IMG/VR virus record: IMGVR_UViG_3300044701_001189
Length of the DNA: 64,000 nucleotides
Direction: 5' to 3' (one strand)
Origin: an uncultured virus (IMG/VR IMGVR_UViG_3300044701_001189)
Lineage: Duplodnaviria; Heunggongvirae; Uroviricota; Caudoviricetes
The position numbers were made by a program, and so were the translations under genes. Below, one piece after another: positions 1 through 64,000 of this stretch. The notes under the pieces were generated by a model. The model made no database searches. It saw only the letters and a program-made list of their open reading frames with translations, and was not told the origin of the DNA. Position 1 is the first letter of the stretch; the number at the start of each line of letters is the position of its first letter.

Positions 1-1431
1 ATTGACTGGATCTGGATTAATGAGACTTGGGGCGGTGTAAAGATTGGACCTAACTATCCTTCACACTGGGGTCTAACAGATCCTGATGGATTCAATCCTA
101 TCTATCTTGGTGTAAATAAAGCAAAACCAGGAAGACTTCAGTTCCAATTTAAAGGAACAGATTCTCTATATGGTTGTAAACTTCCTGTAGAAGGTGCTGT
201 ATTCTCTGATCGTAACACAAGATCGGTATCTCTTGTAGATCTGATGAAGCCTTTTCAGATTGGATATAACATTGTAAACAACCAAATTGCAGATATTCTT
301 GTAGATGAGCTTGGTACAGTTATTATGCTCGATCAGAATGCTTTACCGCGTCACTCTCTGGGAGAAGATTGGGGTAAAAACAATCTAGCAAAAGCATATG
401 TGGCTATGAAGAACTTCCAGATGTTACCTCTGGATACTTCTATCACTAACACAGAAAATGCTCTGAACTTCCAACACTATCAAGTTCTTAGTCTTGAGCA
501 GACTAATCGTTTGATGTCTCGTATTCAACTTGCCAACTACTTTAAAGGGCAAGCGTTTGAAGCTATTGGTATTACTCCACAAAGACTTGGAGAAGCTGTT
601 GAACAGCCTACAGCTACAGGATTGCGTATGGCCATGACAAACTCATATGCACAGACAGAGATGTACTTTGTACAGCACTCTGATCACCTGATGCCTAGAG
701 TACACCAGATGCGTACAGATCTTGCTCAGTACTATCACAGTACCAAGCCATCTATTCGCTTACAGTACATGACTACTGTTGATGAGAAGGTAAACTTTGA
801 GATGAATGGTGTAGATCTTTTGATGCGCGACATCAATATTTTTGCTACAACCAAGACAAATCATAGACAAGTTTTAGAGCAGCTAAAGCAGCTTGCTATG
901 ACAAATAATACTGCTGGTGCAAGTATTTATGATTTAGGCAATATCATCAAAGCTGATAGCATTGCTGAAGTAACCGGTGTTCTTAAAGATGCTGAAGCTA
1001 AACAACAGCAGATGAAAGAATCTGAAATGCAGCAGATGCAGCAGATGAAAGAGCAAGAGATTCAAGCTCGTCAGCAAGAGGCTATGATGAAGATGCAGTT
1101 TGAGCAGGAAGAAGCAGAAAAAGATCGTCAGAAAGATATTACTGTTGCTGAGATCAGATCTGCTGGATACGGAGCTATGCAAGACATCAATAAAAATGAG
1201 GTATCTGACTATCAAGATTTCATGAAAAACATGCGTCAAGAAGATAGATATCAAGAACAGATGAATATGCGTAGAGAAGAAAACGTAAATAAGCGTGCTT
1301 CAGATACTGCAAAACTTGATATAGAAAGAGAGCGTCTGTCTACTCAAAGAGAGATAGCAGATAAGCAACTACAAGTGGCTAGAGAGAATAAGAATAGATT
1401 TGATGTGCAATCTAAGAAAGATTCTAAATAG
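1..1431 (+). CDS. Portal protein, crAss-like (5'-truncated by window edge)
   Basis: Frame 1 is open from base 1 (IDWIWINETWGGVKIG...GCKLPVEG...SLVDLMKPFQIGYNIV), motifs typical of crAss-like portals; Q/E/M-rich coiled-coil C-terminus; lies two genes upstream of the MCP. Confidence 0.85.
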   Translation: MDWIWINETWGGVKIGPNYPSHWGLTDPDGFNPIYLGVNKAKPGRLQFQFKGTDSLYGCKLPVEGAVFSDRNTRSVSLVDLMKPFQIGYNIVNNQIADILVDELGTVIMLDQNALPRHSLGEDWGKNNLAKAYVAMKNFQMLPLDTSITNTENALNFQHYQVLSLEQTNRLMSRIQLANYFKGQAFEAIGITPQRLGEAVEQPTATGLRMAMTNSYAQTEMYFVQHSDHLMPRVHQMRTDLAQYYHSTKPSIRLQYMTTVDEKVNFEMNGVDLLMRDINIFATTKTNHRQVLEQLKQLAMTNNTAGASIYDLGNIIKADSIAEVTGVLKDAEAKQQQMKESEMQQMQQMKEQEIQARQQEAMMKMQFEQEEAEKDRQKDITVAEIRSAGYGAMQDINKNEVSDYQDFMKNMRQEDRYQEQMNMRREENVNKRASDTAKLDIERERLSTQREIADKQLQVARENKNRFDVQSKKDSK

Positions 1432-1522
1432 GAAGTGATCAAATCTTAGCTATATTCTCCGAAAAATTTTACTAAGCATGTATGGATAAACAAATTTTAA
1501 AAGTTTATTTGTAAACAGCTTT

Positions 1523-1538
1523 GTATATTAATAGTGAG
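1523..1538 (+). promoter_or_regulatory. Putative late promoter motif GTATATTAATAGTGAG
   Basis: Copy of the intergenic GTAWATTA motif seen upstream of 7-8 genes. Confidence 0.55.
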
Positions 1539-1560
1539 CTAATACTCAAAACAAACCAAC

Positions 1561-2784
1561 ATGAGTGAAAATAACCAACAAACAACAGTTAGTGAAGTAG
1601 ACATTGATATTGATGCGCTATTTGCAGGAGCACCTGGAGCAGACAGTATCACACTTCCTAACGATGAAGAAAAGAAACCGTCACTTTTCTCTAACGAGAA
1701 ACTTGACACATCGTTCTTAGACAACACAGATTCAAAAGGATCATCTGATGAATCTACTGAAGAAGAGGAGACTGCAGATGATATCATCTCAGATCTAGAT
1801 AATGAAGCTGCTGGCGAAGAAGAGGAGGAAGAAGTAAAGAAAAAAGCAGGCAGACCTCGTAAAGATTCAGTAGGTATTAGTGAAGTGTTCTCTAAGCTTA
1901 TAGAGGATGAACTCTTGATTCCTTTTGACGATGAAAAACCTTTGGAGGAGTACTCTGCAGCTGACTGGAAAGAACTTATTGAAGCAAACTTCAAGGAAGT
2001 AGAAAACAAAGTCAAATCAGAAACTCCAAAAGAGTTCTTTGAAAGTTTACCTGAGGAGCTACAATACGCTGCTCAATACGTTATGAATGGTGGTTCTGAT
2101 CTAAAAGGTTTGTTCAGAGCCCTTTCTACCGTAGAAGAGTATCGTGAGTTAGATCCTCGTAATGAAGGCGACCAAGAGGTAATTGTTCGTGAATATCTAG
2201 TAGCTACCGGTTTTGGTAACACTGAAGATATCGATGAAGAGATTCAGAACTGGAAGGACCTTGGAAGACTTGAGCAGCAAGCTAATAAGTTTAAGCCGAA
2301 GTTGGACAAAATGCAGGAAGAAGTTATTGGACAGAAGCTTGCACAACAAGAACAACTACAGCAGCAACAGCAGCGTGCATCAGAGCAATACATGGAGAAT
2401 GTATATAATGCTTTGAAACCAGGCGAAATCAATGGGATTAAGTTAGATAAGAAGACTCAATCTCAACTTTACGCCGGTCTAGTACAACCAAACTATCCGT
2501 CTATTTCTGGAAAGAGCACAAACCTTTTGGGCCATTTGCTTGAGAAGTATCAGTTTGTAGAACCTAACTACTCTCTTATTTCTGAAGCACTTTGGTTACT
2601 CTCTGATCCTGATGGATATAGAAACAAGATCATGGATGTTGGTAAGACTAAAGCTGTAGAATCTACTGTTAGACAGCTTAAGACTGAACAATCTAAACGC
2701 ATGAGCTCTTCTGTTGCTGATGAAAAAGAGACTAAACCTTCTAGGAAAATAAGTAGACCAGCTAACATATTTAAACGTTTTTAA
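1561..2784 (+). CDS. Acidic scaffolding-like protein (conserved crAss-like gene between portal and MCP)
   Basis: 407 aa; very acidic low-complexity N-terminus, helical Q-rich middle, basic C-terminus; position directly upstream of the MCP. Confidence 0.65.
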   Translation: MSENNQQTTVSEVDIDIDALFAGAPGADSITLPNDEEKKPSLFSNEKLDTSFLDNTDSKGSSDESTEEEETADDIISDLDNEAAGEEEEEEVKKKAGRPRKDSVGISEVFSKLIEDELLIPFDDEKPLEEYSAADWKELIEANFKEVENKVKSETPKEFFESLPEELQYAAQYVMNGGSDLKGLFRALSTVEEYRELDPRNEGDQEVIVREYLVATGFGNTEDIDEEIQNWKDLGRLEQQANKFKPKLDKMQEEVIGQKLAQQEQLQQQQQRASEQYMENVYNALKPGEINGIKLDKKTQSQLYAGLVQPNYPSISGKSTNLLGHLLEKYQFVEPNYSLISEALWLLSDPDGYRNKIMDVGKTKAVESTVRQLKTEQSKRMSSSVADEKETKPSRKISRPANIFKRF

Positions 2785-2810
2785 TCAATCCTTAATTCTA
2801 ATCAAAAACA

Positions 2811-4424
2811 ATGGCAACACCTGTTTTAAACAATGGTATCTTCCTGAGAGACACTGCTTACAAAGCATCCTCTCACGTTGATTCTTATCACTTGGCAAAC
2901 ATGCTGGGTGGTTCTGAACCTACAGACCTTGGTCCTGTAGATCTTTGGGCTATGGCCCAGAAAGTAGAGATGCCTCTCTACCAGATGGCATCTTTTGGTG
3001 GTAAAAACACCATCTCTGTTGATAATGCTCGTGGAGAGTACAAGTGGCAGGTTCCTGTTACTCAAGATCTTCCCTACATTGTAGAGAGCTTGAGCGGTAA
3101 CTTGGGCGCTGATGGCGTACCTTTTACCATTAAGCTGAACAAGCGTGCATTTGGTCACGGTGACATCATCACTTACGACAAGTACAACGGTATGGAAATG
3201 TACATCACTGCAGAAGACATTCTTCCTGCTAATGATGGTTTCGTTTACACTGTTCGTCTTGTAAACAACAACAACAGCGCTTCTCTTGACGCTGCTTTGT
3301 ATCTGAAAGCTGGTACTAAGTTGTTCCGTAAAGGTTCTGCACGTGGTGAGTACGGTGAGCGTTTCTCTGACATCGGAGAATTCGGAACTGGATTCCGTGA
3401 GTTCTACAACTTCGTAGGAGGTGCTGAAGCTCACGTACACTACAGTGTATCTAGCCGTGCTGACTTGATGCTGAAAGGCGGAATGAGAGCTGATGGTACT
3501 GTACCTGTAGTAGAGATCTGGAGAAACTTCGACAAGAACATGGATCCTTCTATCACCAACTTGGAAACAATGGTGCAGAAGATGGGCAAAGACTCTGTAA
3601 AGCGTGCTTTTGAGTCTGGTTCTTTGTCTCGTACTTTCTTGACTTCTATGGAAGCAGCTCACTTGACCAAAATTGCTAACGACATTGAAACTTACCTCAT
3701 GTGGGGTCAGGGTGGTCGCATCAAGCAAGACGGTCCAGATGATCTTCGTCTGTCTGTAGGTTTGTGGAAGCAGCTTGACAACTCATTCAAGCGTATCTAC
3801 AACAAGTCTGGTTTCTCTCTTGACATGTTCAAGGCTGAATTGTACAACTTCTACCAAGGTCGTGTTGAACTGCAAGGTCCAGACCCCAAGCGTCAGATCA
3901 TTGTACAGACTGGTCTGGGTGGTATGAAGCTTGTTAACGAAGCTATCAAGAAGGAAGCTAATGCTTCTGGTCTGTTGATCCGTGCTACTGATATCGGTGC
4001 AGTTAACGGTCAAGCTATGGATCTTAACTTCGGTTTTGCTTACACTAGCTACGTTATTCCTTTCTTGGCAAACGTTAAGTTTGTTTTGAATCCTGCATTC
4101 GACAACCTGCACACCAACGACATTGAGAATCCTTTGATCGACGGTCATCCTTTGAGCTCTTACAGCTTTGTAGTATTTGATGTTACTGAAAACGGTAACG
4201 ACAACATCTACTTGTTGAAGCTTAACTGGGACAATCAGTTGAAGTGGTTCTACCAAAATGGTACTATGGACTACATGGGACGTACTCAAGGTTTCCAGTC
4301 TTCTGGTAACTTTAACGGATACCGTGTATTCATGACTCAAACGATGCCAGCTATCTGGGTTAAAGACGCTACTAAAGTGTTGAAGATCGTTATGAGAAAC
4401 CCAATCACTGGTGGATCATTCTAA
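2811..4424 (+). CDS. Major capsid protein (crAss-like, HK97 fold)
   Basis: 537 aa; strongly biased high-expression codon usage (AAC, TTC, TAC, CGT, GGT); crAss MCP-like N-terminus (DSYHLANML) and YLMWG...GLWKQL segment; followed by a strong hairpin. Confidence 0.85.
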   Translation: MATPVLNNGIFLRDTAYKASSHVDSYHLANMLGGSEPTDLGPVDLWAMAQKVEMPLYQMASFGGKNTISVDNARGEYKWQVPVTQDLPYIVESLSGNLGADGVPFTIKLNKRAFGHGDIITYDKYNGMEMYITAEDILPANDGFVYTVRLVNNNNSASLDAALYLKAGTKLFRKGSARGEYGERFSDIGEFGTGFREFYNFVGGAEAHVHYSVSSRADLMLKGGMRADGTVPVVEIWRNFDKNMDPSITNLETMVQKMGKDSVKRAFESGSLSRTFLTSMEAAHLTKIANDIETYLMWGQGGRIKQDGPDDLRLSVGLWKQLDNSFKRIYNKSGFSLDMFKAELYNFYQGRVELQGPDPKRQIIVQTGLGGMKLVNEAIKKEANASGLLIRATDIGAVNGQAMDLNFGFAYTSYVIPFLANVKFVLNPAFDNLHTNDIENPLIDGHPLSSYSFVVFDVTENGNDNIYLLKLNWDNQLKWFYQNGTMDYMGRTQGFQSSGNFNGYRVFMTQTMPAIWVKDATKVLKIVMRNPITGGSF

Positions 4425-4432
4425 TCATTAAT

Positions 4433-4473
4433 AAGCAAGTGAGGGGGAGTAAAATCCCCCTCTACTTCGCTTT
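4433..4473 (+). terminator. Strong hairpin after the MCP (terminator/attenuator or mRNA-stabilising stem)
   Basis: AAGC-AAGT-GAGGGGGA gtaaaa TCCCCCTC-t-ACTT-c-GCTT; only a short T-run follows. Confidence 0.6.
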
Positions 4474-4474
4474 A

Positions 4475-4556
4475 AGCTGTTACACGCCTGTATCTAAGGA
4501 ACGTATGCCGAAGATAGAGCTGGCAACTCTGGCAGCTACTAAGTTTACCCAAACTT
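4475..4556 (+). ncRNA. Candidate structured RNA element in the MCP 3' intergenic region
   Basis: Closing stem AGCTGTTA/TGGCAGCT (4475-4482/4530-4537) encloses TATCT/AGATA and GAG-CTGGCAA-CTC hairpins; followed by a TAAGTTT-accc-AAACTTA hairpin. Confidence 0.35.
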
Positions 4557-4569
4557 AATTAAACCAACT

Positions 4570-5580
4570 ATGACAACAATTATTGAAAAGTATCAAGAAA
4601 ACAAGAGCAAGCAAATTGCGATTCGTCCTTTCTTTGATGCAAGAAACGAGAACATGGGTCTCGAAAAGTACAGTTTGACACTGTACGACAATGTTTATCA
4701 CGAAGAGCAGCTTGCTTGCTTAGAGTATAACGGTATCAAAAGGTATCTTACAGGATTAAACGAGTTTGCTCCTGATGTGAAAGCTCTTGATCCAGATGCT
4801 CAAAAAGCTAAATCTCAGCATATTAGAGAAGTTGTTTCTCAGCTTGAGAAAGAACTGGCTGCAAATATTATAGATCCTAAGGATCCTGAGTTCTGGAACA
4901 AAGTAAAACTACTTCGTCCTGATAACGACGATTTTTGGGGTAGAATTACTCTTCGTTGTGGTAATGAACCTTTGTATTTAGATCCTAAGAGAGATCCTTA
5001 CGATCTTATTAAGCTTTATGCTATTGAAGCCGGTGGTTTTTCAATTGTTGCAAAAAGTCTTGAGGCTGCTAACAAAGCTCCTAAAGCTCCTAAATTTTAT
5101 CTTGACAAAGTTGAATCTACAGTATCTCACAGAACTGAAATTAGTAAGGTTCGTAACAAAGCGCTTGCAGAGCTTCAAAAGCTTTACGATAAGCATGTAT
5201 CTAAACTATTCTTGGTTGCTAAAGTTCTAGATGTAGATAGCACGCAGTACGTAAAGAGCACTCCTACTGATATTCTTTACGAAAACATGGATGCTTTTAT
5301 CAATGGTCTTTCTGTAGAGAAAGATAAAAAGCGTACTGCACAAATGTTTATTGATGCTGCTGGAGATAGCATGGAGAACCTAAAATTGAGAGCAATTGTT
5401 AAAGATGCTACTAGATACAAGGTAATTGCTGCTAAATCTGACGGATTTATCTATCACATGGAGACTGCTGCTAACATGGGTAGAACTCCTGCAGACGTTG
5501 TAGAGTACCTAAAGAATCCTTTGAATGAAGAAATTCTTATGAAGATGCTCTCAACAGTTGAAAGTTACTGGAATAATTAA
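4570..5580 (+). CDS. Conserved crAss-like head-module protein (gene after MCP)
   Basis: 336-aa ORF directly after the MCP, matching crAss-like gene order; AAACCAAC leader. Confidence 0.6.
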   Translation: MTTIIEKYQENKSKQIAIRPFFDARNENMGLEKYSLTLYDNVYHEEQLACLEYNGIKRYLTGLNEFAPDVKALDPDAQKAKSQHIREVVSQLEKELAANIIDPKDPEFWNKVKLLRPDNDDFWGRITLRCGNEPLYLDPKRDPYDLIKLYAIEAGGFSIVAKSLEAANKAPKAPKFYLDKVESTVSHRTEISKVRNKALAELQKLYDKHVSKLFLVAKVLDVDSTQYVKSTPTDILYENMDAFINGLSVEKDKKRTAQMFIDAAGDSMENLKLRAIVKDATRYKVIAAKSDGFIYHMETAANMGRTPADVVEYLKNPLNEEILMKMLSTVESYWNN

Positions 5581-5591
5581 TAACTTATAGT

Positions 5592-5711
5592 ATGAGCCAG
5601 CAAGGAGACATCGAGGACGCTTTTGCAGATTGGGTAAATGACTTAGAAAAAGCTAAGCAACCAACCTGTAATATTGATAATCCAGAAGATTGTGAAGCTT
5701 GCGGTTCGTAA
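5592..5711 (+). CDS. 39-aa micro-protein ending CNIDNPEDCEACGS (RNR alpha C-terminal tail-like)
   Basis: Hand translation MSQQGDIEDAFADWVNDLEKAKQPTCNIDNPEDCEACGS*; fills the gap between genes ending at 5580 and starting at 5718; below the ORF-track cutoff. Confidence 0.7.
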   Translation: MSQQGDIEDAFADWVNDLEKAKQPTCNIDNPEDCEACGS

Positions 5712-5717
5712 TAAGCT

Positions 5718-6419
5718 ATGAATAACGCTACCCTCCAACTAAAAATTAAACAGCGGCTCAACAAGCTTGCCAGTAACGACTATGATAATATAGAGTGCTG
5801 GCAGATTGTTGAAGCTTTTAATAAAGCTCAGATTGAATGGGTCCGTCGTCAGCTGCATGGTAATAACATGAGTAAAGAAGGTGACGAAGAATCTAAAAGA
5901 CGTGTTGATGATCTTCAACAGCTTCTTGTAGATAGCGTTATGACTGGTAATGATAGAGTTACGTTTTTTGAATCAGATGCTCTTCCTGCCAACTATATGG
6001 AATTTAAGAGAGTATCTGCTTTTGCTAAAGACGAATGCTGCCCTGAAAGAGTTCTTGCAATATATCAAACTGAAGAAGCTGATGTTGATTTGCTTCTTAG
6101 AGATAGATATAAATCGCCAAACTTTGAATGGGCGGAAACATATTGCACTCTTTTAAGTGATCGTATAAGAATCTACACAAATAATAAATTTGAGATTGTT
6201 AGACCTAGACTATACTACTATAGAAAGCCTATCAATATACAGATTTTAAACTGTGTAGACCCGTATACACAAGTTGCTTCTACGTCAGATATAGCTTGTG
6301 AATTTAGAGATGATATAGTTGAACTTTTGATTGATGAAGCTGCCGCTATTCTTGCAGGCGATATCGAGTCAATGATTCAATATCAACGTGGTACAACCTC
6401 AGCAGAAAGAAGTAACTAA
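5718..6419 (+). CDS. Head-tail adaptor / ring protein (conserved crAss-like gene)
   Basis: N-terminal LNKLASND...AFNKAQIEWV and C-terminal YYRKP...ELLIDEAA patterns typical of crAss-like ring proteins; gene order. Confidence 0.6.
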   Translation: MNNATLQLKIKQRLNKLASNDYDNIECWQIVEAFNKAQIEWVRRQLHGNNMSKEGDEESKRRVDDLQQLLVDSVMTGNDRVTFFESDALPANYMEFKRVSAFAKDECCPERVLAIYQTEEADVDLLLRDRYKSPNFEWAETYCTLLSDRIRIYTNNKFEIVRPRLYYYRKPINIQILNCVDPYTQVASTSDIACEFRDDIVELLIDEAAAILAGDIESMIQYQRGTTSAERSN

Positions 6420-6847
6420 TGGAAGCTCCTAAAAAATTAAGTCGCCCAGTCTCATCAGACAAAGCAACACAGGCTATGGGATCTCTGATTTCAGAGATGC
6501 TAATGGCATCAATGCATACACATAAACTTCATCTTAAAGTAAGAAGCACTGGTTCTTATGCCCAGCATAAAGCGCTTCAGGAATTTTATGAAGGAATCCA
6601 AGATCAACTTGACACTCTTGCAGAGCAATATCAAGGTCATAAAATGTTACTTCTTAATATAGGAGAACCAGTTATGAAAAATATTTCTTTGCAGTCGGTG
6701 GAAAATTGTTTGGATTATTTAGATAAATTGTATACATTAATTAGTGAGACACAGTCAATGATGACATGTAGTTCTATCATTAATGAGATGGACAACACGA
6801 AAGGATTGATTAACTCAACCAAGTACAAACTTAAATTTTTGTCTTAA
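6419..6847 (+). CDS. Ferritin/Dps-like four-helix bundle protein (phage DUF5856-like)
   Basis: HKLHL...SYAQHKALQEFYEGIQDQLDTLAEQYQG ferritin-like H/E/D pattern; C-terminal YKLKFL. Confidence 0.7.
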   Translation: MEAPKKLSRPVSSDKATQAMGSLISEMLMASMHTHKLHLKVRSTGSYAQHKALQEFYEGIQDQLDTLAEQYQGHKMLLLNIGEPVMKNISLQSVENCLDYLDKLYTLISETQSMMTCSSIINEMDNTKGLINSTKYKLKFLS

Positions 6848-6879
6848 ACTTTTTCTTATAACCCCAAAAAACAAAAACA

Positions 6880-8043
6880 ATGGCTTATTTTCCCCATGCC
6901 TATCAAAAGCTGCTCTTGGCAAAGAGTGCTGAAGCAGCTTCTGGCGTAGCATCTAGTGCTCTGTCAGCCGGTGAAGTTGGTTTGCTCGATGCTACCACTT
7001 ACCAATCTATTGCAATTGCTACTGCTGCTAACGCTGCTAGTACGCTAACTGCTCCAATGTATGTTCTTGCTCAAGGTAGCTTGCATACAACTGACAAACT
7101 TGGTCCTTTTCACGGAGGTTACAAGGAGTCTGTAAAATCTAAGGGTATTAATCCTAAGTACGTAAGTGCTATTTGGAAATCAGATGCTGCTGCCGAAGTT
7201 GCTGCTACATTGACTGTAGAAGCTGAAGGTGACTGCTTCAAGTGCGGTGTTGAGCGCTATTTGCGTTTGGACATCAAAGGTTCTCCTGCTCTGCGTTTCT
7301 TGGGTCGTAATGCTTACTTTGTAGCTGACTGGACTAACTACTGCTGCGCTACTGGCCAAACTACTGTAGATCCTTACACTGTATTGTCTACTTGGGCTGA
7401 GCAAATTGCTGGTGATCCTTTGGTATCTCCTTTTGTTTCTGCTGTAGTACAAAAGTGGGATACCGTAAATGAGGAGTGGATTTCTTCTGCTGGTCACACA
7501 GTAACTACTTCTAGCCACGGTAAGTTCCGTATCGTTCTTACTGCTAAGACTACTGCTCAAATCTCTACTCACTTTGGTGATGCTGGATTCCGTCCTACGG
7601 ATCACTTTGAGTTGGAGCCCTTGCAGCTTTTTGCATCTGAGCTTGATGAGACCGGAAATCAGTGTAATGTAGCTTGTACTACTATCGCTGCTACTGTAGG
7701 TACTCAGAAAAAAGGTTCTGGTGAGTCTGTTGTTCGTCAGTTGATTTTGAGCAACCGTTACGAGCAAGACCCTTTCCAACAGGATTCAAGAATGCGTGAA
7801 ATTTTGGATGAAGTAGCTTTCAATGTTGATCGCACTGCTTCTTACAACTTGTATCACTTGCTTCACAGCGTACCTCGCAAGAGCAATCCTAGCGGTACTA
7901 TGGATAACGATCAATACTTGATCACAATTGCTGTTCTTTCTACTGACACAACCACTAATACTCGTGTTGACGATATGTTGGTTGATCTTGGTAAAGCTGC
8001 TGGTTTGTTTGCAAATGCGGTACTTAATGTACCTGTAAAGTAA
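6880..8043 (+). CDS. Abundant virion structural protein (auxiliary capsid protein-like)
   Basis: 387 aa, Ala/Thr-rich, MCP-like high-expression codon bias, followed by a terminator; position at the end of the crAss-like head cluster. Confidence 0.55.
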   Translation: MAYFPHAYQKLLLAKSAEAASGVASSALSAGEVGLLDATTYQSIAIATAANAASTLTAPMYVLAQGSLHTTDKLGPFHGGYKESVKSKGINPKYVSAIWKSDAAAEVAATLTVEAEGDCFKCGVERYLRLDIKGSPALRFLGRNAYFVADWTNYCCATGQTTVDPYTVLSTWAEQIAGDPLVSPFVSAVVQKWDTVNEEWISSAGHTVTTSSHGKFRIVLTAKTTAQISTHFGDAGFRPTDHFELEPLQLFASELDETGNQCNVACTTIAATVGTQKKGSGESVVRQLILSNRYEQDPFQQDSRMREILDEVAFNVDRTASYNLYHLLHSVPRKSNPSGTMDNDQYLITIAVLSTDTTTNTRVDDMLVDLGKAAGLFANAVLNVPVK

Positions 8044-8063
8044 TAAACTTTGCAAAAACATTG

Positions 8064-8090
8064 AAGGGGCTGTAAATCAGCCCCTTTTTT
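8064..8090 (+). terminator. Rho-independent terminator
   Basis: AAGGGGCTG-taaat-CAGCCCCTT followed by a T-run. Confidence 0.85.
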
Positions 8091-8115
8091 GTTTTGCAAC
8101 ACTGAGGTTTTTTCA

Positions 8116-8131
8116 GTAAATTATAAGTGAG
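8116..8131 (+). promoter_or_regulatory. Putative late promoter motif GTAAATTATAAGTGAG
   Basis: GTAWATTA copy just after a terminator and upstream of 8167. Confidence 0.55.
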
Positions 8132-8166
8132 CACTGAATATACATTGCTCTATTATTTTATAAATT

Positions 8167-8715
8167 ATGGCATCCAGACACATTCTTAGTTTAGAAGTAC
8201 CTGAAACAGCTAACGAAGCGCTGTTCAGAGTAGTAGATACCAGCACATATGATGTGAATCTGCCGGTAGAGTGTGCTATTCTGCAAATAATGGCTCCAGG
8301 CTTTAATGCCCCTAAAAATATTGATGTTACTCCAGGATTTAATCTTGCTCTTAATGCATGTACTTTGGGTATTCAAACGGTAAACTGTGGAGAAAAGAAT
8401 CAACCTCTTCCAGATGGAGTCTATGTAATCAGATACAGCATCTCTCCTAATGATAAAGCGTGGGTAGAATATAATCATTTGAGAACTACTTCTACTCTTA
8501 CTGCTTATTATAAAAAACTTTCAGAAATTGATCTGTCTCCTTGTGAACCAAGTACAGAGACTAGAAAGATTATGTCTGAAATGAAGTATATAAGAAGTCT
8601 TATAGACGCTGCAAAAGCTAAAGTAGAATATTGCAAGAGTCCTAAAGAAGGTATTGAGCTTCTAACTTATGCAATCAAGAAGCTTAAGTCTTTGGAGTGT
8701 AATACTATGTGTTAA
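8167..8715 (+). CDS. Putative tail hub / structural protein
   Basis: 182 aa; LPDGVYVIRYSI motif recurrent in crAss-like tail proteins; position before the fibre genes. Confidence 0.5.
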   Translation: MASRHILSLEVPETANEALFRVVDTSTYDVNLPVECAILQIMAPGFNAPKNIDVTPGFNLALNACTLGIQTVNCGEKNQPLPDGVYVIRYSISPNDKAWVEYNHLRTTSTLTAYYKKLSEIDLSPCEPSTETRKIMSEMKYIRSLIDAAKAKVEYCKSPKEGIELLTYAIKKLKSLECNTMC

Positions 8716-8732
8716 ACCTAAACAAACCAACT

Positions 8733-8864
8733 ATGACCTGTACTAATTGTGGTAAGCAAATTACTTGCGGTTGCCAAAAAAAGGTAGCATCCAACGGAAA
8801 GCAAGTATGTTCATCCTGCATCACTAGTTACGAGCAACAGATTAAAGAGAGTAAAGCACAGTAA
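8733..8864 (+). CDS. 43-aa six-cysteine micro-protein (metal-binding candidate)
   Basis: Hand translation MTCTNCGKQITCGCQKKVASNGKQVCSSCITSYEQQIKESKAQ*; AAACCAAC leader; stop 2 nt before the next ATG. Confidence 0.7.
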   Translation: MTCTNCGKQITCGCQKKVASNGKQVCSSCITSYEQQIKESKAQ

Positions 8865-8866
8865 AA

Positions 8867-9454
8867 ATGTCAAACTACGCAGATAAAGAAATCAAAATAA
8901 ACGGCAGCTTTGCTGAGGCTGTGTACAAACAGTTTGTGCAAGATAGATTTGGTATTACCATGTGTGGTGATACCGACTATGAAAAGCACGGTACACAACT
9001 TGAACTTTGTAACTGGGATAAGTTAGCTCTTGCTAATGGTCTTGATAGAGTTACAGTTCGCAAGTTTGACTTTGAGCCAATCTATTACAACTCTGCGCTT
9101 ATCATATCTGATTTTACTACTGGATCTGCTGTAAATGCTCCTATTACTACAACTGTAGATTATCAATACGGAACAAACGGCATACAGAGCCTTATTACTG
9201 TTAACTCTGGAGGTAACATTACAAACATTACTGTTAATCCTGAGATTAATATTAACAGAAACAACGAGTTTACGTTTGAGCAACTTACTGCATCTTGCAG
9301 CTGGCTCATTACTCACAACTTTGGATTTGTACCTAACGTTTATACAACAAATCTGCAAGGTCAGGAAATTGAAGGTGTAGTAGTACCTATTGATACTAAT
9401 ACTATCCAAGTAAACTTCTCTGAAGACGTTGCAGGCTACGCATACCTAAGCTAA
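8867..9454 (+). CDS. Tail/fibre-associated structural protein
   Basis: 195 aa; C-terminal WLITHNFG...GQEIEG domain shared with the next two genes. Confidence 0.5.
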   Translation: MSNYADKEIKINGSFAEAVYKQFVQDRFGITMCGDTDYEKHGTQLELCNWDKLALANGLDRVTVRKFDFEPIYYNSALIISDFTTGSAVNAPITTTVDYQYGTNGIQSLITVNSGGNITNITVNPEININRNNEFTFEQLTASCSWLITHNFGFVPNVYTTNLQGQEIEGVVVPIDTNTIQVNFSEDVAGYAYLS

Positions 9455-9455
9455 G

Positions 9456-9986
9456 ATGTCATCCTGCCCAGCAAAAAAGATATTCTACAGTGACTTAAGC
9501 ATTGCTTATAATGAACTGTTAGATGCACGGATAGAAAATAAAACTACCGTGGACAGACTTGCTATGTCTTTGGGTGCACCCCACACAGGTCTTGCTATTT
9601 GGGATATTGATCTAGAAGGATTGTTTGTGTGGCAGTATGATCATTGGGTAAGAGTAGGTGCAAGCCAACAGGAAATTAACAACTGGAATGAAGCATATGA
9701 TGACTCAGTTGTAGATTTTACTTTAAACCAAGGAACAGATAGTGTCTTTACTATTCACAGACGCAATAGCTCTAACTTGTCAGTAACTTATCACAGCGGT
9801 TATATACATAATCAGACTGTACCAAGTGATACTTGGATTATTACTCACAATCTTAATAAAAATCCTTCTATAACAGTTACTAACTCAGCTGGTGATGAGG
9901 TAGAAGGAGCAGTTACCATTAACTCTCTTAATCAAGTAACAATAACTTTTTGTGGTGCGTTTTCCGGAAATGCGTATCTCAATTAA
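9456..9986 (+). CDS. Tail/fibre-associated structural protein
   Basis: 176 aa; N-terminus similar to the 10006 gene (ELLDARIEN / ELLNARVHN); C-terminal WIITHNLN...GDEVEG domain. Confidence 0.5.
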   Translation: MSSCPAKKIFYSDLSIAYNELLDARIENKTTVDRLAMSLGAPHTGLAIWDIDLEGLFVWQYDHWVRVGASQQEINNWNEAYDDSVVDFTLNQGTDSVFTIHRRNSSNLSVTYHSGYIHNQTVPSDTWIITHNLNKNPSITVTNSAGDEVEGAVTINSLNQVTITFCGAFSGNAYLN

Positions 9987-10005
9987 TCAAATATTTTAAA
10001 CTGTC

Positions 10006-11982
10006 ATGGCAAAAAAATTCTTAACCTCAATCGACCTTAGCAAGTGTGAACTGCTTAATGCTAGGGTTCACAACCTCGCTGCGGCTCCAGGGACGCCAGT
10101 GTCAGGTCAAATCTACTACAACACTGTTGATGGACAGATGTACTATTACGATGGTGCAATCTGGCAATCAATGCGTGGTGACATTACCAGCGTATCTATT
10201 ACTGCAGGTAATGGTCTTAGTGGAACTTCTTCAACTCTTAATGGAGCTTTTTCAGCTACGTTAGATGTAAACGTTGATACCACTACAGTTGGTATTAATG
10301 GTTCTGATGAACTATATGTAATAAAAGATGCAGCATATCTTGCTAATCTTTATACTGCAGATGGAACACTTACTGGTGCCCGTGTTGCTACTCTTGGTGC
10401 AAATAACTTAACCTTTAATGCTACTAGCACCGGTAAGTTTACTATCCAAAATAGCCTTTACATTGGTCAAGTTGCTACTGGTGGTACTGGTCAAATTTAT
10501 ATCTATGCTCCTGATGCTGGTCTTGGTAGCGGTATTACTTGGGATGATGGTACAGCCCCTACAGCAAAGATTAAATTCCAGCATAACGTAGGTGACTTTG
10601 TATTTGAGATTGGTGGTACAGAACTTCTTCAATTAGATGGTACTGCTGGTAATACAGGTCTTAAAATCAATAAAGGTGTAGTATCCTCTGTATACGCTCT
10701 TGACGTGACTGCAAACTCAGGTTCTGATGTTGCTCGTCTTGAGGGAATGATTGAGTCTACCACAGAGTCACGTTTTGTAACTATTTCTACTGGTGGTGTC
10801 CTTAAGTACCGTACAGTAACTGGTATTAGTTCTACTGGTGCAGTACAAAACCTTGGTAATACTAACCTTTCAGTAACTGCTGGAGAGTCTAGAACTTTTA
10901 CAATTAATGATGCAAGAGCTGACGCATTTAAAATTGCTGATGTTGATGGCACGCTTCTTAACTTTAATACTACTGGTGCTTCTGTTACCGCCAAAGTTGC
11001 AACTTTTGGTACTTCAGTTGTAATTGATGGTAACCTTACTGTATCTGGTACTACTACAACTATCTCTACTGAGACTGTAACAATTGCAGATAACATTATT
11101 GTACTTAACTCTAATGCTGCTGGAGCTGCTACAGAATCTGCTGGTTTTGAAATTGAGCGTGGTACAGATACAAACGTACAGTTCCTTTGGAATGAAACTA
11201 ATGACTATTGGTCTGCTGTAAATACAAAGCTTCATGTAGGTACGATTGCTACGGGTACTTCAACTAGCATTCTTATTGAGAACTCAGGAGTTATTGAGAA
11301 GAGAACTCTTAGCGGAATGCTGGATACTCTTACCTTTGCTGGTAACTCTGGTACAGCTGTTCCTACAGGTGGTACAATTACTTTTTCTGGATCTAACGGT
11401 GTAAACATTGTAGCTGCTGGTAACATAGTTGCTGTAGCTGGTGTAGATGCAACTACAACTACTAAGGGTGTTGCTAGTTTTGCTGCTGCTGACTTTGATG
11501 TAACTTCTGGTGCAGTAAGTCTTGAAGATACTGTTGTTAAGACAGTAACTACTGACTCAGGTGCACTTACTCCTTCTTCTCATGGATTCTCAATTCTTGG
11601 TGGAGAAGGTATGGATGTTACTCACACGGGTACAACCATTACAGTTGCAGGAGAAGATGCTACAACCACTAATAAAGGTATTGTAGAGCTTGCTACAGCA
11701 GCTGAGACAAACGCTCTTACAGACACTGCAAGAGCAGTAACTCCAGCAAGTCTTGCAGGTCTGCGCTACGCTGCCCCAACTCCTCCTATTACTGCTGGTA
11801 CAACGGGACCTATTCCACATAATCTTAACGGTACACATATACTTTTCCAAGTATTTGAAACAGCTACTGGAGAAAATGTGGAAATGGATGTAATTAGAAT
11901 TGATAATAATACTGTAGAGCTTAGAACATGCAATGATCATGCTGCTGGAGCGTTCCAATTGATGGCAATAAAGATTGCATAA
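10006..11982 (+). CDS. Tail fibre protein
   Basis: 658 aa, G/T/A-rich; GQIYYNT, IDGNLTVSGTTTT...DNIIVLN, DATTTTKG and DATTTNKGIVELAT fibre motifs. Confidence 0.75.
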   Translation: MAKKFLTSIDLSKCELLNARVHNLAAAPGTPVSGQIYYNTVDGQMYYYDGAIWQSMRGDITSVSITAGNGLSGTSSTLNGAFSATLDVNVDTTTVGINGSDELYVIKDAAYLANLYTADGTLTGARVATLGANNLTFNATSTGKFTIQNSLYIGQVATGGTGQIYIYAPDAGLGSGITWDDGTAPTAKIKFQHNVGDFVFEIGGTELLQLDGTAGNTGLKINKGVVSSVYALDVTANSGSDVARLEGMIESTTESRFVTISTGGVLKYRTVTGISSTGAVQNLGNTNLSVTAGESRTFTINDARADAFKIADVDGTLLNFNTTGASVTAKVATFGTSVVIDGNLTVSGTTTTISTETVTIADNIIVLNSNAAGAATESAGFEIERGTDTNVQFLWNETNDYWSAVNTKLHVGTIATGTSTSILIENSGVIEKRTLSGMLDTLTFAGNSGTAVPTGGTITFSGSNGVNIVAAGNIVAVAGVDATTTTKGVASFAAADFDVTSGAVSLEDTVVKTVTTDSGALTPSSHGFSILGGEGMDVTHTGTTITVAGEDATTTNKGIVELATAAETNALTDTARAVTPASLAGLRYAAPTPPITAGTTGPIPHNLNGTHILFQVFETATGENVEMDVIRIDNNTVELRTCNDHAAGAFQLMAIKIA

Positions 11983-11994
11983 TCAGTTATATTC

Positions 11995-12010
11995 GTAAAT
12001 AGTAATATAG
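11995..12010 (+). promoter_or_regulatory. Possible promoter motif variant GTAAATAGTAATATAG
   Basis: Degenerate copy of GTAWATTA upstream of 12023. Confidence 0.3.
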
Positions 12011-12022
12011 AGCTTTGCTGTA

Positions 12023-15000
12023 ATGAAGAAGTTTTACTCAGATATAGAAGCATTATGTGGTTTTACAGTGGCAGGTACTACTAGTCTTAGTACCGCCACT
12101 GGAATCACTGTTGCCACATCGGACAACTCTACAAAACTTGCAACAACAGCATTTGTAAAAGCTCAGGGTTACTTAACTGCTGAGGTAGATACTCTAGATA
12201 CAGTAACTGATAGAAACAGTATTACAACTAATTCTATAGGTGTAGGTGCTGTAAACATTATAGGTACTACAGCAGGAGCAGAACTTTTAACTGTAGACGG
12301 AACATTTGGTAGACTATTTACAGTTACTGATGATCTTTCTGATTCTTTATTTAGTGTAAATACTATTGCGGGTTTACCTGTAATTGAAGTATTTGCTGAT
12401 AATACTATTAATCTAGGAGCATTTTCTAATCCTATTACTATAGACGGTAGTAGTAATATTGTTATCCCTGGAACTATTACAGCTTCCGGTTATAATAATA
12501 CAAACTGGAATACGGCTTATAATGATAGAATTGTATCAGCAGCTGTAAGCGGTACAACTACAAAAACACTTACACTTACACAAACAGATGGTGGTACCAT
12601 ATCTACCAGCTGGACTGATATAAATACAGACACCGACGGATATATTAGTAATGTATCTCTAGTAGGATCAACACTATCATTTACTTCTGTAGGTAGTGCA
12701 TTTTCTGGTATAATTGATTTATCTACACTTACACCAACTGTTCGTACAGTATTTGAAACTGTAAAGAACGTATCTGGTGCCACCATTTTAAAGGGTACAC
12801 CGCTTGCTGTAGTAGCTGGTCAGACATCTGGTAATGTATCAGATGTTATTCCGGCGGATGCTGCGGATCCGGCAAAAATGCCAGCAATATTTATTGCTAA
12901 CCAAAATATTGCAGATGAGGCAGAAGGTGAAGCAGTATTATTTGGTAATCTTACAGGTGTAAATACATCCGCTTATACTTCTGGCACAACAGTATATGTT
13001 GCACCAGGTGGTGGATGGACAGCTACAAAACCAGTACATCCAAATCTTATTCAGAATCTTGGTGTAATTACTAAGCAGCACGCTACTAACGGTGCTGGTA
13101 TTGTAACAGGTGTAGGTAGAGCTAATTCATTACCTAACCTTACTGCTGGTAAGATTTGGGTAGGATCAGCAACATACCCTATTGAGTCAACTACAGTACA
13201 TGTAGATGAAGCTAATGGTAGAGTGGGCATTGGTACAACTAGTCCTGCGCAAAAGTTGCACGTAGTAGGTAATACAACAATAACAGGAGTTACATATACT
13301 GACATTGTTCAGACTTATAGTGGAGCTTCAATAGACTTTAGACATCAGGACGCATCAGTTGTTATGCGTGTTGATACCGCAAATGCAAGAGTAGGTATTG
13401 GCACGACTAGTCCAACTGATAAACTTCAAGTTGTAGCATCTACATATAATGGTATAACAATTACTACCCCAGATGTAGCAACATTTAAAATGAGATCTTC
13501 TGGTGGAGGAACTACAAACTGGGGTTTTGCAACAACAAACTTGGCCGCTAGTGATTTTGGAATTTATGAAAGTAATTCTACTGGTGGTGACCCTATTAAT
13601 GCTGGTACAGCAAGATTATACTTTAAGACTGGAGGAAACGTAGGTATTGGCACTACTAATCCATCGTATAAGCTACAAGTAAATGCTGCCGGCGAAGGTC
13701 TATATGTCATAGGAGCAAACACAGCACCATATACTCAAACTATTGCTTCATTTGTATACGGAGGTAACGGTAATAGTATAAACATAGAGAACCAAGGAGG
13801 TAAAGCATCTATCCAAGCAAGAGCAGGTGCTTCTAGCATGGATCTTCTTTTAAATGCAGATGGAAGTAATGTTGGAATAGGAACTATAAGTCCTACAACA
13901 AAGTTACATGTAGTAGGTACAGTAACTGCAACAGCCATTCAGTTAAATACTGGTAGTGGAGATTATTACATTAACGGCTCAAGTAATATACTAAGGATTG
14001 GTTCTTTAAGTACTGCTAATAAAATACAACTTGAGTTATTTCATGCTACTAACCCAGTATCTCTAGGTATAGCATACAATGGGGGACAAGCACTTCCTTA
14101 TATTGAAAGTGTGCATCCATCTTACGATGTTAATACACATCTTTTATTTAAACCAGGAGGTGGAGAGACTTGGAGAATAGGTTCTCATGGGTCTAATCAT
14201 GTTTATGCATCTGCATTTGCAATTAAACCAGCTTCTAATAACTATGATTTTTATTTAGCAAATTCAAGTGGTACTGCATTATTCTATTCAGATACTAGTA
14301 CGGGTAACATAGGCATTGGGACGGCGAGTCCTGACGTAAAACTTTCAGTAGCGCCATCTACTGATGTTTCTGCAAAAATCGGTTACGCATTTATAGGTAA
14401 AGGTACAGATGCAGGTCTGAGCGGCTGGGCGGCATTTGGAAATATAAATATGCAAGCAGCAAATCAAATTGCTTTAACTCAAGATGGCAATGGATTAACT
14501 GTATTAAATGCAGCAAGTGGACAAAATATAAGATTTAGAATTGCTAATGCTGACAAAGCAATAATTGATTCTTCAGGCAACGTCGGAATTGGGACCACAA
14601 GTCCGGCCTTTAAGCTAGATATAAATGGAGCTAGTAATTCATCACCATTTAGAGTACTAAGTACAAACACTACTTCATTACGCACTTTCTTTGAAGCAAC
14701 ATCAGGCAATGTAGAACAGCATTTCCTATATACGGGTAATCAAGATTGGGTACTGGGACTGGATAAGGCAGATTCAAATAAGTTTAAACTAGCTTCGGCG
14801 GATGATGGTTTTGCTTCTGCAAAACTTACAGTTACCACTAGTGGCAACGTCGGCATTGGAATTGCAACACCAACAAACAAGTTACAAGTAGCTAATGGTA
14901 ATATGAGTATTACCACTGGTTACTCATTTATTCTTGCTGATACTGATACTAACTGGAGACTAGGTAGAAATATTATTGTAGAATCTGGAAATTATCTTAC

Positions 15001-15523
15001 TGCTAGTACCTTTCAATTAGTTGCCGCTAATGCTGTAAATGAAGGTTGGCAGTTTGTAAATGATGATGGGTTTACAGTACTAGAAATTGGTGCAGAAACA
15101 AGTGCAAGAAATGTATGGATTAATGCTGGCAATCTTAGTGTTGGTGTAGCATCTCCTCAAGAAAAGATTCACGTTGCTGGTAATATAAGAATTGATGGTG
15201 GTAGCACTGCAGCAATTTTACAAACAAATAATGCAACAGCTGCAGAAGCTGGTACTACTTACAGAACATTTACTACTGCTGATCACTATGCAGTATTTGT
15301 AGATTATGTAGTTTATGATGCTGGTAGAAGTAATATGAGAACTGGAACATTCCGTGCTGTATGGACTACTGGTGATGTTGTATATACAGATGTGTCAACA
15401 GTTGATCTTGGAGCAACAGATAATGTTACTCTGACTGCGGCAATTAGCGGTGCAAACGTTAACTTAATAGTGACAGGACCTGCTGATTATACTTTGAAGT
15501 ATAGTTTGAAGGTTATAAAATAA
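12023..15523 (+). CDS. Modular tail fibre protein with GNVGIGT repeats
   Basis: 1166 aa; TKLATTAFV motif; eight GNVGIGTTSP-like repeats separating variable modules. Confidence 0.8.
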   Translation: MKKFYSDIEALCGFTVAGTTSLSTATGITVATSDNSTKLATTAFVKAQGYLTAEVDTLDTVTDRNSITTNSIGVGAVNIIGTTAGAELLTVDGTFGRLFTVTDDLSDSLFSVNTIAGLPVIEVFADNTINLGAFSNPITIDGSSNIVIPGTITASGYNNTNWNTAYNDRIVSAAVSGTTTKTLTLTQTDGGTISTSWTDINTDTDGYISNVSLVGSTLSFTSVGSAFSGIIDLSTLTPTVRTVFETVKNVSGATILKGTPLAVVAGQTSGNVSDVIPADAADPAKMPAIFIANQNIADEAEGEAVLFGNLTGVNTSAYTSGTTVYVAPGGGWTATKPVHPNLIQNLGVITKQHATNGAGIVTGVGRANSLPNLTAGKIWVGSATYPIESTTVHVDEANGRVGIGTTSPAQKLHVVGNTTITGVTYTDIVQTYSGASIDFRHQDASVVMRVDTANARVGIGTTSPTDKLQVVASTYNGITITTPDVATFKMRSSGGGTTNWGFATTNLAASDFGIYESNSTGGDPINAGTARLYFKTGGNVGIGTTNPSYKLQVNAAGEGLYVIGANTAPYTQTIASFVYGGNGNSINIENQGGKASIQARAGASSMDLLLNADGSNVGIGTISPTTKLHVVGTVTATAIQLNTGSGDYYINGSSNILRIGSLSTANKIQLELFHATNPVSLGIAYNGGQALPYIESVHPSYDVNTHLLFKPGGGETWRIGSHGSNHVYASAFAIKPASNNYDFYLANSSGTALFYSDTSTGNIGIGTASPDVKLSVAPSTDVSAKIGYAFIGKGTDAGLSGWAAFGNINMQAANQIALTQDGNGLTVLNAASGQNIRFRIANADKAIIDSSGNVGIGTTSPAFKLDINGASNSSPFRVLSTNTTSLRTFFEATSGNVEQHFLYTGNQDWVLGLDKADSNKFKLASADDGFASAKLTVTTSGNVGIGIATPTNKLQVANGNMSITTGYSFILADTDTNWRLGRNIIVESGNYLTASTFQLVAANAVNEGWQFVNDDGFTVLEIGAETSARNVWINAGNLSVGVASPQEKIHVAGNIRIDGGSTAAILQTNNATAAEAGTTYRTFTTADHYAVFVDYVVYDAGRSNMRTGTFRAVWTTGDVVYTDVSTVDLGATDNVTLTAAISGANVNLIVTGPADYTLKYSLKVIK

Positions 15524-18500
15524 AACTAACTCCTTTGGATAGGGAAAAAGGAACAATAAGATGGCAAATGAATTTATAGCTCGCAATGGTATAATTGCAA
15601 AAGATAACTCCACTATTACAGGCACACTTGCTGTTAGTGGAAATATCACAATGGGTGGCGTTATTGTCGCCACTAGAACATGGGTAACTGGCACAGCCTT
15701 AATAGGTTATGCTACAGAATCTTATGTTACAACAGCTATTAACAATCTTATTGATTCCGCACCAGGAGCTCTTGATACACTTAATGAATTAGCTGCTGCT
15801 TTAGGAGATGATCCTAATTTTGCAACTACTGTAACTACTAGCATAGGTACTAAAGTATCTAAAGCTGGTGATACAATGACCGGCAACATTAACTGGGGTA
15901 CTTCAGACCGAGGTCTTACCTGGGTAATGAACACTGATGGAGCTTACATTAAGTTTTTTAATACCGGTGATGGTGATACTAACTCAAGATTAGAATACGG
16001 TACTTCTGATAACGGTAATGAGTTCCACAGATGGATGGTGAGTACCGCAGAAGAAATGACCCTTAAGTCAGATGGTCTTCGTGTTACTGATTCTATTTGG
16101 ATGGGTGGTAATCTTGTTGCTACTCAAGCATGGGTTAACTCTCAGAATTACCTTACTACGGTTCCTGATGAATATCTTACAGAGACTGAAGGCGATGCTC
16201 TGTATGCACCTATTAGTCATACTCATGCTGCTACTGATATTACTTCCGGTACACTAGCTGCTGCCAGACTTTCTGGTAACTATGCTATTAACGTTACAGG
16301 TTCTGCTGCTACACTTACTACAGCCAGAACTTTGACTATAGGTAATACAGGAAAAACATTTAATGGTGGAGCTGATGTAGCTTGGACTTTAGCTGAGATA
16401 GGTGCTTTTTCAGCAGTTGGGGGTACAATTAGTGGAGTAGTTACTATTGAAAGTACTAGTGATGGTATACTTAATCTTAAACAATTAGGTGTTGCTGGAA
16501 CTGCTGGTGTTAAAAACGCTGCTTGGAATTATATTCAATTTCTTGATTCGGAAGGAGATAGGCAAGGTTACTTTGGTATAGACTCGTCTGGTAATTTTCA
16601 ATTTGCTTCAGAGATTACAGGATTAGCTCTTATTGGTGGTGATATTATTGCAACTAGACCCTGGGTAACTTCTCAAAACTATATTACAGCATCTGCTTCT
16701 ATTACAGGTAATGCAGCAACGGCGACTACTTTACAAACAGCTCGTACATTAACTATAGGCAATACAGGTAAGACATTTAACGGATCTGCCAATGTATCTT
16801 GGAGCCTTGCTGAAATAGGAGCACAAGCTGCTTTAACAAATCCAGTAACTGGTACTGGAACTACTAATTACTTACCTAAGTTTACAGCAGCAAGCACTAT
16901 TGGTAACTCACAGGTGTTTGATAATGGTACCAACGTTGGCATTGGGACGACTAGTCCTGCTGGCATATTTGAAGTTTTTGAACAAGGAACAGGAAGAACA
17001 AGAGGTGACCTATTAGTTGATTCAACTAATAGATATACAATAGTTGGTAGATTAAGTTCAACTACTGGAGATGTTAGTAGTTTTAAAGTAAGAGATAGAC
17101 TTGATAGGGCTTATTTTGATGTAAATACTGCTTCTAAATATATTTCATTTAATCCTGAAATTGGGGACATAACTATGCAGATTGCATCAGGTTATGGATT
17201 CAAAGTAAATACTAGTCAGTTTATTGTTAATGCTACTAATGGCAACGTCGGTATTGGGACGACTTCATCCATTAGTAACTCGTTGTTAAATGTTGGTGGA
17301 GGTATAAATACGACTACTGGAATTATAGGCTATAATACGGCAGATTGGTTTACTTTAAATGGTAAAACTCAACCGCATTATGGTTTTAACTTAATTCCAA
17401 CATCGAGTAGTCCAATAGGAATATCTGGATATTTTGGAATCTCATTAGCTACAGAGGGCTCCGAGCGCATACGCATTTTAGGCAACGGCAACGTAGGTAT
17501 TGGGACGACGTCGCCTTCATATAAGTTAGACATTTCAACAGCCCAATCTATAAGAGTTACTGGCGCATCAACTGGATATACTCAAGGGTCTATTATATTC
17601 CAATCTTCAACAACCGATACCCCTGAGGCAAGAGGATTAGGTGTTTATCTTTTTAATGAAGGAACCGATGCTACTTGGTTTTATGGTACTGGATATGGAG
17701 CTGGTGACACGTTTTTAATAAATAGAAAATCAGGAGCAACATATCAGGCTTCTGCCGCTGCACCAGGAGAATCATCTAACTTTTTTGCAATTACAAATGC
17801 AGGCAACGTAGGCATTGGTAAAACAAATCCAGCTACAACGTTAGATGTTAATGGTGTTACTACTGCTAATGGTCTTATTATATCTGGAGGAGCTGCTGTA
17901 GAAGATGCTATAAATATTACTAATGGTAGACTTACACTTGGAGGTCATAATAATGGTGCTGGAGTTTGGTATGAAGATATTGCTGGAGCAAGTGAGTGGT
18001 TTGTAGGTCTTTCTGCAGATGATGTTAACTATAGATTTTACAACGCCCCTGCTGCTACTGATAGAGTTGTTATTTATGCAAACGGTACTGTACAGTTTAA
18101 TGCATATGGAGCTGGTTTACTTAGAACTAATGCTAGTGGTTCAATTACCGTAGATACTAATACTTACTTAACTGGTATAACAGCAGCTCAAGTTCATGGA
18201 GCAATTTATACTACTGGCGGTGATGCAAATACATACACCACTTTTGGTATATACAGAAACTATGCTGTAAACGGTCCAGTTGCTGGACACACTACAATTT
18301 TTAACGTAATGCAATACGATGGAAACTATGGTTTCCAGCTTGGTGCAGATACGACATCATCGGCAGATGGTTTATACTTTAGAAGTAAAGATGCCACTAT
18401 TGGTACTTGGAAGCAAGTAGCATCTAGACAATGGGTTACTGCACAAGGATATGCAACTACAGGATATGTAGACACGGCAATTGCAAATCTTGTAGACACA

Positions 18501-19805
18501 GCACCTGATGCGCTAAACACTCTTAACGAGCTTGCTACTGCACTTGGTGATGACCCCAACTTTGCTACTACAGTAACTAATAGTATTGCGGGTAAGGTCT
18601 CCAAGTCTGGAGATACAATGACTGGAACACTTACGCTGTCTTATGCGTATCCAAGAATAAATCTTACTGATACAGACAACGACTCTGACTACTCCATTAT
18701 AAATGATGATGGAACATTCAGTATTTACGATGTCAATAATAACTCTCATAGACTAAGAATATCTGCAGCTGGAGCTGTGACATTAGTTGGAACAATTAAT
18801 GCGTCTAACTTCAGTGGTACTTCTTCTGGCACTAATACAGGAGACCAAACCACCATCACCGGTAATGCAGGTTCCGCTACAGTATTACAGACAGCACGTA
18901 CACTTACAATTGGTAATACAGGTAAATCATTTAACGGTAGTGCTAATGTATCGTGGACATTAGCGGAAATTGGTGCACAGCCCGCTGGTTCTTATTTAAC
19001 TGCTGAGGCTGATACTCTAGCCACAGTTACTGCTAGAGGAGCTAGTACAAGTACAGCTGTTACTTTTAATGGCGGTGTTAATCTTGCTCCAGACACAGGT
19101 ATAAGAAAAGCGGGTGATAACTGGATTATTGGATATTCTACCTCTCTTCCTGGAATTGCAATTGGTTCAGGAACAGTAACTGATAAAGTAAGTATTAGTT
19201 CTGGAGGAACACAAAGAGTTTGGTTTGATACAAACGGCAATGTGGGTATTGGTACTGCTAGTCCCGGTTATAAACTTGATGTAGCAGGAGATATTAATTT
19301 TACAAGCACATTAAAGTTTGGAGGAACAACAGTACTTTCTAATAGCGGTGCTGATGTCTATGCAAATATTCGTGTAATAAGGAATGAATCTACCGCACTC
19401 AACGATGGAATGTACATCGGCTACAATAATTCAGGTGGCGCTAGTGGGCATTTAAGATTTTACGCTAATGGTACTAATGAACGGATGCGTATTGACGCAT
19501 CAACTGGCAACGTCGGCATTGGTACGACGTCGCCAAGTACGAAGTTGGAGGTTGGAAACTTCCTTGATGCTGTTACCAATAAAATAACTGTAGCCGCTAG
19601 GTATGAATACGAGCCTGAGTTCAACTTTAGGCTTGGTCAATCAGGAACCAACCTTGATTGGATAGGCGCTGTTATATCATCTGGTGATGATGGTAACTAC
19701 AATGGTAAGATATTATTCAAGACTGCAAATGCAGGGAGGGATACTCCTACTACTAAGATGGTTATTAAGGCCAGCGGCAACGTCGGCATTGGTACTACTA
19801 GTCCA
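13217..19805 (+). repeat. Dispersed GNVGIGTTSP coding repeats (15 copies in two fibre genes)
   Basis: Copies at 13217, 13385, 13634, 13865, 14303, 14576, 14843, 15128, 16929, 17241, 17487, 17802, 19236, 19506, 19776. Confidence 0.85.
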
Positions 19806-22529
19806 ATTTACAAACTACAAGTTGCCGGCTCTGCCTATGTAAATGGAGGTACTTTATTTATTGACTCAGGACAATACTTGAGATGGGGCAACAGTAATCA
19901 AGGAATTGTAGGGGAAAATGATAGTCACGTTTCTATAGTTTCTGGAGGTTCAACAAGACAAACAATTTATGCAGATGGACGCACTTACTTCCCTGGTCTT
20001 GATCTTTCTATTTCTAACGTAAACAGTACAGGAAGTGCCAACTACTTCAGAGGAGATGCTGCACATTTTGTATTGGGTACAGGAGGAACTCTTTATCTTA
20101 ACTATTCTAATACTTCTGGTACTACTTATATTTTTGGTACTACATACATCAACAGCAACGTAGTATGGCACGCAGGTAATGACGGAGCTGGAACTGGACT
20201 TGATGCTGACTTATTAGATGGACAACAAGGTTCATACTACCTTGACTGGACAAACGTTACTAACAAACCAGATCCTACAATTACTCTTGCTGGTGCTGTA
20301 ACAGGTGCAGCTACTATGACCGATCTTGGTAATATTACTATTACTACTACGGCTACTTCTGATCCTGTTCTTACACTTGCGGGTGATGCTACAGGTAGTG
20401 CAACATTTACCAATCTTGGTAATGCTACTCTTACGGTAACGGTTGTTGATGATAGTCACACCCACGACGGTAGATATTACACAGAAGCAGAATCAGATGC
20501 TCGTTTTGTAAATGTTACCGGTGATACTGTTACTGGTGATCTTACAGTATCTGGAGCAGCTCTTGGTGTAATTAGTACAGCAGCCGGATCAGATGCGTTT
20601 TATGTAGATGGTGTAAACGGTAGATTGTTTACTGTAACAGATAGTCTTGATGATAGTCTGTTCTCTGTGAACACAGTTGCCGGTCTTCCAGTTATTGAAG
20701 CCTTTGCAGATAATACAGTAAATCTTGGACCATTTACAAATCCTGTAACCATTAGTTCTACCGGTACTCTGAGTATTGGTGGATTACAAGCGGCTACACA
20801 ATCATATGTAGATACCGCTATTACTAATCTTATTGGTGGAGCTCCGGGTGCATTAGATACACTTAATGAACTTGCGGCAGCTATTAATGATGATGCTTCT
20901 TATGCATCTACTATTACTTCTGCTCTTGCTCTTAAAGCACCGCTAGCTTCTCCGGCACTTACAGGTACACCAACTGCACCCACAGCAGCTACGGCTACTA
21001 ACAGCACACAGATTGCTACCACTGCATTTGTTAAGGCTCAAGGATATATTACTGGGTATACTGAAACTGATACACTAGCCACTGTAACTGGAAGGGGTAA
21101 TACAGCTAACAGTAGAATTATAATAAATAGTACAGGAGCCGCTGGCGCACCTACTTTAAGTGTAAATACTTCTACATCTTCAACATTTGTACATTCTCAA
21201 GAAAATCTAGCAGCAAATCTTACTGCTGGTCAACATAACATTATAGTTGTTGGTAAAACCGGGAATACTAAGAATAGTGGATATATTGGTTACTACTGGG
21301 CAGGTGCTGCATCAGATAGTAATTTTGTTACTATAGGACATTGGGGAGCGGATGATTTATTTAGAGTTTATGGTGACGGTAGGGCAACAGTAGGTACAAA
21401 TACTGTTTGGCATGCTGGTAATGATGGAAGTGGAAGTGGTTTAGATGCTGACTTACTAGACGGTCAACAAGGATCTTACTATCAACCAGCCTCTACAGCT
21501 ATAACAACTTCTAATATTGGATCTCAGAGTGTATCATACGCAAGTAGTGCAGGCAGTTCTGGGTATGCTTCTTATACACCACGTGTTGCTATTGAAGATA
21601 CACGTGCTGCTCAAAGGACTCCTAATGACTATGAGGATTACCGTGCAAGTTGGGAATTTACAAACCAAATAACTGGAATAAGTGACTGGCATAGTGCAAT
21701 GACTTTGCAAGGATGGCATGATAATTATTCCGCTTGGCAAATAATTGGAGGTTCTAGTACGTCAGCGCACGAAAACTGGTATTTAAGGAGTGGTAATGTT
21801 ACTACTTGGAATCCTGTTCGTAGAATTTGGCATTCAGGAGATTTTACATCAAGTAATGTAAGTAACTGGAACACCGCATACGGATGGGGTAACCACGCCG
21901 GTTTATACTTACCAATTGGTGGAGGTAACGCTACAGGATGGGTATCATTCTCATCATCTACTCAAGGAACGCCAATTATAAAGGCTGTCCAACAGGATAG
22001 CTCATCCGGTTATTATTTGTTTCAGGGTGTTACCGGAAGTTCTGAAGTGTTTAGAGTTGAACGGACTGGTAACATTGTTACTAGTGGAACTCTTTCTGCA
22101 AGCGGTTACAACAAATCAAACTGGGATGCCGCACATTCTTGGGGTAACCACGCTGATTACGCATACTGGAACACAGATTCAGTAGATGCGAAGAACGTGC
22201 AATCAGCTGAAGTAGTATTTGCTGGTAACGTAACAGTAGAAGGAACATTTACAGAAAGCTCTTCTATCCGCTTTAAGGAGAATATTGTAGATCTAGAATC
22301 ATCTACTAAAAAAGTAGAACAACTACGCCCAGTACGATATAATAAGATTGGTGTAGAAGAAGAGGAAATTGGTCTTATTGCAGAAGAAGTTGCAGAGATT
22401 TATCCAGAAGTTGTAACTTATAATGAAGAGGGTCAACCGAGTGGTGTTAACTACACTAGACTATCAGTAATTTTACTGAAGTCTGTACAAGAACTTGCTG
22501 AAAGAATCAACAAATTAGAAAACAAATAA
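15561..22529 (+). CDS. Long tail fibre with C-terminal intramolecular chaperone (peptidase S74-like)
   Basis: 2322 aa; APGALDTLNELAAAL x3, TARTLTIG x3, GNVGIG x7, GLDADLLDG x2, knob-like domains; C-terminal SSIRFKENI...GLIAEEV...VNY plus coiled coil. Confidence 0.85.
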   Translation: MANEFIARNGIIAKDNSTITGTLAVSGNITMGGVIVATRTWVTGTALIGYATESYVTTAINNLIDSAPGALDTLNELAAALGDDPNFATTVTTSIGTKVSKAGDTMTGNINWGTSDRGLTWVMNTDGAYIKFFNTGDGDTNSRLEYGTSDNGNEFHRWMVSTAEEMTLKSDGLRVTDSIWMGGNLVATQAWVNSQNYLTTVPDEYLTETEGDALYAPISHTHAATDITSGTLAAARLSGNYAINVTGSAATLTTARTLTIGNTGKTFNGGADVAWTLAEIGAFSAVGGTISGVVTIESTSDGILNLKQLGVAGTAGVKNAAWNYIQFLDSEGDRQGYFGIDSSGNFQFASEITGLALIGGDIIATRPWVTSQNYITASASITGNAATATTLQTARTLTIGNTGKTFNGSANVSWSLAEIGAQAALTNPVTGTGTTNYLPKFTAASTIGNSQVFDNGTNVGIGTTSPAGIFEVFEQGTGRTRGDLLVDSTNRYTIVGRLSSTTGDVSSFKVRDRLDRAYFDVNTASKYISFNPEIGDITMQIASGYGFKVNTSQFIVNATNGNVGIGTTSSISNSLLNVGGGINTTTGIIGYNTADWFTLNGKTQPHYGFNLIPTSSSPIGISGYFGISLATEGSERIRILGNGNVGIGTTSPSYKLDISTAQSIRVTGASTGYTQGSIIFQSSTTDTPEARGLGVYLFNEGTDATWFYGTGYGAGDTFLINRKSGATYQASAAAPGESSNFFAITNAGNVGIGKTNPATTLDVNGVTTANGLIISGGAAVEDAINITNGRLTLGGHNNGAGVWYEDIAGASEWFVGLSADDVNYRFYNAPAATDRVVIYANGTVQFNAYGAGLLRTNASGSITVDTNTYLTGITAAQVHGAIYTTGGDANTYTTFGIYRNYAVNGPVAGHTTIFNVMQYDGNYGFQLGADTTSSADGLYFRSKDATIGTWKQVASRQWVTAQGYATTGYVDTAIANLVDTAPDALNTLNELATALGDDPNFATTVTNSIAGKVSKSGDTMTGTLTLSYAYPRINLTDTDNDSDYSIINDDGTFSIYDVNNNSHRLRISAAGAVTLVGTINASNFSGTSSGTNTGDQTTITGNAGSATVLQTARTLTIGNTGKSFNGSANVSWTLAEIGAQPAGSYLTAEADTLATVTARGASTSTAVTFNGGVNLAPDTGIRKAGDNWIIGYSTSLPGIAIGSGTVTDKVSISSGGTQRVWFDTNGNVGIGTASPGYKLDVAGDINFTSTLKFGGTTVLSNSGADVYANIRVIRNESTALNDGMYIGYNNSGGASGHLRFYANGTNERMRIDASTGNVGIGTTSPSTKLEVGNFLDAVTNKITVAARYEYEPEFNFRLGQSGTNLDWIGAVISSGDDGNYNGKILFKTANAGRDTPTTKMVIKASGNVGIGTTSPIYKLQVAGSAYVNGGTLFIDSGQYLRWGNSNQGIVGENDSHVSIVSGGSTRQTIYADGRTYFPGLDLSISNVNSTGSANYFRGDAAHFVLGTGGTLYLNYSNTSGTTYIFGTTYINSNVVWHAGNDGAGTGLDADLLDGQQGSYYLDWTNVTNKPDPTITLAGAVTGAATMTDLGNITITTTATSDPVLTLAGDATGSATFTNLGNATLTVTVVDDSHTHDGRYYTEAESDARFVNVTGDTVTGDLTVSGAALGVISTAAGSDAFYVDGVNGRLFTVTDSLDDSLFSVNTVAGLPVIEAFADNTVNLGPFTNPVTISSTGTLSIGGLQAATQSYVDTAITNLIGGAPGALDTLNELAAAINDDASYASTITSALALKAPLASPALTGTPTAPTAATATNSTQIATTAFVKAQGYITGYTETDTLATVTGRGNTANSRIIINSTGAAGAPTLSVNTSTSSTFVHSQENLAANLTAGQHNIIVVGKTGNTKNSGYIGYYWAGAASDSNFVTIGHWGADDLFRVYGDGRATVGTNTVWHAGNDGSGSGLDADLLDGQQGSYYQPASTAITTSNIGSQSVSYASSAGSSGYASYTPRVAIEDTRAAQRTPNDYEDYRASWEFTNQITGISDWHSAMTLQGWHDNYSAWQIIGGSSTSAHENWYLRSGNVTTWNPVRRIWHSGDFTSSNVSNWNTAYGWGNHAGLYLPIGGGNATGWVSFSSSTQGTPIIKAVQQDSSSGYYLFQGVTGSSEVFRVERTGNIVTSGTLSASGYNKSNWDAAHSWGNHADYAYWNTDSVDAKNVQSAEVVFAGNVTVEGTFTESSSIRFKENIVDLESSTKKVEQLRPVRYNKIGVEEEEIGLIAEEVAEIYPEVVTYNEEGQPSGVNYTRLSVILLKSVQELAERINKLENK

Positions 22530-24273
22530 GATGGCTGTTTTATTAACCGGAACAACAATTGGTGGACACAGTGCAATACATGCTGGTAACTTAGCTACAC
22601 ACGGTATTATTACTACTAGTAATATTAGCTCGTCTGCTCTTTCTCTTAGTGGTGGTACTTTAACAGGTCAGTTGAATCTTCACGCTGGATCTTATGAAGG
22701 TTCTATTGTATTTGGAAGTCAATCTGTTTGGAGAACCGGAATACGTCAGCACGATGACGGTGATGCTGAATTAAGAATCTGGGCAAAGAATGCAAATGGA
22801 ATGATATTTATTGCCACCGGATATGATGGAGAGCCAGCAAGCATTTCTAGACCTACTGATGGTTTAGCAATTCAAGGAAATAAACTTGGCATTGGTGACT
22901 TTAGTGCAGCAGACCCTTTATACAAGCTTCACGTTAAAGGAGACATTTACGCAAATGGTGGTTGGGTAAGAGTCTCTGGTTCAGAAGGTCTTTATTTTGA
23001 GTCGTATGCTGGAGGCTGGAGAATGACAGACTCTACTTGGATTAGAGCGTATAATGACAAAAATATTTATACCGGTGGTAGTATTGAAGCTGGTGGATCG
23101 GTTAGGGCTGATTCTGGTATTTTAGATTCAAACAGAAGATTTGTAATTCCCGGTGGAGCATCTACTGTAAATCATCCATCTGGAACAGGTGGGGCCATTA
23201 GAATTAATCTACCTACAGCAGCGTATGGAATAAATACTATGATGAGTATGACTGTGCAAGTATATGAGTATAGCACAGGTCAGTCGTTTACTATTAGATG
23301 TGGTGGATACAATTACTATACTCACGATTGGTATAATGTATTTGCATACCTTTTAAATGATTCAGGTAAAGGTGCTGATGTTCCTGTATACTTTGGTAAC
23401 AATGGAACAAGAGATGTTATTTGGATTGGAGAGCCGGGTTGGTCTTGGACTTACCCTAACGTATTTGTAACAGATTTTCAGGCAGGGCATTCACAATCTG
23501 AATATTGGAAAACCGGATGGTCTATTTCTTTTGATACAGCTGCTCGTACTAATGTTTCAGCATCAAGAACAGCATACAGACAGATTGATACCGGAACGAT
23601 TGGTTCTCAGTCAGTAAACTATGCTGCATCTTCTGGTTCTACATCTGGTAACGCTGCTACCGCTACAACATTAGCTACAGCACGTACTTTAACAATTGGA
23701 GCAACAGGTAAGACTTTCAATGGTTCAGCTAACGTCAGTTGGACCTTAGCGGAGATTGGAGCTCAGGCTGCAGGTTCTTACTTAACTGCTGAATCGGATA
23801 CACTTGCAACTGTTACTGGTAGAGGTGCTACAACTGCATCTCAACTAAGTTTTACCAAAACTGATGACCACGCTATATCGGTAGGTACAATTAGAGGTAG
23901 GGCGGTTGGTTCTCAAACTGGTGAATTTATTCATTTATATGAGCGAGTTCATATTGGTAGCCCAAGTGGTTGGGGCGCAGCTAATACAGCAGCACCATCT
24001 TATGGATTGTCTGTGTATGGTGGTGCAACGATTGGATATGGAAATAGTGGTGGTTTAACTGTAACAGGTACATTATCAGCAACTAACTTTAGTGGAACAT
24101 CAAGTGGCACAAACACTGGCGACCAAACTACTATTACTGGAAATGCTGGTAGTGCTACTGTTTTACAGACGGCCAGAACTCTTACAATTGGTGCCACTGG
24201 AAAGAACTTTAATGGAAGTGCAAATGTTAGTTGGACATTAGCAGAGATAGGCGCTCAAGCGGCTGGAAGTTAT
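16320..24273 (+). repeat. Dispersed TARTLTIGxTGKxFNGxAxVxWxLAEIGA coding repeats (5 copies)
   Basis: Copies at 16320, 16737, 18891, 23677, 24169. Confidence 0.9.
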
Positions 24274-27200
24274 GCTGCTGCTTCACATACTCACGATGAC
24301 AGATACTATACTGAAACAGAAATTGATTCACAAATTAGCAATAGGTTATATCAGGTAAGTGTAGGGACATTTAATGTCAATGACTTCAATGGTACAGGAC
24401 TCTATAGGGGCTCTACAGGTAACTGGTCAAATAGACCAACGGTAGTTCATAACGGAGGAGCGGTACTTCAGATAGACACACACCCTGGAAACTACCACTC
24501 TCAGTTATTTTTTGACACTGGTGGAGATAGATTGTATCTACGTAATGCAAATGCTGGTTCTTGGGGAGGCTGGAATACAATATTACATAGTGGAAACTAT
24601 ACTTCTTATTCTCCTTCTTTAACAGGTAGTGGTGCTTCAGGGACATGGTCTATCAACGTAACAGGTAGTGCAGGATCTGCTCCTAATGGAAGTAATATAA
24701 ATCAGTTTTATGATGTAACGGCAGGAGTAGGAAATGGTTTAAGATTCTGGAGTGGAAGTGACTCATACAAAATAAGTATGGGTGTAGGTTCTTTGTATCA
24801 ATATGGACCTGTTACTGACTACTCTATTAAGGCGCAAATGAATGATGGAGATACGGGTAGAGGATTTACTTGGGGAAGAATTAGCTATGCTCCTATTGCT
24901 GCTCTTAACTCTACTTCAGGAGATTTGCAGATAGCAGGTTCATTAAGAGCTGCTGGGCATTTATTTACTAGTTACAATGGTAACAATATATTACTAAGAA
25001 CTGCTGATGCTGGAGGTGATGCAGGAATACTTGTACAAAATAGTAGTGGATCATTTAAATTCCAAATTTATGGTAACGGAAGTGATTACGGCTTCTTAAA
25101 CGGAAACTGGGCAGGTTGGGATATTAGAAAGACTATAAGTGGTGCAATGTATATGAATAATGACAATAGTTATTATTTACAAACAAATAGCACTTCTAAC
25201 TTTGTTGCTCTTAACATCCAAGGTAATGCAGTAGTCCATGCAGGCAACATTGGGTCTCAATCAGTAAGTTACGCTACAACAGCAGGTAGTGCTGATCAAA
25301 TAGATGGCTGGGGTTTTGTAAACACTGGAAGTAACAGTGCAACAAATGCTGATAGTATTAACAGTAACGGTATTTCTTACTACACTGGTGGTGTAGCAAA
25401 CTTCTCAGGTAACTCTACTGATGGCGCTTTATACTCTCAGAGATATAGTGATAGCTGGCAACACCAAATTGCAGGTGATTACCGTTCTGGTCAAATTGCC
25501 CTTAGAGGTAAAAATAGCGGAACTTGGCAAGCTTGGAGAACAGTTTTAGATTCTTCAAATTTTAGCACTTGGGCGCAACCAGCTGGAAGTTATGCAGCAG
25601 CTTCACACACGCACGATGATAGGTACTATACTGAGACAGAGTCTGATGGAAGATTTTTAAAACTTGCTGGTGGTACAACCACTGGAACCGTTGTAATGAA
25701 CGGTGATAACTATCTGAATGGTGGTTTGTCAGGTATTAAGAATATACATTATCAATACTCAGGAATAGGATACACTGTTACAAATGGTGCCGCCGCTTGG
25801 TACAGAATTGCAAAACTTGATAATTTTGGTGCAGGTATACTTATACTAGGTTTTACTAATAATGGCTCAATAAATGAAGTTATATATGAAATTACTTACT
25901 GGCTTGGCGAAGGTGATAACGCAACCATAGATTTAAGAAAGTTTGGAGTAGATGACTATGTGACAGAAGCAAGAATTGTAAAAAATAATTCTCTTTATTA
26001 TATAGAAGCATACTTTGCTGCTGCACCAACAACACCTCAAACTTACCATTCTCCGGAAATATTTAATGTTAGAACTTTAGGAACTAACCTTAATAAAGTA
26101 ATTACAGTATACACCGGTAACTTATCTGTTACTTCAGGTACTCAGACAACACTTGTTACCAAAGCTTTTATTGATAATGGAAATACTTTTAGTGTTACAA
26201 ATGCTACAAATGCTACCTCTACTTTAGCTGGTCTTGCTGTTCACAGTGGAAGAAACAATGAAGCCGATAAAGTTGTCCGTACTGATGTAAATGGATATAT
26301 TCAAGCAGGATGGATTAATACTACGTCTGGTAACACTACTTCTACTATTACAGATATTTATGTAAACACGAATGATGGATACATAAGAAAAGCTACACCT
26401 GCACATTTTAGAAGTCAAATTACAGATGGAGTATATGCACCAGTTAGTCATACACATAGTATTGCTAACGTAACAGGATTGCAATCAGCCCTAGATGGCA
26501 AGCAAGCAAGTGGTTCTTATTTAACATCACTTGGTTTTTCTTATAGTACAGGTGTAACAGCAAATCACGTTGTACAAAGAGATGCTAATGGTTACATATA
26601 TGCAAACCATATAAATTTTAGTACAGGTGAAACTGAAAACCCTACTATTAGTTCATTTTTTGTTTCAAATGGAGATGGATGGAGTAGAAAAGCTAGTGTT
26701 GCTCACGTAAAAAGTCAACTTGGCTTAGGTTCAGCAGCATATGTTGCAACAAGCACATTTGCAGATGCATCACATACTCACACTTTTGCATCATTAACAT
26801 CAAAACCAACTACCATAAGTGGATATGGAATAACAGATGCCATCACTACTGGAAACATTGGCTCACAGTCTGTGAGTCGTGCAAGCGGGGTAAGCATTAC
26901 AGGTTTTGGAACTGATAGTTTTACTTACCATCAAACATCCGGCAATGTTCACAGCTGGACCGGTGGTTGGGCATCACATTTTATAGGAAACCACGGTAAT
27001 GGTGACACCTACTACTCTCAGAGTATTATTATGCCATTCTGGGGCGTACCTAGATATCAGAGAAATGAGGCTGGAGCTAAAGTTGGACCTTGGCAATTTA
27101 TTACTGAAGAAAATATTGCTACTCAATCTGTAAGTTTTGCAACTACTTCAGGTAGTGCTACAAGTTCAACTACAGCTAACAGATTAGACAACTATGGCAT

Positions 27201-28053
27201 TAATTACAGCACTGACTGGAACAGCTGGGGTGTAAATGGTAAACTTGTCGCTTCATCATATCACGATGCATCTGGGGCTAACAAACCACCAACATACACG
27301 TATGGTAGTTTTCTTTCATTCTTAAATGCTGGTGCAGATAGTTTTCAAATAGCAATTCCAGAGAATCAGTTTAATGGTACTGGTAAGCAGAGAGCAATGC
27401 ATTTTCGTTCTGCTTGGAACGGAACTTGGAGTTCTTGGAGGCAGGTTCTTGATATTCAAAACAACACATGTGATATTCTAGCTGATGGAAATTCAACATT
27501 GATTGTTCGTCAAGGTGTAGGATATAATCAGCCATTTAACTCTAACATAGAGATCCACGGTTCAGTAGATGACTGGGCATATGGTAGATTTAGATTTAGA
27601 GTACAGAATGAAGCAGGAACTGAACCTGTATATGGTGCTCAGTTCCGAATTGAACGTTTTAGTGTAAACACAGGATGGCAGCTTCTTGGTATGGTTCCAA
27701 GAGGTTCTCAGAACTTGGAATGGCAGGGTGATATACTTCCAGGTCTTTCAGACCAAAGGGTTAAGGAGAATGTTGCTACCTTAACTGATGGTGTTGCTAT
27801 CGTTCAGCAAATTAATCCTGTAGAGTTTGACTGGAAACCAGTAGAGAACGTTTCAGAAAGAGAAGGTCACGATATTGGTTTTATTGCACAACAGCTTGAG
27901 GAGATTGTTCCAACAGCTGTGCATACTAGAAGTGATGGATATAAAACTGTAAAATATGAAAAAGTTGTACCTATCTTAGTGCAAGCAATTAAAGAGCAAC
28001 AGTCTCTTATTGAGCAGTTAACGGCAAGAATTGAAGCTTTAGAAAATAGATAA
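22531..28053 (+). CDS. Long tail fibre with knob domains and C-terminal peptidase S74-like chaperone
   Basis: 1840 aa; TARTLTIG x2, SHTHDDRYYTE x2, several knob-like domains ending (Y/F)xR...GTWxxW; C-terminal SDQRVKENV...GFIAQQLEEIVP...VKYEK. Confidence 0.85.
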   Translation: MAVLLTGTTIGGHSAIHAGNLATHGIITTSNISSSALSLSGGTLTGQLNLHAGSYEGSIVFGSQSVWRTGIRQHDDGDAELRIWAKNANGMIFIATGYDGEPASISRPTDGLAIQGNKLGIGDFSAADPLYKLHVKGDIYANGGWVRVSGSEGLYFESYAGGWRMTDSTWIRAYNDKNIYTGGSIEAGGSVRADSGILDSNRRFVIPGGASTVNHPSGTGGAIRINLPTAAYGINTMMSMTVQVYEYSTGQSFTIRCGGYNYYTHDWYNVFAYLLNDSGKGADVPVYFGNNGTRDVIWIGEPGWSWTYPNVFVTDFQAGHSQSEYWKTGWSISFDTAARTNVSASRTAYRQIDTGTIGSQSVNYAASSGSTSGNAATATTLATARTLTIGATGKTFNGSANVSWTLAEIGAQAAGSYLTAESDTLATVTGRGATTASQLSFTKTDDHAISVGTIRGRAVGSQTGEFIHLYERVHIGSPSGWGAANTAAPSYGLSVYGGATIGYGNSGGLTVTGTLSATNFSGTSSGTNTGDQTTITGNAGSATVLQTARTLTIGATGKNFNGSANVSWTLAEIGAQAAGSYAAASHTHDDRYYTETEIDSQISNRLYQVSVGTFNVNDFNGTGLYRGSTGNWSNRPTVVHNGGAVLQIDTHPGNYHSQLFFDTGGDRLYLRNANAGSWGGWNTILHSGNYTSYSPSLTGSGASGTWSINVTGSAGSAPNGSNINQFYDVTAGVGNGLRFWSGSDSYKISMGVGSLYQYGPVTDYSIKAQMNDGDTGRGFTWGRISYAPIAALNSTSGDLQIAGSLRAAGHLFTSYNGNNILLRTADAGGDAGILVQNSSGSFKFQIYGNGSDYGFLNGNWAGWDIRKTISGAMYMNNDNSYYLQTNSTSNFVALNIQGNAVVHAGNIGSQSVSYATTAGSADQIDGWGFVNTGSNSATNADSINSNGISYYTGGVANFSGNSTDGALYSQRYSDSWQHQIAGDYRSGQIALRGKNSGTWQAWRTVLDSSNFSTWAQPAGSYAAASHTHDDRYYTETESDGRFLKLAGGTTTGTVVMNGDNYLNGGLSGIKNIHYQYSGIGYTVTNGAAAWYRIAKLDNFGAGILILGFTNNGSINEVIYEITYWLGEGDNATIDLRKFGVDDYVTEARIVKNNSLYYIEAYFAAAPTTPQTYHSPEIFNVRTLGTNLNKVITVYTGNLSVTSGTQTTLVTKAFIDNGNTFSVTNATNATSTLAGLAVHSGRNNEADKVVRTDVNGYIQAGWINTTSGNTTSTITDIYVNTNDGYIRKATPAHFRSQITDGVYAPVSHTHSIANVTGLQSALDGKQASGSYLTSLGFSYSTGVTANHVVQRDANGYIYANHINFSTGETENPTISSFFVSNGDGWSRKASVAHVKSQLGLGSAAYVATSTFADASHTHTFASLTSKPTTISGYGITDAITTGNIGSQSVSRASGVSITGFGTDSFTYHQTSGNVHSWTGGWASHFIGNHGNGDTYYSQSIIMPFWGVPRYQRNEAGAKVGPWQFITEENIATQSVSFATTSGSATSSTTANRLDNYGINYSTDWNSWGVNGKLVASSYHDASGANKPPTYTYGSFLSFLNAGADSFQIAIPENQFNGTGKQRAMHFRSAWNGTWSSWRQVLDIQNNTCDILADGNSTLIVRQGVGYNQPFNSNIEIHGSVDDWAYGRFRFRVQNEAGTEPVYGAQFRIERFSVNTGWQLLGMVPRGSQNLEWQGDILPGLSDQRVKENVATLTDGVAIVQQINPVEFDWKPVENVSEREGHDIGFIAQQLEEIVPTAVHTRSDGYKTVKYEKVVPILVQAIKEQQSLIEQLTARIEALENR

Positions 28054-28814
28054 TGGCACTACATCACAATCCTAGAATAGTAACATCAGGCCTGGTACTG
28101 GCATTGGATGCTGGAGATGTAAACTCATATCCAGGATCAGGCACTACTCTTAATAATACAGCTCTTATTGGATCAACAGCAAGTGTTGTTAATGGTGCAC
28201 CTTCAGGAAATATTATTAGTCTGGACGGTACTAATGATTGGATTAGTATAAATAATTCTGTAACGTCCGAAATACTTAGCCCTGCAGTAGCTACATTTTC
28301 TATATGGTTTAGAGCAAATGATACTTACAGTAATGGTAATACTTGCTCTTTAATATCTAGAGGTAACTACAATACTTCAGGTGGATTTTTTATTCACATG
28401 GCAAAAAGTGGAAGTAATTGTGTTGTTAGCGCAACTTTTTCATATTCAACTACTACGTCTTATTCTTTTCAGGGCACCTCAGTTCACATTGTAAATCCTT
28501 TTGGTCAGTGGAATAATATTACAGTTACGGTAGACAGCAGTGTAAAACTTTATGCCAATGGTGTTTTAAAAGAAAGTGTGGCAAGAATTGTAAATACTAT
28601 TATATATGGCAATGGTACGATTAATACGAGCGGAGATACAAACCTTGCTTTTGTTAGTGCATTAGGTTATGCACCAACTATAGAGCAAGGACCAGGAGGA
28701 ACTTGGAGACCTTTTAATGGGGACTTTGCTAATGGTATGATGTATAATAGAGTTCTTTCAGCTGATGAAGTGTTGCAAAATTACCAAGCACAGAAATCAA
28801 GATTCGGTTTATAA
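28053..28814 (+). CDS. LamG / concanavalin A-like lectin domain protein
   Basis: IVTSGLVLALDAG..SYPGSGT, LDGTNDW, LYANG, MYNRVLSADEVLQNY. Confidence 0.85.
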   Translation: MALHHNPRIVTSGLVLALDAGDVNSYPGSGTTLNNTALIGSTASVVNGAPSGNIISLDGTNDWISINNSVTSEILSPAVATFSIWFRANDTYSNGNTCSLISRGNYNTSGGFFIHMAKSGSNCVVSATFSYSTTTSYSFQGTSVHIVNPFGQWNNITVTVDSSVKLYANGVLKESVARIVNTIIYGNGTINTSGDTNLAFVSALGYAPTIEQGPGGTWRPFNGDFANGMMYNRVLSADEVLQNYQAQKSRFGL

Positions 28815-28826
28815 AAATATATTGTT

Positions 28827-30020
28827 ATGCCAAGTTCAGTAGGACCAAACACATTCGGTGAAGAGAATCTAGTCTTTGGCTATGATTTAGGAGATGTAAG
28901 TAACTCTTATAGAGGAGAGCCTACTACCAACACAGCGGTAATAAATGAATATTATACCTACTGGAATAATAGTGGAACCGCTAGCTGGAGTAATAACGAT
29001 ACCACCGTACCTAGATTATTTTCAGATCTTCCTGTAATGTCTATGTATAAACTTACAAATGGTAACTCTCACTTAGGAATAGGTCTTTCTAATCAAGTAA
29101 CGACAAGTACAGAATATACGTACTCTGTATATATTTGGATACCTTCTAGCAATAGTTTAGGTATGGCTGGATCGGCTCCATATTTTAGACCCCAACCTGC
29201 TAATTATGGAGCAGTTACTCTTCGATATAATGGATCTACAAGTTGGGGTACTTGGCCTAGAGATCAATGGATAAGAATATCAGGAACTGCTACTACACAA
29301 AGTACTAACGTAACTGCCGCATATATTAGTTGTTACTTAGATACTGCTGGGGATAAAGTTTTTCTTACGTCTCCTCAAATGGAGCAAAAGGGACATGTTA
29401 CTCCATTTACTAGAACTTCTAGATCAGCCACCCAAGGACTCATAGACCTTAAAAGCACTTCAACCATTGATTTAACAAACGTATCATTTGACAGTAATGC
29501 ACAAATGACATTTGATGGTACAGATGATTGGTTAAATATACCTGTTGCATTAAATGCTGGTAATTTTACCTATGAAACTGTTATGCAAGCAAGTAATGCA
29601 AGTTACCAGATTTTTTCAGCTGGAAATGGTGTTCCTCCTAGTGGGGGAACTACTATACAAGCTTATGTAAATTCTAGTGGTGCTTTAATAAACTTGTATG
29701 CCCCAGTCGGTGGATCTGGTTGGCAGTATGGATCATACAATAATCAATCTGCATATGTAGGTGTTTCTGGTGCAATTAGGCACATCGTAGTGGTTAATCT
29801 AAATACTAACTGGAAAACATATGTAAACGGTGTACTTGTTGGAGATGTTAACTTTTTTGTTCCTAATACAGGAAACGCTATAGGAGTTGCAAGAGCAGCT
29901 ATGCAAAATATTAGTACAGTATCTACAACTGTTTATATGTCAAAAGTATACAACCGAGCATTAACAGCTTCAGAAGTAGCATCAAACTTTAACGCAATTA
30001 AATCACGATTTTCAATCTAA
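28827..30020 (+). CDS. LamG lectin protein with an inserted carbohydrate-binding-like domain
   Basis: LVFGYDLG..SYRGEPTTN, FDGTDDW, TYVNG, VYNRALTASEVASNF; insertion containing YTYSVYIW. Confidence 0.8.
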   Translation: MPSSVGPNTFGEENLVFGYDLGDVSNSYRGEPTTNTAVINEYYTYWNNSGTASWSNNDTTVPRLFSDLPVMSMYKLTNGNSHLGIGLSNQVTTSTEYTYSVYIWIPSSNSLGMAGSAPYFRPQPANYGAVTLRYNGSTSWGTWPRDQWIRISGTATTQSTNVTAAYISCYLDTAGDKVFLTSPQMEQKGHVTPFTRTSRSATQGLIDLKSTSTIDLTNVSFDSNAQMTFDGTDDWLNIPVALNAGNFTYETVMQASNASYQIFSAGNGVPPSGGTTIQAYVNSSGALINLYAPVGGSGWQYGSYNNQSAYVGVSGAIRHIVVVNLNTNWKTYVNGVLVGDVNFFVPNTGNAIGVARAAMQNISTVSTTVYMSKVYNRALTASEVASNFNAIKSRFSI

Positions 30021-30025
30021 GAGTT

Positions 30026-31843
30026 ATGGCAGTAAGACACGGATACGGAAAGATAGCAGGAGCAGATGCATTAGTATTTGCATATGATACCGGTGATACT
30101 AGGAATAGTTATAAGGGTGAGCCTACGATTAACATAGTTACTAATCCTACATTTATAGGTACATCTGGAACTCAAACTCATGGTGTTAGTACAAACTGGT
30201 ATTTTAGTGGTGAAACAGGTGCTACAGGATTTAAGTATTATAATTCTTCTACCTCTCCTATACCTTTAAAGTTTCCAGGAGAAGGTGCAGTTATTACAAC
30301 AGGAGCTGGAGCAAACAATAGAAGAATCTATTATAATGGAACAGTAGAACCTAATACAACCTATACTTTAAGTTACTGGTTTTATAGCAGCAGTTTTGGA
30401 TCAATATCAAATTACTTTTTTACATACAAGGCAGACGGAACTGGAACCACAAGTCCAGCTTATAGTCAAGGTTTTACAACTGGACAGTGGGTATTTATAC
30501 AGCAATCTTTCACGACACCGGCAGACACAGGTAATACACGACAAGTAAACTGGGGTCCTGTTATATCAGGAAGTACTAATTCTCTGTTTGCTATGCAAAG
30601 ATTCCAGATTGAAGCAAAATCACACGCTACCCAATTTGTAAACGGTACCCGCTCTAGCACACAAGGTTTAGTAGACTTAACAGGAAATAGTTCTATTGAT
30701 TTAGCTAATGTATCATTTGATGCAACTGCACAAGTAACATGGGACGGTACTAATGACTACATTTCAATGACCGGGTTTACTCAGCCGGTTGATCCTAATA
30801 TTTATAGTGTAGAAGCAGTAGTAAAATTATATGCTCATAACCCAGGTACAAATATTGGAAGTGTTATTGTAAATAATTACAGCGCTTTATATGGTTGGAT
30901 TTTTTATTTAAAGGGCCCCTTTTCTTACTTAGGAATTAGACATCATGATGGAGGTTCGGGTGGTTATGATTTAGTTTATGGAACTGCTATTAATCTTAAT
31001 AACTTTTACCATATAGTAGCTACTGACGACAAAACAACAGTACGTTTATACATTAACGGAATACAGGTAGCTAGTCGTAGTAGTGCAACCGCATTAAATT
31101 ATTCCGGACAACCATTAATTGGACAATTTGGGGGTAATAATGCGGTTACCAATGGTGATATACCGATAGTAAAAATTTACAACCGATCATTAACTGCAGC
31201 AGAGGTTCAAGCAAATTTTAAAAACTATAGAAAACGTTTTGAAGGATTAGATTACTATTATGATAATACTACAGATGGTGGTAGATGGATTAGATTTTGG
31301 TGGTATACTGGAGTAGGTTGGCCTGGTCATGAAACAGAAGCTTTTGGTCATGATTTTGGAACTTTTGATTCTAGTAGCCATTATGGTTTTCAAAAACTAC
31401 CGGCAGGTCTTACTAAGAGTCAAGTAGAACTTCTTGCAAAAGACAGTAGTGGTAATATTTATAAATGGGATTTTGCAAATGCTTCTTCTACTGCACAAAG
31501 AGTTTGGGACTCAATGACTGCTGGTACAAAGGGTGCATGGGCAGAGGGTGGCGCCTTTAACCCAACTGTTATTGCTGGAGCATTTCATGGAGTACAACAA
31601 GATAGTTGGCAGTATCGAGTATCAGAAGGAGTTGCTTCTTTTATGTTAGATGATGATACTTGTGATTGTTATTCTACACTAAATGCTGGCCATGCAATGT
31701 GTGGTAGTAGCGGGTGGAATCAAACTTATGCTCAACCTGATGGTGCCTATCTTAGATATGGGGTAGACACACTCAATGATGGAGGATGTTTGGGTCCACT
31801 ACCTACTAGACAACTTGAACTTTATTACAGAATTAAACAATAA
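30026..31843 (+). CDS. LamG lectin protein with CBM-like insertion and fibrinogen-like C-terminal domain
   Basis: LVFAYDTG..SYKGEPTIN, WDGTNDY, LYING, IYNRSLTAAEV; tail begins YYYDNTTDGGRW, resembling YCDxxxxGGGW. Confidence 0.75.
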   Translation: MAVRHGYGKIAGADALVFAYDTGDTRNSYKGEPTINIVTNPTFIGTSGTQTHGVSTNWYFSGETGATGFKYYNSSTSPIPLKFPGEGAVITTGAGANNRRIYYNGTVEPNTTYTLSYWFYSSSFGSISNYFFTYKADGTGTTSPAYSQGFTTGQWVFIQQSFTTPADTGNTRQVNWGPVISGSTNSLFAMQRFQIEAKSHATQFVNGTRSSTQGLVDLTGNSSIDLANVSFDATAQVTWDGTNDYISMTGFTQPVDPNIYSVEAVVKLYAHNPGTNIGSVIVNNYSALYGWIFYLKGPFSYLGIRHHDGGSGGYDLVYGTAINLNNFYHIVATDDKTTVRLYINGIQVASRSSATALNYSGQPLIGQFGGNNAVTNGDIPIVKIYNRSLTAAEVQANFKNYRKRFEGLDYYYDNTTDGGRWIRFWWYTGVGWPGHETEAFGHDFGTFDSSSHYGFQKLPAGLTKSQVELLAKDSSGNIYKWDFANASSTAQRVWDSMTAGTKGAWAEGGAFNPTVIAGAFHGVQQDSWQYRVSEGVASFMLDDDTCDCYSTLNAGHAMCGSSGWNQTYAQPDGAYLRYGVDTLNDGGCLGPLPTRQLELYYRIKQ

Positions 31844-31848
31844 ACACA

Positions 31849-32202
31849 ATGAGCAGATTTCCTAACAGACGCTGGTTGATTATTTCAGCCGATGATGTAG
31901 AAAACATCAACTTTAATCAGGTACTAGAATCAGGACCTGATACACTTCGTTACTCTGTTGACGGTACTAAAACTTTTGTTAAGTATGAAGTTACCGTAGT
32001 AGAGCAAGATGAAGTACACACATTTACAGATCCAGAAACCGGAGAAGAGCAAACTACAACTGTACTTGCTGGAGTATACGGTAGACCAAGCTTTTATACA
32101 GAAGCTCTGATTGAGTATAATCACGAAGAGATTCTAGCTATTCTGGCTACTGAAGAATGGACCGCTCCGATGCTTGATACAGAAGTAGTTGCGGAAAATT
32201 AA
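31849..32202 (+). CDS. Small acidic protein, possible fibre assembly protein
   Basis: 117 aa; LRYSVDGTKTFVKY...EILAILATEEWT; follows the fibre/lectin genes. Confidence 0.45.
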   Translation: MSRFPNRRWLIISADDVENINFNQVLESGPDTLRYSVDGTKTFVKYEVTVVEQDEVHTFTDPETGEEQTTTVLAGVYGRPSFYTEALIEYNHEEILAILATEEWTAPMLDTEVVAEN

Positions 32203-32210
32203 TTTTCTTT

Positions 32211-32226
32211 GTATATTAGTAGTGTA
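32211..32226 (+). promoter_or_regulatory. Putative late promoter motif GTATATTAGTAGTGTA
   Basis: GTAWATTA copy overlapping the perfect 16-bp palindrome at 32220-32235. Confidence 0.55.
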
Positions 32227-32255
32227 ATTACACTAACAAATAAAACGTTTTAACA

Positions 32256-32618
32256 ATGGCAGTAACAGCTACAGTTGACAAGTTCGGTATGACATTTGCC
32301 GACGCTTATCACAAGATTAATAGACTTACTTATGAGTCTGTTGATTCTCAGAACTTGGTTTATGGTGAACCAGAAATTGATGAAGACGGTAACCCCGTTC
32401 CCCCTACTACTACAGTTGTATGGAGTAAGAAAGCATTCTTGAATTTTGAGGTTGCTACTTATGCTTCTGCTGCAACTCGTGAAGCACACGCTGAACCTAT
32501 TTACCGTGTTTACTACAACTTTGAAGCAGCTCTTGGTGCAGAGGAGGCAGATCTTCTTGCACAAGCTTACGGTCATCTGAAAGCTCAAGCTGGTTACGAA
32601 GACGCTGTTGACTGTTAA
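32256..32618 (+). CDS. Small protein, possible tail fibre assembly chaperone
   Basis: 120 aa; FGMTFADAYHKI...QAYGHLK...DAVDC pattern of fibre-adjacent small proteins. Confidence 0.45.
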   Translation: MAVTATVDKFGMTFADAYHKINRLTYESVDSQNLVYGEPEIDEDGNPVPPTTTVVWSKKAFLNFEVATYASAATREAHAEPIYRVYYNFEAALGAEEADLLAQAYGHLKAQAGYEDAVDC

Positions 32619-32628
32619 TTTATAGATT

Positions 32629-32898
32629 ATGTTAAAGAAGTTTTGGAACTGGTTGCTGGGTCAAACCACTATTGACGAAAAGATCGTTGCTAAAGTAGAG
32701 GAAGTAAAAGAGACTGTAGCAAAAGTTGAAGCTCGTGTTGAACGAGTAGTTGAAGAAACTAAAGACGTTGTTGAAGCGGTTAAAGAAGTAGGAGTACAAG
32801 CAACTCATGTTGCTGAGGCTGCTACTGGCAAACCACGTAAAGGACGTAAACCAGCTGCAAAAAAACCAGCAGCTAGTAAAAAAACTGAAAGCAAGTAA
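32629..32898 (+). CDS. Hypothetical protein with amphipathic N-terminus and basic tail
   Basis: 89 aa; MLKKFWNWLLG, V/E/K helical repeat, KPRKGRKPAAKKPAASKK. Confidence 0.55.
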   Translation: MLKKFWNWLLGQTTIDEKIVAKVEEVKETVAKVEARVERVVEETKDVVEAVKEVGVQATHVAEAATGKPRKGRKPAAKKPAASKKTESK

Positions 32899-32899
32899 T

Positions 32900-32907
32900 T
32901 ATATTTG
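32900..32907 (+). promoter_or_regulatory. Bacteroidota-type -7 promoter element TATATTTG
   Basis: Matches TAnnTTTG, 24 nt upstream of the 32932 start codon. Confidence 0.35.
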
Positions 32908-32931
32908 TCAAGTTACGTAACATTTTAAATT

Positions 32932-33234
32932 ATGTCTGAGAAAAACAAAATCCAACAAGAGGAACTTGAGAAAGTTCAAGGTCTAGTACAGGCCATCCGT
33001 GATTCAGAAGGAAACTTTTTTAAAGCTTCTGCCCAGCTGGTAGAAATTCAGAAAGTTCATTCTGATCTTTTTGCAGCAATGCAGAATGCAAACGGAGCAC
33101 TCCAAGCAGAAATGCAAGGTCTTAAAGAAACTTACGGTGATATCGTAATTAATCTTGAGACAGGAGAGTACGAAGAAGCACCTAAACAAGAAGAAGTTGC
33201 TGCACCTGAAATGACGGTTGTAAGACCAGAATAA
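32932..33234 (+). CDS. Small coiled-coil protein
   Basis: 100 aa, helical, with LKETYGDIVINLETGEY motif. Confidence 0.55.
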   Translation: MSEKNKIQQEELEKVQGLVQAIRDSEGNFFKASAQLVEIQKVHSDLFAAMQNANGALQAEMQGLKETYGDIVINLETGEYEEAPKQEEVAAPEMTVVRPE

Positions 33235-33257
33235 GAGCAGAACTTTCTACCTAACTG

Positions 33258-33295
33258 AATACCCTCTAGAAAAAACTAGGGGGTATTTCTTTTTT
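33258..33295 (+). terminator. Rho-independent terminator
   Basis: AATACCCTCTAG-aaaaaa-CTAGGGGGTATT followed by TCTTTTTT. Confidence 0.85.
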
Positions 33296-33308
33296 ATACA
33301 TATTATTG

Positions 33309-33324
33309 GTATATTATAGTGTAG
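33309..33324 (+). promoter_or_regulatory. Putative late promoter motif GTATATTATAGTGTAG
   Basis: GTAWATTA copy just after a terminator and upstream of 33373. Confidence 0.55.
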
Positions 33325-33372
33325 GGGTGTGGCCGTCCTTACTAAGTATTGATCAATACATTATTATAAACT

Positions 33373-35049
33373 ATGATTCCAGTAGCATCAAGCGGAAGCA
33401 CAGACGGATGTGTACCAGTATCATCCAACTGCATTATTTGGCAAGGACCGAACATTCCTTGCATTGACCTGTGCACAGGAGATTCTGTATCTGATGTAGT
33501 ATATAAACTTGCTACAGAACTTTGCAGTCTTTTAGATCAGACAAATCTTAACAATCTTGATTTGTCTTGTCTAAATCTTTCACCATCACAAACTCCTCAG
33601 GATTTTCAAGAGCTTACACAAACTATTATCGACGAGCTTTGTTCTTTAGATGGTCGTTGTACAACTCTTGAGGGTGGTTCTGGTGGTGGAGGTGGTTCTT
33701 CTACTATTAACGTTACAGTAGCTAACTGTCATATTGCAGAACTAGGAGCCGTTGAGGTAGCTGTTGACGTTTATGCTGAGTTTCTGGGTGCTAAGATTTG
33801 TGCAATTGCAACAAGCATTACCACACTACAGACTACAGTTAGTCAGCACACCACTCAAATTACAAGTCTTCAAACTCAGATTAACAATTTAGGATCTGCA
33901 ACTCTTCCTCAAGTAACGCCAACGTGTGTACTTCCTGCTGTACCTACAGATATGGATGAGGTTCTTATTGCTGTAGAGGCTCAGCTTTGCGACCTTAAAG
34001 AAGCAACTGGTGAAGCATTTGAGATTATAACAAGTACTGGCTATCAATGCGCTAACCTTACCAATCTTCCTAGACAGTCCGGTACTGGAACAATGTCAGG
34101 AATTGCCGGATGGAAAAATCCTGTAACAAATCTTGCAGACTCTGTAACAAACCTTTGGTTAACTGTTTGTGATATGAGAGCTGCATTGCAGAATGTAATT
34201 GATAACTGCTGCTCAACAGATTGCAATGATATTACTTTGGCTTTTGCTCCTTCTCTTAATGGTGCCGGTGATACGGTTACTATATCTGTTGCTGGTTCTG
34301 TTATTCCTTCTGGTTTCTTCAGCTGTAACCCTCTTGGTGCGATTCTTCAAATCACAGACACCTTTGGTGCAGTCCACACAGATTACATCAACGTTGCTAG
34401 CCTCCTTTCTACTTCTAGCAACTATACCTTATCTCTTGGTACTACTAGTCTTACTCAAGGTTCTACACTTTCTGTAAACATTCAAACTTGCTTTACTGAC
34501 GGTACTATTACTTGTGAGAACGCTTACAACTATACTCTTACAGGTACAGTTACTTGTCCTACTCTCACTTTAGATGGAACTCAAACTACAATTACTTGGG
34601 ACTTTACGCATGTTCTTGGAATTAATGTAAGTTACCAAGTTGATCTGTTGCAAAACAGTAGTGTTGTAGGAACAATGTACGTTATTAATGAACCCAACGG
34701 TGTTCAAACAGGAACGTTTACTGCTTTGAGTCCGGGTGTTGCTTATCAGGTTAGAATTACAGTTCTTGTTCCTGGAGCCACTCCTCAAGTTTGTACTCCT
34801 GCAAACATTACTACAGATTCTGCAACAGAGTACTACTGGCAAGTAAGTCCTTGTGATTCTGTAAATGCTCCTGTACCACCTAATAATGCTGTAAGAACAA
34901 CTGATCCTACAATCGGATTGAATGATGTTGTTGCTCTTACTGGTGCCGGATATCAAGGATATTGCTACACAATTACTGATGTAGGTACCTTCCCGAATGC
35001 GGTGTTGATTTCTCACCAGGTTAATGATTGTAATTCTTGTGAAGTTTAA
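33373..35049 (+). CDS. Cys-rich virion fibre-like protein (coiled coil plus Ig/FN3-like domains)
   Basis: 558 aa, 26 Cys counted; heptad segment ITTLQTTVSQHTTQITSLQTQINNL; FN3-like FTALSPGVAYQVRI. Confidence 0.6.
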   Translation: MIPVASSGSTDGCVPVSSNCIIWQGPNIPCIDLCTGDSVSDVVYKLATELCSLLDQTNLNNLDLSCLNLSPSQTPQDFQELTQTIIDELCSLDGRCTTLEGGSGGGGGSSTINVTVANCHIAELGAVEVAVDVYAEFLGAKICAIATSITTLQTTVSQHTTQITSLQTQINNLGSATLPQVTPTCVLPAVPTDMDEVLIAVEAQLCDLKEATGEAFEIITSTGYQCANLTNLPRQSGTGTMSGIAGWKNPVTNLADSVTNLWLTVCDMRAALQNVIDNCCSTDCNDITLAFAPSLNGAGDTVTISVAGSVIPSGFFSCNPLGAILQITDTFGAVHTDYINVASLLSTSSNYTLSLGTTSLTQGSTLSVNIQTCFTDGTITCENAYNYTLTGTVTCPTLTLDGTQTTITWDFTHVLGINVSYQVDLLQNSSVVGTMYVINEPNGVQTGTFTALSPGVAYQVRITVLVPGATPQVCTPANITTDSATEYYWQVSPCDSVNAPVPPNNAVRTTDPTIGLNDVVALTGAGYQGYCYTITDVGTFPNAVLISHQVNDCNSCEV

Positions 35050-35069
35050 TCTAACAACTATAAATAAAG

Positions 35070-35585
35070 ATGTCTTGTCATAATTGCGGATGTAATGATT
35101 CACATGTCTCGCTCCCAGCTAGTTATCAGCTGGGGACGAGTGCATGTCCTGGTGGTGAACGCTGTGAAGATTATATAGCTTCAGAGTGTGTTCTTTACAA
35201 TGGTGATGATCTTGTGGATTTTCCACTTGAGCACAATGAGCGTGTTGAGGTTACTTTAAAGAAACTTATTCTTTTACACCTTGATGCCGCTGCTCTTAGT
35301 GGTTCTAATGGAATTCATGCTCCCTATAATGTAGAGACGTTCTCTATAAAAGATACGGAAGCAGAGATTGAATGGGATGCAGTATCTAACGTAACAGGAT
35401 ATGAAGTAAGTATTAGAGTTGGCGCTCTAGGTACATGGACGAATGTTACTGTAGCAAATACAGCTACAAAATATAAGTTCATTAATCTTACACCCTCTAC
35501 TCACTATCATGTTAAGGTAACAGCAAAGGGAATTAACAGTTCAAGCTTTAGTTCTTTAACCATTGCGTTTACTACTACAGCATAA
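35070..35585 (+). CDS. Cys-rich N-terminus plus fibronectin type III domain protein
   Basis: APYNV...IEWD...GYEV...FINLTPSTHYHVKVTA FN3 signature; SECVLYNG echoes SNCIIWQG of the upstream gene. Confidence 0.7.
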   Translation: MSCHNCGCNDSHVSLPASYQLGTSACPGGERCEDYIASECVLYNGDDLVDFPLEHNERVEVTLKKLILLHLDAAALSGSNGIHAPYNVETFSIKDTEAEIEWDAVSNVTGYEVSIRVGALGTWTNVTVANTATKYKFINLTPSTHYHVKVTAKGINSSSFSSLTIAFTTTA

Positions 35586-35592
35586 AGAAATA

Positions 35593-35658
35593 AGTCACGG
35601 TTTGTTGGTTTTACGTGGCTGACAAGGAGAGCCTCGGCAGAAATGTCGGGGCTTCTCT
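35593..35658 (+). ncRNA. Two-hairpin intergenic element (candidate sRNA plus terminator-like stem)
   Basis: AGTCACG-[GTTTGTTGGTTTTA]-CGTGGCT, then GCCTCGGCA-GAAA-TGTCGGGGC. Confidence 0.45.
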
Positions 35659-35717
35659 GATTTAATAATACATTAAACAAATTGCCTTATATTGGTACAA
35701 CTGTAAATCAGTAAGTT

Positions 35718-36959
35718 ATGCAACAACTAATTAAAGATGTTTTAGCTACTATTAGGGGTAAAAGATCTAATGAAGAAAGTGCTCAGAGATTAGGACTTTC
35801 ATATGAAGAATATGTTGATCTTAAGAGAGACATTCTTCTTATCAAACAAATTGTGGGTGATGATGAGGACGCTGTTTATGCAGCATATAAGAATCTATCT
35901 AAATCGGATGATTCTAAAATAGAAGCTTCTTATAATTTAGATAAAGGAGAAGCAAGATTAGAAACAACATTAAGTTATGAGCCGCAGTCTCCAGATGAGA
36001 TTATAGCGGCTCTTAAAATTGATACAACTAAGTGGAAGTTGTCTCAATACTGGAACAAGCAAAAGTCTGACAAGTGGGTAGTATCAGCATTAGTAACAAG
36101 AATTAAAGCTACAGATAGTGAAACTATTATTAACTTTCTTAAGACTTGGTCTCCAAAACCCTACAAAGGTTTTGAGTCTGCTACCAGAAATAACAAAGCT
36201 TTGGAGAGTGCAGCTGCTGTGTTATCACTACAGGATATCCATTTCGGTAAAGAAGGTAATGAAGAAATTTCAGAAGACTTTCAAAATGCGGTTATAGATC
36301 TTATAGAAAGAGCTAGCAGTGTTGCAAATCTTTCTCAAGTTTATTATGTCGTTGGTGGTGATCTTTTAAATATGGATACGTTTACTGGTACTACTACAAG
36401 TGGAACGCCAGTAGACAACAATATGAAAGCTACAGAAGCTTATAAGCAAGCTTTCGATGCATTGCTTTGGTCTATTGGATATATTAAAGAGTTTTGTGAT
36501 ACACTGCACATTGTATATATACCAGGCAATCATGATAGACTAAGCTCATATCATTTAGCTCATGCCCTTTCAAAAGCTGTACAACATGACGATATTATTT
36601 GGCACGTTGAGTATGAAGAAAGAAAAGTCTTTACTTATGGTACAAACTTCTTTGCATTTGAACATGGTGATGTAAATACAAAGAATTCTTTGCTTGTTTA
36701 TGCTACTGAGTTTTCATATGATTGGGGCTGCACTGTATATAGAACACTATATACAGGACACCTTCATACTAAGAAGAGAATTGAGTACATAACAGAAGAT
36801 GAGCAGACTGGATTCATGCTAAAGATTCTGCCTTCATTATCTAGAACGGACTATTGGCACTACCATAATAAGTATGTTGGAAACCGTAGAGCGGGTGTAA
36901 TTGATATCCATGATCCTAATAAAGGTTTAATATGTGAGCTTGTCTGCATTTTAGACTAG
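35718..36959 (+). CDS. Calcineurin-like metallophosphoesterase with N-terminal extension
   Basis: Metal-binding motifs in order: DIHFG, GGDLLN, PGNHD, EHGD, TGHLH. Confidence 0.85.
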   Translation: MQQLIKDVLATIRGKRSNEESAQRLGLSYEEYVDLKRDILLIKQIVGDDEDAVYAAYKNLSKSDDSKIEASYNLDKGEARLETTLSYEPQSPDEIIAALKIDTTKWKLSQYWNKQKSDKWVVSALVTRIKATDSETIINFLKTWSPKPYKGFESATRNNKALESAAAVLSLQDIHFGKEGNEEISEDFQNAVIDLIERASSVANLSQVYYVVGGDLLNMDTFTGTTTSGTPVDNNMKATEAYKQAFDALLWSIGYIKEFCDTLHIVYIPGNHDRLSSYHLAHALSKAVQHDDIIWHVEYEERKVFTYGTNFFAFEHGDVNTKNSLLVYATEFSYDWGCTVYRTLYTGHLHTKKRIEYITEDEQTGFMLKILPSLSRTDYWHYHNKYVGNRRAGVIDIHDPNKGLICELVCILD

Positions 36960-36978
36960 TATCGCTGGTGTTTTTTTC

Positions 36979-36994
36979 GTAAATTATAATGTAC
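36979..36994 (+). promoter_or_regulatory. Putative late promoter motif GTAAATTATAATGTAC
   Basis: GTAWATTA copy upstream of 37004. Confidence 0.55.
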
Positions 36995-37003
36995 TCCACA
37001 TAA

Positions 37004-37588
37004 ATGAAAGAGTTTAAAGTACCTGACCTAAAAGCTGCAAGATATCGTTCTACAGCTTTGACGTTTGACAACGCTAAGACTCATAAAGAGTTTCAAGCTA
37101 AGTACCCACACCATTCAGATATGGAGTCACAGACGTTCTCTAAAATAATTAAAGTGTTTAACGGTTTGATTTGGCGTGCAGTTGTAGAAAATAGAGATGG
37201 TGTTCAACTTCCAGAAAGTCTTGGACATCTTTTTATTGGTACATGCCCAGCACCAAAGAAGACTAACATCAACTTTCATGCAAGTGCACAACACGGTGTA
37301 GCTGTACAGAATAGAAATTGGGAAACAGATAATAAGATTGCTAAAATCTTTTATACCAACTACTATGAAAAGTATCGTTTTGCTAATAGAGAGTTATGGA
37401 CTTTTCAAGCAGTTAGACAGTTTAAAAGAACAGTGGCAAAAGAGTATCCGGAATCATATCAACGATATGTTGTTATGAGCCCGGACTTAAGAATATCTAG
37501 TCTATATCGAAGCATATTAAAGAAGGAATACTTCCTTAAAAAAGCAGAACAACAGATAGAAGACTATGACGAGTTTAAAATAGATTGA
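37004..37588 (+). CDS. IHF/HU-like DNA-binding protein (conserved crAss-like tail-module gene)
   Basis: GVQLPESLGHLFI resembles the HU/IHF V.L..FG.F motif; basic; precedes the tail ring genes as in crAss-like phages. Confidence 0.6.
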   Translation: MKEFKVPDLKAARYRSTALTFDNAKTHKEFQAKYPHHSDMESQTFSKIIKVFNGLIWRAVVENRDGVQLPESLGHLFIGTCPAPKKTNINFHASAQHGVAVQNRNWETDNKIAKIFYTNYYEKYRFANRELWTFQAVRQFKRTVAKEYPESYQRYVVMSPDLRISSLYRSILKKEYFLKKAEQQIEDYDEFKID

Positions 37589-37589
37589 C

Positions 37590-38261
37590 ATGACAACCAT
37601 AGGTGAAGTTGTATCAAGGGTAAGAAATCAAATCAAATCGGTAAGGCAAGATGCTTTTATTACCGATAGATACCTCTATAGCCTGATACTCAAGTACACA
37701 GCGCTGTACCTTAGAAGACAAGATTCAGAGAATAAGCTGATGAAGTTTAACTCTGTTTTTCAGACTTTACCTTTTGTAGAGCTTATAGATGTAGATAAGG
37801 TAGAGGCACACTGCTCTGGAATTAAGAGTGGTATTACTATTAAGCGCACTAAGGAAAAGCTTCCAAATTTTATGCAGGGTTATTGGGGACCTATCATTAG
37901 AACTGTGAGTTCTATTGATACCTCAATTGAGCTGCAACCTACACACCCTGGTACATATACTTCTATGACCAAGACTACCAGCTTTAAGTATAACAATACT
38001 AAGTATTACTGGTTTCTTAATGGTTACTTGTATATGCCCAACATTCCATGGGATGCAATTCTTATAGAGGGCATCTTTGAAGATGATGTTACAAAGTGGA
38101 ACTGCGATCCTAAAGATGACTGTGACCCTCGTCAATCACAACCTTTTAACGTCCCTGACTTTCTCTTTGCAGAGATTGAGCAAAACGTATTAAAAGATAT
38201 CATGAGTACTGCAAGCTATCCTTCAGATGGTGAGCACAATAAACAGAACATTGCAAGATAA
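37590..38261 (+). CDS. Tail ring / tubular protein
   Basis: 223 aa; MTTIGEVVSRVR N-terminus, YYWFLNGYLY, EGIFED; gene order. Confidence 0.6.
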   Translation: MTTIGEVVSRVRNQIKSVRQDAFITDRYLYSLILKYTALYLRRQDSENKLMKFNSVFQTLPFVELIDVDKVEAHCSGIKSGITIKRTKEKLPNFMQGYWGPIIRTVSSIDTSIELQPTHPGTYTSMTKTTSFKYNNTKYYWFLNGYLYMPNIPWDAILIEGIFEDDVTKWNCDPKDDCDPRQSQPFNVPDFLFAEIEQNVLKDIMSTASYPSDGEHNKQNIAR

Positions 38262-39127
38262 TGGCACGCTACATTAACTATAGATCTTTTGATCAGCTCC
38301 TTGAGGATGTAAGTGTAGACTTTGGTAGCTACAGTCTTGAAGGAATGATTGAACCACAGCAGCTTATTAAAGTTGCTACAAGAGTTAACTACGATCTTGG
38401 TCTTAGAATACACTCTCAAAAAGAGCATTTACTAGAAATCGAGAACTATAAAGCCAAGCTTCCTTCTGATTTTTATGTTCTTAACTTTGCTTATCAGTGT
38501 GGTACCTATGAAGTAAAGGAACCAATACTAAGCGGTACAGAGATTGAGGAAAGAATTCTTGATCCAGGTGACGTAGTATTAAACGATGATGATTGTCCGG
38601 TAGATAGTTCTGTATGTATGACAGACTGTGGTAACTACTATCAGCTTATTCAGAAAACAAAGTTTGAAACCAGAGTTTACAAAACTTTTGGTTCTTTAAG
38701 AATTAAGTCTGGAAGTAGTTTGGATCCTAGCTGTCCAAATAAATATACAGGTCCTGCAGATAGTGCAGAAATTAAAGATGGGTTTTTAAGAACTCCTTTT
38801 AAAACCGGTAGTGTTTACATTAACTACCAGGGTGCAATGGAAGATGAGGATGGTAATCTATTAGTTGTAGATCATCCTATGCTTAATGAATATTATGAAT
38901 ATGCAATTAAGCAGCGCATTCTTGAAAACATGTACTTTGCCGGAGAAGACGTAGTTCAGAAAATGACACTTATTGAGCAGAGATTAAGAGCTGCTAGAAA
39001 TAATGCTTTGTCTATTGTTAATACGCCAGACTTTGCTGAAATGCGCAAACTGTGGGAGGTAAATAGAAAAGCACAATACCACAAGTATGTAAATATGTTC
39101 AAGAGTTTTCCTGTTATACAAAACTAA
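38261..39127 (+). CDS. Tail tubular protein (P22 gp4-like ring)
   Basis: 288 aa; IENYKAKLPSDF, IKDGFLRTPFKTGSVYINYQG...DEDGNLLV; immediately before the stabilisation protein. Confidence 0.65.
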   Translation: MARYINYRSFDQLLEDVSVDFGSYSLEGMIEPQQLIKVATRVNYDLGLRIHSQKEHLLEIENYKAKLPSDFYVLNFAYQCGTYEVKEPILSGTEIEERILDPGDVVLNDDDCPVDSSVCMTDCGNYYQLIQKTKFETRVYKTFGSLRIKSGSSLDPSCPNKYTGPADSAEIKDGFLRTPFKTGSVYINYQGAMEDEDGNLLVVDHPMLNEYYEYAIKQRILENMYFAGEDVVQKMTLIEQRLRAARNNALSIVNTPDFAEMRKLWEVNRKAQYHKYVNMFKSFPVIQN

Positions 39128-39138
39128 TTTTTTGAGTT

Positions 39139-42100
39139 ATGGCAAAGCAGGATAACAGCACATCAGATGTTAAGCTAAACACGTTTAACAAAGGTTTATA
39201 TAAAGACGGTGAATATGGTCTAGTACCAGATGGTGCATGGACACATGCTAGAAATGCTGTACACAATACTGAAGATGGTAGACTTGGTGTTCTTTCTAGT
39301 GAGATTGCAAATACAATCTGTCAATCAGCACCTTATACAATTATAGGAACTATATCTCTTGGTGAGGGTAGTTGGGCAATTTATTCTACAGATAACCAAA
39401 ATTCAGAAATTGGAATCTTTGATGAAAAGCTGTGTTCTTACACTACTGTTGTAAATGATCCTTGTCTTTCCTTCTCTACACAAAATCTTATAAAGGGCGT
39501 ATCAAAAGGTAACTTTGATTGTACTACGCAAGTATACTGGGATGATGGTAAGAACCCAAGTAGAACAATGAATCTTGATGAACCACCATTTAAAAAGATT
39601 GCTACAACAGTTAATGATTGTACTACTTACGATCTTATCTATCCTTTAGAGCTTGATTGCGAAGAGCTTAGATTAGCCAAACTTGTTAGCGCACCTTGTG
39701 TAAAGCTAAATCAACTTCCAGATGGAGGTACTTTGGTAAACGGTACGTATCAAGTATTTATTGCATACACTATTGATCAGCAAAGAGTAACAGACTACAT
39801 TGGAGTTTCTAATCTTCAGTCTTTGTTTACTCATGATAATGGTGAAGGTTCTTTAGAGGTTACTATCGGAGATCTTGATCAGCGTTTTGATCAGTTTGAA
39901 TTAGCGCTTATTGTTTTTGCTAATGAGCAAACTGAAGGTAGAAGAATTGGATATTACGATACCAGAACTTCTAGAGTTGTTATTGATTACTTTGATAATT
40001 CTCTTCCTGTAATTCCTACAGCAAATCTTGTTATAAGTAACCCTGCTTTTGAGAAATCAGAAGCAATGTTTGAAGCTAATGGATATCTATTTAGAGTAGC
40101 TCCAACAGGCAAGTTTGATTTTAACTACCAGCCTATTGCTAATAACATTACAACCAAGTGGGTTTCTGTAGAGTATTCTACTGACTATTATCATAATGGT
40201 GGTAATGTTGTAGGATATCTTAGAGATGAGCAGTATGCTTTCTTCATTCGTTGGGTCTATAATACAGGTGATAAATCTGCTTCTTATCATATACCAGGTC
40301 GTGTATCTACAGCTTCTGATTTACAGATAACTCAAGGTGCAGATGCTCTTCCTGTTTCAAGTGGTACTCCAAGACGTTGGCAGGTTTATAATACTGCAGC
40401 ACCTCTACCAACTGTTGGTGGTATTCTTCCTGATGGTGGCGTAATCATCAAAGAAGGAAGAATGGGTTACTGGGAGTCTGTTGAACAATATCCTGATGAC
40501 AGGCCAGACATTTGGGGACCATTGTGCGGTAAACCTATTAGACATCACAAGTTTCCAGAAGAGTGCACTGATCCAAGTGTCAAACTTATTAATGATAACA
40601 AGGATCGTCTCAGAGTACTTGGTGTAAGATTTGAAAATATTAAACCACCCGTAGACAATCAAGGAAACATTATTCCGGGTATTGTTGGATATGAAATCCT
40701 AAGAGCTACAAGAGATGGTAACAAGTCTATTGTTGCAAAAGGAATCATTAACAACATGGGTGAGTATGAGATTCCTAATAGTAATGGAAGAAAGTCTCTT
40801 TACCCAAACTATCCATATAATGATTTAAGGATTGATCCCTTCCTTTCTACAGTTCAGACTGATGGTGCTTGTAAGATTGGAAATCACAACGGAAAAAGTA
40901 TGGGTACGTTTAGAGATAACGCCTTTACTTTTCATTCTCCAGACACATCATTTAAAAATCCCTTTCTCTCTCCAACTGAGTTAAAAGTGTATGGTGAGTA
41001 CAAGGGTTTAAGTACTGGTAATTTTGATACTGTAGAAGGTCACCCTAAACATAAGTTGTTAAGAAATACTGCTTTCTTTCTTTCTTCTACTTTAGCTCTT
41101 GGTTATACTCTTACCCAAATGCATGGTAAGACTACAACAAAAGTTACAGATACTTCAGCAAGAAACGAAGGTTCTGAATCCCCTGTTGGAACTGGAACAA
41201 GAGCTGCTACTGCCGCTGGTAGATCTATTGCAAAAGGTATTGCAGAAGGAATCTTAGCTGGTGCATTAGCACTTGTTGGAGATGTAGTAAGAGTTGCGGA
41301 TTTGTTTGCAACAGGTGGTACTTTATATCCTGTTGCTGTACGTGGTGCAAGGAAGATTTTTAATACTACTATGGATGTTGTTCCAATGACTAATGGTAGT
41401 ACAACTGAAAGAACATATGAAAGCAGTGAAACACAAGAGATTCCAACTCTTCTTAGAGTTGTAAATGCTACTTGGATAACAGCATATCATATGTCTAATG
41501 GTGCTAACAGAACTCTTGACATCATTCAAAATATTTTACCGTACAGACAGTATGCATATCATTATAAGTCTCACGGTTACTATAATGATTTTTTATGTGT
41601 TGCTAACGGTAACAGACGTCGTCTAATTGATGACTCTGTTTATCTTCGTCCTCAGATTCAAGAGTTTTCTTTAGAGAGAGTAAACAATCTTTATCGCTCT
41701 GATTCCGTTGGTATAAAGCTTACTGCAGATCTTGCTAGACCAACTACAGTTGACACAAGTCGCTATACTATTGGTACAAATAATGACTGGAAAGAACCTA
41801 CAAGAACAAGATCTACAACTATATCAAGTTTGTACGTAGGTCTTAAATATAACCTTGAGAATCAGTATGGACAGCTCTACACTATAAGACAAGTACCAAT
41901 TACAAACTGCGTTCAGAAAGTAACAATTACTTCACCGGGTCAGACTTTTAAATCTGATATTTTATTTGGTGGTGACACATATGTTGGTCGCTATACAGAA
42001 AAGAATACTTTCTTCTACTTCTATAACTGGATGATGAATCAACCAGATGGAACTGAGTTTGATTACAGACAATATGTAAATGTTGCTTATCCTTGGTTCT

Positions 42101-43911
42101 GGATGAATAGTGAGAAGTATGATTTTACAGAGTTCTTTTCTGGACTTGCTCGTCTTGATTTTAGTAATGCTTTTCCAAATGACGATTATGCTCTTGATGG
42201 TGATCCCACAAAATGTAATCTAATCGGGCTTTCTCTTGCTGTTAAAAATAGATACTTCTATTTGTTTAACTCAGGTATTAGAGATTTTTGGGTAGAGTCT
42301 GAAGTGAATCTTGCACAAAGAGATCACGAGGACACAGAAGCTAGTAGATTTTATAATCACAAAGAATACACAGATCTTGACAGCTTGTTTAGACCTTCTC
42401 AAATTAAAGTAGGAAACTTCTGGAAGTATGATTATTCTCTTAGTGTAAATAAGTATTGGGGTCAGCTTGTATCTTGGGGCTCACTACAGACACAAGATTA
42501 CGATCCAACAGTATCTTCAGAGTGCTATGTGAAGGTTGACAATAGAGTTCTTTACTCATTACCTGAAACCAGTTCTTCTAAGAAAGATGGCTGGAGGGTT
42601 TTTCTTCCTTTAAACTATTATGACTTCTCAAGTAAGGTTGTTGCTATTAAAGAAATAAACGAAACAGGTTCTCTTATTTTATTTAATAGTGCACCACCAA
42701 TGCAGTTCAGAGGTGTTGATACTTTAAAAACAGACAACAACGTTAAGATTACAATTGGTGATGGTGGTCTATTTGCAAATTCTCCACAGAGAATTGTAAA
42801 TGCTGATACAACATATGAATATGGAAGTTGTCAAGATAGGCTTTCTGTTATATCTACACCTGCTGGTGTGTTCTGGACTTCTCAGAATCAAGGTAGAATA
42901 TTCTTGTTTGCAGGACAGCTCCTTGATCTTGGTGCTACAGGAATGAAATGGTGGTTACATGAGTACATGCCATATAAGATTACCGATCAGTTTCCGACTT
43001 ACACTGCAGTAGATAATCCAGTTGATGGTGTTGGTATGCAGACGACTTATGATAATACGGATGCTATTGTATACTTCTGTAAGAAAGACTTCATAGTAAA
43101 GCCAGACTATAGGGAGCGTGTTACATATATCGGAGGCAACTACTTCTTTGTAGATAACATGCTTACTGTTAAGGGTGGTGATCCGCTTTATTTTGATGAC
43201 GCCAGTTGGACTTTAAGTTTTGATACTAAGACTAAAGAATTTGTATCATTCCACGATTGGCATCCGTACTTGTCAATGCCCAGCACTTCTCATTTCTTAA
43301 CTACTTATGACAATGAGATCTATAAGCACAATCAAACTTGTGATAGATTCTGTACTTTCTATGGTGTAGACTATCCTTTTGAGATTGAGGTTACATCTAC
43401 TACAGGAGCAAACGTTTCAACTGTAAGAAGCTTTGAATACCAACTTGAAGCACACCAGTATAAAAACGATTGTAGAGATACACATCACGTTCTTGATAGC
43501 AATTTTGATCAGGCGATTGTATTTAATAGTGAGCAGATTTCAGGTTTGTTAAGATTAAATCTTACTCCCAAGAATAATGCGCCTCTAATTCTTACTTATC
43601 CTAGAACAAACTTGTCATTTATAGATATTCTTTACTCTAAAGAGGAAAACAAGTTTAGGTTTAATCAGTTCTGGGACATCACAAGAGATAGAGGAGAGTT
43701 TACAAATACAAGACTTTCAATTTTTAATACGGAACCAAACGGTTATATTCGTCAAATAAATCTTGCTAATGTTGATTATGCAAAACCTGCTCATCAGCAT
43801 AAGAAGTTTAGGCAAACAACAAACAGTGTTCTACTTAGAAGAACGGTTTGTGGTCCAAATAGACTTTCTATAAAGATTAACAATACTAAAGTTCAATATT
43901 CTCTGCGATGA
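39139..43911 (+). CDS. Tail stabilisation / muzzle protein (P22 gp10-like)
   Basis: 1590 aa; FNKGLYKD, VYWDDGKNPSR, GYLRDEQYAF, IRHHKFP, FGGDTY, WTLSFD..FVSFHDW motifs of crAss-like stabilisation proteins. Confidence 0.8.
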   Translation: MAKQDNSTSDVKLNTFNKGLYKDGEYGLVPDGAWTHARNAVHNTEDGRLGVLSSEIANTICQSAPYTIIGTISLGEGSWAIYSTDNQNSEIGIFDEKLCSYTTVVNDPCLSFSTQNLIKGVSKGNFDCTTQVYWDDGKNPSRTMNLDEPPFKKIATTVNDCTTYDLIYPLELDCEELRLAKLVSAPCVKLNQLPDGGTLVNGTYQVFIAYTIDQQRVTDYIGVSNLQSLFTHDNGEGSLEVTIGDLDQRFDQFELALIVFANEQTEGRRIGYYDTRTSRVVIDYFDNSLPVIPTANLVISNPAFEKSEAMFEANGYLFRVAPTGKFDFNYQPIANNITTKWVSVEYSTDYYHNGGNVVGYLRDEQYAFFIRWVYNTGDKSASYHIPGRVSTASDLQITQGADALPVSSGTPRRWQVYNTAAPLPTVGGILPDGGVIIKEGRMGYWESVEQYPDDRPDIWGPLCGKPIRHHKFPEECTDPSVKLINDNKDRLRVLGVRFENIKPPVDNQGNIIPGIVGYEILRATRDGNKSIVAKGIINNMGEYEIPNSNGRKSLYPNYPYNDLRIDPFLSTVQTDGACKIGNHNGKSMGTFRDNAFTFHSPDTSFKNPFLSPTELKVYGEYKGLSTGNFDTVEGHPKHKLLRNTAFFLSSTLALGYTLTQMHGKTTTKVTDTSARNEGSESPVGTGTRAATAAGRSIAKGIAEGILAGALALVGDVVRVADLFATGGTLYPVAVRGARKIFNTTMDVVPMTNGSTTERTYESSETQEIPTLLRVVNATWITAYHMSNGANRTLDIIQNILPYRQYAYHYKSHGYYNDFLCVANGNRRRLIDDSVYLRPQIQEFSLERVNNLYRSDSVGIKLTADLARPTTVDTSRYTIGTNNDWKEPTRTRSTTISSLYVGLKYNLENQYGQLYTIRQVPITNCVQKVTITSPGQTFKSDILFGGDTYVGRYTEKNTFFYFYNWMMNQPDGTEFDYRQYVNVAYPWFWMNSEKYDFTEFFSGLARLDFSNAFPNDDYALDGDPTKCNLIGLSLAVKNRYFYLFNSGIRDFWVESEVNLAQRDHEDTEASRFYNHKEYTDLDSLFRPSQIKVGNFWKYDYSLSVNKYWGQLVSWGSLQTQDYDPTVSSECYVKVDNRVLYSLPETSSSKKDGWRVFLPLNYYDFSSKVVAIKEINETGSLILFNSAPPMQFRGVDTLKTDNNVKITIGDGGLFANSPQRIVNADTTYEYGSCQDRLSVISTPAGVFWTSQNQGRIFLFAGQLLDLGATGMKWWLHEYMPYKITDQFPTYTAVDNPVDGVGMQTTYDNTDAIVYFCKKDFIVKPDYRERVTYIGGNYFFVDNMLTVKGGDPLYFDDASWTLSFDTKTKEFVSFHDWHPYLSMPSTSHFLTTYDNEIYKHNQTCDRFCTFYGVDYPFEIEVTSTTGANVSTVRSFEYQLEAHQYKNDCRDTHHVLDSNFDQAIVFNSEQISGLLRLNLTPKNNAPLILTYPRTNLSFIDILYSKEENKFRFNQFWDITRDRGEFTNTRLSIFNTEPNGYIRQINLANVDYAKPAHQHKKFRQTTNSVLLRRTVCGPNRLSIKINNTKVQYSLR

Positions 43912-45917
43912 AGTACTCTAAGCTAGGATACAAAAGATATAGCCCAGATCTATACAATAAATACAATGTCATTCCTTCTGGTAGAATTACCATGCAGGAT
44001 GTAGACTTTCCTGTATTTGGTATGGATGATATGGGCAATACTCAGATGATGTATCCTGGTGGTGAATATCAATTCCCTGGTAATCAGGTATTTGAGATTC
44101 CTGTTTTTAAAGAAGGTGGTGAGGAGAATAATGATCGTGAAATGATTGAAGGCATTGCTGATATCCTTGTACAAGTAAAAGATCCTCAGAACAGGCGCAA
44201 AATTGCTAGACAGATGATATCTAATTTTAATAGAGAGAATGTTACATACAACAAGTATGAATTCTTGAGGATGGCTAATAGCATGCAGCAAGGTGGACAA
44301 ACAAGTCTATCATTAGGTTATGATTCTATGTATGATTCTCCTGCTGCTGCCTTTAGATATATGATGAATCCTCAAGATGATTCTAAATATTACGGAGAAG
44401 TATTTGGTACTAAACAAGGTCCTGGCGTTGCTGTTGGTTTAGATTACGATAATCAGAAGTACGGTACTCAAGGAATGATTAGACTTGGTCTAGATCCTCT
44501 ACGTGGTGCCAGCATTAGAGCACAAGGAGGTAAAAGGTTTAATCCTATTGATAATAGAAGAGAAGAACTTTCTTGGGGACCTTATGGTGGTGTTAACTGG
44601 CAAACTAATGATTATACAGAGTTTGATGGAACGAGTAATCAACTTGCTTATAATAATATTAGACCTAGACTTACAGCAGGATTAAATGCACAGTACGAAA
44701 AAGAGTTAGATAATCGTGGAAGACTCAGTATCGAAGGAGATCTTGGTGTAGGTATTGGGGATAAATATGGTGATATGGGTCAGTTTAAATCTGAACCATA
44801 TGGTGCTATCAAGGCAACATATTCTTTTCCTAGATATAAAAACACAAGAACTGAAAGACCTCAACCAACTACATATAGTTCTGGCTATAAGCAAGGAGGT
44901 GGTGAACAACTACAAATGCGTAAAGGAAATGCGTTTGATGATTATATAGTTAATCCTACAATATATGCTATAGCATCTGCAGCAGATTACTTAGGTCCAA
45001 TAGTTAACCAAGCTTTAGATGATGTAACTAGCGCAGCAATGAATGCTATGTATACTAGTCCAACATTAGCTCCTCTTGCAATTAAAGCACAGGGTGCTGC
45101 AAGACCTTGGTTGTTTCAAAATATCAGACCTGTCGAGTATCCTGGTATTGTAAGTGGTGCTGTTAATCTTACAAAAGGTGTACTTGGTTTAAACGCACCA
45201 CCTTTAAGAGATCCTGATGGTAGATACAGTATTGGAGAAGAGGCTTGGCAAAGAGCATTGGGTAATCCTACACAATCTCATTATATAATTCCATCTAAGT
45301 ATAAACCTACTAAAGCTAAAGATGCGGATGCACAATACTATACTCTAAATAGAGATGTAATTGATCCTCAACTTTTGATTGCAGAAGCGAAGAAGAGAAA
45401 TATTCAAGAAGGACAATCTATAGTATTACCTTCTTTAGCTCCATATATTCGTGAAGGATTTATGCCTAGAGAAGAGTTTTCTCAGATTGATCCTCTTCAA
45501 AACTTTACAATAGGTAGAGGCAAAGATGAAAAAGGTAATTACATATCTATTTATGATAGATATGATTTTGAAGGTCCCTTAAATACTCTGACCAATCCAT
45601 ATGAGTTCTATGATAGATATTACTATAAAGGTGGCGGTCAACATGGTGGACTTGACAGATGGTTTGCTGAGAAATGGGTAGATGTAAAGACAGGCAAAGA
45701 GTGTGGAAGACAGTCTGGTGAAAAGCGTAAAGGATATCCTGCATGCAGACCTAGCAAAAGAGTAAATTCTAAAACACCTAAAACAGCTTCAGAACTTTCA
45801 TCAACAGAAAAGGCAAAATTCAAAAGAGAAAAGACATCAAGTCAGCGAATATCATATCAACATAAGCGGTCAGAATATGGTGGAAGTATACCTAGATTCC
45901 GATCAGATCTATACTAA
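43908..45917 (+). CDS. Putative virion cargo polyprotein (xxxGG-linked modules)
   Basis: 669 aa; ATGA overlap with the muzzle gene; modules separated by FKEGG, MQQGG, YKQGG, YKGGG, SEYGG. Confidence 0.55.
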   Translation: MKYSKLGYKRYSPDLYNKYNVIPSGRITMQDVDFPVFGMDDMGNTQMMYPGGEYQFPGNQVFEIPVFKEGGEENNDREMIEGIADILVQVKDPQNRRKIARQMISNFNRENVTYNKYEFLRMANSMQQGGQTSLSLGYDSMYDSPAAAFRYMMNPQDDSKYYGEVFGTKQGPGVAVGLDYDNQKYGTQGMIRLGLDPLRGASIRAQGGKRFNPIDNRREELSWGPYGGVNWQTNDYTEFDGTSNQLAYNNIRPRLTAGLNAQYEKELDNRGRLSIEGDLGVGIGDKYGDMGQFKSEPYGAIKATYSFPRYKNTRTERPQPTTYSSGYKQGGGEQLQMRKGNAFDDYIVNPTIYAIASAADYLGPIVNQALDDVTSAAMNAMYTSPTLAPLAIKAQGAARPWLFQNIRPVEYPGIVSGAVNLTKGVLGLNAPPLRDPDGRYSIGEEAWQRALGNPTQSHYIIPSKYKPTKAKDADAQYYTLNRDVIDPQLLIAEAKKRNIQEGQSIVLPSLAPYIREGFMPREEFSQIDPLQNFTIGRGKDEKGNYISIYDRYDFEGPLNTLTNPYEFYDRYYYKGGGQHGGLDRWFAEKWVDVKTGKECGRQSGEKRKGYPACRPSKRVNSKTPKTASELSSTEKAKFKREKTSSQRISYQHKRSEYGGSIPRFRSDLY

Positions 45918-45943
45918 TAACTATGTCATTAAAGCTAAAAGCT

Positions 45944-45960
45944 GTATATTAATATTGTAG
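45944..45960 (+). promoter_or_regulatory. Putative late promoter motif GTATATTAATATTGTAG
   Basis: GTAWATTA copy upstream of 45991. Confidence 0.55.
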
Positions 45961-45990
45961 ACACTGTACTTCTACTAACTTTGTTTTAAT

Positions 45991-47595
45991 ATGAACAATT
46001 TTCAATCTCCTTTTAATCTACCTGTAATAGGATCTGGTGGTGTTGTTCATGCCGGTAAGTTTACAGGTATGACACCTGCTCAACAAGCATCCTTACTTCA
46101 GCAAGAGCAACAAATGCTTGATATGATGTCTACACCTTTTGATGCTGACTTAGAGCAAATGTTTGCACAAGGAGGTGGTATCCCAGAACGTTATAAGAAT
46201 ATGGGATTTAATAAAGTAGGAGTAAAAAAACAGTCAGATCGTCCTGGTAAAAAATGGATGGTACTTGCTAAAAAAGGAGACAAGTACAAAGTAGTACACG
46301 GCGGATATAAAGGAATGAAAGACTTTACTCAGCATGGTTCTGAGAAGCGTAAAGAAAGATTTTGGGATCGTATGGGTGGAAGAGATTCTGCTAAAGCTAA
46401 TGATCCGTTTAGTCCTCTTTACTGGCATAAAAGATTTGGTACTTGGAAAGAAGGTGGCGAACCACAGAATCCAGGATTTCAGGCATTACCTGCGTTTGTG
46501 CAGGCAAAGATTATGTCTAACATGAACTTTGGTGGTGAGTGGTTTAATGAAAACTCTCAAGACTTTTATGCAAATGGTGGCGGAATAGATAATCCAGGAT
46601 TTAGAGCTCTTCCTCCTGCAGTACAGCAGCAGATTATTGAGAACATGAAATCTGGTGGTGAGAATAAACCTACTAATCCAGGACTTTGGAGCAGAGCTAA
46701 AGCAGCAGCTAAAGCTAAGTACGATGTATATCCTTCAGCATATGCAAATGGATTTGCTGCTAAGTGGTATAAAGAACGCGGTGGTGGTTGGAGAAAAGCT
46801 GAGATGGGCGGATGCTTTGAATGTGGTGGTACAATGAAGTACGCAGAAGGCGGTTGGATTAAAGAAGCTACTGATCGCATGAAAGCAAAAGGAACTGTAG
46901 GAAGTTTTACAGAGCAAGCTAAACGTGCTGGATTTGATAGTGCACTTGCGTATGCTAAGCATGTAAAGAAAAATCCAGATAGCGTAAATGAGACTACTAG
47001 AAAGAGAGCACAATTTGTTCTTAATACTAGTAAAGCAGCTTATGGTATGGAAATACCAAACTATCAATTTGCTGGACAATATCTTGGAGATCCTTTTGTA
47101 GGAGAAATGGATACACCTATTGATCTTCAACCAAAAGCTTTGCATCAGGTTTGGGATTTTAGTAAACCACTTCCTCCTATGCAAGTACAAAGATCTTCTC
47201 CTATTGAACCCATGGAAGCACCTCAGGGTCCTTCATGGTGGGATCAAAATGGAGCTCTTGCTGTAAACTTTGGATTAGGTGCTCTGCAAAATATTGCAGC
47301 AGGTGTAGAAGATCGCCGTCAGCAAAAGTACTTTAACAATCAAAGAACCGCTGACAATGTGTTTTCTCCAACTCCTCAGGGTATGGAAGATCGTGGTGAT
47401 TACGATGTAAATACAGGTCAGTTTAGAATGGACAATCAAGGATTTAAAAATGACGCACGTTATTGGAATCCTTTTGTTAATGTAGCTAGACCTAATCCTA
47501 CATATGCTCAGCAGGGTGGTACTGTAGCAATGGTTGATGATGAAATTCTCCGTGAGCTTATTGCTCAAGGTGCTGATATAGAAATTCTTGATTAA
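45991..47595 (+). CDS. Putative virion cargo polyprotein of small basic modules
   Basis: 534 aa; about 10 xxxGG linkers; duplicated NPGFxALPxxVQxxIxxNM unit; K/R-rich modules. Confidence 0.55.
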   Translation: MNNFQSPFNLPVIGSGGVVHAGKFTGMTPAQQASLLQQEQQMLDMMSTPFDADLEQMFAQGGGIPERYKNMGFNKVGVKKQSDRPGKKWMVLAKKGDKYKVVHGGYKGMKDFTQHGSEKRKERFWDRMGGRDSAKANDPFSPLYWHKRFGTWKEGGEPQNPGFQALPAFVQAKIMSNMNFGGEWFNENSQDFYANGGGIDNPGFRALPPAVQQQIIENMKSGGENKPTNPGLWSRAKAAAKAKYDVYPSAYANGFAAKWYKERGGGWRKAEMGGCFECGGTMKYAEGGWIKEATDRMKAKGTVGSFTEQAKRAGFDSALAYAKHVKKNPDSVNETTRKRAQFVLNTSKAAYGMEIPNYQFAGQYLGDPFVGEMDTPIDLQPKALHQVWDFSKPLPPMQVQRSSPIEPMEAPQGPSWWDQNGALAVNFGLGALQNIAAGVEDRRQQKYFNNQRTADNVFSPTPQGMEDRGDYDVNTGQFRMDNQGFKNDARYWNPFVNVARPNPTYAQQGGTVAMVDDEILRELIAQGADIEILD

Positions 47596-47596
47596 G

Positions 47597-50500
47597 ATGG
47601 CACGTAAAATTAAAATCAATAAACTTCCTGCTGGTTATCACATGATGCCGGATGGTACTATCATGAGAGACTCTGATCATAAGATGATGACTGGAGGTAA
47701 TGTACTAAGGGATGTTTCAGAAACTAAAGACTTTAACCTTGAAGCAGAAGGTGGTGAAACCATTGTAACAGATAAGACTGGTGATGGTCTTCCTGAGCAC
47801 TATGCTATTGAGGGCAAGCGTCACTCACAAGGTGGTGTTAAAATGAAAGAAAGTGCAGGATCATTTATTTTTTCTGACACTCCGAAGATGAAGATTGGTA
47901 AAGAACTTAACTCCTTCTTTAATAAATCTGAAAGCAAGTCTTATACCCCAGCAGAAATTGCTAAGCAGTACATCGACATGAACGATGATAAAAGAGCTCT
48001 TATGGATAAGAACTCTGATAAGCTTGAGCAGAGCACAGCTGCATTAAACATGTTTAATAAGACCTATAAGCTGGGTGGTCTTGCTATGGCTCAAGAAGCA
48101 AAGAAGAATTTTCCTGATGGTATTCCTCAAATTGCAAGTTTATATGCTCAGCTAAACGGTATTGCAACATCTGATAGTGTTATGCCTGGAGGTATGCAAC
48201 AAGCTAAGTACGGTGCTCAGGTTAAGATGTATCAAGAGGGTGAACAAGTAGATAATGAAACTCTTCCGGAAGCTACTGTAGTTGCTGAAAAACTTCCCCT
48301 ACAATTTAGAAAAGGAGAACGAGTATATATTAATGATCAACCCTACATGTCTAGTAGAGTTGCTGGTAAGTGGAATCCTTTTAAAGAGAACTACAATATA
48401 TATACAAATGAGGCAGGTAACGGCGAAGTATATATTCCTTCAGACACATACTTGAATCAAGGTATTGCAAACGCTGCTATTGGAAAACCTGGAAAGCAGA
48501 TGAACTGGAGAGGTGTTACTCCTGTGGATGAAAGAGCCATGATGAGCGATAATCCTTTTGCATCAAAAAAATACTATCAGTATCAGCCTGTTTCTTTTTC
48601 TAGAATGCAGGGAGTTCAAAATGAAGTTCCTAGCGCATACTCTCTTGGAACATATAACAATCAATTTGGAGAAACTCAGAATTTTAATCTAGCTCCAAAT
48701 ACAAGCTTTATATATGAAGCTCCTGGAGTTTTTTCTGAAGCTCAGCAATACTCTGTTGTAAATCCTTTTATTTCTAGAGATCAAGAGTTATCTGGAGGAT
48801 TTCAGGTTAAAGTTAAAAACGAGGAAGGTAGAGAAACTTATCTTCCTGCAGAAGCTCTTCAACAAGCCTTTGCTCAAGGAATGATAGGTTTACCAGCAGG
48901 TGATGGAAGTTTTTATTATCCTCAAGCTAACGAAAACTATACAGTTCCTGCAAAAAGCGGTAAATCAAAAGACAAGAAGTCTGGTGTACAAAGTCTTCAA
49001 GATTTAAACAACCAGCTGTCTGCACCTCAAGATACTGTGTGGGGCGAATCTTTTAAATACGGTGGACCAAAGTATGAAAAGGGTGGACCCATTACGCCTT
49101 TTACGGTTAATGGTGTAACTCGTTACAGATACAATGGTGTAGACTATGATACAAGAGAAGCAGCAATAGCTCAAAGAACAAAAGATCAAGGTACAGCTTC
49201 TTCAACAACAAGATCTGCTGGATCAACAAGCACACCTACCCCAAGAAAACAAGAGATTAAAGCTATTGATAAAGAGGCATTAGAGGTTTTAACCAGATAT
49301 GGTGCAAACCCTACACTTCCTGAAGGGTGGGCCTCTGATCCAAACACAAGTCTGTACGCAAATACACAAGCTTTTAATCCTTCCTCAGGAGCTTATGAAG
49401 GTGCTGCGGCTAGATTACCACAGTTTTATCAGTACTGGAAAGATCGCGGTGCAGATGTTAGTGGTCTTTACGATGCTTCAGGTAATGTTAGACAACTGAA
49501 AGCTGAAGACGAAGCTTTTGGTAATCTTCAGGATTATATTACTCAATATAATCAACCACGAATTGATGCTTTTATTGCTGACAGACAAGCTAAAGGTCAA
49601 ACTCTTTCACCAGAAGAAATTAATCTGTTAAAAAGAAGATACACTTTTGCAGCTCCTGGCACAACCGGAGTACACCGTTCTGAACTTAGAGATGCAAAAG
49701 CAGGTGAAAGGTCTGTAAATATGGGTGCGTTTGAGTATACGGATGTGCCACCACCTAAAACACCACCGGCAACTCCACCGAAAACACCTCCTGTACCACC
49801 ATTAGAACCACCTACAGAAATACCTCCTGCTGAACCTCCGTACACTCCGCCTTTTCCACAAGATGAGATTGCTGTAGCTTCGGCTTTTGCAAATAATGCA
49901 TTTATAAACAAGTATCCATCTTGGACTCCTCAGGTTCAATTACCAAGAGTAAGACCTACTTTTCTTGATCCAAGATATGCTAATGCTGCTGCACAAAGTT
50001 CTGCTCAGATGGCAATGGATGCTTCTAATGTATTTGCTGGTAATGAATCTGTAGCAAGAGCTATGAACGCAATGACGCAAGGTCAAAGTGCAGACAAACA
50101 GATAGGAAACATTAGTAACATTGGTATGCAGAATGTTGGTATAGCAAATCAGATGGCTGGAGCAAGTGCTGAAATGGCAGCAAGAGAACAGATGATTAAT
50201 ACTCAGTTGCAAAAAACAGGATATGATCAAAACGTTCTTGCAGCTGATAACTATGATAAAGAGCGTTCTATGAATATGCTTCAGAATACTCTACCGGCTG
50301 TTCAGAATCTTATGACTAACTGGGCACTTGCTAAAAGCTTTCCGTATATGACTCCTAACTATAGAGTAGATACGAGAGGGTATGGTACTATTGTTCCTAA
50401 TCCAGGTGCTGCTAAAACTAAACTAACACCAGGAAGCGCTGGTTCTGCAGTTCCGACTTTTGCTGAATATCGTAATAGATTTCCAGACGTAACTGCTGAT

Positions 50501-50629
50501 AAAGTAGCAGAAATGTATTCAAAACAGTATATTAGTGGAAATTCTCAAACTCCTGGTGTAGACGCAAGTACAATGGATCCTCGTATGATGATGATGTATA
50601 TGCAAATGATGCGAAATCAAGGACGTTAA
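47597..50629 (+). CDS. Putative cargo / ejection protein
   Basis: ATG at 47597 just after the upstream TAA (ORF track starts at TTG 47588); EAEGGE...GKRHSQGGV...IFSD crAss-like cargo motif; Pro-rich linker; Met/Gln/Ala-rich C-terminus. Confidence 0.6.
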   Translation: MARKIKINKLPAGYHMMPDGTIMRDSDHKMMTGGNVLRDVSETKDFNLEAEGGETIVTDKTGDGLPEHYAIEGKRHSQGGVKMKESAGSFIFSDTPKMKIGKELNSFFNKSESKSYTPAEIAKQYIDMNDDKRALMDKNSDKLEQSTAALNMFNKTYKLGGLAMAQEAKKNFPDGIPQIASLYAQLNGIATSDSVMPGGMQQAKYGAQVKMYQEGEQVDNETLPEATVVAEKLPLQFRKGERVYINDQPYMSSRVAGKWNPFKENYNIYTNEAGNGEVYIPSDTYLNQGIANAAIGKPGKQMNWRGVTPVDERAMMSDNPFASKKYYQYQPVSFSRMQGVQNEVPSAYSLGTYNNQFGETQNFNLAPNTSFIYEAPGVFSEAQQYSVVNPFISRDQELSGGFQVKVKNEEGRETYLPAEALQQAFAQGMIGLPAGDGSFYYPQANENYTVPAKSGKSKDKKSGVQSLQDLNNQLSAPQDTVWGESFKYGGPKYEKGGPITPFTVNGVTRYRYNGVDYDTREAAIAQRTKDQGTASSTTRSAGSTSTPTPRKQEIKAIDKEALEVLTRYGANPTLPEGWASDPNTSLYANTQAFNPSSGAYEGAAARLPQFYQYWKDRGADVSGLYDASGNVRQLKAEDEAFGNLQDYITQYNQPRIDAFIADRQAKGQTLSPEEINLLKRRYTFAAPGTTGVHRSELRDAKAGERSVNMGAFEYTDVPPPKTPPATPPKTPPVPPLEPPTEIPPAEPPYTPPFPQDEIAVASAFANNAFINKYPSWTPQVQLPRVRPTFLDPRYANAAAQSSAQMAMDASNVFAGNESVARAMNAMTQGQSADKQIGNISNIGMQNVGIANQMAGASAEMAAREQMINTQLQKTGYDQNVLAADNYDKERSMNMLQNTLPAVQNLMTNWALAKSFPYMTPNYRVDTRGYGTIVPNPGAAKTKLTPGSAGSAVPTFAEYRNRFPDVTADKVAEMYSKQYISGNSQTPGVDASTMDPRMMMMYMQMMRNQGR

Positions 50630-50663
50630 ACTTTTATAGTTTAATAAACTTCAAGGATTTTGA

Positions 50664-50679
50664 GTATATTAATAATATA
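50664..50679 (+). promoter_or_regulatory. Putative late promoter motif GTATATTAATAATATA
   Basis: GTAWATTA copy ending 2 nt before the 50682 ATG (near-leaderless). Confidence 0.5.
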
Positions 50680-50681
50680 AT

Positions 50682-53453
50682 ATGGCAAGTTACCTAACAC
50701 AGCCCTCAGTAGCTAAGATTGAGCCCTTCAGACCCAACTGGGATTTTTTACTGAAGGTGGCTAGCACTGCTCAGCAGCGCTATGATACTAACTTGGCTAA
50801 AATTGAAAACCTTTACGGTACTCTTCTAAACTCTCCTATGAGTAATGATTCTAACATTGAAAGAAGAGATCAATATTTTAAGCAAGCTCAAGCTCAGATA
50901 AATAGAATTGCATCTATGGATTTGGCAATGCCAAATGTTGTAGAGCAAGCTACTAATGTATTTAATCCTATTTTGGATGATGAATACATTCCTTATGATA
51001 TGCAGTGGACGAAGGTTTTTAATAATCAGTTATCTTCTGCAGAAAGATTTAGAAACTCTACAGATCCTAATGAAAGATCTAAGTATTGGGAAGCTGGTGT
51101 AAAGGAGCTAGATATTATTAAGCAGAAGTTTAAGAGTTCACCCGTTGATCAGATTAAGAATATCGGTGTTCCTAGATATACTGAAAAGGTAGATGTCTTT
51201 ACAAGGGCAAATGAAATTGTAAAGCAGCAGTTTGGAAGTGATGCTATGATTATGCCTTCAAAGCAAGGTGGATATCTTATACATACTTCTAATGGTCCCA
51301 TTGCATATGGACCGTATAAAATGGCAATTAGTGCAGCTCTTCAAAACGATCCTAACGTCAGCGCTATGTACAGAACAATGTACAATGTTGGTGAACATGA
51401 TTTTGTAAATCAGAACTTAGGAGTTTACGGCAATGAAGATGCAGCTAGACTTGCTTATGCAGAGCAAATCATTTCTGAGAATGAAGGTCTGGTTCAACGA
51501 GACTTTTTTGGAAAGATTGTTAGCAGTCGTCAACAGCTTAAAGATGATATTGAAGGTCATGAAGCTGTGATATCTAAGGATGGCGTTGTACCAGGATCTA
51601 ATGATCACGTTGAATATCTTAGAAAGATCCAAGCTTTAACTAGTCTTGATAATCAAGAACAGAGTGAGCAGGTACAAGCTATTATTACTCCAGCTGCTAA
51701 TATGCAAGAGATGCGTAATAAAGCATTGAGCACATTTTATCTTAATAATCTTAACTCTCAAGTTGAGAATGCCGCAAGAGCACAAGCTTATAAAGGTTAT
51801 CAAGTTAAAATGGAAGAGGATCAGTTTGCTCTTAACCAACAGAAGTTTGGTTTTGATCAGCAAATGAAACAGCTTGAATTTAGACTTGGTATTCAAAAAG
51901 GTTATCTTGAGCATCTTTGGAAGATGGATGAAGAAGCTGCTAAAGGAACAGGTGGAACTTCAGGTCTCAATCTTGGTGCTCTTGTTGGATCTGGTAGTGG
52001 CGTTATGGTAAGTCCAGAAGCTCCAGGTGGACTTGCTGTTGATGAAATGCCAGCCGGTGCAGCAAACGAGCAAGCTTTAACTAGTTATGAAGGGCAGATT
52101 CTTAAAGATCAAGCAATGTATCTTCAGAACTATAGTAGAATACTTGGCAGGGAAGCTGTTGAATATAATGGTCAGGCTGTTCCCTTTAAAGATTTAAACG
52201 CTCTTGCAGCTACTCCAGAAGGTCGTCAGTTTATTATGAATGCTTATTTAGAAGCTCATAATAACTCTTCAACCAATCCTGCAATTAAGAATAATGCTGA
52301 TCTTATGACTCTACGTTCTAAGATTCAAAGAAACGTGGCTAGTTATAGTAAAGTTTCATCAGAAGTTGATGAAGCTGACATAAATATTTGGAACAGTTTT
52401 GCTTCACAACAAGAGAATGCAAAGAAGCTTGCAAACGCTACTGCTGGTTCAGCATTTATTAACAGATCAACAGGTCGCCCTGTATCACTTGCTGAATATA
52501 CTGCAGCTTACGCAAGAATTGAAGGAGAGTCTATAGAGGATGTTAGAGAAGATGCTGCTGATGAGTACAATAGAACTCTAAAAAATTATACAGAGCACTA
52601 TAATAAGTACATGACTTCAAGCGCTAGACAAAAACTATTTGGTGGTGTAGAAGGTCTTGGTGCAGGAAGCGGTATGTATCCTGGATATACAACTGTATTT
52701 AATGGTCAGGCTCTTAATCCTGATGCAGCCAAGATGATGAATGAGATGGCTCTTACTTTACAGAATGCTAGAAGATCTGGAAATGCGATATTTCAGTCTG
52801 GCAATCTTGCACAGATTGGTGATAATGATCCTGGAATGGCGGATGTGTACCAAAGAGTAATTGCAGATATTGTTGCTAGACAAGGTAAGGATGCCTCTGG
52901 AGCTCCTATATTCTCACTACAATATCAATCAGTTGCTGGAGGAGATCCTGCAAAAGCGGGTTACACACTTACTCTTGATAGTGAATATGCAAAGAAATGG
53001 GTAGGAGATCCTGACAAAGGATTTCTTATTGATGAAGAAAGTGACTTTGCTAAGAATCTCCAGTTTTCTATCTCTTTTGATAAAGACTTTGATCAAAGCT
53101 CTTATAGATACTCTAACCAAAAGGTTGATGGAGTTGAAGCTACTATGAGACAAAATCCTATGGGTACTTACTATCAGGATGGTCCTTACAACTCATCTAT
53201 TTATATGAGAGAGTTGCTTGATGGTAGTGTAGAGGTTACTCAAGCTTTTGGAGCTATTGATCCATCTACAGGAAAAGTAATAACTAACCGTTCAAGTCAG
53301 GTATTGCCATCTCTTGTTCCAGGTCAGTATGAAGCTATTCTTGATCAGTGGACTGCTAACTTACAGGCAGCATCAAAAATTAACGAACAAGTTGAAAGAA
53401 ACTTTAAAGGAAATAACGGCGCAGTAAAAGATAAAGGCACACTAGTAAAATAA
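50682..53453 (+). CDS. Putative ejection / cargo protein preceding the virion RNAP
   Basis: 923 aa, largely helical; PFRPNWDFL..V....QQRYD N-terminus typical of this crAss-like gene; gene order. Confidence 0.55.
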   Translation: MASYLTQPSVAKIEPFRPNWDFLLKVASTAQQRYDTNLAKIENLYGTLLNSPMSNDSNIERRDQYFKQAQAQINRIASMDLAMPNVVEQATNVFNPILDDEYIPYDMQWTKVFNNQLSSAERFRNSTDPNERSKYWEAGVKELDIIKQKFKSSPVDQIKNIGVPRYTEKVDVFTRANEIVKQQFGSDAMIMPSKQGGYLIHTSNGPIAYGPYKMAISAALQNDPNVSAMYRTMYNVGEHDFVNQNLGVYGNEDAARLAYAEQIISENEGLVQRDFFGKIVSSRQQLKDDIEGHEAVISKDGVVPGSNDHVEYLRKIQALTSLDNQEQSEQVQAIITPAANMQEMRNKALSTFYLNNLNSQVENAARAQAYKGYQVKMEEDQFALNQQKFGFDQQMKQLEFRLGIQKGYLEHLWKMDEEAAKGTGGTSGLNLGALVGSGSGVMVSPEAPGGLAVDEMPAGAANEQALTSYEGQILKDQAMYLQNYSRILGREAVEYNGQAVPFKDLNALAATPEGRQFIMNAYLEAHNNSSTNPAIKNNADLMTLRSKIQRNVASYSKVSSEVDEADINIWNSFASQQENAKKLANATAGSAFINRSTGRPVSLAEYTAAYARIEGESIEDVREDAADEYNRTLKNYTEHYNKYMTSSARQKLFGGVEGLGAGSGMYPGYTTVFNGQALNPDAAKMMNEMALTLQNARRSGNAIFQSGNLAQIGDNDPGMADVYQRVIADIVARQGKDASGAPIFSLQYQSVAGGDPAKAGYTLTLDSEYAKKWVGDPDKGFLIDEESDFAKNLQFSISFDKDFDQSSYRYSNQKVDGVEATMRQNPMGTYYQDGPYNSSIYMRELLDGSVEVTQAFGAIDPSTGKVITNRSSQVLPSLVPGQYEAILDQWTANLQAASKINEQVERNFKGNNGAVKDKGTLVK

Positions 53454-53472
53454 ACATTTTAAAAATACCACA

Positions 53473-56400
53473 ATGGCTGATATGACTAATAGCTTGGGTG
53501 GTCCTACTTCTCTGACAAACGCGTATGGCGTTAGTGCTCCTAGTGGAGCAGAAGCTGGACTTGAAAGATCGCTCAGAATGCTTGAGCAGTTTAAAGGTGA
53601 CAATCCTCAATGGTTTTCTACCAGTGGAGGTTTTACCAATGATCCAGTTAAAAATATTGAATCGCTTGCAAACAAGCCTTTTGATTTAAGTCAGACTTAT
53701 AGGGCACCAGGCTACCAGGAACCAATCACCTTTGGTAAAGATGTTGTCAACTTTGATAGATACTATAGTCATCCATCTTTTAACAAGCTAGGTTTCAATC
53801 CTCTTAGAGATAATGAAACCTTTTATAATGAAAACTCTCACTGGACTGAGGACTATGCAAGAATGGGTTCCCAATTTGGGAAACTTTTTGGTGCTGGTTT
53901 TGTAGGCACCTATGAAACAATAGGTGATATTTTTCAGGGTGAGAACTTTTCATACTCTGATGATATCTCTAAGACCTATGAAAAAGCTTCTAACATTGGA
54001 AGCAGTACTCGTGGTGGTTTAGTTGGTTTTGGTAATAACCTCCTGCTAAACTCTGCGTATACGTTTGGTATTATTACCGACTACTTTACTACAGAATTAG
54101 CTCTTGCTGGTCTTACATATCTAAGTGGTGGTACAGCAGCTCCAGTTACAGGTGCAGCAGCGGTTGGTAAAACAGCACAATTTACAAAAGCTCTTGGTGG
54201 TGTTTGGGATATATACAAAGCAAGTAACAGCGTAAAAAAAGTTACTAATGCTATTGACGCCGCACAAGATGTAACTAAACTGAAAAGATTCTGGCAGAGC
54301 ACTGTTTCTGGTCTTAATCCACTAGAGAATACAATGCAGTTTGCAAAAGAGCTTGCTGCTACTGAAGGTCAGATATACAAGATGACTAATCTTGCTAAGA
54401 CTACCAGAGGTTTTGGTGCATTCTATAAAGACGTTAAAGCTGCCTCAATGACTTGGTCTGAGTCAAAGCTTGAAGCAGGTATGGTAGAGCAAGAAGTTAA
54501 AGACGAGCTTACCAATAAGTTTATTCAGACAAATGGAAGAGCTCCTGTGGGCCAGGAGATGCAAGATATTGAAGAGAAATCGTATGCTGCTGCAAATACT
54601 ACAGCATTAACTAACGCTCCTCTAATCTATGCAACAAACGAAATTACTTTTGGTACTCTGTTTAAAGGTTATACCCCTTTAGGAGACGTAGCTGAGATTG
54701 CTGGAGATGGTGTTCTTGGTAGGTTTACTAGGAAAGCTGCAGAGAAGGGCAAGATTCTTTATGAGAAGAAGCCTGGAGCATTTAAAGCTGCTGTAAATTT
54801 TGCAAAGAAACCTTCATTAAAAGGCGCCACTGGGTACTTAACTACATATGCTGCAGGCAACTTCTCTGAAGGTATTCAAGAGATTGGTCAAGAAATTATA
54901 TCAGCTGCAGCTAAGGACTATTATACGCATGACGTAAATGATCCGGGTTTTGCTTCAGCTGCAAGTTGGTCTGCAAGTCTCGGAAGAGCAACTAAAGAGC
55001 AGTACAGTGCACAAGGTTTAGAAACATTCCTTTCTGGTTTCTTAATGGGTGGTGTTGTTACTCCAGTAACTAAAGGAGTTTACAATGTTCCTAATCTTAT
55101 TTCAAGGGTATACGATCCTAAAGCTTATCAAGAAAAGAAAGCTGAAGAGGCAAAAAGAGATCAAAAGATTCTAGATTCTCTTAATGAGGTAGGTAATGAC
55201 GTAGATTCATTCTACAAAAGTCTTGCTCAAGCATTTGGTAGAGCAAGAAAGATTGGAAATACTGCGATGGAAGCTGGCTTAAATAACGAGCAGCTTGCAC
55301 AACAGCACGCAAAAGACGCTGCTCTTTTTGAAAAGGCGCACATGCTGATGAGAACTGGTGCTATGAATGAGCACATTAAGTATCTGTCAGATCTTAAGAA
55401 GCTTTCTTTCCAAGAAATTAAAGAGGCTATTCCTCAACTTTCTTCTAGAACAGAAGAGGAAACAGTTGCTAAGCTTGACAAGGTTATCAATAGAATGCAG
55501 GAGCTTGCAAAAGACTTTATAACTATTGAGAAAGAAGTTAAGAATCAATACAAACCTTCTCTTTATCAGAAAGGAACTCCAGAGTATGAGGCGGAGGTTC
55601 ACTCTTATCATGCAGTTGAAGAAGCAAAGCGTCAGATGCTTTTCTACAAGCACGCTATTAAGAGACACTTTGAAAGAAATGAATCTATCATTAATGAAGT
55701 AAAGGCTAATCCTGCTGTAGCTAAGGCTGCTTACAGTGACTTTGCTGTAATGTTTGATGAGGATTCGCTTCTTAATGAAATTGAAGTTCTTAAAAAAGAA
55801 ACTCTTCTTACTACAGAAGACGCTGAACAGCAAGCAATAATTAATAATAAAAAAGAACGTCTTGCCATTCTTCAAGAAATGAAGGAGGGCATTGATAAGT
55901 CTAAGACTACTAGAAAAGACGGATCTGTATATACAGATAGAAGAAAGCTTAATTATATACAGCCTGCATACGAGAAGTTCTTAGAGCACCTTGCAAAAAC
56001 TACAGGGTCTACTATAGATCCTCAAAATGCAAGAAAGACTTTGTCTTTGATCTTTGATAGCAAGACACTTGTTTCAAGTGCTGCAGATCTTCAAGGTATT
56101 TATAATATTCTTGCGGATCCTGCAGGGTTTAGAGATGCTCAAGTTAGAATTTCTGAAGTTGCAAAATCGCTTTTTGAAGAAAGAAAGACTCAGTCTCAAG
56201 CAATTGTTGATAGAGTTAATCTAAACGAAAAGCAAAAAAGCTTTATCGAGAATCTTGCAAAAGCTGGAATTGTTATAGCTCCTGAAGAGATTGAAGCTTT
56301 TCTAGAAAAGAACATTCGTCCTTCTAAGTTCTACTCTATAAGATCTACTGATTTAATTACACCAGAAGATCCAGAGTATATGATTGCTATGGTTGCGCTT

Positions 56401-59400
56401 GCTGCGTATTACAATCAAGCAAAAGAACAGCAGAAGGGTAATGAAGGAGATACTGTTGCAGCAGAAACAGCTGCATCAAATGCACAAAAAGCTGAAACGG
56501 TTAGTGAGAATTTAAGTGAAGCTGTAGATAATCTTGACACCTATTTTCAGAATGCCATCTACGCGTTGTACGATAGTGCAACACGAGGTCAAGAGTCTGC
56601 AATGAGTTTTCAAGAGTGGGAGCTTACACCGGCTGGAGAGAATGCAATTAGAGCATTTACTGAAATTCAGGAGATGTACAATGCCGCTAATACTGCAGAT
56701 TCTGTAGCTCAGTGGGTTGAAGACAATAAAGGCAGCTCTAGACTTAGAGATACTCTTATTAAGTACAATCTAAATATTGGTGCAGTTAGTGGATTGCTTA
56801 CAGATCCTAATGTATTTGTAAATGAGACTCGTCCTGCTGGTTATGATTTAGAGACAACTAAAGGAGATAATGGTTTGTTTATTCTTAGTACTACAGTAGG
56901 AACAGATGAGCAGGCAACAAAGGTTTACTATGTTGTAGATAACAGATCAAACTTTATTGGAGATAAGTCTTTTAAAACTCTTGATGAAGCTCAAGCTGGT
57001 AAGAGAGAACTTGCAGAAAAGTATGCGGCAGAAAGCCAGAAGTTTCTATTTAATGGTGTAGCTTTCTACGCTGGTCAAGTTGTAAACAATGGTAGAGGCG
57101 TAACCTATAAGGTTCTTACAACTAGAAAGGAAGCACAGAAAGCTATTAAAGATTCTGAGACCAATCCTGCGATAAAACCTATCCTTAGATTACAAGTTGT
57201 TGAAGACTTAAATAATGCCCAGCGTGTAGGTACTGTAGAAGAAAAGACTTTTGTAAGTGGCAATCAAAGATTGATTCCTGGTCAGTACAAAGATTTTGAA
57301 AGTAATGAGCAATACAAGATTCTTGACCTTTGGAAGTATACCAAGATTTATGCAGCTCGTACAGAAGCTGATCTTGCTGAAGCTGCAAAGACTCTCGATA
57401 AAGCTACTGATGATCCTGAAGTTAGATCTCTTGCCGATAAGCTTGCTGAAAAAAGAGTAAAAGAACTTCTTGAAAATACTCCTGCTGAGGAGCTCCTTTC
57501 AAGAATGGGAGTGAAGATTACCAAGAACAATAACTGGTCAGAAGGATATCTAACAGTAGATGGTAAGTTCAATCCTCACGTTAAAGAACGCAAAGAAAAG
57601 CTTGCAATTGGAATTACTCTTGACGGTGAGGTTATAGGTTACTCTAGAAGTATTCAGAACGTTCAGTTCTTAGATGCTGATGGAAATACAATCCCATACT
57701 ATGAAGCTTTTAAAAATAGCTTAATTCTTAGAAGAGTATTTAAGTATCAAGGTGAGGGTGCAGCTCCAATTGCAGAGCTGAGAAGTAAAGCTAATGCTGC
57801 GTTTTATCAGGCATTTAGAATTTATGAGCTTGCAAATGAAGCACTAGCTGGTCAAAATGAAGTAGTTCTTTCTCCAGAAGAAACAGCAAAAGTCTTTGGA
57901 TCTTTTGTTATTGGTGATGGAGCTTATGCTTTTGCTGAGCCAAATGAAGTTGTTACTATGGACCAACTTCAGTACTCACAGATTGAGGGTGGTTACTACA
58001 TTATAGATAGAGCAAGCACCGCAAAAGGTGGAGATGCAAGAGGTACTAAGAAAACAGGTTTTGTAGAACTTACTACCCTTCGTGGAAAAGCTAGAGAAGC
58101 AGCAAAAGCAAAAATTGATGCAGCACTTGAAGCTTCACCAAACCAGTTAGATAATAGAGGTAGATACATTCTTGCTGTAGAGATGCCTAACGGTAAGGTA
58201 CGTTTTGTATCACTTAAGGCACCTGTAGTAGATGAAGCTACTCAAACAGGATTACTTGAAGGTCTTGCAACTCTTGCACAAGATGCTGTAGCTAACGTTG
58301 ATAATGCTACGTATACTAACACAGAGGCAAACAAAGACATCATTGATAGCAAGATGTACATTGCTCTTGGTGCTGGTCAGCACGCCAAACTCAGAGTAAA
58401 CGCATCCGGTCAACTTACTCTACAACTTGCAGATAACCTTGCAATGAAAGGAGCTTTTGAAATTAATAGCTCTAGAGATATTGTTGCAGAACCCTTTGAA
58501 AATATGCAAGATTTTGTAGATCATCTTAATGATCTCGTCTCTAACAATAGAGATGTTATTAAGAACTACAAGATTAAAAACATTCAGTTTAAGACATCTT
58601 CTTTTAGAACTAGCATTTCTCAAGGTGCTCAGGCTAAGCAGCTTGTTGATCTTAACATGGAGACTGATGTTAAGCCTGAAGTTGTAGGTAATATTTCATT
58701 TAGAGTCAAGCCTCTTAGTAAAGAAAAGCCTGCAGTTGAAGAGTCTGAAAAGCAAGAGAAAGCTGAACAGTCTGGTTTTGGAGATATCAGAGCTATTCTT
58801 GAAGAGAAAAGAAAGAAAGCAGAAGCTGAACAAGCTGCAAAAACAGATACTGGCGCTATTGATGCTTTGTCTGCCTTAGGTCAACAGTCAGCAAACATGG
58901 CTCCTCCCCAAGAACCAGCAACTCCAACTGAAGGACTTGTTCAAAGAAGAGCTGAGCTTAACAGATCATTACAGGATATTAGAAACACAGTAAGAAAAGA
59001 ACTTCTTGCATCTGGTGTTCCTGCTGCCGAGGTAGTTGCTCAAAGAGACTCTGACTCTAGAGTAACCAGTATACTTACTGAACTTGCAGAAATTGAAGCT
59101 AAGCTTAACGCTGGCTCTGCTAAAAAGGTAATTCGTAAACCTGTTAAACAGTACGCTGAAGAAGACGCTACTAAAATTGATGAGTTCATTGATTGGGTAA
59201 CTAAGAATCTTCCAAGAAACATTAGCGTACAACAAGTACAAACTCTTCAAGATAATCTTCATAATGGTAACATCACTGTTGGTGAGTTTATTATGAGTAT
59301 TACTGCTCTTGGTACAAATATCCCAGGGATTAAAGGAAAGATTAGAGTTGGTGCATCTACTCCATTTAAGTACCATGAGGCTTTTCACGCTGTATTTAGA

Positions 59401-62400
59401 ATGCTTCTTACTGAGGAAGAAATCAGTAAGTATCTAAGTATTGCAAAGAAAGAAGTTAACGAAAAGCTTAGATCTGCATCTGGTTATAAGATGGCAGGTT
59501 TAAACCGTTCTTATAAAACCTTAAAGGGTGCATTAAATGCTCTTCGCAAGATGGATCCCATGTATGAGGAGATGTCTGAGCAAGAGCTTGAGAATACACT
59601 ATATGAAGAATACTTAGCTGACCAATTTGAAGCTTGGAAGAAAGACATTAAAGTAGAGACTTCCCCTACAAATAAAAGTCTATTTGCTAGAATTGTAGAT
59701 ATTATTGTTAATCTATTTACAAAAGGATTTAAGAAGAATAGCTACAACAACTTGTTTCAGGAAATTGAAAACGGCAAGTATTCTAACGCTGATATTCAGT
59801 CTAATAGATTTACAGATCTGATTGAGAATGGCGCTCCTGTAATTGTTGCACTTAAAACTCTTGTTACTGGACAAGACTACATTACTATTAATGGTAAACT
59901 AAGAAGAGTCAACAAGTACTTTGCCGGTGATGCTTCTATGAAACTTATCACAGGTATTGCAGTAGCAAAATTTAGAATGGACACTGAGGCTTCTGAGTTT
60001 AGAAACCTTTCCGATGAACAGAAGTACGATAAGATTTTTGCTGACTTTGAAAGTCACTATGACTATCAGGACGAGGCATATGTAGTTCGTGATGACTATG
60101 AATACATTGAGTCAATCCTTAGAGATTACAACACTGTACTTGTAGAAAACAGAAAAGAGCTTGTAGAAGCTGCAGAAGAATACCTTGCTTCATTAAATTA
60201 TAATGCAGAAGAGCAAGAGGATTCTATGGAACTTGTAGAAGATGATCTTGGACCTAAAGGTGCTGAGGATAGTTCTACAGAAAACAGAAAAGAAAAACAT
60301 ACTATTGGTGGTATGAAGTCTCTTTCTGCTTGGGTAAGACTCTACATTCAAAGTACAACTGTACCACAGGGAGCTTTTGGTAGACCAATTGCAGCAGATA
60401 GCTACGCTATTAACGTCATCAATGGTGCTCAGATATACAACGGTTTGTTGCATGTACTTGAAGGAACAACTAAAATGGAAGAACAGCTTTCTAAGCTTTC
60501 TTCAATGCTACCCTTGGCATACAGTTCAAGACCAACAGCTACATCCTTATTTGTTAAAAAGCTTTTCACAGACTTCAATATTCAGTTTGATGAAGACGGT
60601 ACTCTTTTAAAAGACAGCATTAATAATCCTGCAAAGCTTATGGGTATCCTAAAAGCTTTCCAGAAGTTTAGAGTTGACTACAAATTCTTCTCTTTTGATC
60701 CTCAGGGTGGTGTAATTAGAGTAATTAATGCAAACCAGAGAGATGATTCAAAGACTCAGTTTGAGTACTGGAGATCTGCATTTTATTCAACTGTAGCTTA
60801 CAGAGGAATAGAAGCTACTTACACAGATACTAAAGCAGCCCTTGAAGATATTTCAACTGTTGTTTCAGAAGGAGTTGAGACAGATCTTGATGTATTCATT
60901 GAGCTGTCTGATAAGTTGTATAACGCATCTGGCATCTATATGGAGCCAATGTATTTACGTTATTCAACTCTAAGTAACTCTGAAAACAGAACACCAGAAG
61001 ATGAGCTTTTTGTAAGATCGATTACTGCAGAACCATTGTCTTTGGAAGGTGTAAATGCTATTGTAAACAACCTTTCAAAGAAAGAAGATCCTTTTACTAG
61101 AGATGGTGAAACAGAAGAAGCTAATGATTTCTCTGGATCTGCGGGACGTATTCAAAAGATTGCTGCTGGTAACACAACCTTTAATGACTCTATTGGTGCT
61201 ACAAGTTTTGTAAATGCTGATAACGAGATTGTTTACGGTCATCAGATTCCAACTTATGAGCTTAAAAGAGCTCGTGAAGTAAGAGAGTTTGCTAAACCGG
61301 AGGTAATCGGTAAAGAAGATGAGTTTGTACAAAACAACATGCTTCTTGAGATGCCTGAATTCCTTGCACTTCTTTCTGACTTTGGAGTTTCAAGAGTTGA
61401 CGGTCTTAAGATTCAAGATTTAGGACTTGAAGAAGGAGAGGCTTACAGAAAAAATACTGCAAGAAACAAATCAATTGAGGGTACAACCTACACAAGGTTT
61501 AATGATTCTCAGTTTATGCACACGCTTCTTGCAATGTACTTGTCAGGAAGCGGTAACATCATGAATAAGAAGAAAACTTATCGTGATAAATCCGGCCTAC
61601 TAAAAACGGTGGGAACAGCTTTTGTAAACCTAGGTGTTATTGAATCAACCAGTACTATGGATATAGCAGAAATGCCTGTTATACCAATGGTAACACTAAA
61701 AGGTAACAAGGTAGTTTTATCTGAGCAGGGTGTTGCTGCAATTACAAGACTTATTAAGAGTGAGTATGATAATATTACAGCCGTACAGAATCAGATTAAC
61801 GGAACAGAACCTTATAGAGTAATTGATGGATATCATACTGGAGATCAAAGAGGTCTTAAGTTTGTTGATATGTTGGGCATTCTTCAGAATGAAGAACTAA
61901 GAACAGCATTAGAGACTGCAGCTAAAGAGGGTACTCCTTTTGAGCAAGCAGTATCTGAAAACTCTATTGACGCATCTATCAACGAGTTTTTTGCCAACGT
62001 TATTGATGAGAGCTTTACTATTATGCGAGAAGCAGGCATGCTTAAAGCAGATGCTGTTGTAGGTAAAGCCGGTATTCCATACGATATCATTAACGGTGTT
62101 ACTATACAGAAGAAGTCAGATACTTCTGATGGTATAATTGATGAAGAGCGTTCCGCTTTACTAAATCTTTTGGCTCGTACAGAAAAGAATAAAACTCTAC
62201 CAAGCAGCTTGATTCTTGAGCACAACTTGTCACAAGTTATTATGAACTCTTTTGTAATGGCTCAAAGTGCAAACAACTTGATGTATGGCCATACAGGAAA
62301 GCTTATTAATCCAAAGTCTCTTTCTGTAGCAGAGATTTCTAAAGAGTTTGTTAAGAGAGCAAAAGGTCGTCAAGCTGGCGGACCTACTGCAGACAGTTCT

Positions 62401-64000
62401 TTAATAGATACCCAGAAGGGTGTAATGCATCCTACAGAATCTGTAGACCTTCTTACTCTTGAAGACGAAGAATACTTAAGCTTGTTTACAGGTACTCTGC
62501 AAAATCCTAAGTTTGGAGAGAAGACCGATGCTCAGATGTTCTTGACTACAAAGACATTTAGACATTTTATGTTTTCTTTTGGTAAGTTTGATGCTGATCT
62601 TGTTGACATGATAGATGCAGTAGAGCGTGGAGAAGAAATTTCTGCAGATCGATTCTTTGGTAATGATAATGTTAAAGGTCATGTTCAGTTTAAGAACTCT
62701 ATGATTTCTTTGAAGCTTGCATACTTTAACACTTCTGGTGATGCACAAGCATATATAAAGACTTCTGCCTTTGTTCTTTCTCCAAGACTGACGTCAATCA
62801 ACAATGAAAAAGCGTATCCCGGTAGAGAGGCTATTCATAATCTTAGACTTAAGCTTGAAAACCAACAGGGAGCTACAGGACTTGCTGCTGCTGCGTTTAA
62901 TTCTGCATCTAAAGGTGCTACAACTTTAAATGGTTTTACAACTCTTTCTGCTGCAAGCTTTGTTCTTCAACAAGAGAATCCAAGTAATAAGACTAAGGTA
63001 ACAAACATGACTCAGGTTGCTCAGACAGTTGAGTCTGACGTACCTGATGCGATTCCTGTATACCACAGAGGTAATAAACTTTCTGCAGGTGCTCTTAAGA
63101 AAAGACACAGCAAACTTGCTGCGGCTAGACTTAAAGAAAAATATGACGAGATAGTTGCTGAAGTATTTCCAAAAGGTCAAAAAACTGCAGATATTGGCAA
63201 GCTTGCTGACAGAATTAAAGATATCTTGATTGGCATTGGAGCAAGTCCAAAAGAAATTGAGATGTTTAGCAGAGATGAGAATGGAAATCTAAAAGCAAAT
63301 CTAAACAACGTTACCATTGAAGATCGTTTTGTACAGATGTATATAACCTTTATGGTAAACAATGTGTTTAGAGAAAAGATTCCTGGTCACTCTTTAACGC
63401 TTGTTTCTAACTACGGCTTTAAAGTTGTTAAGAGAGCTACTGGTAAACTGGACGAGCTTGGTAATCCAATTGGTGAAGTTGTTAGAGATGCTGAGATTCG
63501 TAGAAACCCAGATAAGTATTCTGGATTAAAAGATCTAACAAATATTCTTGAGACAGGTCAAAGTGTTTCTGAAGGAGAGTTTTATGTAGACGAGCTTCGC
63601 CATAACGTACCTGTCTATAATGAGCAAGGTGAAATCATCGATAGATATACTGAGGTAATGATTCCTCCCCAAACTCTTGAAGCAGCTAAGTATCTCAAGA
63701 ATGGTCGTATACCAGAAGCTGTAGCAAGATTGTTTGGTGTTCGTATCCCTTCTCAGGATAAGCACTCTTCTGTTTCTATTCGTGTGGTAGACTTCTTACC
63801 AGTAGAGTATGGTTCAGTTATGGTTTCTCCTCATGAACTTATTGAAATATCAGGTGCTGACTTTGATATTGATAAGGTTTATGCAGCTTCTGCAAACTAC
63901 TTCTATAACCAAAACACTAGAGAGTTTGAAGCATACGGTGATGTAACTACTTCAAAGGATAGATTCCGTCACTTTGTGCACTACTTGTTTAGATACAATG
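53473..64000 (+). CDS. Giant virion protein: ejection-like domain + zincin protease motif + crAss-type RNA polymerase (3'-truncated)
   Basis: ATG 53473; no stop-terminated ORF is reported in this frame, so it appears open to the window end (at least 3509 codons); HEAFH at 59374-59388 with downstream EEYLADQF; KTDAQ at 62521; FGVRIPSQ near 63733; GADFDIDK at 63853-63876. Confidence 0.9.
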   Translation, partial: MADMTNSLGGPTSLTNAYGVSAPSGAEAGLERSLRMLEQFKGDNPQWFSTSGGFTNDPVKNIESLANKPFDLSQTYRAPGYQEPITFGKDVVNFDRYYSHPSFNKLGFNPLRDNETFYNENSHWTEDYARMGSQFGKLFGAGFVGTYETIGDIFQGENFSYSDDISKTYEKASNIGSSTRGGLVGFGNNLLLNSAYTFGIITDYFTTELALAGLTYLSGGTAAPVTGAAAVGKTAQFTKALGGVWDIYKASNSVKKVTNAIDAAQDVTKLKRFWQSTVSGLNPLENTMQFAKELAATEGQIYKMTNLAKTTRGFGAFYKDVKAASMTWSESKLEAGMVEQEVKDELTNKFIQTNGRAPVGQEMQDIEEKSYAAANTTALTNAPLIYATNEITFGTLFKGYTPLGDVAEIAGDGVLGRFTRKAAEKGKILYEKKPGAFKAAVNFAKKPSLKGATGYLTTYAAGNFSEGIQEIGQEIISAAAKDYYTHDVNDPGFASAASWSASLGRATKEQYSAQGLETFLSGFLMGGVVTPVTKGVYNVPNLISRVYDPKAYQEKKAEEAKRDQKILDSLNEVGNDVDSFYKSLAQAFGRARKIGNTAMEAGLNNEQLAQQHAKDAALFEKAHMLMRTGAMNEHIKYLSDLKKLSFQEIKEAIPQLSSRTEEETVAKLDKVINRMQELAKDFITIEKEVKNQYKPSLYQKGTPEYEAEVHSYHAVEEAKRQMLFYKHAIKRHFERNESIINEVKANPAVAKAAYSDFAVMFDEDSLLNEIEVLKKETLLTTEDAEQQAIINNKKERLAILQEMKEGIDKSKTTRKDGSVYTDRRKLNYIQPAYEKFLEHLAKTTGSTIDPQNARKTLSLIFDSKTLVSSAADLQGIYNILADPAGFRDAQVRISEVAKSLFEERKTQSQAIVDRVNLNEKQKSFIENLAKAGIVIAPEEIEAFLEKNIRPSKFYSIRSTDLITPEDPEYMIAMVALAAYYNQAKEQQKGNEGDTVAAETAASNAQKAETVSENLSEAVDNLDTYFQNAIYALYDSATRGQESAMSFQEWELTPAGENAIRAFTEIQEMYNAANTADSVAQWVEDNKGSSRLRDTLIKYNLNIGAVSGLLTDPNVFVNETRPAGYDLETTKGDNGLFILSTTVGTDEQATKVYYVVDNRSNFIGDKSFKTLDEAQAGKRELAEKYAAESQKFLFNGVAFYAGQVVNNGRGVTYKVLTTRKEAQKAIKDSETNPAIKPILRLQVVEDLNNAQRVGTVEEKTFVSGNQRLIPGQYKDFESNEQYKILDLWKYTKIYAARTEADLAEAAKTLDKATDDPEVRSLADKLAEKRVKELLENTPAEELLSRMGVKITKNNNWSEGYLTVDGKFNPHVKERKEKLAIGITLDGEVIGYSRSIQNVQFLDADGNTIPYYEAFKNSLILRRVFKYQGEGAAPIAELRSKANAAFYQAFRIYELANEALAGQNEVVLSPEETAKVFGSFVIGDGAYAFAEPNEVVTMDQLQYSQIEGGYYIIDRASTAKGGDARGTKKTGFVELTTLRGKAREAAKAKIDAALEASPNQLDNRGRYILAVEMPNGKVRFVSLKAPVVDEATQTGLLEGLATLAQDAVANVDNATYTNTEANKDIIDSKMYIALGAGQHAKLRVNASGQLTLQLADNLAMKGAFEINSSRDIVAEPFENMQDFVDHLNDLVSNNRDVIKNYKIKNIQFKTSSFRTSISQGAQAKQLVDLNMETDVKPEVVGNISFRVKPLSKEKPAVEESEKQEKAEQSGFGDIRAILEEKRKKAEAEQAAKTDTGAIDALSALGQQSANMAPPQEPATPTEGLVQRRAELNRSLQDIRNTVRKELLASGVPAAEVVAQRDSDSRVTSILTELAEIEAKLNAGSAKKVIRKPVKQYAEEDATKIDEFIDWVTKNLPRNISVQQVQTLQDNLHNGNITVGEFIMSITALGTNIPGIKGKIRVGASTPFKYHEAFHAVFRMLLTEEEISKYLSIAKKEVNEKLRSASGYKMAGLNRSYKTLKGALNALRKMDPMYEEMSEQELENTLYEEYLADQFEAWKKDIKVETSPTNKSLFARIVDIIVNLFTKGFKKNSYNNLFQEIENGKYSNADIQSNRFTDLIENGAPVIVALKTLVTGQDYITINGKLRRVNKYFAGDASMKLITGIAVAKFRMDTEASEFRNLSDEQKYDKIFADFESHYDYQDEAYVVRDDYEYIESILRDYNTVLVENRKELVEAAEEYLASLNYNAEEQEDSMELVEDDLGPKGAEDSSTENRKEKHTIGGMKSLSAWVRLYIQSTTVPQGAFGRPIAADSYAINVINGAQIYNGLLHVLEGTTKMEEQLSKLSSMLPLAYSSRPTATSLFVKKLFTDFNIQFDEDGTLLKDSINNPAKLMGILKAFQKFRVDYKFFSFDPQGGVIRVINANQRDDSKTQFEYWRSAFYSTVAYRGIEATYTDTKAALEDISTVVSEGVETDLDVFIELSDKLYNASGIYMEPMYLRYSTLSNSENRTPEDELFVRSITAEPLSLEGVNAIVNNLSKKEDPFTRDGETEEANDFSGSAGRIQKIAAGNTTFNDSIGATSFVNADNEIVYGHQIPTYELKRAREVREFAKPEVIGKEDEFVQNNMLLEMPEFLALLSDFGVSRVDGLKIQDLGLEEGEAYRKNTARNKSIEGTTYTRFNDSQFMHTLLAMYLSGSGNIMNKKKTYRDKSGLLKTVGTAFVNLGVIESTSTMDIAEMPVIPMVTLKGNKVVLSEQGVAAITRLIKSEYDNITAVQNQINGTEPYRVIDGYHTGDQRGLKFVDMLGILQNEELRTALETAAKEGTPFEQAVSENSIDASINEFFANVIDESFTIMREAGMLKADAVVGKAGIPYDIINGVTIQKKSDTSDGIIDEERSALLNLLARTEKNKTLPSSLILEHNLSQVIMNSFVMAQSANNLMYGHTGKLINPKSLSVAEISKEFVKRAKGRQAGGPTADSSLIDTQKGVMHPTESVDLLTLEDEEYLSLFTGTLQNPKFGEKTDAQMFLTTKTFRHFMFSFGKFDADLVDMIDAVERGEEISADRFFGNDNVKGHVQFKNSMISLKLAYFNTSGDAQAYIKTSAFVLSPRLTSINNEKAYPGREAIHNLRLKLENQQGATGLAAAAFNSASKGATTLNGFTTLSAASFVLQQENPSNKTKVTNMTQVAQTVESDVPDAIPVYHRGNKLSAGALKKRHSKLAAARLKEKYDEIVAEVFPKGQKTADIGKLADRIKDILIGIGASPKEIEMFSRDENGNLKANLNNVTIEDRFVQMYITFMVNNVFREKIPGHSLTLVSNYGFKVVKRATGKLDELGNPIGEVVRDAEIRRNPDKYSGLKDLTNILETGQSVSEGEFYVDELRHNVPVYNEQGEIIDRYTEVMIPPQTLEAAKYLKNGRIPEAVARLFGVRIPSQDKHSSVSIRVVDFLPVEYGSVMVSPHELIEISGADFDIDKVYAASANYFYNQNTREFEAYGDVTTSKDRFRHFVHYLFRYN

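Follow-up and report, generated by a model that had tools for sequence, protein, structure and literature searches.

The 3' untranslated region (UTR) of a tail gene in a crAss-like phage carries a two-hairpin element whose loop is complementary to a motif just upstream of the start codons of three genes: the scaffold-position gene, a gp33-like post-capsid gene and a gene for a small Cys-rich protein. At the level of sequence, comparison of relatives established the structure, strand and conservation of the element as well as the specificity and position of its predicted targets. The reading to which slightly more than even credence is given is that the element belongs to a phage-made 3'-end antisense RNA, which would damp the translation of non-virion assembly genes as a late feedback. 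A trans-acting sRNA had been proposed in an earlier note on this DNA; the loop, motif and minus-strand checks of that proposal were passed, whereas covariation between loop and targets is suggestive rather than proven, and repression, as opposed to tuning or activation, is what we infer.

Genomic context and predicted fold of the element

In the window, that is, the whole 64,000-nt stretch that was analysed, all long genes were found on the + strand, and their content is that of a crAss-like phage structural module (portal, capsid, ring proteins, tail genes and an open frame of 3517 codons). This assignment was based on the major capsid protein gene (2811-4424, +; Pfam Crass_capsid, PF23898, E 2e-27), portal and ring PHROGs, a gp33-like gene and a crAss-like gene order. 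No lysogeny genes were seen in the 64-kb window. A Dps/ferritin-like gene (6419-6847; PHROG "starvation-inducible transcriptional regulator") lies inside the head module and is shared with some relatives only. The frame of more than 3500 codons at 53473-64000 had no Pfam match above the cut-off; judging by position, its product is probably a virion RNA polymerase or a cargo protein. A recoded region after 53453 was ruled out because a single open frame of 3517 codons was found there.

The element is located in a 132-nt gap between an FN3-domain tail gene (35070-35585, +), in whose 3' UTR it sits, and a metallophosphoesterase/exonuclease-like gene (35718-36959, +), which served as the downstream synteny anchor. 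As described in the earlier note, a 7-bp stem (35593-35599/35614-35620, with one U-G pair) presents a 14-nt loop (35600-35613, +; GTTTGTTGGTTTTA), and this seed hairpin (35593-35620, +) is followed by a second hairpin with a GAAA loop (35626-35658). Together with a U-tail that is weak in the window (GATTTAAT), the second hairpin resembles an intrinsic terminator (35626-35666, +) shared with the upstream mRNA. At least five U within nine columns after this hairpin were counted in 65 of 72 aligned homologues. The 77-nt element folded into exactly these two hairpins, with a + strand z-score of -4.1 that beat all 200 shuffles, whereas its minus strand (z -1.2) folded no better than shuffles. When a 141-nt context was folded, the minimum-energy structure paired the loop elsewhere, and the centroid was mostly open at the loop. 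Rfam 15 gave no matches in the window and four weak matches, far below the gathering threshold, around the element.

A cis-encoded antisense arrangement does not apply, since the same strand carries the predicted targets, at a distance of 27-34 kb. Upstream of the element, TATATTR was scattered (13/56) and no promoter was found to be conserved, which implies that a putative RNA would be processed from the mRNA or would act from the intact mRNA end. A search for RNA data sets over 31000-39000 listed none. Three sequence runs and one metatranscriptome yielded contigs only, and none of those listed spans the hairpin; at 90-95% identity, they probably derive from a relative's DNA and weigh neither for nor against a transcript.

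Between the terminator and the next gene, a promoter-like sequence (TATATTGGTA, 35688-35697, +) was noticed, and TAnnTTTG, which we take to be the Bacteroidota promoter consensus, is present at this place in relatives. Another sequence, TATATTAATA (1524-1533, +), upstream of the scaffold-position gene, looks like a late promoter. The pattern TATATT(A/G)(A/G)T(A) recurs in intergenic gaps of the window at 1524, 32212, 35688, 45945 and 50665, and in relatives TATATT was found in 73/100 scaffold leaders compared with 10/109 post-capsid and 2/85 Cys-gene leaders. The motif is a candidate late promoter of the clade. Late genes of crAss-like phages are transcribed by the host polymerase, according to one report (10.1101/2020.03.07.982082).

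Conservation of the element and covariation of its stem

Conservation was studied in the best 80 of 228 loci around the downstream (35718) gene. The loop core in a stem before a terminator was present in 79 of these 80 loci, the remaining one having only 63 nt of upstream DNA. Of 50 records from other clades, 46 had a match at E <=1 to a model built from the first clade, and the top 30 inspected were all the element. After follow-up, the element was located in 45 of the 50 records, among them each of the 20 with a completeness of 90% or more; it was not found in G080, G089, G093, G105, G109 and G060, each of which is 31-77% complete. The family core, the 11-mer UUUGUUGGUUU, was exact in 71/109 genomes, and capsid proteins across the carriers are only about 26-28% alike. 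Genomes usually carry one copy of the element. G085 may have another, degenerate one (L413, G085:4690-4769), which lies outside the structural module. Model R2 missed the elements of the phages phi17:2 and Lbo-JY46 described below, and a generic script scan, which returned up to two off-site matches per 37-50 kb, also missed Lbo-JY46. Because known copies escaped the searches, all absences of the element are soft.

Conservation of the loop in relatives had been suggested as a check, and it revealed a nearly fixed loop on a covarying stem. In a sequence-only alignment of 48 copies, two-sided changes were observed at 8/8 pairs of the upper stem. Stem covariation was 0.429 compared with 0.256 for shuffled alignments (reached by 0/500, the shuffles ignoring relatedness) and at most 0.225 for slid ones. 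The value was 0.756 for 72 copies aligned by fitting to the model, a procedure biased in its favour. The terminator helix was 96.6% paired, with two-sided changes at 10/10 pairs, in an alignment likewise fitted to the model. RNAalifold returned no consensus structure on a plain MAFFT alignment; pairs were counted on the named structure because registers shift between subfamilies.

G-U cells outnumbered A-C cells by 52:15 and 70:9 in two counts, and therefore the + strand RNA is the selected molecule. The minus strand has the sequence of the leader motif, and it might accordingly function as a decoy RNA that shows this motif in its loop or as the leader of a small minus-strand gene. Such a role is considered extremely unlikely: the G-U and A-C counts favour the + strand, the minus fold does not beat shuffles, the + strand is the one with the terminator U-tail, and no conserved minus-strand ORF was found. 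The leader of a minus-strand gene, which the earlier note had itself named as an alternative, fails on the last point, since an ATG within 25 nt was present in 11/56 distinct loci and the ORFs were mostly of about 10 codons.

Target leaders

The motif AAACCAAC occurs in nine copies in the window compared with 2.63 expected, and 0/100 shuffles reached nine. Of the five plus-strand copies, three stand ahead of the ATGs at 1561, 4570 and 8733, where the motif had been reported in the earlier note; the other two are inside genes. The first of these genes is the scaffold-position gene (1561-2784, +), for which a scaffold role is presumed from position and composition; the second is the post-capsid gene (4570-5580, +), homologous to crAss001 gp33 and to a 294-aa phi14:2 protein; and the third encodes a 43-aa Cys-rich protein (8733-8864, +). 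The target site is located directly before the scaffold-position ATG (1553-1560, +; AACCA in 96/100 homologous leaders), before the post-capsid gene (4561-4568, +; 104/109) and before the Cys gene (8724-8731, +; 75/85). The three genes had been called head genes; the scaffold-position, gp33-like and 43-aa Cys genes should be specified instead, and the capsid gene, used here as an internal negative control, mostly has a leader without the motif. The second, 11-nt complementary site that had been reported inside the 1561 gene (1573-1583, +) is indeed present and gave the best duplex among the 43 start regions scored (-15.3 kcal/mol). By eye and uncounted, it is absent from most relatives.

The suggested count of the motif near starts showed enrichment there, and the genes at which the motif is conserved are precisely the three that had been named. 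In eight genomes, some of them partly covered and all analysed with simple ORF calls, AACCAA was found within 30 nt of 44/745 starts compared with 62/5529 internal Met codons. Among the 64 gene clusters common to at least four of these genomes, AACCA was present in every member only for the three genes (8/8, 8/8 and 7/7; next best 3/6). At 121 distinct loci of other clades, AACCA preceded 64/69 scaffold-position, 115/121 post-capsid, 3/74 capsid and 2/113 ring genes, and at a further 140 loci, a set that overlaps the former in part, it preceded 109/122 scaffold, 125/132 post-capsid, 72/75 Cys and 5/130 capsid genes.

Several leaders of relatives deserve mention on their own. In L237 and L251, the scaffold and post-capsid leaders are without AACCA, and the contigs end before the element's place. 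L081 (G002, about 6655, minus strand) has two AACCA copies in the leader of a 539-aa gene that was judged chaperonin-like from its N-terminus and that lies on the strand opposite the late genes. L445 and L449 have two UUGG cores in the loop region and tandem ACCAACCA repeats in their leaders.

The target leaders were nearly unstructured (-3.1 to -6.4 kcal/mol), and with the loop they are predicted to form a short helix of 7-11 bp (about -6 to -15 kcal/mol). When the three targets were co-folded with the 77-nt RNA, the gains were -12.7, -11.3 and -8.6 kcal/mol, compared with -3.5 for the capsid, -3.0 for the ring, -7.6 for the 6880 and 0 for the 35718 gene, values that are rough because the co-folds open the seed stem. 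By duplex score, the three targets were not always at the top within their genome (ranks 1 to 27).

The motif started at a median of -12 in scaffold, -12 in post-capsid and -11 in Cys-gene leaders, with a peak at -14 to -10, which in all three genes is the position of a Shine-Dalgarno (SD) sequence. Scaffold protein is needed in many copies. Both points would suit an RNA that pairs and activates, either as a surrogate anti-SD or adaptor for ribosomes whose own anti-SD is sequestered or as a shield against decay from the 5' end, as would the report that host ribosomes, although they do not recognise SD sequences, are able to use an extended helix on rpsU (PMC13000457). Against such activation, the nearly unstructured target leaders offer nothing to open, the window duplex reaches the AUG and the second site lies in the first codons, the capsid gene is mostly without a site, and the alignment profile shows, apart from the loop, no conserved part of the RNA to which a ribosome could bind. 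Activation is therefore regarded as improbable, and we know of no precedent. A somewhat smaller chance is given to a private "SD" (AACCAA at about -12) that, together with the small RNA reading it, might steer or gate host ribosomes at chosen assembly mRNAs.

The product of the 4570 gene was compared with known proteins. It matched crAss001 gp33 (22%, E 3e-4), and its confidently predicted structure (pLDDT 95.5) gave a fold match to the 294-aa phi14:2 protein (E 5e-9); it is the conserved post-capsid protein of crAss-like phages. No PDB match was obtained by sequence or fold at E 0.001, and the atlas clusters were unnamed. The model had no PDB match over its full length, and its likeness to part of RecA is weak and confined to about 64 columns (E 0.18 or worse). 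In GTDB genomes, there was no relative of the protein and no match to a subfamily DNA pattern. The annotation of crAss001 gp33 includes a dsDNA-binding domain, with which the weak and partial likeness to RecA chains agrees, and AAACCAA/TTGGTTT might thus be a dsDNA site for a phage protein (for example, in autoregulation by the gp33-like protein) that has one orientation at the three leaders and is inverted before the terminator. This explanation is held to be very unlikely, since a DNA site needs no covarying, G-U-rich stem, the motif keeps a constant distance from the AUG, and a promoter-like motif is mostly missing near two of the three genes.

The element in cultured phages

The cultured Cellulophaga phages phi17:2 and phi4:1 were found to have a 10-bp stem with the loop UUUUUGGUUUUU, followed by a terminator. 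Their element immediately follows the tail-fibre gene and is itself followed by a gene homologous to the 37590 gene of the window (E 5e-18); in phi17:2, it lies in the gap between gp047 and gp046, at about 51312-51426. The post-capsid leader is AAAACCAAAAA and the scaffold leader is AAAAACCATAAAAAA. On the window leaders, the window loop scored -11.4, -9.6 and -9.7 kcal/mol compared with about -6.5 for the phi17:2 loop. The order was reversed on the phi17:2 post-capsid leader (-9.8 for the phi17:2 loop compared with -7.1 kcal/mol for the window loop), and the two loops tied on the phi17:2 scaffold leader. AACCA was present in 7/27 leaders of phi17:2, that of the capsid gene included; therefore, target specificity is looser in this phage. 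In phi4:1, the two main target genes are without the MS/MS virion note carried by their neighbours, and the same is true of phi14:2.

The isolate "Leptolyngbya phage Lbo-JY46", whose capsid protein is 28% identical, has a stem with the loop UUUGUUGGUUG before a terminator in the syntenic place. It keeps the hairpin, and its leaders match only with a bulge. In 5/8 relatives inspected, the element was within 10 kb of the capsid gene. Neither element nor motif was found in the inspected stretches of phi14:2, crAss001, csAssE-Sib and Fpv3, which are soft negatives given that the searches missed known copies. The record of L160 (PP438436.1) names a cyanobacterial host; its promoter-like motifs TAnnTTTG, SD-less leaders and crAss-like gene order suggest that a co-cultured Bacteroidota species is the host.

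Joint changes of loop and leaders

Because the core pairing letters hardly vary, the match between loop and leaders is mostly co-conservation and not covariation. When the loop base 5' of UUGG was G, the opposite target base was C in 123, U in 47, A in 55 and G in 3 cases; when it was A, the counts were C 1, U 27, A 21 and G 2. The raw link between loop base and target base was 59/74 vs 2/16 genomes (Fisher p 7e-7), after hand correction of four loops, exclusion of two scaffold leaders (one with a miscalled start, one truncated) and removal of 2 duplicates (92 to 90). On the tree, the link came mostly from one clade (6 independent pairs, median p 0.63), in whose neighbourhood the pattern fits a change from G-C to G-U to A-U that occurred once. 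Leaders of the A-loop genomes were somewhat C-poorer (0.074 vs 0.103), and drift to A+T could therefore have moved both sides.

In 14/20 events, variant loops were a better fit to the leaders of their own genome than to those of the nearest consensus genomes (sign p 0.12, Wilcoxon p 0.006), in a test that also rewards mere target decay. The 20 events were grouped by hand; three variant genomes were unassigned, and the Cys-gene start of G090 was off frame by a base. When variant and consensus loops were compared on the variant's own leaders as a gene average, the variant loop was better in only 4/20 events and worse in 15.

Single genomes provided further cases. In G090, the loop AGUGGUUCC (UGGUUCC) is accompanied by the scaffold leader GGAACCA, the other two leaders being without a site; a search for its close relatives returned only G090 itself, and so the evidence for this two-base swap comes from a single genome that has both parts. 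GGAACCA is also present in both leaders of L262, whose contig ends before the element. G088 and L461 combine the loop UUGGUUGGU with the leader ACCAACCA, and in L270 and G064, U replaces G opposite A. Scoring of swapped duplexes favoured the own loop for 4/5 leaders. Coevolution of the loop and the target leaders is thus suggested by these sequence changes.

The same data bear on whether the hairpin acts in cis only, as a protein-binding, processing or stability signal by the terminator, in which case AACCAA would be a separate translation-enhancer or protein motif and the complementarity would come from a U-rich loop and A-rich leaders. The hairpin always adjoins the terminator, the tight position of the motif fits a ribosome-related signal, the occurrence of at least two motif copies in 25/100 scaffold, 44/109 post-capsid and 19/85 Cys-gene leaders fits a protein site, and tree-aware covariation was not significant by sign tests. 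However, a GG/CC core is matched and not U and A alone, the capsid and ring leaders are also A-rich yet without the motif, and hairpin and motif are missing together in the inspected stretches of phi14:2, crAss001, csAssE-Sib and Fpv3, soft as these negatives are. Considering also the matched changes in G090, G088, L270, L461 and phi17:2, action in cis only is thought to be unlikely, if still worthy of attention.

Proposed mechanism

The preferred reading, an antisense RNA acting in trans, may be outlined as follows. The transcript of the last tail gene would end in the two-hairpin module, whose first hairpin would hold a U/G-rich seed open in a loop of 11-14 nt, while the second, as a terminator, would set and protect the 3' end. 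The acting RNA may be a 3' fragment released by processing, or the intact mRNA may act through its end. We infer that in vivo the RNA would act in trans on the scaffold-position, gp33-like and small Cys-rich mRNAs, pairing with the AAACCAA(C) located at about -14 to -5 in each. The duplex would cover the leader (-14 to -1) and block ribosome loading; such a block is expected because Bacteroidota ribosomes start on unstructured A-rich leaders without SD pairing. In PMC6847099, initiation in Bacteroidota is described as SD-less and tuned by low structure and upstream adenines. As tail transcripts accumulate, assembly proteins outside the virion would be turned down late, and the capsid gene would be spared.

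Comparison with known systems and significance

CpxQ, DapZ and SroC are 3'UTR-derived base-pairing sRNAs. The element is like them in that its terminator is shared with the upstream gene and a short seed is predicted to pair near the start codons of several mRNAs; it is unlike them in being phage-encoded, aimed at the phage's own assembly genes and provided with a seed in a hairpin loop. It is a candidate for an RNA that works like a 3'UTR-derived seed-pairing sRNA. To our knowledge, Bacteroidota are without Hfq. GcvB, a host sRNA with its own promoter and a need for Hfq, uses a G/U-rich seed, not loop-held before a terminator, to silence C/A-rich, often repeated translation enhancers before start codons. 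The element shares the G/U-rich seed and the C/A-rich, often repeated elements upstream of starts, whereas it is phage-encoded, its seed is loop-held before the terminator, and no conserved promoter of its own was found. The plasmid RNAs CopA/CopT and RNAI are loop-initiated antisense RNAs, cis-encoded and fully complementary to one target. As in these, a variable stem presents a fixed loop for the first contact; in contrast, the complementarity here is 7-11 nt and extends to three distant mRNAs.

CisR of Vibrio cholerae is reported to be a further 3'UTR-derived base-pairing sRNA (PMC13250501). Among virus-side RNAs, SviR of PLE lowers the translation of ICP1 targets, one of them a putative structural protein (10.1101/2022.04.08.487710), and PreS (10.1101/2024.10.31.621285) and VpdS and OOP (PMC12197685) are further reported phage or satellite trans sRNAs. 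The element resembles all four in the tuning of translation in trans, which is predicted here; it differs in having no Rfam family match and in that phages with about 26-28% capsid identity have retained a single seed and a three-gene regulon. Abundant long intergenic non-coding RNAs of unknown function are reported to be made by phi14:2 (10.1101/2020.03.07.982082); they are long, early and located elsewhere in the genome, and the hairpin element was not found in phi14:2, a soft negative. A literature search, outside which most subscription papers lay, found no description of the element. The loop words were absent from the examined tables of Fremin et al. 2023 (PMC10690425; 10,006 alignments), five further supplement files of which may contain the element.

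The finding bears on how crAss-like phages set the ratios of their assembly proteins in hosts without Shine-Dalgarno control. Since the carriers phi4:1 and phi17:2 are cultured, the pattern seen in metagenomes is testable at the bench. If the proposed reading is true, the element would represent a virus-borne RNA-RNA regulatory circuit of unusual depth and would provide a natural probe of Bacteroidota leaders.
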